Virus record (IMG/VR): IMGVR_UViG_3300033407_000037
Span: 1 to 44,293 of that record
From: a virus
Lineage: Duplodnaviria; Caudoviricetes
DNA length: 44,293 bases
Strand: one strand, 5' to 3'
The first letter of the stretch is position 1. Each line of letters starts with the position of its first letter. The notes beneath the pieces were generated by a model. That model saw only the letters and a program-made list of their open reading frames with translations. It was not told where the DNA came from and ran no database searches. Below are positions 1 to 44,293 of the stretch, in pieces. The translations under genes and the position numbers were made by a program.

Positions 1-134
1 TGCACGTCAACCGGCGCCCCTATCAGGAATGGGATACGCTGTTCCGGGCGTGGTTCCCGGGGACCGTGACGTGGATTCGGGGGCCGCGGCAGCATGTCAG
101 CGAAGCGTGGCGCGTGGACCTATGAGGGCGGTGA
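1..134. repeat. Terminal direct repeat (circular assembly overlap), copy 1
   Basis: Identical to 44160-44293 except position 8 (C vs T at 44167, synonymous GTC/GTT Val); the methyltransferase ORF reads through the junction. Confidence 0.95.
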
Positions 135-892
135 TTCACTTTCACCCGCACCTGAATCATCAGCGCGCCTATGCCACCGCCATGCGTGCGGGGCTGGAGC
201 GGCACGGGGTCAATGTGGCGTTTGGCGGTTACGACACCCCGACCGTGCGGCAACACGATTTCCTCGTCGTGTGGGGCGCGCCCGCCAAGCAGCCCCGGGT
301 CGCCCAGACCACGCGTCCCCTGCTCATCATGGAGCGCAGCCATCTCCCCGACCGCATGGTGTACACATCGTGCGGATGGGACGGGCTCGCGCGTCGTGGT
401 CGGTATCCGAAGGCCGATGATGGGGGCGCTCGATGGCGGGCACACTGGGGCGGCCTCCTGCAGCCGTGGCGCGACGGTGGCGGGTATGCGCTCCTGATCG
501 GGCAGGCTCATGGGGATGCCGCCCTGCACGGGCTCGACGTCGATCGGTGGATCGCCGAGCAGACGGCGGCGTTGCGGGCGCTGGGGTGGACGGTGCGGTT
601 CCGTCCCCATCCGCTGGTTGCGCGCCCGGAACGCTCGCTGGAGGAGGATCTCGCGGAAGCGGTGATCTGCGTGACGTACAACTCGACGACGGGCGTGGAG
701 GCGGTGCTGGCCGGCGTCCCGACGATCGCGATGGACGAAGGCGCCATGGCGTGGGATGTGAGCGGGCATGCGCTGGACGAGATTGTGCGCCCCGAGCGTG
801 AGGCATGGGCGCATGACTTGGCGTACACGAGCTGGACACCGGAGGAAATCTCCTCGGGCGAAGTGTGGGCACACCTGAAAGGAGTGATGTGA
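122..892 (+). CDS. KpsC/KpsS-like (capsule biosynthesis-type) GT-B glycosyltransferase
   Basis: Motifs LLIGQ..GD, FRPHP, TYNSTTGVEAVLAGVP; ATG at 122 overlaps the methyltransferase stop (ATGA) across the junction. Confidence 0.7.
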   Translation: MRAVIHFHPHLNHQRAYATAMRAGLERHGVNVAFGGYDTPTVRQHDFLVVWGAPAKQPRVAQTTRPLLIMERSHLPDRMVYTSCGWDGLARRGRYPKADDGGARWRAHWGGLLQPWRDGGGYALLIGQAHGDAALHGLDVDRWIAEQTAALRALGWTVRFRPHPLVARPERSLEEDLAEAVICVTYNSTTGVEAVLAGVPTIAMDEGAMAWDVSGHALDEIVRPEREAWAHDLAYTSWTPEEISSGEVWAHLKGVM

Positions 893-893
893 G

Positions 894-1319
894 ATGAGCA
901 AGGGCAACACGTTCGAGGACGACCTCCTCAAGCTGATCTTCAACGCCACCGCGATCGCGGACCTGGCCGAGAACGACGCCACGTCGCCCGCCACCACGCT
1001 GACCGTGGCGCTCCACACCGCCGATCCCGGTGAGGCTGGGACGCAGGCGACCAACGAGACGGCCTACACGGGCTACGCGCGCGTGACGGTGGCGCGCACG
1101 ACGGGCGGCTGGACCGTCTCGGGGGGCTCGGTATCCCCGGTGGCGAACATCGACTTCGGCGAGTGCACGGCGTTGCCTGGTGCGGCCATCACGCACTTCA
1201 GCGTCGGCACGGGCGTGGCGAGCAAGCTGCTCTACAGCGGCACCGTGACGCCGAACATCACGATGGCCGTCGGAGTGATCCCAAGGCTCAAGACCACCAG
1301 CACAATCACGGAGGACTAA
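894..1319 (+). CDS. Conserved small virion structural protein (putative head-fibre/decoration base)
   Basis: VALHTADPGEAG...YTGYARV...IDFG pattern common in phage virion proteins; GGAG RBS; structural operon. Confidence 0.6.
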   Translation: MSKGNTFEDDLLKLIFNATAIADLAENDATSPATTLTVALHTADPGEAGTQATNETAYTGYARVTVARTTGGWTVSGGSVSPVANIDFGECTALPGAAITHFSVGTGVASKLLYSGTVTPNITMAVGVIPRLKTTSTITED

Positions 1320-1320
1320 C

Positions 1321-1758
1321 ATGTCCAGGTATTCAACAGGAGTTGTGACGGCGGGCGCTGGTACGGCGGCGCGTCCGGTCGCCAGTCTCTTCTCGGCGGC
1401 GGCGGTCGGCGGGAAAATCCGCGAGATCGGCATCTTCAACACGACCACGACGGCGGTGGCGGTACGGCTCGCGCGGTTGACCGCGCAGGGCACGCCGGGA
1501 GCGGGACTCGTCGAGGCGAAGCATGATCCGGACTCGGCGGCGGCGGCGAGCACGGCGTTCGATACGCACACGGCCGACGCGACGGTGGGCGACGATCTGG
1601 GCTATCGGGCATCGCTCGGGGCGGCCATCGGGGCGGGGGTGATCTGGACCTTTGGGGAATCGGGGCTCCGCATTCCCGTCGGGACGGCTAACGGGATCGG
1701 CATCCTGCCCGAAGGCACGGGCCAGATTCTCCGCTGCTACATCATCTGGGACGAGTAA
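1321..1758 (+). CDS. Putative virion structural protein (beta-rich)
   Basis: GGAGG RBS, tight operon spacing, Ala/Gly/Thr-rich, ends in the aromatic-acid motif IIWDE. Confidence 0.55.
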   Translation: MSRYSTGVVTAGAGTAARPVASLFSAAAVGGKIREIGIFNTTTTAVAVRLARLTAQGTPGAGLVEAKHDPDSAAAASTAFDTHTADATVGDDLGYRASLGAAIGAGVIWTFGESGLRIPVGTANGIGILPEGTGQILRCYIIWDE

Positions 1759-1761
1759 GTC

Positions 1762-3393
1762 GTGGCCGACCGCGCCCACCGGTCGCACAGCGTCGGGCCG
1801 ACGTTCTGGCGGAGGTCTACTGGACCGCCGCCGTTTGCTCCCGATTGGGTTGTCGCTGTCGGTGGCGGCACCGGTGCCGGGACCGAGGCCGACCCGTGGT
1901 CGCTGGCGCACGCTCTCAGCGGCGCGGGCGGGGCCATCCAGCCGGGTGACACCATCGGCATCCACGGCGGCACGTACACGCAGACAGCTGCGTGGTCCGT
2001 TACGGTCAACGGCACGGCTGGCGTCGATGACGACGACCCCGACACAAAGGTCAAGTTTCGCAACTTCCCCGGTGAGTTCGTCTCCATCACGGCGACCGAC
2101 GCACTTCCGAACGCGGTACTGACGCTCGACTGCTCCTACGTCTGGTTCTGGAGCACGTTCGAGGACGGCGGCGGCATCGAGGTCTGGACCAACGAGGACG
2201 AGGACCGCTCGGGATTCGGCAATCGCGCTTCCTGTGTGTGGTACCGCAACAACCCGCCCCAGAACGGCAACAAGATGATCCACGTCGTCGCCCGGGACGG
2301 GGCGAACGGGATCTTCACGGGCAACGGTGCGGGCAGCGACCACCGGCACCACATCGAGCTGTACGGTTTCATCAGCATGAACAACGGCGAGGATACGAGC
2401 CCACGCACGCACAACATGTACGTTCGACACAACTCGGAGGGCGGCACAAAGACGATGCGCCTGACGGGGTGCGTGCTGTGCAATTCGGTGGGGCACGGCA
2501 TCCAAATCTACCCCGGATCGTTGACGGAATCCGTTGACGACATCCAGGTCGATAAGATGATCGGCTGGGGTGCGGGCGCGCTGGGGACGGCGACAGGTGG
2601 CTGGACTAACTACATCATCTCCGGTGGCGGTGCTTCCTCGCCGGTCCGGCGTTCGTGGTGCCGCGACAGCGTGTTTTACCACGTGGGCAGCGGCTCCAAC
2701 GAGAAGCAGTGCCTCATCGGATCGACCGCTGGTGGAGTCGTCAGTGAGGATGACTTCTTCGAGCGCAACTACGTGGTCGGTGGCGGGGCGACCCCGTTGA
2801 TCGAGATTCAGGACCACCTAGTCGACGGCAATCCGAGCCTCACCTTTGACGACAACGAGATCATCGTCCACACGGATGCCGGGGAAGTGACGCGGTTCGA
2901 CCAGTCCGGCAGCCTCGTCAACTTCTCGTCCGTGGCGAACAATGCGTGGAAGGGTCGGACGCCTACCGCGACCGCGTGGGATCACGGCGGCACGAACAAG
3001 ACGTTCGCGACCTGCATGACCGACATCGGCTGGGATGCGGCCGGCAACACGGCGGTGGCGGCCCTGCCGACCGTGAACAAGGCGATCGTCCACGTGCTGA
3101 CGAAGTACAACCCCTACGCGCACGTGGCGATCTTCAATTGGGAGGGTGGCGCCAACGTCGCGGTGGACCTCTCGTCCTTCTTGGGCAACGGAGACGAGTA
3201 CGAGGTCCACCACTTTTACGACTACGTTCCTGGCTCCGGCTTCGGGACGCCGCTGCTTTCGGGCACATACGCTGGCGGCACGGTGAACTTCCCGACCGCC
3301 GCGCACACGCCGCCGGCGCCGGTCGGCACGACGCCCCGTCTCGCGCCAGACAACGACACGTTGTTCAACGCCTTCTTGGTCGTCAAGCGATGA
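1762..3393 (+). CDS. Right-handed parallel beta-helix (pectin lyase-like) protein, putative depolymerase/adhesin
   Basis: GTEADPW...IQPGDTIGIHGGTY N-cap typical of beta-helix proteins; Asn/Gly-rich rungs (HNMY, GHGIQIY). Confidence 0.7.
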   Translation: MADRAHRSHSVGPTFWRRSTGPPPFAPDWVVAVGGGTGAGTEADPWSLAHALSGAGGAIQPGDTIGIHGGTYTQTAAWSVTVNGTAGVDDDDPDTKVKFRNFPGEFVSITATDALPNAVLTLDCSYVWFWSTFEDGGGIEVWTNEDEDRSGFGNRASCVWYRNNPPQNGNKMIHVVARDGANGIFTGNGAGSDHRHHIELYGFISMNNGEDTSPRTHNMYVRHNSEGGTKTMRLTGCVLCNSVGHGIQIYPGSLTESVDDIQVDKMIGWGAGALGTATGGWTNYIISGGGASSPVRRSWCRDSVFYHVGSGSNEKQCLIGSTAGGVVSEDDFFERNYVVGGGATPLIEIQDHLVDGNPSLTFDDNEIIVHTDAGEVTRFDQSGSLVNFSSVANNAWKGRTPTATAWDHGGTNKTFATCMTDIGWDAAGNTAVAALPTVNKAIVHVLTKYNPYAHVAIFNWEGGANVAVDLSSFLGNGDEYEVHHFYDYVPGSGFGTPLLSGTYAGGTVNFPTAAHTPPAPVGTTPRLAPDNDTLFNAFLVVKR

Positions 3394-3400
3394 GCCCATC

Positions 3401-4618
3401 ATGGCTGATGTAAGCATCGCGACCGGCGCACGCGCCGACACCTCCCGAGGGCCGCGGGCGATCGCGTTCCTACCTGACGATGACCAGGTGGGCTACAAGT
3501 TTTACAACTCGGCGTGGGACATCTTCTACGTCAAGACGACGGACGGTGGGGCAACGTGGGGCACGCCCGTGGCGGTCACCGGCGGTTTCACCGACCTGAT
3601 CTTCGATATCTGGCCCGAGTGGTGGACGCCGGGCCACGAGACCAGCACCATCATTCACATCTGGTATTCGAGCACCGGGACCGATGACGTGCTCCACAAG
3701 ACGCTCGACACGTTGGACGACACGTTGACTGGCAACCCCGGCAACGCCGTCTACCTCGGGACGACGACGCTGGACGATGCGACCATCTTTGTGAGCGGCA
3801 CGATGGCGCGCAACGGAGATCTCTTCTGTGCGTTCTGTATCAACGGGACGACGGTCGAAAAAGGGTTCTACCGCTCGCAGGACGGCGGCGCCAACTGGAG
3901 CAGCCTCGACACGGGGTTCGTCGAAGCGGCGGGGGATATGTGCCACCTCTTCCCGGCTTCGGGCACCGGGGACGACGGGGACTGCTGGGCGCTCTACCAC
4001 GATGCCGACGCGGACGAGCTGAGCCTCAAACTGTGGGACGCCTCGCTCGGGAGCGCGTCGGAAACGGCCATCGTGGCGCTGGTGGAGGATGCGACGATCT
4101 ATCAGGGGCCATATGGGTTCGCGGGGGCGCTGTTCAGCGACGGCGATCTGTTCGTCTCGGCGGTGACCGAGCGGGATACGGCCACGGCAGATCATCGCTG
4201 CTTCCGGGTCGGTGGGATCGGGGATGTGGTGGAGCTGACGGCGATCACGACCAACATCGACGATCACTACTACCCCGCCCCGTTCATCGACCAGCTCACG
4301 GACGACATCTACGTCGCGTACAACGGGAAGCGGGACGGGTCCCAGGTGCTGGGCACCACCTCACAGATTTTCTACGTGAAGTCCACCGACGGTGGGACTA
4401 CGTGGTCCGCTGGCGACACGGCGTACATGGAGGGGGTGGAAGACGACATCGCGCGGTGCTGGGCGCCGCTCATGGGGCCGCGCTTCTACGTGACCTGGCG
4501 CACGCAGCCCTCGACCTCCGACATCCTGGGCAATGCGGTCAACAGCCTGACGTTCGCTGGCGGTGAGCCCGAACCCGGCCCCACCCTCCGCACCGTGCAG
4601 TCGAGCCTGCGATGGTAG
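3401..4618 (+). CDS. BNR/Asp-box repeat (sialidase-like beta-propeller) protein
   Basis: Three Asp-boxes: KTTDGGATW, RSQDGGANW, KSTDGGTTW. Confidence 0.7.
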   Translation: MADVSIATGARADTSRGPRAIAFLPDDDQVGYKFYNSAWDIFYVKTTDGGATWGTPVAVTGGFTDLIFDIWPEWWTPGHETSTIIHIWYSSTGTDDVLHKTLDTLDDTLTGNPGNAVYLGTTTLDDATIFVSGTMARNGDLFCAFCINGTTVEKGFYRSQDGGANWSSLDTGFVEAAGDMCHLFPASGTGDDGDCWALYHDADADELSLKLWDASLGSASETAIVALVEDATIYQGPYGFAGALFSDGDLFVSAVTERDTATADHRCFRVGGIGDVVELTAITTNIDDHYYPAPFIDQLTDDIYVAYNGKRDGSQVLGTTSQIFYVKSTDGGTTWSAGDTAYMEGVEDDIARCWAPLMGPRFYVTWRTQPSTSDILGNAVNSLTFAGGEPEPGPTLRTVQSSLRW

Positions 4619-4869
4619 AGTGGGAAGCCCACCTGTCGGGTGGCGACGTCATCACGTCGCAGGAGTGTCCGCGCTGGACGGACCTCCCGCCGCGCATCCT
4701 TGTGGTGCGCACCTGGGACGGGCCGCGCAAGGGCATCCACTGGGGGGACAGTCTCTACGGCGACCCGTCGACGTGGGTTGCGGGAGTCATCGTGTCTGAC
4801 GAGGAGTTTGCGCGGACGATGGAGCGCGCACAGCGCAACGTCCTTCCCCCCTCGCGGCGGGGCGTCTAG
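4612..4869 (+). CDS. Hypothetical protein
   Basis: Overlaps upstream stop, fills the operon gap. Confidence 0.55.
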   Translation: MVEWEAHLSGGDVITSQECPRWTDLPPRILVVRTWDGPRKGIHWGDSLYGDPSTWVAGVIVSDEEFARTMERAQRNVLPPSRRGV

Positions 4870-4871
4870 CC

Positions 4872-5453
4872 ATGTCCGTCATCACCCTTCGCCCCTCGTC
4901 TGATGGCACGACAACCGGGTGGTCGGTCACCGGCGGTACGGGATCGCACGCCTCCGCCATTGTGGACGATCCCGATGCCAACGACGGGGATACGTCTTAC
5001 GTCCTGAGCCCGAACGTGCTCGACGGCACGATGTTTGTGGAGTTGGACGACGTGCCCGCGGACTTCGACCCGGACGCCATCAACAGCATCACCATCAAGC
5101 TCGCGCATCGGCGGCTGAACACGCCGAACATGGCGGTCGATCTCGGGACGGTCAACGCGTTCCTGGTCCGCGCGGACGAGCTGACGGCGATCAGCACAAC
5201 GCCGACGGCGGTGGACTCACCGATTCAGGCGGGCTATGCGTTGACGAGCTTTACGCCGAGTCCCACCGGCACGCATACCGTTGCCGACTGGGATGGCGCG
5301 CGGCTGGCGCTAGTGTTCGACCATACCAACAGCCAAACCGCCGACTCGGTGAACCAGAGCCGCATCACGGCGGTGGAAGTCGTCATCGACTACGAGCCGG
5401 CCGTGGCTGCTGAAATCCCGTCGCTGGTGATGGCGCCCTATAGGCCCGCATGA
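4872..5453 (+). CDS. Putative virion protein (acidic, beta-sandwich-like)
   Basis: TLRPSSDG...W...VDD..PD..DGDTSY pattern; operon context. Confidence 0.55.
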   Translation: MSVITLRPSSDGTTTGWSVTGGTGSHASAIVDDPDANDGDTSYVLSPNVLDGTMFVELDDVPADFDPDAINSITIKLAHRRLNTPNMAVDLGTVNAFLVRADELTAISTTPTAVDSPIQAGYALTSFTPSPTGTHTVADWDGARLALVFDHTNSQTADSVNQSRITAVEVVIDYEPAVAAEIPSLVMAPYRPA

Positions 5454-6427
5454 GCCAGATCCGCTACCCGGTCCCGTCGCACTCGCCCGCTGAACGGCGG
5501 CGCGTCTCGGCCCTCACCGGCGAGCTGACGGCTGCTGCTGGACCGACGATCCTCGAAGCTGAGGGCTCGGCGGCTGGGGCTGCGGCCGTTGCCAGCGTGG
5601 CCGCAGCGATCTGGAATGGCGTAACCTCTGCTGCTGGCCAGGCCGCCGATGCGGTGGTTGGCGCGGCCCTCTGGCTCACCGTCGCAACCGCGCCCGGTGT
5701 GGCGACGACGGATGCGGCTGGTGCCAGTATCCTCGAGGCGGTTGGCGCGGGTAGCGGCGTTGCCGTTGCATCAGCCGACGGCGCAGACGCCACGCCACGG
5801 CTCCCCGACCTCATCATGGCTGGTACGACGAGCAAGGTCCGCCGTGCCGTGCGGGCGCACTCGCCCGTCCATCCGCTCGCTGCGCCGAGCGTGCTGGCGA
5901 GCGTCCTCGTTGCGGAGGTCACTGAGGCGGACGGGGTCGCTGCTGGCGTTGCTGTTGCGTCGGCCGACGGTGCGGACGCGGCGTCTGGGGGCCAGGGGCT
6001 CGCGGACGGCACCGCGACCGTCTCCGGTGTTGGTGCGGCGATCACGGAAGCGGATGCCAGTGCGGCGGGCGCAGCGACGGTTCTCGCTTCCGGCGCGGGC
6101 CTGGTGCCAACGGACGGTGCAGCGTCGGGGGTGGCGTCGCTCGCTGGTGTGGGCGGCATGGTCCTGCCGAGTATTGGTGATGCGGCAGGTGTTGGCGCCG
6201 CCACGGCGGAGACCGAGACCTTCGCGGCCGCAACGGGCGCGGCGAGCGGCCTCGCCAGTGTCTCCGGGCAGGGACAGGACGCGAACAGCGTCAAGTCTGC
6301 GGACGCGAATGCGGCTGGCACGTCGGTCGTGCTTGGATTCAGTCGCGCGTTGCCCGCATCGCGCACTGTCACGTCCAGCGGCCCAGCCCCGGCACGGAAA
6401 GGTGGTGGTCATGTCCCAACACGGTAA
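5450..6427 (+). CDS. Ala/Gly-rich repetitive fibre-like virion protein
   Basis: ATGA overlap; periodic G/A-rich repeats, GVAVASADGADA twice. Confidence 0.6.
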   Translation: MSQIRYPVPSHSPAERRRVSALTGELTAAAGPTILEAEGSAAGAAAVASVAAAIWNGVTSAAGQAADAVVGAALWLTVATAPGVATTDAAGASILEAVGAGSGVAVASADGADATPRLPDLIMAGTTSKVRRAVRAHSPVHPLAAPSVLASVLVAEVTEADGVAAGVAVASADGADAASGGQGLADGTATVSGVGAAITEADASAAGAATVLASGAGLVPTDGAASGVASLAGVGGMVLPSIGDAAGVGAATAETETFAAATGAASGLASVSGQGQDANSVKSADANAAGTSVVLGFSRALPASRTVTSSGPAPARKGGGHVPTR

Positions 6428-7034
6428 CATCCCGAGCGGCCTCAAGCTCATCACGGCCCCGGCAGTGGAGCCGATCACGGAGCAGGAGGCGTGGAAGCAC
6501 CTGCGGATCGACCTGAGCGGGAGCCCGGCGGTGCCCGTGCTCGCGCGCGAACGCGACCGCATCAAGCTGCTCCTCAGCGCCGCGGTGGCCGACCTCGACG
6601 GCCGCGATGGCTGGTTGAACCGCGCGCTCATCACGCAGACTTGGGAGCGCGTCCTCGACGAGTTCCCCGAGAACGAGATCCGGCTGCCGTTCCCACCGCT
6701 GCAATCCGTGGTGAGCGTGAAGTACGACGACCTGAACGGGCAAGAGCAGACCGTGCCGGCCGGGGACTACATCGTGGATACGTCGTCCTACTTCGGCTGG
6801 ATCGTGCCGGTGGCCACGGTGTCGTGGCCCGCAACGTTCGACACGATCAACGCCGTCAGGATTCAGTTCAAGGCGGGCTATGGCGACGGGGGCAGCGACG
6901 TGCCGTTCGACCTGCGGGCTGGCATCCTGCTCCACCTGGAAATCCTGTACGATGCGAACCCGGCCGCACGGGAGTCGTTGGAGCGGGCGCGGGATGCGCT
7001 CCTGCACAAGTTCGTCGTGGACAGCTTCGCATGA
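6411..7034 (+). CDS. Head-tail connector (gp6/phiE125 gp8-like)
   Basis: LITAPAVEPIT...KHLRID...RALITQTW...PPLQSV..VKY...AVRIQFKAGYG...VP..LR..ILL. Confidence 0.85.
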   Translation: MSQHGNIPSGLKLITAPAVEPITEQEAWKHLRIDLSGSPAVPVLARERDRIKLLLSAAVADLDGRDGWLNRALITQTWERVLDEFPENEIRLPFPPLQSVVSVKYDDLNGQEQTVPAGDYIVDTSSYFGWIVPVATVSWPATFDTINAVRIQFKAGYGDGGSDVPFDLRAGILLHLEILYDANPAARESLERARDALLHKFVVDSFA

Positions 7035-7351
7035 GCACCGCGGGAGGGTTGGACCGCCCGATCGAGATCCAGGAGCAGCAGGGCACGACGTTCGATGGCG
7101 CCGGCCAGGAGATCGAGAACTGGGTCACCGTGTGGACGCCGTCCGCGCGGGTCGTCCCGTCGCGGGGCGGCGAGCGGTTCGCGGCGCAGCAAGTGATCGG
7201 CAAGAAGGTGATTACGTTCGAGATCCGCTACCGGCCGGGGGTGACGGAAGACAAGCACCGTATCCTGTTCGACGGCGTGACGTATGACATCGACGACGTC
7301 CGGGAAGTGGGCCGACAGGCGATGCTCCACATCGACGTGACGGAAGCCTGA
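7031..7351 (+). CDS. Head closure / head-tail adaptor (SPP1 gp16-like)
   Basis: GGLDRPIEIQ...G.E.F.A....FEIRYR...RILFDG..YDI; ATGA overlap. Confidence 0.85.
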   Translation: MSTAGGLDRPIEIQEQQGTTFDGAGQEIENWVTVWTPSARVVPSRGGERFAAQQVIGKKVITFEIRYRPGVTEDKHRILFDGVTYDIDDVREVGRQAMLHIDVTEA

Positions 7352-7803
7352 TGGCGATGGCGCGAAGCCTCATACAGTTCCAGATCCAGGGGCTGAAGGA
7401 GCTCGAGCGGGCGCTCCGCGAATTGCCGAAGGCCACGGCCAAGAGTGCGGTGCGGCGGGCGCTGAAGCGGGCGGGCCAACCAGTGGCAGATGACGCGAGC
7501 GGGCGGGCGCCGCGGGATAAGGGCCGGTTGGCGGAGAGTATCGTCGTCAAGACGACGCTCACGAAGCGCCAGCGGCGTCGGCGCGAGAAGAACGCCATCG
7601 AGATGTTCATCGGCTCGACGGACCGCAAGGCCCATTTGCTGGAGTTTGGGACCGAGAAGATGGGCGCGCAGCCGTTTTTGAGACCCGCCTGGGATGCCGG
7701 GAAGATGCAGGTGCTCGCGTCCATCAAGACGTTCGTCTGGGAAGCGATTCAGAAGGCGGCCAAGCGGCTCGCCCGCAAGGCTGCGAAGGCTGGACGGGCG
7801 TGA
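7351..7803 (+). CDS. HK97 gp10-like tail completion protein
   Basis: IQGLKELERAL...APRDKGRL..SI...HLLEFGTEKMGAQPFLRPAWD. Confidence 0.9.
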   Translation: MAMARSLIQFQIQGLKELERALRELPKATAKSAVRRALKRAGQPVADDASGRAPRDKGRLAESIVVKTTLTKRQRRRREKNAIEMFIGSTDRKAHLLEFGTEKMGAQPFLRPAWDAGKMQVLASIKTFVWEAIQKAAKRLARKAAKAGRA

Positions 7804-8207
7804 GCGTCGCGTCGGACCTGCGATCGTTTCTCTTGGCTGACGCCACGCTCACGGGGCTCGTCGGGCTGCGGGTACACCCGGCCATCCTGCCGCAGAGCGG
7901 GCCGTTTCCGGCGATCACCTATCAGTGGACCTCGGGCACGCGGTACCAGACCTCGGATGGCCCGGTGGGATTGAGCCGCCCACGGATTCAGTTGGACTGC
8001 TGGGCGGAGACGTACCTGCAGGCGGAGGCGGTGTTCGAGGCGCTGCGGCGCCGCCTCGATGGATTTGTCGGCGTCATGGGGGGCTCGCCGGGCACGCCCG
8101 TGCAGGGGGTGTTCTTCGAGAGCGAGCGCGATGGACCGTATGAGCCGGAGGCGAAGCTGTATCGGCGCTCCGCAGACTTTTTTGTGTTTTTTGAGGAAAC
8201 CGTTTAA
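7800..8207 (+). CDS. Tail terminator (DUF3168-like)
   Basis: LVGLRVHP..LPQ...FPAITY...RIQLDCWA..Y. Confidence 0.85.
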   Translation: MSVASDLRSFLLADATLTGLVGLRVHPAILPQSGPFPAITYQWTSGTRYQTSDGPVGLSRPRIQLDCWAETYLQAEAVFEALRRRLDGFVGVMGGSPGTPVQGVFFESERDGPYEPEAKLYRRSADFFVFFEETV

Positions 8208-8225
8208 CACACAGGAGAGGGCATC

Positions 8226-8645
8226 ATGCCAGCATCAGCGGGAATTGGCCACGGCATCACCTTCGCGATCGGCAACGGAGCGTCGCCGGAGGTGTTCGCG
8301 GACGTGGCGGAGTTGCTCGATGGCGACGGGCCGGGAATGTCGAAGGACTCGGTCCAGATCACGAGCGGGGAAAGCACCGATCGGTGGCGCGAGTTCATCC
8401 CCGGCCTGCGGGACGGGGGCGAGATCACGTTCGAGTTCAATCTCGTGAGCGCCAACCTCACCGCGCTCAAGGCGAACTTCGATCTGGACGCGAACAGTAA
8501 CTACCGGATCGTCATCCCCGCGCCCGTCACCAAGACGTGGGACGTGGTCGGGCATCTGTCGGCGCTCGAGCCGACCTATCCGCAGGAAGACCGGATGACC
8601 GGGTCCTTCACGCTCAAGGTGAGCGGGGAGCCCGTCCTGAGCTAA
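8226..8645 (+). CDS. Major tail tube protein
   Basis: WREFIPGLRDGGEITFEFN...FTLKVSGEP; AGGAG RBS. Confidence 0.9.
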   Translation: MPASAGIGHGITFAIGNGASPEVFADVAELLDGDGPGMSKDSVQITSGESTDRWREFIPGLRDGGEITFEFNLVSANLTALKANFDLDANSNYRIVIPAPVTKTWDVVGHLSALEPTYPQEDRMTGSFTLKVSGEPVLS

Positions 8646-8655
8646 GGGGGGGACG

Positions 8656-9018
8656 ATGGAACGGGACAACAATCCACGCGGCCAGGTCAGCCTGGTCGTG
8701 GGGGCGCAACGCTACACGCTGCGGTTCGACTGGAACGCCATCGCGGATGCCGAAGAGCAGCTCGGCAAGCCGTTCTACGAGCTGTTCCAGCGCCTCGCGG
8801 ACGGGAAGTTCGGGGCGCACGAGCTGCGGGTGTTCCTCTGGGCGGGCCTGCGGAAACAGCACGCCGACGTCACGCTCCCGCAGGCCGGGGAGCTGCTCGA
8901 CGAGCTGGACTTCGGGGAGACGGCCGAGCTGGTGATCGGCGCCGTGTCGGCCGCGTTCTCGAAACGGGCGTCCTCGGGAAACGTCAGAGCGGCGGCTGGA
9001 GCTGGGACGCGCTCCTGA
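8656..9018 (+). CDS. Tail assembly chaperone (G-like)
   Basis: NPRGQVSL...YTLRFDWNAIADAE; between tail tube and tape measure; slippery site near the 3' end. Confidence 0.85.
   Translation: MERDNNPRGQVSLVVGAQRYTLRFDWNAIADAEEQLGKPFYELFQRLADGKFGAHELRVFLWAGLRKQHADVTLPQAGELLDELDFGETAELVIGAVSAAFSKRASSGNVRAAAGAGTRS
8976..8982 (+). other. Programmed -1 ribosomal frameshift site G GGA AAC
   Basis: X XXY YYZ heptamer in the correct phase; the -1 frame is open from 8979 and in frame with 9051-9332. Confidence 0.85.
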
Positions 9019-9332
9019 CCGCCGCGGCGGACGCGGGACTGGACCCGGCGGTGTTTTGGACGATGACGCCGCGGGAGTTTGATCGGTACGTGCACGGTCA
9101 GGGGCAGCGCGAGGTCCGCCGGTGGCAGCGGGCCGCGTGGGCGGCCTGGCACGGGGCGATGTGGCAGCGCGCCAAGCGGCTCCAGCCGGCGTCGCTGAAG
9201 CGGTTCCTGCGGCGGCTGGAGCGTGAGGAATCGACGGCGCCGCTGACGCCGGAGCAGTTCTACGCCAAGCTGCGCGTCTGGCATCTGATGTTCGGCGGCG
9301 GCGAAACAACCGAAGCACGGAAGGGAGACTAA
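8979..9332 (+). CDS. Tail assembly chaperone, frameshifted GT extension
   Basis: -1 frame reads KRQSGGWSWDALL...GLDPAVFWTMTPREF, a typical GT-domain motif. Confidence 0.8.
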   Translation, partial: KRQSGGWSWDALLTAAADAGLDPAVFWTMTPREFDRYVHGQGQREVRRWQRAAWAAWHGAMWQRAKRLQPASLKRFLRRLEREESTAPLTPEQFYAKLRVWHLMFGGGETTEARKGD

Positions 9333-9333
9333 C

Positions 9334-11091
9334 ATCGCCGATCCTATAGGTGCCCTACGCGTCCTCCTGAGTGCGTCCGCCGCGCAATTCGAGGCGGATA
9401 TGAAGCGCGCGGGCGGCAGCCTGGGCAAGATGGGCAAGCAAGCTGCGCAGATGGGCAAGGCCGTCGCGGCGGCCGGGCTCGCGGCTGGTGTGGCCCTCGG
9501 CGCCCTCATCGTCCGCTCGATCGCTGCGGCCGACAACGCGCTCAAGGCCGCCCAAGGCATCGGGGTAACCGTCGAGGAGCTGACGGCGCTCCGGCACGCG
9601 GCCGATATCTCCGGGGTTGCGTCCGAAGAGTTCGACAAGGCGCTCGCCCGGCTGGCCCGCTCGAGCTCGGACGCCGCGCACGGGTTGCAGACGCAGAAAC
9701 GCGCCTTCGACGCGCTCCGCATCAGCGTGACCGAAGCTGACGGCACCCTCCGCAATCAGGTGGACATTCTCGGCGACGTGGCCGCGCAGTTCTCCGTCAT
9801 GGAGGACGGCGCGCGCAAGACCGCGCTCGCGCAGGAGATCTTCGGCGGGGCCGGGACGCGGCTGATCCCGATGTTGAACCAGGGCCGGGACGGCCTCAAA
9901 AACATGACGGACGAGGCCGAGGCGTTGGGGCTCGTGATCTCGACCGACACGGCCCGCGCAGCCGAGGAGTTCCAAGACAACCTGACCCGCCTCAAGCGCG
10001 TCGTTGACGGTCTCGTCAACCGGCTGTCCGAGGGCCTGCTGCCCAAGCTCGTCGAGATTTCGGAGGTCCTGCTCGACATGGCGGCCGGCACCAATCAGGC
10101 GTTTAAGGCCGAATCGCGCGCGATCCGCGCCCTGGGCGACGACGTGGACGCCCTCGCGATCCGTGAGGCGGGGCTCAAGCAGGAGATCAAGTCCCTCCAG
10201 GAGACGCTGGAACGCAGCAAGGGCCTGTTCGCCCCCATAGCGATCGGCGAGGCTACGGAGGAGCTCGACGGGCTGGTGCTGGCGCTCGACTTCGTGCAGC
10301 AGCGCCTCGAGCGCATCCGCCGCGGCGCGGCGACGCCGCTGCTCCCCCCCGACACGTCGTTCGTGGACCCCGAGACGGCCGCCCAGATGCAGGCCGTGGC
10401 AGACGCCGCCGAACGGCAGCGCGAGGCGATCGCCGCGGTGGTCGAGCAGCTACGGGAGGAAAATGAGACCTTTGGGCTCAGCGCCGAGGCCCAGCTCCGC
10501 TATCGCTTGGAAAAGATGGGCGCGACTGAGGAGACGATCCGCGCGGCCCTGGCCCTGGCCGAGGAGACGGCGAGGATGCGGGAGCTGTCGGGGCTCGTCA
10601 AGGCCACCGGCAAAAACGTCTCGCAGTTCGGCACGACGCTCAAGGACAGCATCACCTCTGCGCTGACCGCGAGCGGGGCCTCCCTCAAGTCCTTCGCGGC
10701 GAGCGTCGAGGCCGATCTCCAACGCATCATCGTGAAGCTCTTGGTCCTCAAGGCCCTGGGGTTCCTATTCGGTGGCAGCGCGATCGGGACCTTCCTCGGC
10801 ATCGCCGCGCCGAAGGGCCGGCAGCATGGGGGCCGGGTCCGCCGCGGCGAGATGGTGGTGGTCGGCGAGCAAGGGCCGGAGCTATTCGTCGCCGGCGTCT
10901 CGGGCCAGGTCGCCACGGAGCGGCAGGTCCACGAGGCGGTCGAGTCGGGGAATGGGAGCGGCGGCCCGGTGAGCGTGCAGTTCCCGCGCGGCCCGTTCCT
11001 GTTCGACCCGAGCGACGTGCGCCAGCAGGAGGCGTTCCGGCGGTTCATTCGCGACCTGACGGGCCGAGACGTGCTTCCGGTGGGAGGCTAA
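9334..11091 (+). CDS. Tape measure protein (about 585 aa; probable ATC start, first ATG at 9400)
   Basis: Helical Ala-rich protein; AQEIFGGAG..LIPMLN; C-terminal QHGGRV...VVGEQGPELF; in-frame upstream ADPIGALRVLLSA. Confidence 0.9.
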   Translation: MADPIGALRVLLSASAAQFEADMKRAGGSLGKMGKQAAQMGKAVAAAGLAAGVALGALIVRSIAAADNALKAAQGIGVTVEELTALRHAADISGVASEEFDKALARLARSSSDAAHGLQTQKRAFDALRISVTEADGTLRNQVDILGDVAAQFSVMEDGARKTALAQEIFGGAGTRLIPMLNQGRDGLKNMTDEAEALGLVISTDTARAAEEFQDNLTRLKRVVDGLVNRLSEGLLPKLVEISEVLLDMAAGTNQAFKAESRAIRALGDDVDALAIREAGLKQEIKSLQETLERSKGLFAPIAIGEATEELDGLVLALDFVQQRLERIRRGAATPLLPPDTSFVDPETAAQMQAVADAAERQREAIAAVVEQLREENETFGLSAEAQLRYRLEKMGATEETIRAALALAEETARMRELSGLVKATGKNVSQFGTTLKDSITSALTASGASLKSFAASVEADLQRIIVKLLVLKALGFLFGGSAIGTFLGIAAPKGRQHGGRVRRGEMVVVGEQGPELFVAGVSGQVATERQVHEAVESGNGSGGPVSVQFPRGPFLFDPSDVRQQEAFRRFIRDLTGRDVLPVGG

Positions 11092-11092
11092 G

Positions 11093-12802
11093 GTGGCACC
11101 GATCAGTCAGATATGGTGGGGAGACTCGGGCGAGAACATTCTCGACTTCCAGTACGCCTTCTTCGACCGGATTGGCGACCGGGAGCCCCGTCCGGGCAGC
11201 GCATGGGAGCGTGCGGGTGACGGGGAGGAGATCGCCTGGCTGGAGGGCCGCGACTACGTCGTGAGCGGCCAGGTGCGCCACATCTCGCAGGTCGGCGGGC
11301 CGGTGGGCTGGCAGGCGTTCCTCGATTGGGCCGGGGAGAAGCGCGACTTCCGGCTCGTGCCGGACCGGGACGTGCCCGACTTCTTCGTGCCCGACTGTCG
11401 GCTGATCCGGCCGCTCACGCCCCCGCGCTTCAGTATTGGCGAGGACCACAAGCGGCAGACGTCGTTGGCGATTCGGAATCCCACCGTCGATTTCGAGCAA
11501 GCCTACCGCGGGATCATGTTCGAGTACGCGCCGGGGGCGAGCCTTACGGACCCCGTGGCGGCGACGTTTGCGCGCGGGAGCGGGGCGTACCGCACCGGCG
11601 TCGATAAGAAGGACGCGACGGAACTGGCCAACGTGCTGCGCGATCGACACTACATCGGTGGTCAGCGCACGACGCTGCTCGAAGCGGCGCGGACGCCGGT
11701 CAATACCCCGGACCCGGAGGACTTCAGCACTGCGAATTGGGGGCGCATCTTCTGCACGGTCACGCACCCGTTCCGCACCGTAGGGGCGTTGAACCTCGAC
11801 AAGGTCAACGATGACCAGGCGGGCGGGTTCGGGAGGGTGGATTCCACCGCCGCCTTTCAGTTCATCACCGGGGGCACGAACGCCTGGCAGGTGGTGGTAC
11901 GGTACGACAGCAGCGTGCGCGTGCAGGTGGAGCTGATAGACCAGACGACGCTGGTCCGACATGGGCGCGTCGACTTGGTCTTCAACGCCGACGGGACCCT
12001 GAGCAGCACGGCGCCTGCCGAGGGCGCGACGAGCGGCAACTGCACGCTGCTCGACGTGGAACCGCTGGAAGACGGGAAGACCTTCCGGCTCTGGATTCAG
12101 GCGCTCGCCATCGTGCAGGCCAACAGCTACAAGGTGCGCCTGTTCGCGACTGCTGAGTCAGGTGGAGCGGCGGCGGACCTTGGCGCGGCGCTCTTCGGCG
12201 GCGTGCAGGTAGAGAACGCGGTGTTTCCGTCATCGTACAATGCAAACGCTGCGCGGAATGGCGACAGCTTCCGATGGGCGCACCGCCACGTCCCGCAGGC
12301 CATGTTCATCTTGGCCGACTTCATTGAGCGCGGGACGTTCTTCAACGTCGTTGATGGCGGCGCGTCGCCCCGCGTGGTGCAGATCGGTAGCGCGGCGAAC
12401 GACAACAAGTCCAGGTTGCATATTCTCGCCCCGGCGGGCGGAACTACGTATCGCGTCCTGCACACCAACGACGCGAATGCGAACGTATTTGCCGAGCTGA
12501 CGCACGGTCACGCCATCGGGGACCGCGTGCAGCTCCTCGGGGTTTTCTACCCTGACGGATCGGTGCAGATCAAGAAAGTGGTGAACGGTGGCGCTGAGAC
12601 CGCCGGAACGCAGAGCGGCGCGCTGGCATGGGACGCCACGTTCGACGCAACTGGCTCGGCTGACGGGTTGCCGGAACTCTACATCAACTCCCGTAACGCC
12701 ACGATCGGGCGCGGATTCAATGCCCACGCGCGCATTAAGGTGGGAGTCCTCACCCACGGGGGCGTGACCCGCGACACGATCGCCAAGGCGTATAGCGCGT
12801 GA
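11093..12802 (+). CDS. Distal tail protein-like N-terminus fused to carbohydrate-binding/LamG-like domains
   Basis: Directly after tape measure; TFARGSGA, LLEAART, FGGVQVE...PSSY motifs seen in phage fibre/spike domains. Confidence 0.55.
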   Translation: MAPISQIWWGDSGENILDFQYAFFDRIGDREPRPGSAWERAGDGEEIAWLEGRDYVVSGQVRHISQVGGPVGWQAFLDWAGEKRDFRLVPDRDVPDFFVPDCRLIRPLTPPRFSIGEDHKRQTSLAIRNPTVDFEQAYRGIMFEYAPGASLTDPVAATFARGSGAYRTGVDKKDATELANVLRDRHYIGGQRTTLLEAARTPVNTPDPEDFSTANWGRIFCTVTHPFRTVGALNLDKVNDDQAGGFGRVDSTAAFQFITGGTNAWQVVVRYDSSVRVQVELIDQTTLVRHGRVDLVFNADGTLSSTAPAEGATSGNCTLLDVEPLEDGKTFRLWIQALAIVQANSYKVRLFATAESGGAAADLGAALFGGVQVENAVFPSSYNANAARNGDSFRWAHRHVPQAMFILADFIERGTFFNVVDGGASPRVVQIGSAANDNKSRLHILAPAGGTTYRVLHTNDANANVFAELTHGHAIGDRVQLLGVFYPDGSVQIKKVVNGGAETAGTQSGALAWDATFDATGSADGLPELYINSRNATIGRGFNAHARIKVGVLTHGGVTRDTIAKAYSA

Positions 12803-15336
12803 CGACATACGACGCGGTTTACAAGTTGAGCGTGATGGCTCCCCGCTCGATTGATCCTGACGAGGAGACAGTCTTAACGCCCGTGGCTGGCGCGCAGCAT
12901 TCGGACAAGTTCCTCGTGGCCACGCGGGGCAGCATCTCGGACGCGCTCGGCTCCTACCAGCCCTATCTCCAACCCATCGCCGCGGGCCATCGGGGCCGCG
13001 TGGATGTCCGCAACAAGGCCGCCGCCATCGGCGTCATGTACTTCGAGGTCGTCAACCCCGCCCTCGTCCCAGGTGTCCCGCTCACGCGCTGGCTCGAAGC
13101 CTTCCTCGGCACGCTCGACGGACAGATCCGCGCGGGGGGCTTGCGCGCGCGCGCGTGGGAGAGTCTGGACAACGGGGCGACCTTCACGGCGTTCTGGACG
13201 GGGCGGCTGTACACGCTCGAACAGGTGGACTCGCCCGCCAAGTACCGGCTGGGGGTCCGCGAGTCGGGCGACGACCTCAAAGCCCTGGCGTGGGTCGGGC
13301 GGCCGCACAGTTCAATCGCGTATGTCGGATTCGCGACCTTGTTGCCGATCGCCGCGACGACCGTGCCCTACGGCCTGCTTCCGGTCGTCCGGCCGCTCAC
13401 GGGGACGATCAGCGAGCTCACATCCCCCCCTGACGCTTCGGTGCGGGTCATCGTGGTGGACGTGAATCACGTCAACCGCACCGACAACATCATCTCGCAG
13501 AACCTGCGGGAGCAACGGACGACCGCCCGCGTGCGCGTGAAGCGGCTCGATACCCAGGCGGTGGGCTTTTTCCACTACTACGCGCCCAACCTCCCCTCGG
13601 AGCAGAACGGGCTCGGCACGCATCACTTGCACCCGAGATTCATCCAGATCCAGGAGCTCGACACGATTGACGTGGGGTACATGGCGTTCCCGCCCAACGA
13701 CACGGCGGTCGAGACCTGGATTGAGCCGGAGTACGAGGCGTCGGACGCGACGCCCCTCCTCGTTGGAGACGTGCATCCCGTCACCCTCTGGAAGGCCCTC
13801 CTCGACGGGCACTTCGGCTACCTCTGGACGCCGCCCGAGCCGCTCCCGCCGGGCGTGAGCTACGGCGACCCCCACCTCGCCGTCCCCTACCACGCCGCCA
13901 AGTTCGACGAGCTCGAGGCGGACGACCGCTTTCCCTTGGTGCGGTTTGTCGTGACGGCGCGCGAGCCCCGCGGGAACTGGATACAGGAGCACATCCTCCG
14001 GCCGGCGAACCTCGCCTACTACTTCGACGGCGACGGGGTGCTGAACCCGATTGACCTCCGCAGGCCCACGGACGTGTCCGCTATCCCGACGATCACGGAT
14101 GACGATCTCCAGCTCGGGGCGCCCAAGGAGTGGGAGTACGACCGCAGCCGGGCCATCACGCGGGTGGACGCAGCCTACTACACCGACGACATCCAGAAGG
14201 TGGACGACGTGTATGCGGACACGGCCTTCTACCCGACAGTCAAGGGCGGGGCGCTGCAGGAAGTGCGCCACCCCATCACCATCCTCGACTTGGGCTCGAG
14301 CGATCTGGGCGACGAGCCGTTCGCGCTCGACGTGGCGGGATTCCGCGCGATGCCGGGGGAGTCGCTGAATGGGCAACCGCGGACGGACTACCTGCGCGCG
14401 CGCCTCGACGAGTTGGCGCATGACACGGCCCTACCCTTCGGGGTCGGCGCGCCCACCATGCCCCTGTCCTGCAAGCGGGGGAGCGCCGGGGATGCGCAGC
14501 TCGGGGAGCTACGGAAAATCAGTATCCGCTCCGTGCCCGACCCCGCGACGAACAAGCTCGGCGGCACCCGCGTCGTCCGGGTCGAGTCGCGCCACGAGCG
14601 CCAGGGGTTCGTACAACTCTCGGTGATGGACCTGGGCCTGCCCACCGTCGCAGGGGTTCCCACGCTGGGCCAGCCGGCGCAGGAAGTCGGCAACACGACC
14701 ATCGGGGCCACGACGCTCGTGACGCTCAACGCCGCGGGCGATCCGGTCGAGGTGCATTTCGCCGTGACGGACACGGGCGTGGGCACGGCCCCCGTGGAGG
14801 GGGACGCGCTGTGGACGCCGGTCCCGGGCCTCGTGCGCGCGACGGGAACGCTGACCTTCCGGCCGGGCACGCCGGGGAAGCGCATCTGGGTGCGGGGCCG
14901 CACGTTCCCCGACGTGCGGGTGAACTACGAGCTGCCGAGCGCGTGGGTTGCCGCCGGTGGCACAGGCCGGGTTGATCTGGCGACGATCGCGGCGCCCTCA
15001 TCGCCCGCGGGCTCGCTGCAGACCGCGCGGTCGTTCCGGGTGACGTGGACGAATGGTTCCGCCGACTTCCCGACGGAGCTGCTGATCGCGACCCCCACGA
15101 CCGATCCCCGCGTCGTGGTTACCCGGCTGCCGGCGGGGAGCACGCAGTACGACTTCCCGGGCGACACGGGGCTCCTGATCCAGCCCTCGACGACGTACCG
15201 CGTCGGCATCCGGCATTCGGTGGGGCCTGAGGCGGTGTCGGCCGAGGTGACGGTGGACGTGACCACGACGGCTGTTGAGCCGACGTTCCCGCCGATCATC
15301 ATTCCGCCCCGGCTCTTCGGCAAGGAGATCATCTAG
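12799..15336 (+). CDS. Tail tip/hub protein with C-terminal fibronectin-III-like domain
   Basis: 845 aa; position; FRVTWTN...LIQPSTTYRVGIR FN3 pattern. Confidence 0.6.
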   Translation: MTTYDAVYKLSVMAPRSIDPDEETVLTPVAGAQHSDKFLVATRGSISDALGSYQPYLQPIAAGHRGRVDVRNKAAAIGVMYFEVVNPALVPGVPLTRWLEAFLGTLDGQIRAGGLRARAWESLDNGATFTAFWTGRLYTLEQVDSPAKYRLGVRESGDDLKALAWVGRPHSSIAYVGFATLLPIAATTVPYGLLPVVRPLTGTISELTSPPDASVRVIVVDVNHVNRTDNIISQNLREQRTTARVRVKRLDTQAVGFFHYYAPNLPSEQNGLGTHHLHPRFIQIQELDTIDVGYMAFPPNDTAVETWIEPEYEASDATPLLVGDVHPVTLWKALLDGHFGYLWTPPEPLPPGVSYGDPHLAVPYHAAKFDELEADDRFPLVRFVVTAREPRGNWIQEHILRPANLAYYFDGDGVLNPIDLRRPTDVSAIPTITDDDLQLGAPKEWEYDRSRAITRVDAAYYTDDIQKVDDVYADTAFYPTVKGGALQEVRHPITILDLGSSDLGDEPFALDVAGFRAMPGESLNGQPRTDYLRARLDELAHDTALPFGVGAPTMPLSCKRGSAGDAQLGELRKISIRSVPDPATNKLGGTRVVRVESRHERQGFVQLSVMDLGLPTVAGVPTLGQPAQEVGNTTIGATTLVTLNAAGDPVEVHFAVTDTGVGTAPVEGDALWTPVPGLVRATGTLTFRPGTPGKRIWVRGRTFPDVRVNYELPSAWVAAGGTGRVDLATIAAPSSPAGSLQTARSFRVTWTNGSADFPTELLIATPTTDPRVVVTRLPAGSTQYDFPGDTGLLIQPSTTYRVGIRHSVGPEAVSAEVTVDVTTTAVEPTFPPIIIPPRLFGKEII

Positions 15337-16571
15337 TGGCCCTGACGTTCGAGCAGCAGCGGCCGGTCGAGATGTCCACCATCGGGGTGGGGCTCATCCT
15401 CGTGCCGCCCCGCGACGCGACGACCAACATCCCGTGGACGGGCGGCATCGAGATTGAACGCGCGCCCGACTCGGGTGGATCCCCCGGCACGCCCGTGAGC
15501 ATCGCGGTGCTCGACCACGTCCCTCCTGCCGGCGGCCGCTACATCGACCCGCGGCCGTGGACGACGGACGTGTGGTGGTATCGCTACCGGCCGGTGCGCG
15601 CGGGTGGGGTGGGAACGTTCGGCCCTTACGTGAGCGCCACGCCGGGGCTGTTCCCACGGGGGACCAAGCTGGGGATGCAGGCGGGGGACGCCGCCGCGTT
15701 CTACGCGGGCGTGCGCGGCGAGCCGCTATCCGACGGCGAGTACGCCCTCCGGTCAACTACGGGCGCAGGCTTGCAAGCAGCGCCTGACGTGAAGCTCGAT
15801 CCGGCGAACGGCATCCTCGAGGGCGGGGTGGTCCACAAGCTCTACCGCCATCGGGAGGAGATCACGGTTCAGGGAGCGGACGCGGACGGCGACGTGGAGG
15901 TGACCTTTGCCCAGCCGTACCAGAGTGCCCCGATGATCTTCGTCCGGGGTGGGCAGTACGTGACGTACTCGTCCGTGCTCGGGAACGTCATGCAGAAGCT
16001 GCGGCTGCAGGCCCTGGATGCGGACGCGAATGGATTCACCTCACGGACGCAGATCGTGAACACGGGGGTCACGACCGCGCAAACCGATGACTTCCCGGCT
16101 GCAAATCTCATCGACGCCGTCGGCGAGACCGCCGAAGTGAACCTCGACCCCGGCGGGGCGAACGACGACACCTACACTGTGCACTATTACGTCGAGGTGA
16201 CGCTGTCGTCACCCGGCGACGACCCGAACGTGGATCTGACGGTCGCGATCGAGACGAACGACGGGAGTGCATGGGTGGAGCGTGCGACGTTCGTCTACAG
16301 TCGCTCGACTGCGGGAACCTCCACGTTCTCGCACGAACAGAAACCGATCGTGGTGTCGGGGCTCGTTCTCGATACAGACATTCGCCTGCGGGCCAAGTCG
16401 TTCCTCGTCCACGATGCGACCGGCAGCTTCAAGGTGCAAGGAGGCGACAGCGGAGGCGGCGCGCCTGGGGCCTTCGCTGGCGTCACGTACACCACGGCAA
16501 CCGACGACGCGGACAGCGCAATCCCGGACGCTGGGGATCACGTCATTTGGGTGGCTCAGGAGGTCGTATGA
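15336..16571 (+). CDS. Tail fibre / receptor-binding protein
   Basis: N-terminal FN3-like IEIERAPD...WWYRYR; VTFAQPY..AP lectin-like motif; last large tail gene. Confidence 0.55.
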   Translation: MALTFEQQRPVEMSTIGVGLILVPPRDATTNIPWTGGIEIERAPDSGGSPGTPVSIAVLDHVPPAGGRYIDPRPWTTDVWWYRYRPVRAGGVGTFGPYVSATPGLFPRGTKLGMQAGDAAAFYAGVRGEPLSDGEYALRSTTGAGLQAAPDVKLDPANGILEGGVVHKLYRHREEITVQGADADGDVEVTFAQPYQSAPMIFVRGGQYVTYSSVLGNVMQKLRLQALDADANGFTSRTQIVNTGVTTAQTDDFPAANLIDAVGETAEVNLDPGGANDDTYTVHYYVEVTLSSPGDDPNVDLTVAIETNDGSAWVERATFVYSRSTAGTSTFSHEQKPIVVSGLVLDTDIRLRAKSFLVHDATGSFKVQGGDSGGGAPGAFAGVTYTTATDDADSAIPDAGDHVIWVAQEVV

Positions 16572-16855
16572 AAACGTGGGCGGACAGCGCGGGAGTGCGC
16601 CCGCCGGGGTTGAGCATGGACCGCGACGCTGGTCAGGGGCCGCCGCGGTGCTGCGCGCGGCGACTCGTGGCCGCCGACGCGCTGGTCCATTATGGCGACC
16701 TGCATCCCACCCGCCTCGCCAGGGTACTGGCGCGATTCCCCCACCTGGCGGACGTCCCGCTGGACCAGCTCTACCTGTGCGACGGCTGCCGGGGCACGAT
16801 CCGGCGCGAGGTGGTGCTCACGCGGGATGAGGAGCCAACCCTCAAGGTTCGCTGA
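16568..16855 (+). CDS. Hypothetical protein (Cys pairs CC and CxxC)
   Basis: AGGAGG RBS, ATGA overlap with the upstream stop. Confidence 0.55.
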   Translation: MKTWADSAGVRPPGLSMDRDAGQGPPRCCARRLVAADALVHYGDLHPTRLARVLARFPHLADVPLDQLYLCDGCRGTIRREVVLTRDEEPTLKVR

Positions 16856-17585
16856 GCAAAAAGTCGGAGCCGGTGGCGTACCCGGCGCACCAGGTCGTAT
16901 GTCCTTGATTCCAGGTGGCGCGGTAGACGCGGGGCGTATCGGACTCCATGCGGAGGTTCTCGACGCTCGGCACGTAGACTTGCGCTGTGGCGGTGTCCTG
17001 AATGATCTGGATGACGACATTACCCGTCGTGGTGTCCACCACTTTATCCTTCCAGAACCGGATAAAGCGCCGTGAGACAGCAATCTCGCCTCGCAGGTCG
17101 TCCCACTCGCTCGTTTTGTAGGCCATCGACCCGTCAAAATACTGGCGGATTATAGAATCCTGCCCGATGGGCGGGTCCTCGATTCCGCGCATGTGCACGG
17201 TGCTCTCGTAACAGCGGTAATCGAGTCGCCATGTGCGGGTCGAGAGATCGGACACGGCCGTCGCGGCAATGTTCGCGGTGAGCGTCCCGGCGGTGGCGGT
17301 CAGGGTGCCGCGCGCCTCGCGCTCGGCGCCGAGCTGATCGCCGACTCGCGTGAAGCCAGCCGGCACCGTCCAGGTGACCGCTGGAGCGGCCACGGTGTCC
17401 CCGTCGGCATTGACGGCGCCCGAGATCAGCCCCGACAGCGTGAGCGGGCTGCCGCGCCAGAATCCCGTGTCGGGATCCGCGACGAGCAGCTGCACGATGG
17501 CCGGCGGCTGGGAGTTGACTGGGGCCGCGGCGTCGCCGCAGGCGGCGAGGGCGAATAGCGTCAGGGCACTGATCGTAGTCCGCAT
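16842..17585 (-). CDS. Lipoprotein moron, possible superinfection exclusion
   Basis: Signal peptide with lipobox LAAC; AGGAGG RBS; opposite strand to the late genes. Confidence 0.7.
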   Translation of the reverse strand: MRTTISALTLFALAACGDAAAPVNSQPPAIVQLLVADPDTGFWRGSPLTLSGLISGAVNADGDTVAAPAVTWTVPAGFTRVGDQLGAEREARGTLTATAGTLTANIAATAVSDLSTRTWRLDYRCYESTVHMRGIEDPPIGQDSIIRQYFDGSMAYKTSEWDDLRGEIAVSRRFIRFWKDKVVDTTTGNVVIQIIQDTATAQVYVPSVENLRMESDTPRVYRATWNQGHTTWCAGYATGSDFLLSEP

Positions 17586-17645
17586 GGGGCACCTCCTGGT
17601 GCTGCCCTACGGTACCTCGCGGGCCCAGGCTTCGCTACTCCGGCC

Positions 17646-17674
17646 TTGGAAATCCCCGAGCCCGGGCCTATCTT
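17646..17674 (+). promoter_or_regulatory. Sigma70-like promoter upstream of the lysis cassette
   Basis: TTGGAA-17 nt-TATCTT; architecture mirrored at 36778-36806. Confidence 0.6.
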
Positions 17675-17684
17675 AGCTCCAGCA

Positions 17685-17714
17685 GGCCACGGTCGGCAGC
17701 AGGCCGGCGAGGGC
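17685..17714 (+). promoter_or_regulatory. Conserved leader element copy A (GGCCACG + 6-bp hairpin)
   Basis: GGCCACGGTCG-N9-CGGCGAGGGC shared with 36818-36847; stem GTCGGC/GCCGGC. Confidence 0.7.
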
Positions 17715-17751
17715 TTCAGGGGAGTCATCCCCTGGGGCCCTTTTTGCGTTT
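17711..17751 (+). terminator. Intrinsic terminator in the lysis leader
   Basis: 13-bp stem GGGCTTCAGGGGA/TCCCCTGGGGCCC (two G-U pairs), loop GTCA, then TTTTTGCGTTT. Confidence 0.8.
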
Positions 17752-17811
17752 CCCCTGACCTAGGGTGCGGCGCTGATCCAAGCGACGGAGATCATCGGAG
17801 GCCTGGGGCTC

Positions 17812-18027
17812 GTGCCCAACGTGGCGGCGGCCGTCTGGCTCGTCTACGGCGGGGCGAAGCTGTGGCAGACGCTCCGCGGGGGCAACGGCAACGGCAAGGC
17901 GATCGCCGCGCAGCTGCGGTGGCTGCGCGAGCAGCTGAAGGAGGACGTCGCCGACGCGAACACGCTCTTGCTCGCGCGCTTCGAGCTCCTCATCGGCAAC
18001 GCGATCCGGGAGGCCCGCCGTGGCTAG
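17812..18027 (+). CDS. Small membrane protein (holin/antiholin-like); start may be further upstream
   Basis: N-terminal hydrophobic helix then charged helix; GGAGG upstream. Confidence 0.5.
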   Translation: MPNVAAAVWLVYGGAKLWQTLRGGNGNGKAIAAQLRWLREQLKEDVADANTLLLARFELLIGNAIREARRG

Positions 18028-18328
18028 GGTCCTCGTGGTCGACGACGATCCCAGCGTGCTCCGCCTGATGCTGACCTGGCTCGCCGAGGCGGGCTATGAC
18101 GCGATCGGCGCGAGCCGGGTCCGCGAGGCCCAGCTGCTGCCGGGCCCGTTCGCGGCGCTGGTGCTCGACATCGGGTTGCCGAACGGCCAGCCGCGGGACG
18201 TGCAGGCGGCGCATCCGGGCGTGCCGACGCTCACCGTCTCGGGCGATCTCCAGGCCAATCTCCGCAAGCCCTTCGTCGGCCGGGACCTGGTGGGGGCGGT
18301 GCAGTCGCTGATCGGAGGCGGGACATGA
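18020..18328 (+). CDS. Stand-alone response-regulator receiver domain (CheY-like)
   Basis: VLVVDDD, phospho-acceptor D50 (LVLDIGLP), S74, K83-P-F. Confidence 0.85.
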   Translation: MARVLVVDDDPSVLRLMLTWLAEAGYDAIGASRVREAQLLPGPFAALVLDIGLPNGQPRDVQAAHPGVPTLTVSGDLQANLRKPFVGRDLVGAVQSLIGGGT

Positions 18329-18609
18329 GGCTCACGCACAGCCACAGGCAGCTCCAGGCGCTCCAGGCCATTCCCGGCTCACGGCGCCGCACCAAGGTGC
18401 TCCGCTCGATCGTGGGCACCCTGGTGTTCGTGGGCGCCTGGTTTCTTCCCAAGTGGTTGGGCTTCCCCCAGGCCGTCGCCTACATCGTCGGCGGCTTCGG
18501 CGCCTTCATCGTCAGCCAGGACCTGGTGGGCACCTTCTTCCGGCTCGTGCCGGCGGTCATCGCGGACGTCGTGCTCGCTTTTCGCGGTCAGCGTGCCGGA
18601 CCGCCGTAG
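18325..18609 (+). CDS. Putative holin (2-3 transmembrane segments)
   Basis: Hydrophobic helices, basic N-terminus, directly before the endolysin. Confidence 0.55.
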   Translation: MRLTHSHRQLQALQAIPGSRRRTKVLRSIVGTLVFVGAWFLPKWLGFPQAVAYIVGGFGAFIVSQDLVGTFFRLVPAVIADVVLAFRGQRAGPP

Positions 18610-19054
18610 CCCGCGCCAGCTCGCGCTCGAGGAGGCCGAACGTCAACTCGGCACCTATTACTCCTGGTCGGGCGACGACCCTGGTGGCTTCGATTGCAGC
18701 GGGCTGCAGAACCACGTGCTCAAGTCGCCCGGCACGATCCCGCGCCGCGTGCGTCTGACCGCACAAGGCTTCTACGATCGCTGGCCGGCGCGGCGCTTCA
18801 CGCCTGATGCGCCCCAGCTCCTGCGGCCTGGCGTGTTGGTGTTCTGGAAGCGCCCCGACGGTACCGTGCGCCACGTCGAGATGGTCTTCGAGATCCTGAC
18901 CGACGGCACGGTCGTCACGATCGGCGCGTCGGGCGGCGGGCCGAACACCAAGACGCTCGCCGACGCCATCCGTGACAACGCCTTCGTGCAGCTGCGGCCG
19001 CTCGCCCCTGGGTGGGCCGCGGGCGTCGATCCCTTCTTCGGGGAGACCCCATGA
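18593..19054 (+). CDS. NlpC/P60 peptidoglycan peptidase (endolysin)
   Basis: YSWSG...GFDCSG, PGVLVFW, catalytic-type His in RHVEM. Confidence 0.85.
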   Translation: MPDRRSPRQLALEEAERQLGTYYSWSGDDPGGFDCSGLQNHVLKSPGTIPRRVRLTAQGFYDRWPARRFTPDAPQLLRPGVLVFWKRPDGTVRHVEMVFEILTDGTVVTIGASGGGPNTKTLADAIRDNAFVQLRPLAPGWAAGVDPFFGETP

Positions 19055-19341
19055 ACGAGTACCTGGCGGACGACAACTTCCAATCGGAAGACAAGGCGGT
19101 CCACCTCCTGCTGGGGATGCTGCTCGCGATCCTCGTGCGCCACTACGTCTGGGCGGGTTGGCAAACGGGCATCTTCGCGATCGTGGTGCTCGGCTGGGAG
19201 GTGTTCGAGTTCCTGCGGTGGCGCGCGTGGCAGGCGAAGGCGGCGCCAGCGCCGCGGCCGTGGGCCTGCGACCTCCTGAGCTGGCGCGACGTCGTCGCGG
19301 GCTGCGCGGGCGGGTTGCTCGCAGCGGTACTCAGGTTGTGA
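19051..19341 (+). CDS. Membrane protein with DKxxH...WExxE...D motif (VanZ/YfiM-like)
   Basis: EDKAVHLLLG, LGWEVFE, SWRDVVA with three hydrophobic segments; ATGA overlap. Confidence 0.55.
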   Translation: MNEYLADDNFQSEDKAVHLLLGMLLAILVRHYVWAGWQTGIFAIVVLGWEVFEFLRWRAWQAKAAPAPRPWACDLLSWRDVVAGCAGGLLAAVLRL

Positions 19342-19604
19342 CCGAGCTCGGCCAGGCCGCGCCTGACGATAGGTGGCTCAAGCACCCGGGCCAGTGGCGC
19401 GGGACGCTGCCTGAAGCGGGTGGGCGCTCGGCAAACGTCTCATGCCCGAAGTGTGGCCACGCTGCGTCGCTGTCAGATCACACGATCAAGCCCGATGGCA
19501 CCGTCGAGCCATCGCTCGTGTGCGCCTACGATGGCTCGACGCCGGATCTCTCGCCGGCGTGTGACTTCCACGACCAGGTGCGTCTCATCGGATGGGCGCC
19601 ATGA
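19338..19604 (+). CDS. Small Cys/His zinc-binding protein
   Basis: CPKCG...H...PSLVC...CDFH; GTGA overlap. Confidence 0.6.
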   Translation: MTELGQAAPDDRWLKHPGQWRGTLPEAGGRSANVSCPKCGHAASLSDHTIKPDGTVEPSLVCAYDGSTPDLSPACDFHDQVRLIGWAP

Positions 19605-19666
19605 CGTGGTGGGAGGCGGTGCTTCTCGTCTGGGCGACGTGGTGGACGGCGATCGCGCATGAGTAG
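19601..19666 (+). CDS. 21-aa Trp-rich hydrophobic micro-ORF (MTWWEAVLLVWATWWTAIAHE)
   Basis: ATGA overlap with upstream stop and overlap with next start; below the ORF-track cutoff. Confidence 0.45.
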   Translation: MTWWEAVLLVWATWWTAIAHE

Positions 19667-19892
19667 ATCGGCACTGTTCTGGACCAGCTGCGCGGCGGCG
19701 CTGCTCGCGAGCGCGGCGACGGCGGCGGCGATCCCGCACCAGGCGCCGCGCGTCTGCTGTCGGGCCGTCCTGCCCCCTAAGGGCGACACCGTGCGGCTGG
19801 CGGTGATCTGCGCCGACGTGTACCCCCGGGATTCGCTGGGGGCTGTGCGGATCACGCGGGCCTGGGCGCCCGAGAAAGAAAGGGCACGATGA
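19659..19892 (+). CDS. Small secreted protein
   Basis: Signal-peptide-like N-terminus; overlapping operon arrangement. Confidence 0.45.
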   Translation: MSRSALFWTSCAAALLASAATAAAIPHQAPRVCCRAVLPPKGDTVRLAVICADVYPRDSLGAVRITRAWAPEKERAR

Positions 19893-20494
19893 GCGGCCGC
19901 GGCGTGGGACTCGGGACGATTGTGGTCGCGGCGCTCGCCGGGGCCTTCCTCGCCGGCGACTGTCGCGGCGGCGGGGAGGCCCGGGCCGAGCGGGAGCGAT
20001 GGGCTGCGAAGCTCGCGGTGGAGGCAGAGTCAACGGCGGCGTGGCGGATCCGGGCGGCGGCCGCGGCCGCCGAGGCGCAGCGGCTGCGCGAGGACTCGGC
20101 GCGCGTGTACCCCGCCTGGGGACTCGCTCGCGAGGCCGCCGATGCCGGGCTCGCCGCAGTGCGCGAGCTGGCGCGCAGCCGGCTGGCGGCGGGCGATACG
20201 GCGGGGGCGCGGGTCGTTGAAGCGGCGGCCAATGCGGCGGATGCCGAGCGGGCCGCCTGCTCCGTCGTGGTGGTGAACTGCGAGGCGCGGGCGGCGACCG
20301 CCGAGACGGCCCGGGCGGATGCCGCGGGCCGCGTGGACTCCCTGGCGGCGGTGCTCGACACGACGGGGATCAAGCTGCAAGCCGCCGAGCGCCGAGCCTC
20401 GTCGGGCTTCCTCGGCCTCCGCGACCTCTGGCGCGCCAAGGAGGAGCTCGGCGCCGTCGTCCTCCTACTCTTGGGTCTCACGGTCGTCAAGTAG
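19889..20494 (+). CDS. Spanin-like coiled-coil membrane protein
   Basis: N-terminal hydrophobic segment ending FLAGDC, long Ala-rich helix, C-terminal hydrophobic tail; last lysis gene. Confidence 0.55.
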   Translation: MSGRGVGLGTIVVAALAGAFLAGDCRGGGEARAERERWAAKLAVEAESTAAWRIRAAAAAAEAQRLREDSARVYPAWGLAREAADAGLAAVRELARSRLAAGDTAGARVVEAAANAADAERAACSVVVVNCEARAATAETARADAAGRVDSLAAVLDTTGIKLQAAERRASSGFLGLRDLWRAKEELGAVVLLLLGLTVVK

Positions 20495-20511
20495 CGGGGG
20501 TGCCGGCTCTG

Positions 20512-20543
20512 GCCCTGAGTCTGCAGACGGCTGCACTCAGGGC
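20512..20543. terminator. Hairpin between convergent lysis and repressor genes
   Basis: GCCCTGAG/CTCAGGGC plus TGCAG/CTGCA stem, loop ACGG; no U-tract. Confidence 0.5.
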
Positions 20544-21202
20544 TCGGCGCTGGGCTTCTCCTTCGCGAGATCCGCTGCCATCGCCTTTAGCATCTCCGAC
20601 CGGATCTCGCGCGCCATCGCCGGATAGCCCAGGTCGTCGAGCGCCCCGCACAGCGACACCATGGCCCGCAGGAGGCTCGGACCCTGGAGTTCCTGCGCCT
20701 CAATCCCCTGGCGCACGGCGCGGACTGCGATCTCTCGCTGCACGTCCTTCGGCAACCGTTTAAGTACGTCGAGCAGCGCCCCCCACACCGAGCCCGGCCC
20801 TGTAGTGGGCGGCGGTACGTGCGGCTCCGCCAGTGTCGCGGGGCCGCCACGACCGCCCGGATAGGCGCTGCCAGCCGGAGTCCCCCCCCCTGCCGATCTC
20901 GCGCCCTGGGGCAGCCCAGGCTCGCCTTTGGGCACATCTGCGGCCTTAGGGAACAACCAGTCTGCGGACACGCCGAGGAGCGCGGGTAGCGTTGCCGCAA
21001 CCGGCCCTGACGGTTTGGCCCGGCCCCGTGTCCACGACGCCGCCAATGACCGCGAAACACCCAGCTCCTTTGCGAGCCGGGCAGCCTTCCAGCCTCTCGT
21101 TGCCAGGGCGATCCTCAGCCGCTGCGCGAACAAGTCATTGTTGCTCTGCGACTTACTGCCGCCGATGGATGCCCCCTTGACAAAGCGCGCCGATGCACGC
21201 AT
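20537..21202 (-). CDS. XRE-family HTH repressor (CI-like; start uncertain)
   Basis: FAQRLRIAL...AARLAKELGVSRSLAASWTRG..KPS...LLGVSADWL; divergent from the early operon; no S24 peptidase motif seen. Confidence 0.8.
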   Translation of the reverse strand: MRASARFVKGASIGGSKSQSNNDLFAQRLRIALATRGWKAARLAKELGVSRSLAASWTRGRAKPSGPVAATLPALLGVSADWLFPKAADVPKGEPGLPQGARSAGGGTPAGSAYPGGRGGPATLAEPHVPPPTTGPGSVWGALLDVLKRLPKDVQREIAVRAVRQGIEAQELQGPSLLRAMVSLCGALDDLGYPAMAREIRSEMLKAMAADLAKEKPSAEP

Positions 21203-21205
21203 TGT
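21177..21205 (+). promoter_or_regulatory. Probable rightward early promoter
   Basis: Perfect TTGACA, 17 nt, CATTGT, upstream of the Cro-position gene. Confidence 0.5.
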
Positions 21206-21268
21206 AGTGGCCGGTGCGGGAGTCCTCACCCGCCACGGACTCACATCGAACCCGGGAGCATAGGTCAC

Positions 21269-21505
21269 GTGGGACGGCACCGCAAGGTCAAGGAGTTCAA
21301 GGTCGGGTTGAGTCGCGAAGACACCGCCGCCCTGCAGGACCTCGCCCGGCTCGAGCGCGACGTGCGGAAGGACCCGGAGCTCGGCGGGGCCACACTACTT
21401 CGGGAGTACGCGATGCCGCGCGTCCACGAGCGCCTCGCCGAGCTGAAGGCCGCCGAGCAGGCGCGCCGCGAGCAGCTGTCTCTCCAGCCGACCGGCACCG
21501 AGTAG
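21269..21505 (+). CDS. Cro-position DNA-binding protein (ribbon-helix-helix-like)
   Basis: First gene divergent from the repressor; strand KEFKVGL followed by two helices. Confidence 0.5.
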   Translation: MGRHRKVKEFKVGLSREDTAALQDLARLERDVRKDPELGGATLLREYAMPRVHERLAELKAAEQARREQLSLQPTGTE

Positions 21506-21508
21506 CCC

Positions 21509-21901
21509 ATGCCGACCCCTCTCACTGCTGGGATTCCCGTCTCTATCGACCAGGCCCGCGCCCAGCTGCGGGCATCGGGCTGGGTCGAGCTGCTGTCGGG
21601 CCTCCGGGGCGACCTCGCCAACATGCGGCGGTTCGGTGAGTTCAAGACCACCGCGGCCCAGATCGCCGTTGACGCCCGGCTCGACGAACTCGACGCCGCG
21701 TTGCGCGAGGTGGGCGAGCAAGTGGTCTACGGCCCCCCGCGGAACAGCGAAACCGCCCAAGAGGACTTGAGAAATGCCGCGGCACTCCTGACGCTCGCCG
21801 CGGTGGATGCCCAGGGCCAGGTCGTGCTGTCCCGCGCGGAGTGCGAGGCCATCCTCGGGCGGCTCGAGCGGGCCTACCGGAAGCTGGAGGGGCCGGCATG
21901 A
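21509..21901 (+). CDS. Hypothetical protein sharing the LRASGWVELL module with 32775-33215
   Basis: Operon position; internal paralogous motif. Confidence 0.6.
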   Translation: MPTPLTAGIPVSIDQARAQLRASGWVELLSGLRGDLANMRRFGEFKTTAAQIAVDARLDELDAALREVGEQVVYGPPRNSETAQEDLRNAAALLTLAAVDAQGQVVLSRAECEAILGRLERAYRKLEGPA

Positions 21902-22359
21902 CGGCCACGTTAGAGCGTCCCGCACGCCGGCGCGACTCCGCCCATGTCGGGCGCCTAGCCCGCCGGTTCGCCGAGGCCACCGATCGCACGCCGGGCTCGG
22001 CCGGCCAACGCTTGAGCGGTGGCAAGGGCCGTCTCCTCACTGACGCCGTCGCCTTCCTGCAGCTCTGCCGCGAGGGGCCTCACCGCGTCGAGGGCGAGGC
22101 GTTCCTGCACGTGTGCACCGAGGCGTTCCGCGGCGAGGCGGTCGCCCGCTGGCACGGCGAGCTGGTGGAGGAGGTCTCCCACCTCGATGGGATTGAGGAC
22201 GGGCGGCTGACGGCGATCGCCGCGCGCGTCCAGGCGGGGACGGCGACGGTCGCGGAGGTGCGCGACTATGCGCGCCTCTTGATGCGGGAGATCGAGTCGA
22301 AGCTGCGCTTGTACGATGCCGCGATCGCGCTCACCCACACGCTGAGGGGGCCCGCGTGA
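21898..22359 (+). CDS. Hypothetical protein
   Basis: GGAGG RBS, ATGA overlap. Confidence 0.6.
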   Translation: MTATLERPARRRDSAHVGRLARRFAEATDRTPGSAGQRLSGGKGRLLTDAVAFLQLCREGPHRVEGEAFLHVCTEAFRGEAVARWHGELVEEVSHLDGIEDGRLTAIAARVQAGTATVAEVRDYARLLMREIESKLRLYDAAIALTHTLRGPA

Positions 22360-22520
22360 TCGCCCTCGTCGCGGTCATCATCCTCGGCACGATCGCCGTC
22401 TGCGTCGGCGAAGTGATCGGCGGGGCGGTGGCCGAGTGGGCCCCGGGCGCCTACGCACAATGGAAACGCGAGTACGAGCGGCACCGCGAGCAGCTCCGCA
22501 GCGGGACGCGGGACGCGTGA
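22356..22520 (+). CDS. Small membrane protein (54 aa)
   Basis: GTGA overlaps at both ends; MIALVAVIILGTIAVCVG hydrophobic start; read manually. Confidence 0.55.
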   Translation: MIALVAVIILGTIAVCVGEVIGGAVAEWAPGAYAQWKREYERHREQLRSGTRDA

Positions 22521-22756
22521 AACTCATCGCATGGAAACTCGGCCGACGCTGGACCTGCTTTCACGTGGCCGCCTTCGGCAAGCCCCTCTGCGGGCGCCCG
22601 GTCCCCGACGCGCTGCAGCGCACGACGACGATGGACGCCCGGCCCCAGCAGTGGTTGAACGGCAGCATCTGCCGGCAGTGCCGCGAAGTGCTCTTGCGGC
22701 GCGGCCCGGCCGAAGTCGAAGCCCCGATCCCAACCCTCACCGGAGGTAACCCATGA
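22517..22756 (+). CDS. Small zinc-finger protein
   Basis: H...LCG...CRQC; GTGA overlap. Confidence 0.55.
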   Translation: MKLIAWKLGRRWTCFHVAAFGKPLCGRPVPDALQRTTTMDARPQQWLNGSICRQCREVLLRRGPAEVEAPIPTLTGGNP

Positions 22757-23661
22757 CGGAAGCCTCGAAGTCCAAGGCCGTGGCGACGCAGCCCGAGCCG
22801 CCGCAGATCGCCGAAACGCCCGACGCGCTCGAGCAGCAGCTCCTCGCCGATGCCAAGACGCCCCAAGAGCGGGCGATGGCCTACCAGCTCGCCACCACGG
22901 CGCGGCAGCAGACGATGCTGCGGCGGGCGGCGATGGCGGTGGCCGAGACCGGCTGGGGCAAGGATGTGTCGCCCGTCGCCCGCCAGGCGGTCGTGCGCTA
23001 CTGCATGGAGATCGGCGCCGACCCCGTGCGGCACGTGCACATCCTGGGCGGCACCGTCTACTTGAACGCCGCGTTCTGGATGGAGCTGGTCGCGGCCAAT
23101 CCGAAGTTCCTGCGCGCGGCGCCGCCGGAGTTCATCCACGACGACGACCGGGCCACGCCCGAGGAACGCCAAGCGCGGAAGGCGCGGCGGGTCGAGTTCG
23201 GGGTGCCCGAGCAGGTCAAGGGCGCCGCCGTGGTGACGCTGTTCTACGCGGGCGACCGCGGCCCGTTCATCGGGGTCAACTGGGCGGGCTCCTACGGGAA
23301 GAAGCAGGACCCCGTCGGCGACCAGGATCCGACCAAGACGGCCGAGACGCGGGCGTACCGGCGGGCGGCGATCAAGGCCGAACCCGCCTGGTTCCGCGAC
23401 CACCCCCGGCTGCAGGCGGCGCAGGAAATCCTCGTGCAGGGCCGCGAGCTCGAGCGGGCGGTCGAGGCGCTGCCCGCGCTGGGGCGGACGCCGGTCGCGA
23501 CCGATGGTGGCTACGCGACCGACCCTGGGCCAACGGAGCCACCGGCGGCGCCGAAGGTCGGCGTGATCGAGCGCCACCAGCCCAGCGCCGTGTGCGGCGT
23601 CGAAGGTGAGCACCGTCGGGAAGACTGCGGTTACCACCGGAAGCCGCAGGTCGATGCCTGA
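22753..23661 (+). CDS. Single-strand annealing recombinase (RecT/Bet/Rad52-like)
   Basis: GADPVRHVHILGGTVY and KTAETRAYRRA motifs; GGAGG RBS. Confidence 0.65.
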   Translation: MTEASKSKAVATQPEPPQIAETPDALEQQLLADAKTPQERAMAYQLATTARQQTMLRRAAMAVAETGWGKDVSPVARQAVVRYCMEIGADPVRHVHILGGTVYLNAAFWMELVAANPKFLRAAPPEFIHDDDRATPEERQARKARRVEFGVPEQVKGAAVVTLFYAGDRGPFIGVNWAGSYGKKQDPVGDQDPTKTAETRAYRRAAIKAEPAWFRDHPRLQAAQEILVQGRELERAVEALPALGRTPVATDGGYATDPGPTEPPAAPKVGVIERHQPSAVCGVEGEHRREDCGYHRKPQVDA

Positions 23662-24067
23662 GACTGTCGCCCCCTGCCCGCTCTGCGGCGACACGGCGAC
23701 GCCCCGGCTGTACTTCCGCCAGGGCGAGCCGAACACGCCGGGCGGCTACCGCCATGTGAATTGCAACGTCTGCGGCGCGCATTGGACCGAGCCCTGGGTG
23801 ACGCCAGAGGTGACCTGCGGGACCTGCGGGGCAGAGACGCCGCGGCTGACCGCTCGGGCCCCGGCTGAGGGGTGGGCACCGGAGGGCGGCTGGCAGCGGG
23901 GGGACATCCCCGTGGTGGTGCTGGGCGAGTGCGCGGGCTGCGCCGCGGAGGCCAAACGGGCGGCGCTCGAAGCGCGGCAGCGGAACCCGCAGATCCTCGA
24001 GCGGGTGCGGCTCGGCGAAGCGGCGATGCTGGTGGAGTTGGGTGGGAGGACTGCAGCGGCAGCGTAG
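23654..24067 (+). CDS. Cys-rich zinc-binding protein
   Basis: Four CxxC motifs. Confidence 0.6.
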   Translation: MPETVAPCPLCGDTATPRLYFRQGEPNTPGGYRHVNCNVCGAHWTEPWVTPEVTCGTCGAETPRLTARAPAEGWAPEGGWQRGDIPVVVLGECAGCAAEAKRAALEARQRNPQILERVRLGEAAMLVELGGRTAAAA

Positions 24068-24239
24068 CCGACCTGGTATGCGTGAGCCGGCTGTCTTGCG
24101 CGAAACTCGACGGTCGGTGCTCTGCCGGGGAAGCGAACAGCGTGGGTGATCGGCGACAGGCGCTCATAACGCAACGTCGGCCGGTTGATGCAGGGGGGCG
24201 ACCCCCGACCGCGCCCTGGTTGGTGGCGTAAAGCATCGG
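24067..24239 (+). ncRNA. Candidate structured RNA upstream of the HNH gene
   Basis: Nested stems GCCGAC/GTCGGC, TGCG-TGAGC/GCTCA-CGCA, CTGTC/GACAG; then GATGC/GCATC enclosing GGGGG-GCGA-CCCCC and CGCC/GGCG. Confidence 0.4.
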
Positions 24240-24251
24240 AGCGAGTACGCG

Positions 24252-24725
24252 ATGATTGCCGACGTGCGTGGGCAAAACTTCGGCAGACTGACGGCGGTGC
24301 AGCGCGTTGGCACCAATGCGTCGAGGACTTCTCTCTGGCTATGTCGCTGTGTGTGCGGGAAGTCGAAGACGGTGCGCTTGGACGATCTGCGCCGCGGCCA
24401 GACGAAATCGTGCGGGTGCCTAAGCAGGGATGTGAGTACGAAGCACGGGAAGCGCGACCACCCGCTCTATGAATGCTGGAAGGCAATGAAGGGTCGCTGT
24501 CGCGATGTAAGGCGAAAGAACTACCGCAATTACGGCGGTCGCGGAATCGAAGTTTGTGAGCGTTGGGCGAAGAGCTTTGAGGCGTTCCTGGTTGACATGG
24601 GCCCTAGGCCCTCGCCGCAGCACAGCATTGATCGGATCGACAACGACGGCAACTACGAGCCGAGCAACTGTCGATGGGCCACGCGCAGCGAGCAGCAAGC
24701 GAATCGGCGACGACAAACGAGTTGA
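24252..24725 (+). CDS. HNH homing endonuclease
   Basis: GQNFGRLT...WLCRCVCG...SCGC...YGGRGI.VCERW..F..F..DMG...[22 protein letters not shown]. Confidence 0.9.
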
Positions 24726-24726
24726 C

Positions 24727-24803
24727 CGCCCTGGGCTGTTTGGACGTCGGCGGCCGGCGAAGGACCCGCCGGTGCAGGAGGGCTCCCGACGAGGCCCAGG
24801 GCG
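24727..24803 (+). ncRNA. Candidate structured RNA downstream of the HNH gene
   Basis: 10-bp CGCCCTGGGC/GCCCAGGGCG enclosing CGTCGG/CCGACG and CCGGCG/CGCCGG. Confidence 0.4.
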
Positions 24804-24823
24804 CTCGACCCGAAGGGAGGCGC

Positions 24824-25066
24824 ATGGACATCCAGATCATGATCGAGCCGACGCCCGAGTTCACCAACGTGCGCGGCTCGCCGTGCCGGGTGTGGAAGGG
24901 CGTCAGCGCCGAGGGCGTGCCCTGCCTCGTCTATGTGTCCGCGATCGCCGTCCCCGCGCACGCGCAATCCGCGGAGTTCGACCAGCAGTTGCAATCGCTC
25001 GGCACGGGGCCGCTCACGATGCTCGGCACGTTGCAAGGCCCACACGATCAAGGGAGAAAAGGATGA
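24824..25066 (+). CDS. Hypothetical protein
   Basis: GGGAGG RBS before ATG. Confidence 0.6.
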   Translation: MDIQIMIEPTPEFTNVRGSPCRVWKGVSAEGVPCLVYVSAIAVPAHAQSAEFDQQLQSLGTGPLTMLGTLQGPHDQGRKG

Positions 25067-25683
25067 CGACCGCCACCCGATCCGCTGCCTTGAAGTTGCC
25101 CCAGGTCCTCGCCGATCTCGACCTGAAGCTCGGGAAGGCGCTCAACGCGCCGCTCCGCGAGATCTGGCCCGAGCAGGAGAAGTTCCAGAAGGCCGAGCAG
25201 CCGGAGGAGATCGCCAAGATCCTCATCCGCACCGAGCTGCACGAGCGGCTCCTCAACGCGAAGATCGCCTACCTGTTCCGGCCGGACATCCTGTCGCGCG
25301 GGGACTCGAAGCTCACCGTCGCGGCCAAGGCCGGCGGGCCGCTCGCCTTCCTGACGGCCTACGACTTCGTCGTGTGCTTCAATCACAAGCTCTGGCTGCG
25401 GCTCACGCCCGAGCAGCGCCTCGCCTGCGTCGATCATGCGCTGTCGGCGTGCGAGCGGGATCTCGAGACGGGTGCCTACGGGGTCCGGCTCCCCGACGTT
25501 GCGGAGTTCTCCGGCGTCGTGTCGCGCTGGGGGCTCTGGAATCCGCCGCTCCGCGGGTTCGGCGTGGCGATCGAGAGCGCGCAGCTCGAAATCTTCGTGC
25601 CGATGGAGCAGTTCGCGGAGGAGGATCCGCCGGACGACCAGGCGGACGCCGAGCGCCAGCGCATCAAGCGGGGGGGCAAGTGA
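25063..25683 (+). CDS. Phage metallopeptidase-like protein with degenerate active site
   Basis: DFVV.FN...W..LTPEQR.A.VDHALSAC...PDVAEF..VV.RWG; HExxH replaced by HALSA. Confidence 0.65.
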   Translation: MTTATRSAALKLPQVLADLDLKLGKALNAPLREIWPEQEKFQKAEQPEEIAKILIRTELHERLLNAKIAYLFRPDILSRGDSKLTVAAKAGGPLAFLTAYDFVVCFNHKLWLRLTPEQRLACVDHALSACERDLETGAYGVRLPDVAEFSGVVSRWGLWNPPLRGFGVAIESAQLEIFVPMEQFAEEDPPDDQADAERQRIKRGGK

Positions 25684-26234
25684 CCGCAGAGCCCCTGCTC
25701 ATCGGCCCCCGGTACGTCGCGCAGTTCCACGCGCACGTCGAGAAGGCGCCGGGAGATGGCTGCTGGGTCTGGCTGGCGAGCCGCGACGTCGGCGGGTACG
25801 GCCGAGCGGTCGTGCAGCCGCGCCGCGCCATGCCGGCGCATCGGGCGTCGTGGCTGATGCATGTAGGCCCGATTCCACCCGGACTGTGCGTACTGCATCA
25901 CTGCGACAACCGGCCCTGCGTCCGTCCCGATCACCTCTTCCTCGGCGATCGCGGCGACAACGCCCGTGATATGGTGGCGAAGGGCCGTCAGCATGTGCAG
26001 CGGAATCCCGCCGCCCAGCCGGTCTGTCCCCCCGAACGGAAGGCGCGCGGCGAGCGCAACCACCGCTCGCGCGTCACGGCCGCCCAGGTCCTGGAGATCC
26101 GGCAGCGGTTCGCCGCCGGCGAGCGCAAGGGCGCGCTCTGCCGTGCCTTCGGTATCGGCTATTGCGGCATCACGGCGATCGTCACGGGCCAGACGTGGAA
26201 GCACGTCGCCGGCCCTATCAGCGAGGCGGCATGA
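25680..26234 (+). CDS. HNH endonuclease with C-terminal helical DNA-binding region
   Basis: CWVW...GYG...AHRASW...VLHHCDNRPCVRPDHL..G...DN..DM..KGR. Confidence 0.9.
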   Translation: MTAEPLLIGPRYVAQFHAHVEKAPGDGCWVWLASRDVGGYGRAVVQPRRAMPAHRASWLMHVGPIPPGLCVLHHCDNRPCVRPDHLFLGDRGDNARDMVAKGRQHVQRNPAAQPVCPPERKARGERNHRSRVTAAQVLEIRQRFAAGERKGALCRAFGIGYCGITAIVTGQTWKHVAGPISEAA

Positions 26235-27697
26235 CTACGCTCACGACCATCCCCATTGAACAGCTGCACGAGTCCCCGCTCAATCCCCGCAAGCGGTATG
26301 ACGCGGACGCACTGAAAGAGCTGGCGGCGTCGCTCGCGGAGAGCGGACAGATCGAGGCGATCCTCGTCCGTCCGGCGAACGGCCGTGGCGGCTCGGGTTA
26401 TGAGATCGCCGCTGGGCATCGCCGCTTTCGGGCGGCCAAGCTGGCGGGGCTGACGCAGCTCGAGGCGAAGGTGCAGGACCTCGACGATCGCACCCTCGTC
26501 GAGATCCTCAACATCTCCAATCTGCAGCGGGATGATCTCACGCCGCTCGACGAAGCCGCCGGCTTCCGGATGCTGATGGAGAAGGCCGGCTACGACGTCG
26601 CCAAGCTCGCGGCGCGGATCGGCCTCTCGATGAAGTACGTCTACGACCGGCTCAAGCTGCTGCAGCTGATCCCCGCAGGCAAGAAGCTGCTCGAGGAGGG
26701 GACGATCACCGCTGGGCACGCCATCATCCTGGCGCGCCTCTCGCCGACCGATCAACAGCGCGCAATCGGCGATCGCGACGCCGACTTCTCAGCCGGCTGG
26801 GGCGGTCTCTTCCAGGATGAGCAGCTCGACGATCCCGCCTTCGACATGGACGTGCCGCAGAAGCCGCGGAGCGTGCGCGAGCTGCAGCAGTGGGTCAACG
26901 ACAACGTCCGGCTCACCGAGGACAAGGTCGATCCCGTCCTCTTCCCCGAGACGTTCGACGCACTTCGCGAAGCGCAGCAGGAGAAGCTCAAGGTCGTGCA
27001 CATCACGCACGACTATCAGGTCCCGGGAGGGGCGCGCGACGAGCACCAGCGGACCTACGGTGAGCACTCGTGGAAGCGCGCGGACGGGAAGGAGAAATCG
27101 AAGACCTGCCAGCATAGCGCCATGGGCATCGTGGTTGCTGGTCCCGGGCGCGGCGAGGCGTTCCTCGTCTGCACGGCCAAGAAGACCTGCGCCGTGCACT
27201 GGAAGAAGGAGCAGCAGGCGGCCGCGGACGCGGCCAAGGGTGGTCCCGGCAGCGCGGACAACTACGAGCGCGAACGCCAGCGCCAGGAGGAGGCACGGCG
27301 GGAACAGGAGGTCGAGAAGGCCCGCTGGAAGAAGGCCGAGCCCAAGATCCTGCAGCTACTCGCGGCCAAGGTCAAGAACTGGCGCCAGCCTGGTGCGACG
27401 AGTGAGCTCGGCCGGCTGATACTCGAACGCTGCAAGTCGTGGCGGAACAAGGCGGCACTCAAGTATCTGAAGCCGGGGCGCTCGGCCGAGGATCTGGTTC
27501 GCTGCGGCGCCTTTCTGATCCTCGCGGAGGCGTTCGAGGACTGGCAGCCGATCGAGAAGGTGACGGCCACCTGCAAGCGGTTCGGCATCAACGCCGTGAA
27601 GATCGTCGACCAGGTCGCGCCTAAACCGACGTCGGAAAAGAAGCAGGCCGCCAAGCCGCCGGCGAAGAAGAAGGGCAAGAAGAAAGGGGGTCGCTAA
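26231..27697 (+). CDS. ParB/RepB/Spo0J-like protein
   Basis: NPRKRYD...LAASL...GQIEAILVRP...YEIAAGHRRFRAA...NLQRDDL; HTH follows. Confidence 0.85.
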   Translation: MTTLTTIPIEQLHESPLNPRKRYDADALKELAASLAESGQIEAILVRPANGRGGSGYEIAAGHRRFRAAKLAGLTQLEAKVQDLDDRTLVEILNISNLQRDDLTPLDEAAGFRMLMEKAGYDVAKLAARIGLSMKYVYDRLKLLQLIPAGKKLLEEGTITAGHAIILARLSPTDQQRAIGDRDADFSAGWGGLFQDEQLDDPAFDMDVPQKPRSVRELQQWVNDNVRLTEDKVDPVLFPETFDALREAQQEKLKVVHITHDYQVPGGARDEHQRTYGEHSWKRADGKEKSKTCQHSAMGIVVAGPGRGEAFLVCTAKKTCAVHWKKEQQAAADAAKGGPGSADNYERERQRQEEARREQEVEKARWKKAEPKILQLLAAKVKNWRQPGATSELGRLILERCKSWRNKAALKYLKPGRSAEDLVRCGAFLILAEAFEDWQPIEKVTATCKRFGINAVKIVDQVAPKPTSEKKQAAKPPAKKKGKKKGGR

Positions 27698-28284
27698 TGG
27701 GCGCCGGCCCCACCAATCCCGTCGTCGGCAAACATGGGGAGCTGGACATCTCCCTCTCCCTCCAGGACGGCGTCTTCTACGCCTGGCCCAAGGGGCGGGA
27801 TGAGCGCGTCACCGACAAGACACTGGACGGGCTGAAGAAGAAGCTCGACAACATCGTCCGTGCGAGCGCTCGCGCACAGGCGATCAGTCTCCCTGCCGTC
27901 GTGCTCGAGTTCTACGAGGGTTGGCGTGATAGCGTGTCGAAGGCCACCTGGCGCACCGGGACCTTCGCCGGGATCAATGCGCACACCGGCGAGATCAGTT
28001 TCAATCTGAAGGACGGCAAGGAGCGCGTGGCAATGGACAGCGCGTGGTTCTTCCGCGCGGACCATCCCGCATTGCCCGAGCTCCGCCAGCTTGTCGAGCA
28101 GCGGCTGGCGACCGCGAAGGCCGCGGCGGACGCCGACAAGAAGCTCGATGCAGCTCTCGAGCGCCACGGCTTCCGCCCCCACATCGGCCGATCCAGCAAC
28201 AAGCTCGAGCAAGCAGCGCGCGTCGAGCAGGACCTGATCGACGTGCTGGCGCCGCCCGACCAACCCAAGAAAGGGGGCCGCTGA
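27697..28284 (+). CDS. Hypothetical protein
   Basis: TAATG overlap, phage-like codon usage. Confidence 0.65.
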   Translation: MGAGPTNPVVGKHGELDISLSLQDGVFYAWPKGRDERVTDKTLDGLKKKLDNIVRASARAQAISLPAVVLEFYEGWRDSVSKATWRTGTFAGINAHTGEISFNLKDGKERVAMDSAWFFRADHPALPELRQLVEQRLATAKAAADADKKLDAALERHGFRPHIGRSSNKLEQAARVEQDLIDVLAPPDQPKKGGR

Positions 28285-28318
28285 TGCCGCGCGGCGTCTA
28301 TGCTCGTCGTCGGGTCAA

Positions 28319-28359
28319 GACCGACCGACCGACCGACCGACCGACCGACCGACCGACCG
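28319..28359. repeat. (GACC)10 tetranucleotide simple sequence repeat
   Basis: Ten perfect units plus G, counted directly, inside the short ORF 28284-28373. Confidence 0.95.
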
Positions 28360-28369
28360 GGTGTCCCCG

Positions 28370-28831
28370 GTGAGCGCCTTTGACTGGCCGGCCATGCTCG
28401 CCCAGCTCGAGCAGCAGCGCCGGGCGCTCGATGACGAGCGGCAGGACATCGACGCCGTGATCGAGACCGTGCGCCGGCGGGCCGGCCTCATGCTGCCGCC
28501 GGCGCGGGCCGGCCGGGCGCCCACCAAGACGAAGCGCCCCGCGGCCGCGGCGAACGGGAAGCGCCCGGGCAAGCTGAGCGACGCGCAGCTCGCCGCCGCC
28601 CGTCAGCAGTTCGAAGCCGGCGTCCCCCTCGTCACGATTGCGAAGCCGTTGAAGGTGACCGGGGAGGCGATCGCGGGACGCGCGAGGGCGGGCGGCTGGA
28701 AGCGGCCCAAGGTCGAGAAGCCGCCGAAGGGCGAGCAGCTCGCCGGACAGGTCCGGTGCAACCACTGCGGCCGGATGACCGACTGGGACCCCTGCCGCGG
28801 CTGCGGCAAGAAGCTGACCCGGAGCTACTGA
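28370..28831 (+). CDS. HTH plus zinc-ribbon protein (start depends on repeat state)
   Basis: N-terminal coiled coil; QFEAGVPLVTIAKPLKVTGEAI HTH-like; CNHC...CRGC. Confidence 0.65.
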   Translation: MSAFDWPAMLAQLEQQRRALDDERQDIDAVIETVRRRAGLMLPPARAGRAPTKTKRPAAAANGKRPGKLSDAQLAAARQQFEAGVPLVTIAKPLKVTGEAIAGRARAGGWKRPKVEKPPKGEQLAGQVRCNHCGRMTDWDPCRGCGKKLTRSY

Positions 28832-29019
28832 TGGCGCTCGAACAGGAACGGATTCGGACCATGCCCTGCGGGTGTCACTACGACGTGAAGAGCGGCGCCG
28901 TCACGGCGTTCTGTCCCAAGCACACGCACGCCGACTACGCCGAGGACGAGGACGGCGACAACGAGGACGGGTACGACGACGAGCAGCCGCTCTTCGACCC
29001 GGACGAGGCCGGCCGGTGA
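28831..29019 (+). CDS. Small acidic Cys/His protein
   Basis: TGATG overlap; CGC...CPKH; acidic tail. Confidence 0.55.
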   Translation: MALEQERIRTMPCGCHYDVKSGAVTAFCPKHTHADYAEDEDGDNEDGYDDEQPLFDPDEAGR

Positions 29020-29375
29020 TCGACCGCCTCGCCTTCGCGCTCCTCGTGGTGCTCACCTGGGCGGCCATCTGCTGGGGCGGGTACCGCCTGGCGACGGCGC
29101 TGCTCGACCGGCTGTTCGCCCGGGTCCGCGCGGCGCGCCGGCGGGGGATCACGCCGCCCGGGCGGGATTGGAAACCGGATTGGAAACCAGCGCCGATCGA
29201 GGAGACCCGCCTCATGCCGGGCGGCGACGAGAACCAGTACCTCGGTCCGGAAGGGCTGGGCATCGTGCGGCCGCCGCGCTGCACGCGGGCCACGCCATCC
29301 CCGGCAACGCCGTTCCGGCTGCTGCCGAGCGCCGAGCAGGCCCTGTGGCGCGACGCCCTGGAGGCCCGGCCGTGA
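29016..29375 (+). CDS. Membrane-anchored hypothetical protein
   Basis: GTGA overlap; N-terminal hydrophobic helix. Confidence 0.55.
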   Translation: MIDRLAFALLVVLTWAAICWGGYRLATALLDRLFARVRAARRRGITPPGRDWKPDWKPAPIEETRLMPGGDENQYLGPEGLGIVRPPRCTRATPSPATPFRLLPSAEQALWRDALEARP

Positions 29376-29692
29376 CTGCCCCACGGATCGTTGATGCCAT
29401 CGCCGCAGTCCACGCGGTACTCGAGAAACGGGAGCGGCCGCGACGTGAGATCGTGGCGGCCCTGGAAGGCGTGGACCCCGAACCCGACGACTGGTGGTAC
29501 GTCGTGGTCGCCCGCGATTTCGACGAGGAATGGAGTCTCTACCTCGTTTGGCCAGAGGGCGACGAGAGCGCGCCGGCCAGTCAGTACGACTACGTCGAAC
29601 GCGGCATGGTCGTTCGCGACCAAGGCAATGCACTGTCACAGCCCGAGGCGCTCTTCCAGGCCCTCGGGATGGTGACCGGGATCATCCCGTGA
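29372..29692 (+). CDS. Hypothetical protein
   Basis: GGAGG RBS, GTGA overlap. Confidence 0.55.
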   Translation: MTAPRIVDAIAAVHAVLEKRERPRREIVAALEGVDPEPDDWWYVVVARDFDEEWSLYLVWPEGDESAPASQYDYVERGMVVRDQGNALSQPEALFQALGMVTGIIP

Positions 29693-30012
29693 CGGATTCG
29701 CTGCAGCTCGGCTTCGAGGCCCTGGCGGAGGCGGAGGCGCGCGAGGCGCACGCCCGGCTGCTCGCCCAGCTCGTGCCGATCGCCCAGGGCCTCGCCCGCA
29801 TGCGGCCCGAGGGCATCACCGTGGCCGACGTCCGCCGCGAAGCCGCGCGCTACGGCCTCGTGCCGGCGAGCGCCGAGGGGCGGGAGTTGAGCTTCCTCGG
29901 CGCGGTGATGAAGCAGGCGCAGCTGGTGGCGACCGAGGAGTTCCGGCGCAGCGACGTGGATGCAAGTCACGGCAACCTGCATCGAGTCTGGAAACGGCCG
30001 GGGGGCGCCTAA
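29689..30012 (+). CDS. Hypothetical protein (winged-helix-like)
   Basis: GTGA overlap; ITVADVR...LGAVM...SHG....VW pattern. Confidence 0.55.
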   Translation: MTDSLQLGFEALAEAEAREAHARLLAQLVPIAQGLARMRPEGITVADVRREAARYGLVPASAEGRELSFLGAVMKQAQLVATEEFRRSDVDASHGNLHRVWKRPGGA

Positions 30013-30452
30013 TGGAAATCATGCGGGTAACCGGCCACTCAACGCTGAGCGAGCTCGGGACGGCCGTCATTCGCTATCAGCCACCGAGTGATTCCATGCT
30101 GGAGCGTCGCTTCAAGTGGTTGCTCGCGGCTGCGCTGATGCACGTCGGGATGTTTCTCGAGGACGGCGTCACGCTCACCGTCTACGGGGAGCATGAAGTC
30201 CCCGGGATGGCCTACCGACTGGACTTTGCCGTGGCATGCCACGGGAAACTAGTCGCCTTCGAAGTCGACGGTCTCGCCTATCATGGAGACCAGGCGGCGT
30301 TCGCGCGTGACCGGAAGCGGGATCGCGACCTCGCCGGCGGTGGGATCGAGACCTACCGGTACACCGCGAATGAGATCACGTATCAGTGGCCGGCGGTCCA
30401 AGACGAGGTCCGGGACATCGTGCACAACCTCGCCATCGGCGCAACCGCGTGA
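30012..30452 (+). CDS. DUF559/Vsr-like PD-(D/E)xK endonuclease
   Basis: S..E...YRLDFA....VAFEVDG..YH.....RDRKRDR.L...G....R. Confidence 0.85.
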   Translation: MEIMRVTGHSTLSELGTAVIRYQPPSDSMLERRFKWLLAAALMHVGMFLEDGVTLTVYGEHEVPGMAYRLDFAVACHGKLVAFEVDGLAYHGDQAAFARDRKRDRDLAGGGIETYRYTANEITYQWPAVQDEVRDIVHNLAIGATA

Positions 30453-31321
30453 GCACAACCCGGCCGTCGTTCCAGTTCTATCCCGGCGACTGGTTGCGGG
30501 ACACCGCCGTGCGCAGTTGCTCCGTCGCAGCCCGCGGCCTCTGGGCCGACATGCTCTGCTTCATGCACAACGGCGAGCCCTACGGTCACCTGAAGGTTAA
30601 GGGGAAGGTTATCGACGAGGTTAACCTTGCACGGATGGCGGGGGTTAACCTCGCGGAGACCCGAAGGTTGCTGAAGGAGCTCGAACGGGCGGGCGTGTTC
30701 GATCGCGGACCGGGCGCAGTCATCATCTCACGACGCATGGTGCGCGACGAGAAGTTGCGCTCCGCTAGGGCGGCGGGCGGTAAGAAAGGCGGGAATCCCC
30801 AACTACTTAGCGGCGGGAAGGCTGGCAAGAAGGATAAGCAGGAGGTTAACCTCTCTGTTGAACCTTCCGCCCAACCTTCGAGTCAGCAGCAAGGTTATCC
30901 TCCCCCTGCAGCTGCAGCTGCAGAGGTAGTTGTAGTAGGTGTAGAGAGGGGGGTCCAGGGGGGGGAGGCTGTCCCCCGATCCCTCGACTACGCCCTCCGC
31001 TGCTGCGCCGCCGTCAATGGGGTGCTCGACCGCCAGCTCGCCGGCGGCTATGCCCGGCTCTACCCGAACGTGGAGCGCCCGACTGCTGCGGCCTGGCAAG
31101 CTGCCGGCATTCCGATCGAGTTCGCGGAGGCCACGCTCGCCGAGCTGGCGGGCCGGTTCCCGAACGGCCGCTCCAAACAGCCCAATTCGCTCGGCTATTT
31201 CACTGCGGCGCTGCACGAAGCCTGGACAAGCGGTCCGGCGGCTACCGGCATGCCCGCCCTCTCACCTGGCGATCGCGCCCGGGCCCGCGCCGCCGAGCTT
31301 GAGCGGGAGGCGGCGAAGTGA
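30449..31321 (+). CDS. Replication initiator protein (YdaU/DUF1376-like N-terminus)
   Basis: RPSFQFYPGDWL.D...AARGLW..MLC.MH...SRRMVRD; internal iteron-like repeats. Confidence 0.8.
   Translation: MSTTRPSFQFYPGDWLRDTAVRSCSVAARGLWADMLCFMHNGEPYGHLKVKGKVIDEVNLARMAGVNLAETRRLLKELERAGVFDRGPGAVIISRRMVRDEKLRSARAAGGKKGGNPQLLSGGKAGKKDKQEVNLSVEPSAQPSSQQQGYPPPAAAAAEVVVVGVERGVQGGEAVPRSLDYALRCCAAVNGVLDRQLAGGYARLYPNVERPTAAAWQAAGIPIEFAEATLAELAGRFPNGRSKQPNSLGYFTAALHEAWTSGPAATGMPALSPGDRARARAAELEREAAK
30592..30900. repeat. Iteron-like repeats (AGGTT/AACCT, GGTTAACC), probable replication origin
   Basis: AGGTTAACCT at 30618 and 30843, GGTTAACC at 30643, several AAGGTT/AACCTT half-sites in an AT-richer tract. 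Confidence 0.7.
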
Positions 31322-31884
31322 GAGGCACCGCGATCGCCCCCGTCCTCGTCCTCCGCGAGCTCGGCCGGCTGCTCGACGTGTACTCGCGTCCGAAGCACTG
31401 GCCGCCGAGCGACGACGAAGTCGCCCGCCTGTGGGCCGAGCTCCTGGGTGACGTGTCGAGCGAGCAGCTCGCCCAGGCGGTCACGACCTACCTGCGCGAC
31501 GATCACCAGTTCATGCCGCGCCCCGGGACGCTGCGGGTCCTCGCGTTAAAGCAACGCGGCGGCGGGATGGTGGACACCGAGACTTTGGAGGCGCGCTACT
31601 GGGCATGGGAGCAGCACGGCTACGCGGACGCTGTCGCCGGATCTGGCTTCAGCCCGTGCCCGGTTTGCCATGCCGTCGTCGAACCCGGGACGCATGGCCG
31701 GGTGGAGGTACGGCACGATCACGACCGCCACTTCGCAGCAGGTGTGTCCTACGTCGGTCCGCGCACCGGACCCGTCCGGTATCCGCCTGGCGGCATCCCG
31801 TACATGGTGCCTAGTGGCGGGACGACCAGCACGACCGTCGCGCACGCCGAGCGGGAACCGGGAGAGGAGCCCGTCACCCCATGA
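31318..31884 (+). CDS. Helicase loader/inhibitor-like protein (G39P-like N-terminus)
   Basis: W..LLGDV..EQL..AV..YL.....FMPRPG.LR directly after the initiator. Confidence 0.6.
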   Translation: MRGTAIAPVLVLRELGRLLDVYSRPKHWPPSDDEVARLWAELLGDVSSEQLAQAVTTYLRDDHQFMPRPGTLRVLALKQRGGGMVDTETLEARYWAWEQHGYADAVAGSGFSPCPVCHAVVEPGTHGRVEVRHDHDRHFAAGVSYVGPRTGPVRYPPGGIPYMVPSGGTTSTTVAHAEREPGEEPVTP

Positions 31885-32105
31885 GCGTTATGTCCGCGCA
31901 GGGCCGCAGGCCGCGCAGCCGGTACACCGATGCGCAGGTCGCGGAGCTCCGCCGCTTAGCCGACTGGTTCGACGGCATTGCCGACGATTACGCCGCCGCG
32001 ACGGGGATGACGACCGATCGGGCGACGCTCGTCCAGCTCAGCCTCGGCGCGCGCGACGCGCGCCGGCGGGCGGCCCTCCTACGCGGCCGGGTGGCGGACC
32101 GATGA
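31881..32105 (+). CDS. Hypothetical protein
   Basis: ATGA overlaps at both ends. Confidence 0.55.
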   Translation: MSVMSAQGRRPRSRYTDAQVAELRRLADWFDGIADDYAAATGMTTDRATLVQLSLGARDARRRAALLRGRVADR

Positions 32106-32395
32106 GCCGCGACGAGGCGATCCAGTTGGCGCGCGACATCGCGCTTCGGGGCGACACCATTAGGGCGTACTGCCAGCGCCAGGAGGTGCCCGCGAGTACG
32201 GTGACCAGCCGCGCGTACCGCGCCGGCGTGCGGCTCGGTGTCGAGGTGCGGCGCTGGCGCGTCGCGCGAGTCGAGGCGCTGAAGCTCGCGCACCCCACCC
32301 GCCCGGTCTCGCAGCTGGCGCTCGAGGTGGGGTTCTCGGCGGCCCAGCACTATTACCGGGCCCGGCGCTCGCTCGCCCGATGGGAGGCGGCATGA
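32102..32395 (+). CDS. Stand-alone AraC-type HTH protein
   Basis: R..RV..L.......VSQLALEVGFS..QHYYRA resembles the AraC second HTH. Confidence 0.6.
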   Translation: MSRDEAIQLARDIALRGDTIRAYCQRQEVPASTVTSRAYRAGVRLGVEVRRWRVARVEALKLAHPTRPVSQLALEVGFSAAQHYYRARRSLARWEAA

Positions 32396-32778
32396 CGACT
32401 ACCGTGCCCGCCCCGCGCGAGGCCGACGTGCAGCGCGACGTGAAGGCGGCCTACGAGGCGTGCGGCTGCGTCGTGGCGAACTTCTCGCAGGGCTACCGCC
32501 CAGGAGGCCGCCGCCACGGCACGACCCGCCAGACGAAGGGGATCCCCGACCTCTACGTGTTCCCGCCGCTGCGGCGGGACCAGGCGGTCGCGGCACAGGC
32601 GGGGCATCCGGTGCTGTATCTCGCCCCGTGGTGGCACGAGACGAAACGACCGGGCGGGGAGCAGACGCTCGAGCAGACCGAGTGGCAGCGCCGATGCCAG
32701 CAGCGCGGCGTAGCCTACGTGCTGGGCGGGGTGGCCGCCGCGGTTGTGCATCTTCGGGCGATTGGCGTGGTCCGATGA
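32392..32778 (+). CDS. VRR-NUC family nuclease
   Basis: E.DVQ...KGIPDL...ETKRPGG.QT.EQ..W. Confidence 0.8.
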   Translation: MTTTVPAPREADVQRDVKAAYEACGCVVANFSQGYRPGGRRHGTTRQTKGIPDLYVFPPLRRDQAVAAQAGHPVLYLAPWWHETKRPGGEQTLEQTEWQRRCQQRGVAYVLGGVAAAVVHLRAIGVVR

Positions 32779-33215
32779 CCGACCGTCCCGAGGGGCGCCC
32801 GCCGACAGACCACCCTGAAGCGTTCTGCCAGCGATGCAAGCGCCCAAACATCGTGTGGTTCGCGCAGAGCGAACTCTGGAATCGCGTGATGCGGCAGCCC
32901 GGTGTAACGGAGGGCATCGTCTGTCCGGTCTGCTTCGTGCAAGCGGCAGAGCGCGCGGGGATTAAACCTTCCTCGTGGGAAGTCAGGCCCGACGGCGCGA
33001 TGTATCCGATGGGCGACCTGGGGGGAGCGCCCCGTGGGGAACCGGGTCGCGCCGCCGCGTTGCGCGCCTCGGGCTGGGTGGAGCTGCTGTTCGGCGTGCG
33101 CAACGACCTCGCGAGCATGCTACGAAATGAGAAGTTGAGCGTCGTTGGCAAGGAGGCTGCGACGTTGTGGGTCGCCGACATCGACGCGGCCCTGGCGGCG
33201 GTGCGCCCCGCGTGA
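32775..33215 (+). CDS. Hypothetical protein (CxxC zinc domain plus LRASGWVELL module)
   Basis: CQRC...CPVC; motif shared with 21509-21901. Confidence 0.6.
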   Translation: MTDRPEGRPPTDHPEAFCQRCKRPNIVWFAQSELWNRVMRQPGVTEGIVCPVCFVQAAERAGIKPSSWEVRPDGAMYPMGDLGGAPRGEPGRAAALRASGWVELLFGVRNDLASMLRNEKLSVVGKEAATLWVADIDAALAAVRPA

Positions 33216-33409
33216 GCCAGGCTGTGGTCGAGCGCCCGCCCGTCCCGCCACGGGACGCTATCTTGACGACGGAGCAGCTCGCGGAGTGGCTGCAGATCAG
33301 CCCCGAGCAGGTCCGGCGCCTGGGCCTGCCGGCCATCGCCGTCGGCAAACGGAAGTGGCGCTACCTGATGAGCCAAGTGCTGGACGAACTGGAGAAGCGA
33401 GCGGAATGA
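33212..33409 (+). CDS. xis: Excisionase-like HTH protein
   Basis: ILTTEQLAEWLQIS...LPAIAVGKRKWRY; directly upstream of the integrase. Confidence 0.75.
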   Translation: MSQAVVERPPVPPRDAILTTEQLAEWLQISPEQVRRLGLPAIAVGKRKWRYLMSQVLDELEKRAE

Positions 33410-34443
33410 CGCCACACCAGGACCGCGGGCAGGGCACGTTCCTCCTCGATCGCCGCATCGGCAAGCTCGGGCGGCTGAAACGCGCGTCCGGCACGACCGA
33501 CCGAGAGGAGTTCGCCGCGCTCAACGCGATGCTCACCCGGCTCACGCGCGAGCGCCGGTGGGACCTGCTCGGCCTCGTACAGCAGCACCTCGTGACGCCG
33601 CTCGAGTTGTACGACCGGATCCACCGCGGTGAGACGCACCTCCTGCCGAGTGCCGAGGAGTTGCGCTCGCTGCCGCGCTCGATCGAAGGCTGGTTGCGCG
33701 ACGCCGACCTCGCGGACCGGACGAAGGAGGACTACGCGAAGCGGCTGCAGTTCCCGGCGGCCACCCGCGTGGCAGCCCTCCCGGAGATCCTGACCGCGGC
33801 GCGGGTGGCGGCGATCCAGTCCGGCAAGCGGGCGACGTTCAACAACATGCTCGACGCGGCGCGGGCATTCGTCCGCGATGTCCTGAAGCCCGAGCACAAG
33901 CTCTACCGGGCGCTCCCCACGGCGCTCGACGTGACGCGCCGCGCCGGCAATCCCCAAGAGCCCGACCAGGTCCGCGTGCTCGCGCAGGGCTGGCTCCACG
34001 CGGATAGCCTGTGGGCGCTCTGCCTGACGGCGATGCGTCGCGGCGAATACTGGGGCACGTGGGACGCGCTGAGCGATCGCGTGCAGATCCAGGGCGTGAA
34101 GGGCCGCCGCGGCGTCCCGCTCCCGCGCGTCGTACCAATGGTCTATCGACCGGCGCGGCCCACGGTGGCCTACTCCACGTTCTACCACCAGCTCGTCGAT
34201 CGGAGCGAGGGCGCGCTGAACGTCCACGACCTGCGGAAGACGGCGCAGCGGTGGTGGGAGGATGCCGGGATCCCCGACTGGCGGATTCGGCTGTACGCGG
34301 GTCACGCGCGGGGCGGGCAGGAGCTGGCGACGATCTACCGGAAGCCCCGCGACCTCACCCGCCTGCTCGTCGAGGATGGGGAGCGGATGCGGGCCTGGCT
34401 CGGCGATCCCCCGAAGGTGGGATTGCGGGTGGCGTCGGCATGA
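33406..34443 (+). CDS. int: Tyrosine integrase/recombinase
   Basis: LTAMRRGE (R), VKG (K), HDLRKT (HxxR), YAGH, TIYR (Y). Confidence 0.85.
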   Translation: MTPHQDRGQGTFLLDRRIGKLGRLKRASGTTDREEFAALNAMLTRLTRERRWDLLGLVQQHLVTPLELYDRIHRGETHLLPSAEELRSLPRSIEGWLRDADLADRTKEDYAKRLQFPAATRVAALPEILTAARVAAIQSGKRATFNNMLDAARAFVRDVLKPEHKLYRALPTALDVTRRAGNPQEPDQVRVLAQGWLHADSLWALCLTAMRRGEYWGTWDALSDRVQIQGVKGRRGVPLPRVVPMVYRPARPTVAYSTFYHQLVDRSEGALNVHDLRKTAQRWWEDAGIPDWRIRLYAGHARGGQELATIYRKPRDLTRLLVEDGERMRAWLGDPPKVGLRVASA

Positions 34444-34444
34444 C

Positions 34445-34610
34445 CTCCCACGATCGCTCCCACGGGCCGGCCAGATCGTGGCGTTACTGCTCAGGTGGCG
34501 ACGACGCCACACATGTCAGTCAGGGTAGCGGCCCCTCACGGGAACCGCAACTGGATGACCCCGGGACCCCCGAGCAGCCGCCGAAAGTCCCACGGGAACG
34601 CCCACGGGGG
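34445..34610. other. Probable attP with arm-type repeats
   Basis: CCCACG pairs with 12-bp period at 34447/34459 and 34589/34601, variant CTCACGGG near 34535, inverted repeat GTGGCG-ACGA-CGCCAC at 34495-34510. Confidence 0.55.
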
Positions 34611-34618
34611 GCGATCTA

Positions 34619-35500
34619 ATGGGCGCGACCACCGGCATCGAGTGGACGGACGCCACGTGGAATCCCGTCACGGGCTGCTCGCATGTCTCCGAGGGCTGCC
34701 GGCACTGCTACGCCGAGACGCTCAGCTTGCGGATGGGGTGGAGCAAGAAGCCGTGGACCGCGCCGAACGCGGCCGAGAACGTGCAGCTCCACCCCGAGCG
34801 GCTGCGGAAGCCGTATTCGTGGCGCGCGCCGCGCATGGTGTTCGTGAACAGCATGAGCGACATGTTCCACCCGCTGGTGCCGGACGACTTCATCGACGAC
34901 TGCTTCGCCGTGATGAGCGCGGCGCGGGATCACACGTTCCAGGTACTCACGAAGCGCCCTGAGCGGGCGCTCGCCTACATGACGAGCACATCGAACGGGG
35001 CGAAACGCCAGATGCACGTCCAGTCGTCGCTCAACCGGCTCAAGCCGAGCGGGACAGGCATACACGTGCGGGGCTGGCCGCTGCCGAACGTCTGGCTCGG
35101 GGTGAGCTGCGAGGACCAAGCGGCGGCAGACGAGCGGATCCCCCTGCTCCTCCAGACGCCCGCCGCCGTGCGGTTCATCAGCGCCGAGCCGCTGCTGGGC
35201 CCGATCGAACTCGTGAAGGGCAGCGGGGAGTACGTCGATTACCTGCGCGGGCGGGACACGCGGGGCACCATGGAGGACGCGGAATCCTACGACACCAAGT
35301 ATCTCGACTGGGTGATCGTCGGCGGCGAGAGCGGGCGCCACCACCGGCCGATGGACCTGGGCTGGCTCGAGCTGATCGTCGAGCAATGCCAGGCCGCTGG
35401 CGTGCCGGTGTTCGTCAAGCAGGACTCTGGCCAGCGCTCCGGCATGCAAGGCCGCATCCCCGACGACCTGTGGCTCAAGGAGTTCCCAAATGGCTCGTGA
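34619..35500 (+). CDS. Gp37/Gp68 (DUF5131) family protein
   Basis: TGIEWTDATWNPVTGC..VS.GC.HCYA, FVNSMSD.FH, FQVLTKR, SAEPLLG, WVIVGGESG. Confidence 0.9.
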   Translation: MGATTGIEWTDATWNPVTGCSHVSEGCRHCYAETLSLRMGWSKKPWTAPNAAENVQLHPERLRKPYSWRAPRMVFVNSMSDMFHPLVPDDFIDDCFAVMSAARDHTFQVLTKRPERALAYMTSTSNGAKRQMHVQSSLNRLKPSGTGIHVRGWPLPNVWLGVSCEDQAAADERIPLLLQTPAAVRFISAEPLLGPIELVKGSGEYVDYLRGRDTRGTMEDAESYDTKYLDWVIVGGESGRHHRPMDLGWLELIVEQCQAAGVPVFVKQDSGQRSGMQGRIPDDLWLKEFPNGS

Positions 35501-35512
35501 TAGGGTCGTAGC

Positions 35513-35644
35513 GTGAGCGGCCTGGACGAGATGTACCGGATGGGCGCGCGGCACGGACGGTGGGACGGGTTCGTCGTCGGGTTCCTGCTCGGCGCGGTCG
35601 TCGGCCTCGTGGTCGTGGGCGGCATGCTACGGGGGTGGTGGTGA
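35513..35644 (+). CDS. Small membrane protein (43 aa)
   Basis: GFVVGFLLGAVVGLVVVGG helix; GTGA overlap with next gene; read manually. Confidence 0.55.
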   Translation: MSGLDEMYRMGARHGRWDGFVVGFLLGAVVGLVVVGGMLRGWW

Positions 35645-36099
35645 CCGCCAGCATGAAGCCGATCGGCCAGACGTTCGCGCCGCGCACCTTCTGGTCCACG
35701 ATGATCTATCGGTGCGATCGCTGCGGGTTCGAGATCGAGTTCTACCTCGAGGAAGGCTGCGAGGGGCCGCGCGAGGTGGAGTACGACATCATCATCCAGG
35801 AGGGCCCGCGCTCTGGTGAGCCGTCGACCTGGTGGAAGACCGCGAGCGGCCGGCGGATCGTGCCGGTGCCGTTCGTCGCTGGCGGTTGCCCAAAGTGCCA
35901 GGGCGCGCCGCCCTGGGCGATGGATCGACACGCTGGCGTTCTCAGTCATGTCGACTGGCAGCGCGATCGCGACCTAACGCCGCGGCTTGTCGGACTCCCG
36001 GCTGGTACGGCGCGCTTCCACTACCCCGCCGATCTGAAGGATCCCCAGGCCTGTGGGATCCCGATCTTCCCGCCCTATTCGATGCGAGGCCAGGCGTGA
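35641..36099 (+). CDS. Zinc-binding hypothetical protein
   Basis: CDRC...CPKC. Confidence 0.6.
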   Translation: MTASMKPIGQTFAPRTFWSTMIYRCDRCGFEIEFYLEEGCEGPREVEYDIIIQEGPRSGEPSTWWKTASGRRIVPVPFVAGGCPKCQGAPPWAMDRHAGVLSHVDWQRDRDLTPRLVGLPAGTARFHYPADLKDPQACGIPIFPPYSMRGQA

Positions 36100-36404
36100 G
36101 CGACCACGAGACCACGCTCGAGCGCGGCGTCCCCGCCGGCGCCGGCCTGAACCCCGGGCAGCTCGGCGTCCTGCTGACCAGTCCGTACAGCGAGGACCTG
36201 GTCGAGACCCTGAAGACCCTGCCCCGGGGCGATCGCTGGTGGGACGAGGAGCGCGAGGGCTGGTGGATCGCGGCCGCGCACGAGGCGTTCGTGATCGAGG
36301 CCGCGATCGCGCACCTGGGCGGCGTGAAGGTCCTCGGGCTCGAGGGGGAGTCGGACTGCGTTATTGACCGGCACGGCCGGACGGTTCAAGAGAGGCTCCT
36401 GTGA
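36096..36404 (+). CDS. Hypothetical protein (HARP-like motif)
   Basis: PYSEDLVETLK.LP...RWWD.....W. Confidence 0.55.
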   Translation: MSDHETTLERGVPAGAGLNPGQLGVLLTSPYSEDLVETLKTLPRGDRWWDEEREGWWIAAAHEAFVIEAAIAHLGGVKVLGLEGESDCVIDRHGRTVQERLL

Positions 36405-36664
36405 CCGCCGCCGCGTCCGCCCCGGCGAAGTTCCCCCTGCGGGCCCGGTGTCGCTGCCGAGCCCGGAGCACGGACACGGGCGGTGCGCTGCCGATCCGCG
36501 TGTTCGAGGCGGCCGCCGTGCTCCTCCGCCAGGCCCTCGGTGGGACGATCTCGCCGCTCGTCGCGAACCTGCCGGTGCAGGATTACCGCTGCCCCGAGTG
36601 CAAGGAGATCGTCGTCGTGCGGCTGGGGGACTTCCTAGGGGTGAGCGCCGCCGAGATTGTCTAG
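36401..36664 (+). CDS. Zinc-ribbon protein, candidate late regulator
   Basis: CRC...YRCPEC; last early gene before the late promoter. Confidence 0.5.
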   Translation: MTAAASAPAKFPLRARCRCRARSTDTGGALPIRVFEAAAVLLRQALGGTISPLVANLPVQDYRCPECKEIVVVRLGDFLGVSAAEIV

Positions 36665-36777
36665 CGCCCACCAGGGCTAGATTGCAGGTCAACGTATTGC
36701 CCCGGGGGCAACGCATGACCGAGTTCGAGCAGCAGGTAGAGACGACCATGCCGGCGTTCGGTCGGCGGGCTGTGATG

Positions 36778-36806
36778 TTGTAAAAGCCACGCGCCGGCGA
36801 TAGATT
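36778..36806 (+). promoter_or_regulatory. Sigma70-like late promoter for the packaging/head operon
   Basis: TTGTAA-17 nt-TAGATT. Confidence 0.65.
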
Positions 36807-36817
36807 GCTGGCGAGAC

Positions 36818-36847
36818 GGCCACGGTCGAGACCTGCTCGGCGAGGGC
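36818..36847 (+). promoter_or_regulatory. Conserved leader element copy B (GGCCACG + 6-bp hairpin)
   Basis: GGCCACGGTCG-N9-CGGCGAGGGC; stem GTCGAG/CTCGGC. Confidence 0.7.
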
Positions 36848-36879
36848 CCCCAGGCAACTGCTTGGGGGCTTTCTCGTTT
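36846..36879 (+). terminator. Intrinsic terminator in the head-operon leader
   Basis: 10-bp stem GCCCCCAGGC/GCTTGGGGGC, loop AACT, then TTTCTCGTTT. Confidence 0.75.
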
Positions 36880-36886
36880 CCGGGCT

Positions 36887-37147
36887 GTGCTATCCATCGT
36901 GAGCAGGCCGAATCGCGGGCGACGGTGGATGGCGATGCGGGCGCTGGTGCTCGCCGAGGAGCCGCTGTGCCGGCCGTGCCGCGCGAAGGGCCGCGTGACC
37001 GCGAGCGAGGAAGTCGACCACATCGTGCCGCTCGAGGACAGTGGGACGGACGACCGTGAGAACCTGCAGGGCATTTGCATTGAGTGCCACAAGGTCAAGC
37101 ACGGTGCCATGCCGAGGGTGGGTGTGGATGGATGGCCGACCGAGTAG
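36887..37147 (+). CDS. Packaging-associated HNH endonuclease (HK97 gp74-like)
   Basis: W...R..VL..EPLC..C...VDHIVPL..G.....NLQ.IC..CH..K; upstream of terS. Confidence 0.9.
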   Translation: MLSIVSRPNRGRRWMAMRALVLAEEPLCRPCRAKGRVTASEEVDHIVPLEDSGTDDRENLQGICIECHKVKHGAMPRVGVDGWPTE

Positions 37148-37215
37148 GGGGGGGCTGCAATCTCTGCGAGCACAGTGCCGGAGACCGCCCGTTGGCTTCG
37201 CTTTTATAAACGGCC
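37148..37215. other. Candidate cos region
   Basis: Non-coding gap between HNH and terS beginning with a G-run, the usual cos position in HK97-like phages; exact cut site not determinable. Confidence 0.4.
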
Positions 37216-37252
37216 CCGATGCTGAAATCGGAAAAGGAAATCGAATCGCGCC

Positions 37253-37456
37253 ATGAGACTTGTGAAGCTGTTGATCCAGGGAGATCTCGACAGCGGCAAG
37301 GTGCAGATCGCCGGCCCGATCGCGGACATGCGCGTCATGCACTGGCTGCTCGGCGAGGCCCGTCGGTGCGTCGAGCGCGAAGCGACGAACCGGGAAGCGG
37401 CGGGGGGCAACGGCAAACCGTCGCTGATCGTGGTGCCGGAGGTGCGGCTTGGGTAG
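37253..37456 (+). CDS. Hypothetical protein
   Basis: Overlaps terS start; plausible codon usage. Confidence 0.5.
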   Translation: MRLVKLLIQGDLDSGKVQIAGPIADMRVMHWLLGEARRCVEREATNREAAGGNGKPSLIVVPEVRLG

Positions 37457-37862
37457 GCGGGGACGCACGTCGGCGGCGGCGCTCGAGCTCGTCTCGACGA
37501 CACGGAAGACGGCCGATTCCCGACGTCCAGCCCCACCGGGGGACTTGACGTCTGAGCAAGCAGACGAGTGGCGCGGCATCGTGGCCCGATGCCCGGCGGA
37601 TTGGTTCCCGCGCGAGACGTATCCGTTGCTCGCCCAGTACTGCCGGCACGCGGTCTCGGCGCGCTGGCTCGGGAAGCTGCGGGATCGGCTCGAGCGGGCA
37701 CGGAAGTTCAACCTGGACGAGTACGAGCGCATCTCGAAGCTGATCCGGGGCGAGACCGGGTCCCTGGCGTCGCTGGCGACGAAGATGCGGCTGAGTCAAC
37801 ACGCGACCTATGACAAGAAAAAGTCCAAAGGCCCGACGCTCCCCGCGCCGTGGGAAGACTGA
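37449..37862 (+). CDS. terS: Terminase small subunit
   Basis: MGRRG...PAPP.DL......W..IV...P.DWF...LLAQYC...LATKMRLS; GGAGG RBS. Confidence 0.8.
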   Translation: MGRRGRTSAAALELVSTTRKTADSRRPAPPGDLTSEQADEWRGIVARCPADWFPRETYPLLAQYCRHAVSARWLGKLRDRLERARKFNLDEYERISKLIRGETGSLASLATKMRLSQHATYDKKKSKGPTLPAPWED

Positions 37863-39399
37863 GACGCGGGGTGCGCGCAACATCCGCTGGATCGAGAAGC
37901 ACTGCTGCATCCCGGAGGGTGCGTATGTGGGGCAGCCGGTGAAGCTATGTGAGTTCCAGCGCGCGATCGTGCGGGGGATCTACGACACGCCGACGCGGCG
38001 CGCGATCGTCTCCTTCGCCCGGAAGAACGCGAAGACGACACTCGCCGCCCTCCTTCTGGTGCTACATACCGCAGGCCCCGAAGCGCGGGAGAACTCGCAG
38101 CTCTACAGCGCCGCCCAGTCCCGTGACCAGGCGGCGATCGTGTTCGCCCTCGCGGCGAAGATCATCCGACTGTCCCCCGAGCTTTCGGCGCACGTCACCG
38201 TGCGGGACACCGCCAAGGAGCTCTACTGTCCCGGCCTCGGCACGCGCTACCGGGCGCTGTCGGCGGAGACGTCGACCGCCTACGGCCTCTCGCCGGCGTT
38301 CACCGTACACGACGAGCTCGGCCAGGTGCACGGGCCGCGCTCCGAGCTCTACGAGGCGTTGGAGACGGCGACGGCCGCACAGGCTAACCCGCTCTCGATC
38401 GTGATCTCCACGCAGGCCCCGACGGACGCGGATTTGCTGTCGATTCTCATCGACGATGCCCGGTCCGGCGCGGATCCCGCCGTGAAGTGCTTCCTCTATG
38501 CCGCGGACCCCGAGGCGGATCCGTTCGACGTCGCGACGATCCGGCAGGCGAATCCCGCATTCGACGAGTTCCAGAACCAGGACGAGGTCCTGGCGATGGC
38601 GGAGGCGGCGCGGCGCATGCCATCGCGCGAGGCCGAGTATCGCAACCTGATTCTGAACCAGCGGGTCGAGCGGGTGAGCCCGCTGATCTCGGTGTCCGTC
38701 TGGAAGGCCAACGGGAGCGCCCCAACCGGGGACTGGAGTGAGGGTCCGGTGTACGGGGCGCTCGATCTCTCGTCCACCACGGACCTCACGGCTTGTGTCT
38801 GGGTGATGGAACGCGACGGCGTGTGGCACGTCCGGCCGCTCTTCTGGCTGCCCGAGCTGGGACTCCGCGAGCGCGCGCGGCAGGACCGCGTGCCCTACGA
38901 CGTCTGGCACGAGCAGGGGCATCTCCTGACGACGCCCGGCAAGTCGATCGCCTATGAGTACGTCGCCCAGGAGCTGGTGCGCATGCTCGAGTCGATGGAC
39001 GTGCGCAAGGTGGGGTTCGACCGCTGGAACCTGCGGCACTTCAAACCCTGGCTCGTCAAGGCCGGGCTGCCTGAGGAGCGGATCGGTGATCCGGCAGCCC
39101 CCCGGCCGACGGACCTGTTCGCCGCCTTTGGGCAGGGCTTCAAGGACATGACGCCGGCGGTGCGCACGCTCGAGACGGCGCTGCTGAACAGCACGCTCCG
39201 GCATGGCAACCATCCGGTGCTGACGATGTGCGCCGCGAACGCGGTGGTGAAGGGCGACGAGGCGGGCGGGCGGAAGCTCGACAAGCTCCGGAGCCGCGGC
39301 CGGATCGACGGCATGGTCGCGCTCGCGATGGCGCTGTCGGTCGCGAGCGAGGGGGCCCCCTCGCTCGGGTTCGTGGACGAGCCGCTGGTGGTGCTATGA
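37810..39399 (+). CDS. terL: Terminase large subunit
   Basis: ARKNAKT Walker A, VHDELG Walker B, ISTQ, ANP, GALDLS, RIDGMVA. Confidence 0.95.
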   Translation: MTRKSPKARRSPRRGKTETRGARNIRWIEKHCCIPEGAYVGQPVKLCEFQRAIVRGIYDTPTRRAIVSFARKNAKTTLAALLLVLHTAGPEARENSQLYSAAQSRDQAAIVFALAAKIIRLSPELSAHVTVRDTAKELYCPGLGTRYRALSAETSTAYGLSPAFTVHDELGQVHGPRSELYEALETATAAQANPLSIVISTQAPTDADLLSILIDDARSGADPAVKCFLYAADPEADPFDVATIRQANPAFDEFQNQDEVLAMAEAARRMPSREAEYRNLILNQRVERVSPLISVSVWKANGSAPTGDWSEGPVYGALDLSSTTDLTACVWVMERDGVWHVRPLFWLPELGLRERARQDRVPYDVWHEQGHLLTTPGKSIAYEYVAQELVRMLESMDVRKVGFDRWNLRHFKPWLVKAGLPEERIGDPAAPRPTDLFAAFGQGFKDMTPAVRTLETALLNSTLRHGNHPVLTMCAANAVVKGDEAGGRKLDKLRSRGRIDGMVALAMALSVASEGAPSLGFVDEPLVVL

Positions 39400-40706
39400 G
39401 GCTGTTCGGCTTCGAGATCACCCGTCCCCAGGCGAAGACGCTGACGCTGGACCAGCTCATCCAGCGCCTCGATGCGCTGATGGCGACCGTCAGTGGGATT
39501 CCCGTCACGCCCGATTCGGCGATGGAATCGCCCACGGTGCAGGCCATCGTGCAGGCCGTGGCGGGGACGATTGCGACGCTTCCCGTCCACGTGCTCCAGA
39601 AGACGACGAGCAAGGGCCGAACCACGAAGGAGCCACTGCCGGGTCACCCGGTAGCGCGCCTGCTGTCGGCCCCGAACGACACCCAAGACCGGGTGACGTA
39701 CTGGCTCGACGCCGCGAGCTGGTTGATCCGCTACGGGAACCATTATGCGCCGAAGGCGCGCGGGTTGACGGGGCCGATCCGCCGGCTGATCGGGGTCCCG
39801 CCGAGCGACGTCGTCGTGGAGCAGCACGACGACCGCAGTCTCGGCTACCGCATCGGCACGGACCCGGAGCGCACGGCGGCCCAGATGCACCATGTCCGCG
39901 GCCCGGCCCGGAACGGCTATCTGGGCAACTCGCCCGTCATGGACGTGCGGGAAGCGATCGCCCTCGAGATCGCGGCGGAACGCTTCGGGGCGTCGTTCTT
40001 CGGCAACGGGGCCACGCCGTTCCTGGTCTTCAAGTACGCGGTGGGGTCGCAGGGGCATAAGAGCAAGGAGGCGCGCGATCAGTTCATCAACGAGTTCGAG
40101 AATGCCTACGGTGGCCGCAAGACGATGCGCGGCCTGCTCATGCCGGCGGGGATGGAGGCACCACTCCCCGTCGAGATCAACAACGACCACGCGCAGTTCC
40201 TCGAAACACGGAAGCTGCAGCGGACGATCATCGCGGGCGCCTTCGGCGTGCCGCCGCATCTCGTCGGGGACCTGGAACGCGCCACGTTCTCCAACATCGA
40301 GCACCAAAGCCTGGAGTTCGTGCAGCGGGTCCTGCTGCGCTACGTGCGGATGTTCGAGGCGGCGATGGAGCGCGACCTCCTGACCCCCGAGGACCGCTCG
40401 TCGGGGGTCATCATCCGGTTCAACATGGACGCGATGCTGCGCGGGGACTTCAAGACGCGGCAAGAGGGCCTCCGGATCCAGCGCGACGCCGGCGTCATCA
40501 ACGCGAACGAGTGGCGCGAGCATGAAGGTCTCAACCCGCGGGACGACGAGGGCGGAGAGCTCTACTGGGACAAGGGCCCGTCTGGCCAGGGATCGGAACC
40601 CGAGCCGCCTGAGCCGGAGCCCGAGCCCAACGACAACGGCAACGGGAACGGTGATACAGCGACCCGGGGACTGCGGCATCTGCCAACGATAGGTGGGACT
40701 CGATGA
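39396..40706 (+). CDS. Portal protein, HK97 family
   Basis: IATLPVH, PN, GN.YA, G.SP, FFGNGATP, AFGVPPHLVG...ATFSNIEHQ, NE.R..EGLNP. Confidence 0.95.
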   Translation: MRLFGFEITRPQAKTLTLDQLIQRLDALMATVSGIPVTPDSAMESPTVQAIVQAVAGTIATLPVHVLQKTTSKGRTTKEPLPGHPVARLLSAPNDTQDRVTYWLDAASWLIRYGNHYAPKARGLTGPIRRLIGVPPSDVVVEQHDDRSLGYRIGTDPERTAAQMHHVRGPARNGYLGNSPVMDVREAIALEIAAERFGASFFGNGATPFLVFKYAVGSQGHKSKEARDQFINEFENAYGGRKTMRGLLMPAGMEAPLPVEINNDHAQFLETRKLQRTIIAGAFGVPPHLVGDLERATFSNIEHQSLEFVQRVLLRYVRMFEAAMERDLLTPEDRSSGVIIRFNMDAMLRGDFKTRQEGLRIQRDAGVINANEWREHEGLNPRDDEGGELYWDKGPSGQGSEPEPPEPEPEPNDNGNGNGDTATRGLRHLPTIGGTR

Positions 40707-41599
40707 TTCGCGACTTGTTTCGCCAGCGGTCGGCCGCGCTTGTGATGCGGGCGCGGGGACAGGATGTGGTCGAGCTGATCTTCTACGACGAGATCGGCCC
40801 TTTCGGAATCACCGCTGCCGATGTCGCCGAACGCTTGGCGGAGATCGAGGCACCCACAATTCACCTACGTCTCAACTCCCCGGGTGGGGACGTATTTGAG
40901 GGCGTGGCGATTTACAACCGCCTACGTGAACACCCCGCGACGATCGTGACGTACATCGACGGGGTGGCGGGATCCATCGCGAGCGTCATCGCGTTGGCCG
41001 GCGACAAGGTACACATGGCACGCAATGCCTTCTTCATGATCCACAACCCGTGGGCGGTGACGATCGGTGACGCAGCGAGACACCGCCAGCGGGCGGACAC
41101 GCTGGATAACGTGGGCGACGTGAGTATTGCGGCGGCGTACCGAGCGCGCACGGGTTTGGATCGCGAGACCGTCGAAACGTGGATGGATGCGGAGACGTGG
41201 TTCAACGCCGAGAAGGCCAAGGAAGTGGGCTTCGTGGATGTGGTGGAGGATACCGCCCCGGCTGAGGCGCGGGCAGTCGCATTTGACCTGAGCATTTACC
41301 AGCATGTCCCTGAGGCCCTGCTACAGCAAGAGTCTCGGGACGGTGATCGGTTCCTGACAGTGGAGGAGTGGCGCGACTTGGAGACCGCCCTTCGTGACGA
41401 AGGGCTTTCGCGCAAGGACGCCGTGACGGCGCTCTCTGGTCTCAAGAAGTGGCGCCAGCGCGACGCTGGCGCACCGAGCACACCGCCTCGTGACGAGGTG
41501 CGTGCGGACCTAGGTCCTGACGCGGCGCTAGCGGCCGCCCAGGCCATCCTGGCCAACCTCACGGTTGGCGCCATTCACACAGAAAGGTTCGCACCATGA
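40703..41599 (+). CDS. ClpP-type head maturation protease
   Basis: LNSPGGDVFEG.AIYN, IDGVAGSIASVIA, FMIHNPW, ETWFNA..A...GFVD. Confidence 0.95.
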   Translation: MIRDLFRQRSAALVMRARGQDVVELIFYDEIGPFGITAADVAERLAEIEAPTIHLRLNSPGGDVFEGVAIYNRLREHPATIVTYIDGVAGSIASVIALAGDKVHMARNAFFMIHNPWAVTIGDAARHRQRADTLDNVGDVSIAAAYRARTGLDRETVETWMDAETWFNAEKAKEVGFVDVVEDTAPAEARAVAFDLSIYQHVPEALLQQESRDGDRFLTVEEWRDLETALRDEGLSRKDAVTALSGLKKWRQRDAGAPSTPPRDEVRADLGPDAALAAAQAILANLTVGAIHTERFAP

Positions 41600-43059
41600 G
41601 GCCGCTCTATCATCGCACCGAGCGCGAACGCTGGGGTCATCACCAGCGGTCCGCGGCGCCGCACTTCTGGGTCGGGGCATATCTGCTGCTCATCGCCATC
41701 GCGGTAGCGGTCGTGCCGACGGTCCTGTGGGCGGTGCGCCCCCTCCTCAACGAGGTCGGGGCTGTCGGCGACACGAGCATGGTCGCCCTCACGAAGACGA
41801 TCAACGAGATCGGCAAGGCGTTCGAGGCGTTCAAGGAGACGAACGCCGAGCGCCTGGAAGCCCTGAAGAACGGCGACGACGGCCGCGCCAACGAGCTGAA
41901 CGAGAAGCTCGGGAAGATCGAGAAGGATGTCTCGCAGTTCACCGCGCTCAAGAAGTCGATCGAGGTGGAGCAGCTGGCGCACCGCGAGCGCATCGAAGAG
42001 CTCGAGACCCGCGCCAGCCAGCCGGGCAAGACGCCGGAGCAGAAGCGCGCGACGGAGTACCATGGCGCCTTCGTGAGGTGGCTCCGCAATCGGGGCAGCT
42101 CGCCCGTGGACGAGCAGAAGCTGCAGACCTTGGCGCACGAGATGGCGATCCGCGGCGACGTCACCATCGGAACGGGGGCGCCGGGTGGGTTCGGCGTGCC
42201 CGAGGAGATCAGCCGCGAGATCGGGCGCCTCGAGAAGCTGTTCTCGCCCGTGCGTTCGCTCGTGAAGGTGCGGCAGGTCGGCACCTCGGACTACAAGGAG
42301 CTGGTGAGCAAGCGCGGCACCACGTCGGGGTGGGTCGGGGAAACCGGCACACGCACGGCGACGGCCACGCCGCAGCTCCGCGAGCGGACCCCGACGCACG
42401 GCGAGCTCTACGCCTACCCGCAGGCGTCGGAGTGGTCGCTCGACGACATCTTCTTCAATGTCGATCAGTGGCTGGCCGAGGAGGTCGCGCAGGAATTCGC
42501 GCAGGAAGAGGGTATCGCCGTCATCAGTGGCGACGGCACCTCCAAGCCGACCGGGTTGACCAACACGGCGCCGGTGGCGACGGCGGACTTCGCGTCGCCG
42601 GAACGCTCGGCGAACGCGTTTCAGTATGTGAACTCTGACCTCACGCCGGGCGGCTCCGGCATCGTGGCCGATTCGCTGATCGATCTCGCCGCGACCCTTG
42701 CCGCGCCCTACCGGGCGCGCTCGACGTGGGTGTGGAACTCGCTCACGGGCGCCGCGATCCGGAAGCTGAAGGACTCGGACGGCCAGTACCTCTGGCAGCC
42801 GAGTCTGCAGGCGGGGACGCCGGATGTCTTCCTCGGTCGCCCGGTGGCGATCTGGGAGAACATGGCGGCGATCGGGGCAGGTGCCTTCCCGGTCGCCCTG
42901 GGCGACTGGATGCGCGCGTACCTGCTGGCCGACCGGGTCGGGCTGCGCATCACGCGGGACAACGTGACCAACGTCGGCTTCGTGCGGTTCTACGTGCGCC
43001 GGCGCGTTGGTGGTCACGTGCTGGACAACCACGCCGCAAAGTTCCTGCGGACGGAGTAG
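41596..43059 (+). CDS. Major capsid protein, HK97 fold, with hydrophobic N-terminal extension
   Basis: Coiled-coil delta domain, GGFGVPEE, WVGE, GDG..KPTG, IRKLKDSDGQYLWQP, RRVGG. Confidence 0.95.
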   Translation: MRPLYHRTERERWGHHQRSAAPHFWVGAYLLLIAIAVAVVPTVLWAVRPLLNEVGAVGDTSMVALTKTINEIGKAFEAFKETNAERLEALKNGDDGRANELNEKLGKIEKDVSQFTALKKSIEVEQLAHRERIEELETRASQPGKTPEQKRATEYHGAFVRWLRNRGSSPVDEQKLQTLAHEMAIRGDVTIGTGAPGGFGVPEEISREIGRLEKLFSPVRSLVKVRQVGTSDYKELVSKRGTTSGWVGETGTRTATATPQLRERTPTHGELYAYPQASEWSLDDIFFNVDQWLAEEVAQEFAQEEGIAVISGDGTSKPTGLTNTAPVATADFASPERSANAFQYVNSDLTPGGSGIVADSLIDLAATLAAPYRARSTWVWNSLTGAAIRKLKDSDGQYLWQPSLQAGTPDVFLGRPVAIWENMAAIGAGAFPVALGDWMRAYLLADRVGLRITRDNVTNVGFVRFYVRRRVGGHVLDNHAAKFLRTE

Positions 43060-43071
43060 CCCACTCGCTGA

Positions 43072-43101
43072 TGGAGCGGGGCGCAGGCCGGCCCCGCTCC
43101 A
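43072..43101 (+). terminator. GC-rich hairpin after the capsid gene (attenuator or mRNA stabiliser)
   Basis: 11-bp TGGAGCGGGGC/GCCCCGCTCCA, no U-tract. Confidence 0.55.
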
Positions 43102-43115
43102 CCGGCAGGGCGCTC

Positions 43116-43751
43116 ATGGTTGCGCTGCAACGCATCATCCCGCGCGGGTGGGACGCGTGCATCGTGGCGGCAACGGGCCCGTCGTTGACGGAGTCTGTCG
43201 CCGCGCAGTGCCGCGGCCGCCCCGTCATTGCGGTGAACGACGCCTACCGGCGCCTCCCGTTCGCCGACGTCCTCTACGCCTGCGACGACGAGTGGTGGGA
43301 CGTCCACCACGGCTGCCCGGACTTCACCGGCGAGAAGTGGAGCACGCACCGGCAGGGCACCGACGACAAGCTCGACTGCGCCGCGCGCTGGGGCCTGCGC
43401 CTGGTCGCGGGCTACGACGGCGAGGGCTTCTCGGTCGCTCCCGATCGGCTGCACTACGGGATGAACAGCGGCTTCCAGGGGATCAACCTCGCGCTCCTCT
43501 TCGGGGCGACCACCGTGCTGCTCGTCGGGTTCGACATGCGCACGACGGTGCCGCGCCACTTCTTCGGCGACCATCCGCCCGGCCTCAAGAACGGGGCGAA
43601 GTACGAGCACTTCCGGTCCGCCTTCAACCAGGCGGCGCGGATGCTGCCTCCGCACATCACGATCCTCAACTGCACCCCGGGCTCGGCGCTCGACTGTTGG
43701 CCGATCCTGCCGCTCGAGGAGGCGCTGTGCGCGATGACGCCCGAGCCCTAG
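43116..43751 (+). CDS. Maf/CstII-like (DUF115-type) putative glycosyltransferase
   Basis: IVAATGPSL, VIAVNDA, LYACD..WW, NSG...INLA...GA..VLLVGFDM, HFFG, ILNCT. Confidence 0.7.
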   Translation: MVALQRIIPRGWDACIVAATGPSLTESVAAQCRGRPVIAVNDAYRRLPFADVLYACDDEWWDVHHGCPDFTGEKWSTHRQGTDDKLDCAARWGLRLVAGYDGEGFSVAPDRLHYGMNSGFQGINLALLFGATTVLLVGFDMRTTVPRHFFGDHPPGLKNGAKYEHFRSAFNQAARMLPPHITILNCTPGSALDCWPILPLEEALCAMTPEP

Positions 43752-44284
43752 AGCACGCGAAGTATGTGCGCGCCTACGCGAATCCCAAGTATCGCATGGG
43801 CCAGACGCGGATGGACGACACGCTTCGGGATCTCCAGGCGTTGCCGCGCGGCAGCCTGCTCGATGTGGGGTGCGGCCGTGGCGAGATCCTGGCGCACGCC
43901 GAGCGACTGGGCTTCGCGCCCGTGCAGGGCGTGGAGATGGTCCCCGCCCTGATCGACGGTCGGCGGGTCGTGCGGGGGGAGGCTCACGCGCTCCCGTTCC
44001 CCGACCAGTCTTATGACGTGGTGACCCTCTTCGACGTCATCGAACACCTACTCCCCGGGGACGACGAGCTCGCGTGCCGGGAGATGGCGCGCGTCGCGCG
44101 GCGGGCCATCCTCCTGACGGCGAACAACAAGACGTCGCGAAACGCGATCGGGGAGGAGCTGCACGTTAACCGGCGCCCCTATCAGGAATGGGATACGCTG
44201 TTCCGGGCGTGGTTCCCGGGGACCGTGACGTGGATTCGGGGGCCGCGGCAGCATGTCAGCGAAGCGTGGCGCGTGGACCTATGA
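43727..44284 (+). CDS. Class I SAM-dependent methyltransferase
   Basis: LLDVGCGRG, GVE, ALPFPDQSYDVVTLFDVIEHL; GAGGAGG RBS before GTG. Confidence 0.85.
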   Translation: MRDDARALEHAKYVRAYANPKYRMGQTRMDDTLRDLQALPRGSLLDVGCGRGEILAHAERLGFAPVQGVEMVPALIDGRRVVRGEAHALPFPDQSYDVVTLFDVIEHLLPGDDELACREMARVARRAILLTANNKTSRNAIGEELHVNRRPYQEWDTLFRAWFPGTVTWIRGPRQHVSEAWRVDL

Positions 44285-44293
44285 GGGCGGTGA
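44160..44293. repeat. Terminal direct repeat, copy 2
   Basis: Matches 1-134 with one mismatch. Confidence 0.95.

Follow-up and report, generated by a model that had tools for sequence, protein, structure and literature searches.

The two late gene blocks of a temperate siphophage are each preceded by a leader in which a promoter-like site is followed by a short repeated sequence, predicted to fold into an RNA stem-loop, and by an overlapping terminator-like hairpin. The two units lie at positions 17646-17753 (before the lysis genes) and 36778-36881 (before the HNH, terminase, and head-tail genes) of a 44,293-nucleotide viral record (IMGVR_UViG_3300033407_000037), the whole of which is referred to here as the window. 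The reading that we prefer, to which we give an even chance, is that these leaders form an RNA antiterminator switch gating both late blocks, which would be off by default until a phage factor acts. A first-pass annotation of this DNA had described a common promoter-leader-terminator architecture at both late units, and all the features that it listed are present in the sequence.

The window is probably a complete temperate siphophage genome, with a GC content of 68.5%. A 134-nt direct repeat is found at its two ends (positions 1-134 and 44160-44293); hence, the record, although classed as linear, is probably a complete circular genome. A helix-turn-helix (HTH) repressor is encoded on the minus strand near 21280, and a ParB-like gene is present. 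The packaging/head operon begins on the plus strand with an HK97-like block (HNH, terS, terL, portal, Clp protease, and capsid; 36887-44293) and, past the point where the circle closes, goes on with head-tail and tail genes up to about 16855. The lysis cassette (17812-20494, plus strand) consists of membrane proteins, a receiver-like domain, an NlpC/P60 endopeptidase (18593-19054; above the Pfam cut-off), and a putative spanin-like gene, so assigned from its sequence. These are the downstream genes that the first-pass annotation had named. A lipoprotein-like gene on the reverse strand (16842-17585) parts the tail genes from the lysis genes, so that there are two late units; this split of the late operon may be the reason that lysis needs its own leader. 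Where the window has this gene, the closest relative that we found (G001) carries other reverse genes.

Other features of the genome were recorded in passing. The second gene of the lysis cassette, the stand-alone receiver-like domain (18020-18328), is unusual content for a lysis operon and is 96% identical in G001. It is 102 aa long and has no output domain, its match to PF00072 (E value, 0.0011) is below the cut-off, and it matched 0 of 401 host-phylum genomes at 1e-12. Genes for an xis-like HTH protein and an integrase-like protein (33167-34443) sit within the rightward early operon and are followed by a noncoding gap (region to 34640); on the minus strand, a promoter-like site lies in this gap at 34550. 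The early region also contains a tandem run of a 4-nt unit (28319-28360) and a 68-nt repeat (78% identity) between two early genes (21559-21626 and 33053-33120). Sequence matches suggest, and do not prove, that the host belongs to the Gemmatimonadota: a homologue of a window gene was found at an E value of 6e-18 in 1 of 401 genomes of this phylum, and the promoter form TTG-N20-TAGATT, described below, is frequent in five genomes of which four are from this phylum. A search with terL gave matches in 3 of the 401 (28 to 34% identity) and in none of the 12 genomes of a first set.

Both promoter-like sites are on the plus strand and have a 17-nt spacer. The first, ahead of the lysis cassette, has its −35 hexamer at 17646-17651 and its −10 hexamer at 17669-17674; the corresponding positions at the second are 36778-36783 and 36801-36806. 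A scan for the E. coli consensus calls neither site, each having 8 of 12 consensus matches. The exact promoter pattern, which was derived from these two sites, occurs only at them in the window (mean of 0.0 in 40 Markov simulations), and a looser pattern is not enriched (4 sites seen versus 4.2 expected). In five bacterial genomes (four Gemmatimonadota and one Acidobacteriota), the form of the second site, TTG-N20-TAGATT, gave 53 matches, compared with 2 for the control. Between the two sites, the start of the leader is identical at 3 of 10 positions, and the distance from the −10-like hexamer to the repeat described below is 10 nt in copy 1 and 11 nt in copy 2. A second TAGATT hexamer lies 123 nt upstream of promoter 2 (region 36678-36783). 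Downstream of it come a small hairpin, which covers a possible ribosome site, and a 22-codon open reading frame (ORF) (36715-36783) whose stop codon falls within the −35 box, an arrangement resembling that at G001 4174.

The repeat consists of 11 and 10 bases flanking a variable stretch of 9 (11-N9-10). It occurs twice in the record, at 17685 and 36818, with 21 of 21 bases identical, and none of 40 Markov-simulated windows contained a gapped repeat of this kind. We folded the leaders computationally at growing lengths, and all structures given here are predictions. The 21 bases fold into a single 31-nt structure with a 4-bp lower stem, a 3-by-3 internal loop, a 6-bp upper stem, and a variable 5-nt loop. 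Copy 1 (17685-17715, plus strand) has a predicted energy of −18.1 kcal/mol (z-score, −2.40), and its lower stem reaches 5 bp with the 17684-17716 pair; copy 2 (36818-36848, plus strand) has the same geometry and an energy of −17.4 kcal/mol (z-score, −1.11). The internal loop, ACG opposite GAG, is invariant in both copies. All 10 pairs are kept in both copies, with two compensatory changes and one one-sided change. Thus, both the 21 identical nucleotides around N9 and the 6-bp hairpin preserved by two compensatory changes were correctly described in the first-pass annotation. Identity is complete (21/21) across both stems and the internal loop, which is unpaired, compared with 3/9 in the apex and 3/8 in the upper arm of the terminator, and falls near background in the flanks (9/30 and 11/30). 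The invariant T.G wobble and the asymmetric loop would fit an RNA better than a DNA dyad. Full-length folds also showed a three-way junction in which the box pairs with the tail. We rejected it because its 3′ strand would not be free at the point of termination, and keep it as a possible read-through fold.

Each leader ends in a terminator-like hairpin on the plus strand. The first (17709-17753) has 15 pairs at 17709-17742 and a T-rich tail; the second (36842-36881) has 14 pairs at 36842-36873 and a weaker tail. As previously noted, the two stems differ in sequence and nevertheless pair; the common tail motif noted with them is also present, but it ends two bases beyond the ends then given. 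The z-scores are −5.45 and −5.31, and none of 200 shuffles was equally stable. Of the three sites in the window that combine a hairpin with a T-tail, these two are the strongest, and a consensus scan does not call the second, with its weak T-tract. The same hairpin-plus-T-tail scan found no further strong terminator within the late operons, so that local read-through would suffice. The stem-loop overlaps the terminator by 7 to 8 nt in copy 1 and by 7 nt in copy 2; since the lower stem occupies the first 7 to 8 bases of the terminator 5′ arm, the two folds are mutually exclusive. In computed folds, the pairing probability of the lower stem is 0.96 to 1.0 before the 3′ arm of the terminator emerges and drops to about 0 thereafter. 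Once that arm is complete, the terminator fold is favored by 8.1 kcal/mol (copy 1) and 7.1 kcal/mol (copy 2), and a stabilizing factor is therefore likely to be needed. When the lower stem was forced, the terminator kept only 7 pairs, and its hairpin no longer adjoined the T-tract.

In the mechanism that we propose, host polymerase would start at each promoter-like site, and the nascent leader would fold first into the 31-nt antiterminator stem-loop. The stronger overlapping terminator would then displace the lower stem and release an RNA of 60 to 70 nt, with termination probably near +62 to +70. Because the terminator would displace the stem-loop unless a factor holds it, neither block would be expressed before that factor is present. 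Late in infection, a phage-made RNA-binding factor would keep the lower stem and the internal loop closed, and both units would then be read; this factor would presumably recognize the invariant ACG/GAG internal loop and the flanking pairs. Read-through would be local and nonprocessive, the terminator having been cut to 7 pairs and set back from the T-tract. Antitermination of both late units, as the first-pass annotation proposed, is the best reading of the leaders, but the nut-like arrangement of a box plus a hairpin that it had in mind is probably wrong, because the box pairs with the 5′ base of the terminator and belongs to a single stem-loop that excludes the terminator.

Such a competition has counterparts in known systems. 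Like the RAT elements of BglG, SacY, and LicT, the phage stem-loop has an internal loop, overlaps the 5′ arm of a terminator by 7 to 8 nt, and is predicted to exclude it. The account of licS gives an 8-nt overlap between antiterminator and terminator, the terminator being the more stable (PMC5393181). RAT is described as having two asymmetric internal loops (PMC3369936), whereas the phage element has one symmetric 3-by-3 loop and an unrelated sequence. It also precedes late phage genes rather than sugar operons, and there is no CAT_RBD or PRD match among the phage ORFs. In ANTAR systems, according to the same account, formation of the antiterminator leaves a shorter terminator at a distance from the U-tract, and the motif is found before several operons (PMC3369936). 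The phage leaders resemble those of EutV, NasR, and AmiR in that the terminator would be shortened and set back from the T-tract and in that one motif stands ahead of two operons. Unlike the ANTAR tandem of P1 and P2 with A1 and G4, the phage has a single hairpin with a 5-nt loop (A..G5), and no ANTAR-domain protein is found among its ORFs.

Several controls bear on how much weight the stem-loop can carry. By chance, the two extra pairs would both be canonical in each copy with a probability of 0.6 to 2.3%, and a random box would yield the lower stem in this register with a probability of 3 to 9%. Among 38 generic terminators with the same base, 1 matched the stem-loop energy of copy 1 and 3 that of copy 2, with both strands counted and the rows not independent. 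A random GC-rich leader, however, formed at least 4 pairs with the terminator base in 73 to 75% of 2,000 trials, and about 27% reached the same energy; competition alone therefore proves little. The z-scores of the stem-loop are modest, 3 of 200 shuffles (copy 1) and 32 of 200 (copy 2) folding as well, and a pair-shuffle control (115 of 500) is uninformative, as two sequences cannot show covariation. The 3′ ten bases of the repeat, together with the tail, are common in ordinary gene-end terminators of high-GC bacteria (a pattern-selected set, L227 to L346), so that part of the 21 identical nucleotides is common terminator sequence. One terminator of this set (L297) matches at four more bases immediately upstream and also resembles the leaders in its tail. 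Overall, the evidence for the stem-loop is of moderate strength.

We compared the leaders with those of related phages. G001, which is 66% complete, has the lysis and immunity regions and much of the early region in common with the window. At the lysis leader, the homologous stretch has its first base at exactly 17705 of the window, which lies within the repeat, and G001 retains the lysis terminator without the stem-loop. The G001 leader was considered as a third copy of the stem-loop and rejected (pair probability, <0.1; z-score, +0.63). G001 has strong terminators at four late positions (4209, 10858, 15305-15349, and 28649). Close upstream of these are −10-like hexamers, and no leader motif is obviously common to them; another zinc-ribbon ORF (about 4235-4462) begins inside the first of them. 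In a second phage, G002 (contig position 12406, minus strand; L103), an internal late promoter is followed by a stem, an internal loop, and a stem overlapping a terminator. This element has a 5-nt loop and the same topology with a different sequence, and its terminator is favored by 4.5 kcal/mol. A related promoter lies at a similar place in G003, where there is no clear terminator. Just before the G002 HNH promoter lies a 62-aa ORF (L009, 738-926) that looks DUF2292-like and has no Pfam match; a PF10055 gene, as expected near DUF2292-linked leaders, was found in 0 of 5 records. Across the fetched loci, 28 of 344 promoter-like sites were followed by a terminator-like hairpin, and the general layout is therefore not rare.

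Searches for further copies found none. An exact-pattern scan of viral sequences gave two loci, both within a coding sequence; a scan for the terminator pattern gave G001 and one chance match in coding sequence; and a promoter-plus-loop pattern gave 12 loci, none with both stem-loop and terminator. A metagenome scan (1 of 64 parts) gave 119 loci, and among the matches listed only L189 has the layout; it is identical to copy 1 and possibly the same DNA. A genome scan (42 of 64 parts) gave 120 loci, with generic terminators among the best 60 of 262 rows. The pattern matched 129 of 401 host-phylum genomes, and none of 20 places hand-picked from more than 150 had promoter and terminator; three of the 20 were one coding gene. 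A covariance model built from the two copies (R1) likewise gave no further homologue: nothing fell under an E value of 0.2 beyond its own copies in 96 sources, and its best match elsewhere (E value, 0.0077; 49 sources) was the chance match in coding sequence. Of 45 R1 matches in 39 of 151 genomes, 20 were fetched, and all were without promoter and terminator. A structure descriptor run over 1.7 Mb gave 19 matches, and among the matches listed a terminator is found solely at the window copies. GenBank phages yielded no stem-loop match better than an E value of 0.1. Comparison of 38 HNH loci (40 to 59% identity) revealed no third copy and was uninformative, and the read set X1, possibly the source of the record, contained no variant of the second leader. 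In Rfam, no match in the window rose above the gathering threshold (the best local E values, 0.058 and 0.3, were far below the thresholds), so no known family was matched. With no third copy or factor found, a new antitermination system, the candidate reading of the first-pass annotation, is not established.

Family searches returned no Q, N, NusG, CAT, PRD, ANTAR, Com, or DUF2292 match among the phage ORFs (74 and 58 ORFs in Pfam, 74 in PHROGs, 99 in NCBIfam, and two six-frame family searches), in agreement with the earlier observation that no Q or N homologue is recognizable. This absence is weak evidence because most early ORFs have no family at all. A scan for Arg/Lys-rich stretches flagged four in the phage ORFs, none a credible N. 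The best positional candidate for the factor, and a tentative one even if the model holds, is an 87-aa protein with four cysteines (CxC...CxxC) encoded by the last sizeable early gene (36401-36664, plus strand). This gene is absent from G001 (66% complete), as is the stem-loop; a HARP-like gene (36096-36404) is a poorer candidate because it is common to G001 (92%). A full-library search with the 87-aa protein gave 14 matches, of which ten were aligned (A4; four long repetitive proteins were left out), all keeping CxC...CxxC. The family matched no Pfam family above an E value of 0.001, and a single-sequence structure model of the 87-aa protein was poor (pLDDT, 57) and had no fold match at an E value of ≤0.001; Atlas look-alikes are leads only. 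The only homologue with DNA context (G200:C83:118-342, L441; 45% identity over 84 aa) is in a genome of the Gemmatimonadota phylum, behind a nucleotidyltransferase-like gene and 90 nt from the contig end. No stem-loop was found in these 90 nt, and the genome had no convincing R1 match. This context suggests a cellular role for the family and supports the host assignment.

The small four-cysteine protein nearby and the unpaired GAG in the RNA recall Com and mom of phage Mu. The SELEX core reported for Com is GAG-N2-CC or CC-N2-3-GAG (PMC6483171), and each copy of the phage element fits one, different, half of it, with GAG in an internal loop rather than in a hairpin loop. The first cysteine pair of the 87-aa protein is CxC, unlike that of Com, and PF10122 was matched by 0 of 5 records at an E value of ≤1 and by 0 of 10 family members. 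Com, moreover, activates translation. We regard as rather unlikely the fuller proposal that the 87-aa protein and its nine relatives are a new family that binds the ACG/GAG internal loop as a phage RNA antiterminator of the RAT style, replaces Q in temperate Gemmatimonadota phages, and is exchanged together with the hairpin.

A processive mechanism of the Q, AlpA, P7, N, or put kind, in which a factor or an RNA modifies polymerase, is possible but clearly less probable than the local switch; the hairpin would then be a loading site or incidental, and its overlap with the terminator a by-product of GC content. The promoter-proximal terminator is a lambdoid layout: as at lambda pR′/tR′ with Q and in the Pseudomonas AlpA and Xp10 P7 systems, a host-type promoter, a short leader, and an intrinsic terminator precede lysis or virion genes. 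As with lambda N/nut and HK022 put, an RNA element lies just downstream of the promoter in two operons. In lambda, nut combines boxA with a GNRA-like boxB, and N is an arginine-rich protein; no boxA or boxB was apparent here, and the phage loops are not GNRA-like by eye. The ease with which random leaders pair with the terminator base and the four G001 late terminators without a common hairpin also favor a processive mechanism. P7 is described as binding polymerase and reading through late terminators (PMC6624301). AlpA is described as having no sequence homology to Q (PMC7969949), so that a missing Pfam match does not exclude such a factor. However, the spacer between −35 and −10, where Q and AlpA bind, is unconserved between the two phage sites (7 of 17 positions identical), there are two late units, and all the conservation lies in the transcribed stem-loop. 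The late operons, in addition, contain no downstream terminators that call for processivity. HK022 put is described as about 70 nt long, with two stem-loops, and constitutive (PMC9378689). Its two long stem-loops contrast with the single 31-nt stem-loop of the phage, and put acts on early genes without the help of a protein.

It is unlikely that there is no switch, that is, that the leaders are constitutive attenuators with read-through fixed by folding kinetics or that the 60- to 70-nt RNA is itself the product (a small RNA or decoy). No regulator was matched in the family searches, the stem-loop is computed to form first in transcription, and the second T-tract is weak, all as a constitutive leader would have it; but a leaky lysis promoter would presumably be costly to a lysogen, the invariant internal loop suggests a binding partner, and there is no Rfam match. 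A DNA-level feature without RNA function (a duplicated promoter-terminator cassette, a module-exchange linker, or a protein or recombinase site) is very unlikely: G001 homology does begin exactly inside the repeat, the 11-9-10 layout is somewhat like that of a recombinase core, and the phage has the xis/integrase-like pair, but 6 of the central 9 bases differ between the copies with pairing still kept, the dyad is imperfect identically in both copies, and the flanks are near background.

We conclude that an RNA antiterminator switch for the late genes of this phage is plausible and unproven, and that its mechanism, if it works as predicted, would be of a kind known from RAT and ANTAR. So far the sequence has been found in a single phage, which limits the weight of this conclusion. 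In the open literature (subscription papers were outside the scope), we found no phage late RNA antiterminator of this kind; the late switches found there (Q, AlpA, and P7) modify polymerase, whereas the local RNA switches of RAT and ANTAR are described for metabolic operons. If the preferred reading is true, the phage element would be a compact, 31-nt protein-responsive switch, and an overlapping antiterminator hairpin would explain the onset of late gene expression in lambdoid phages without a recognizable Q.
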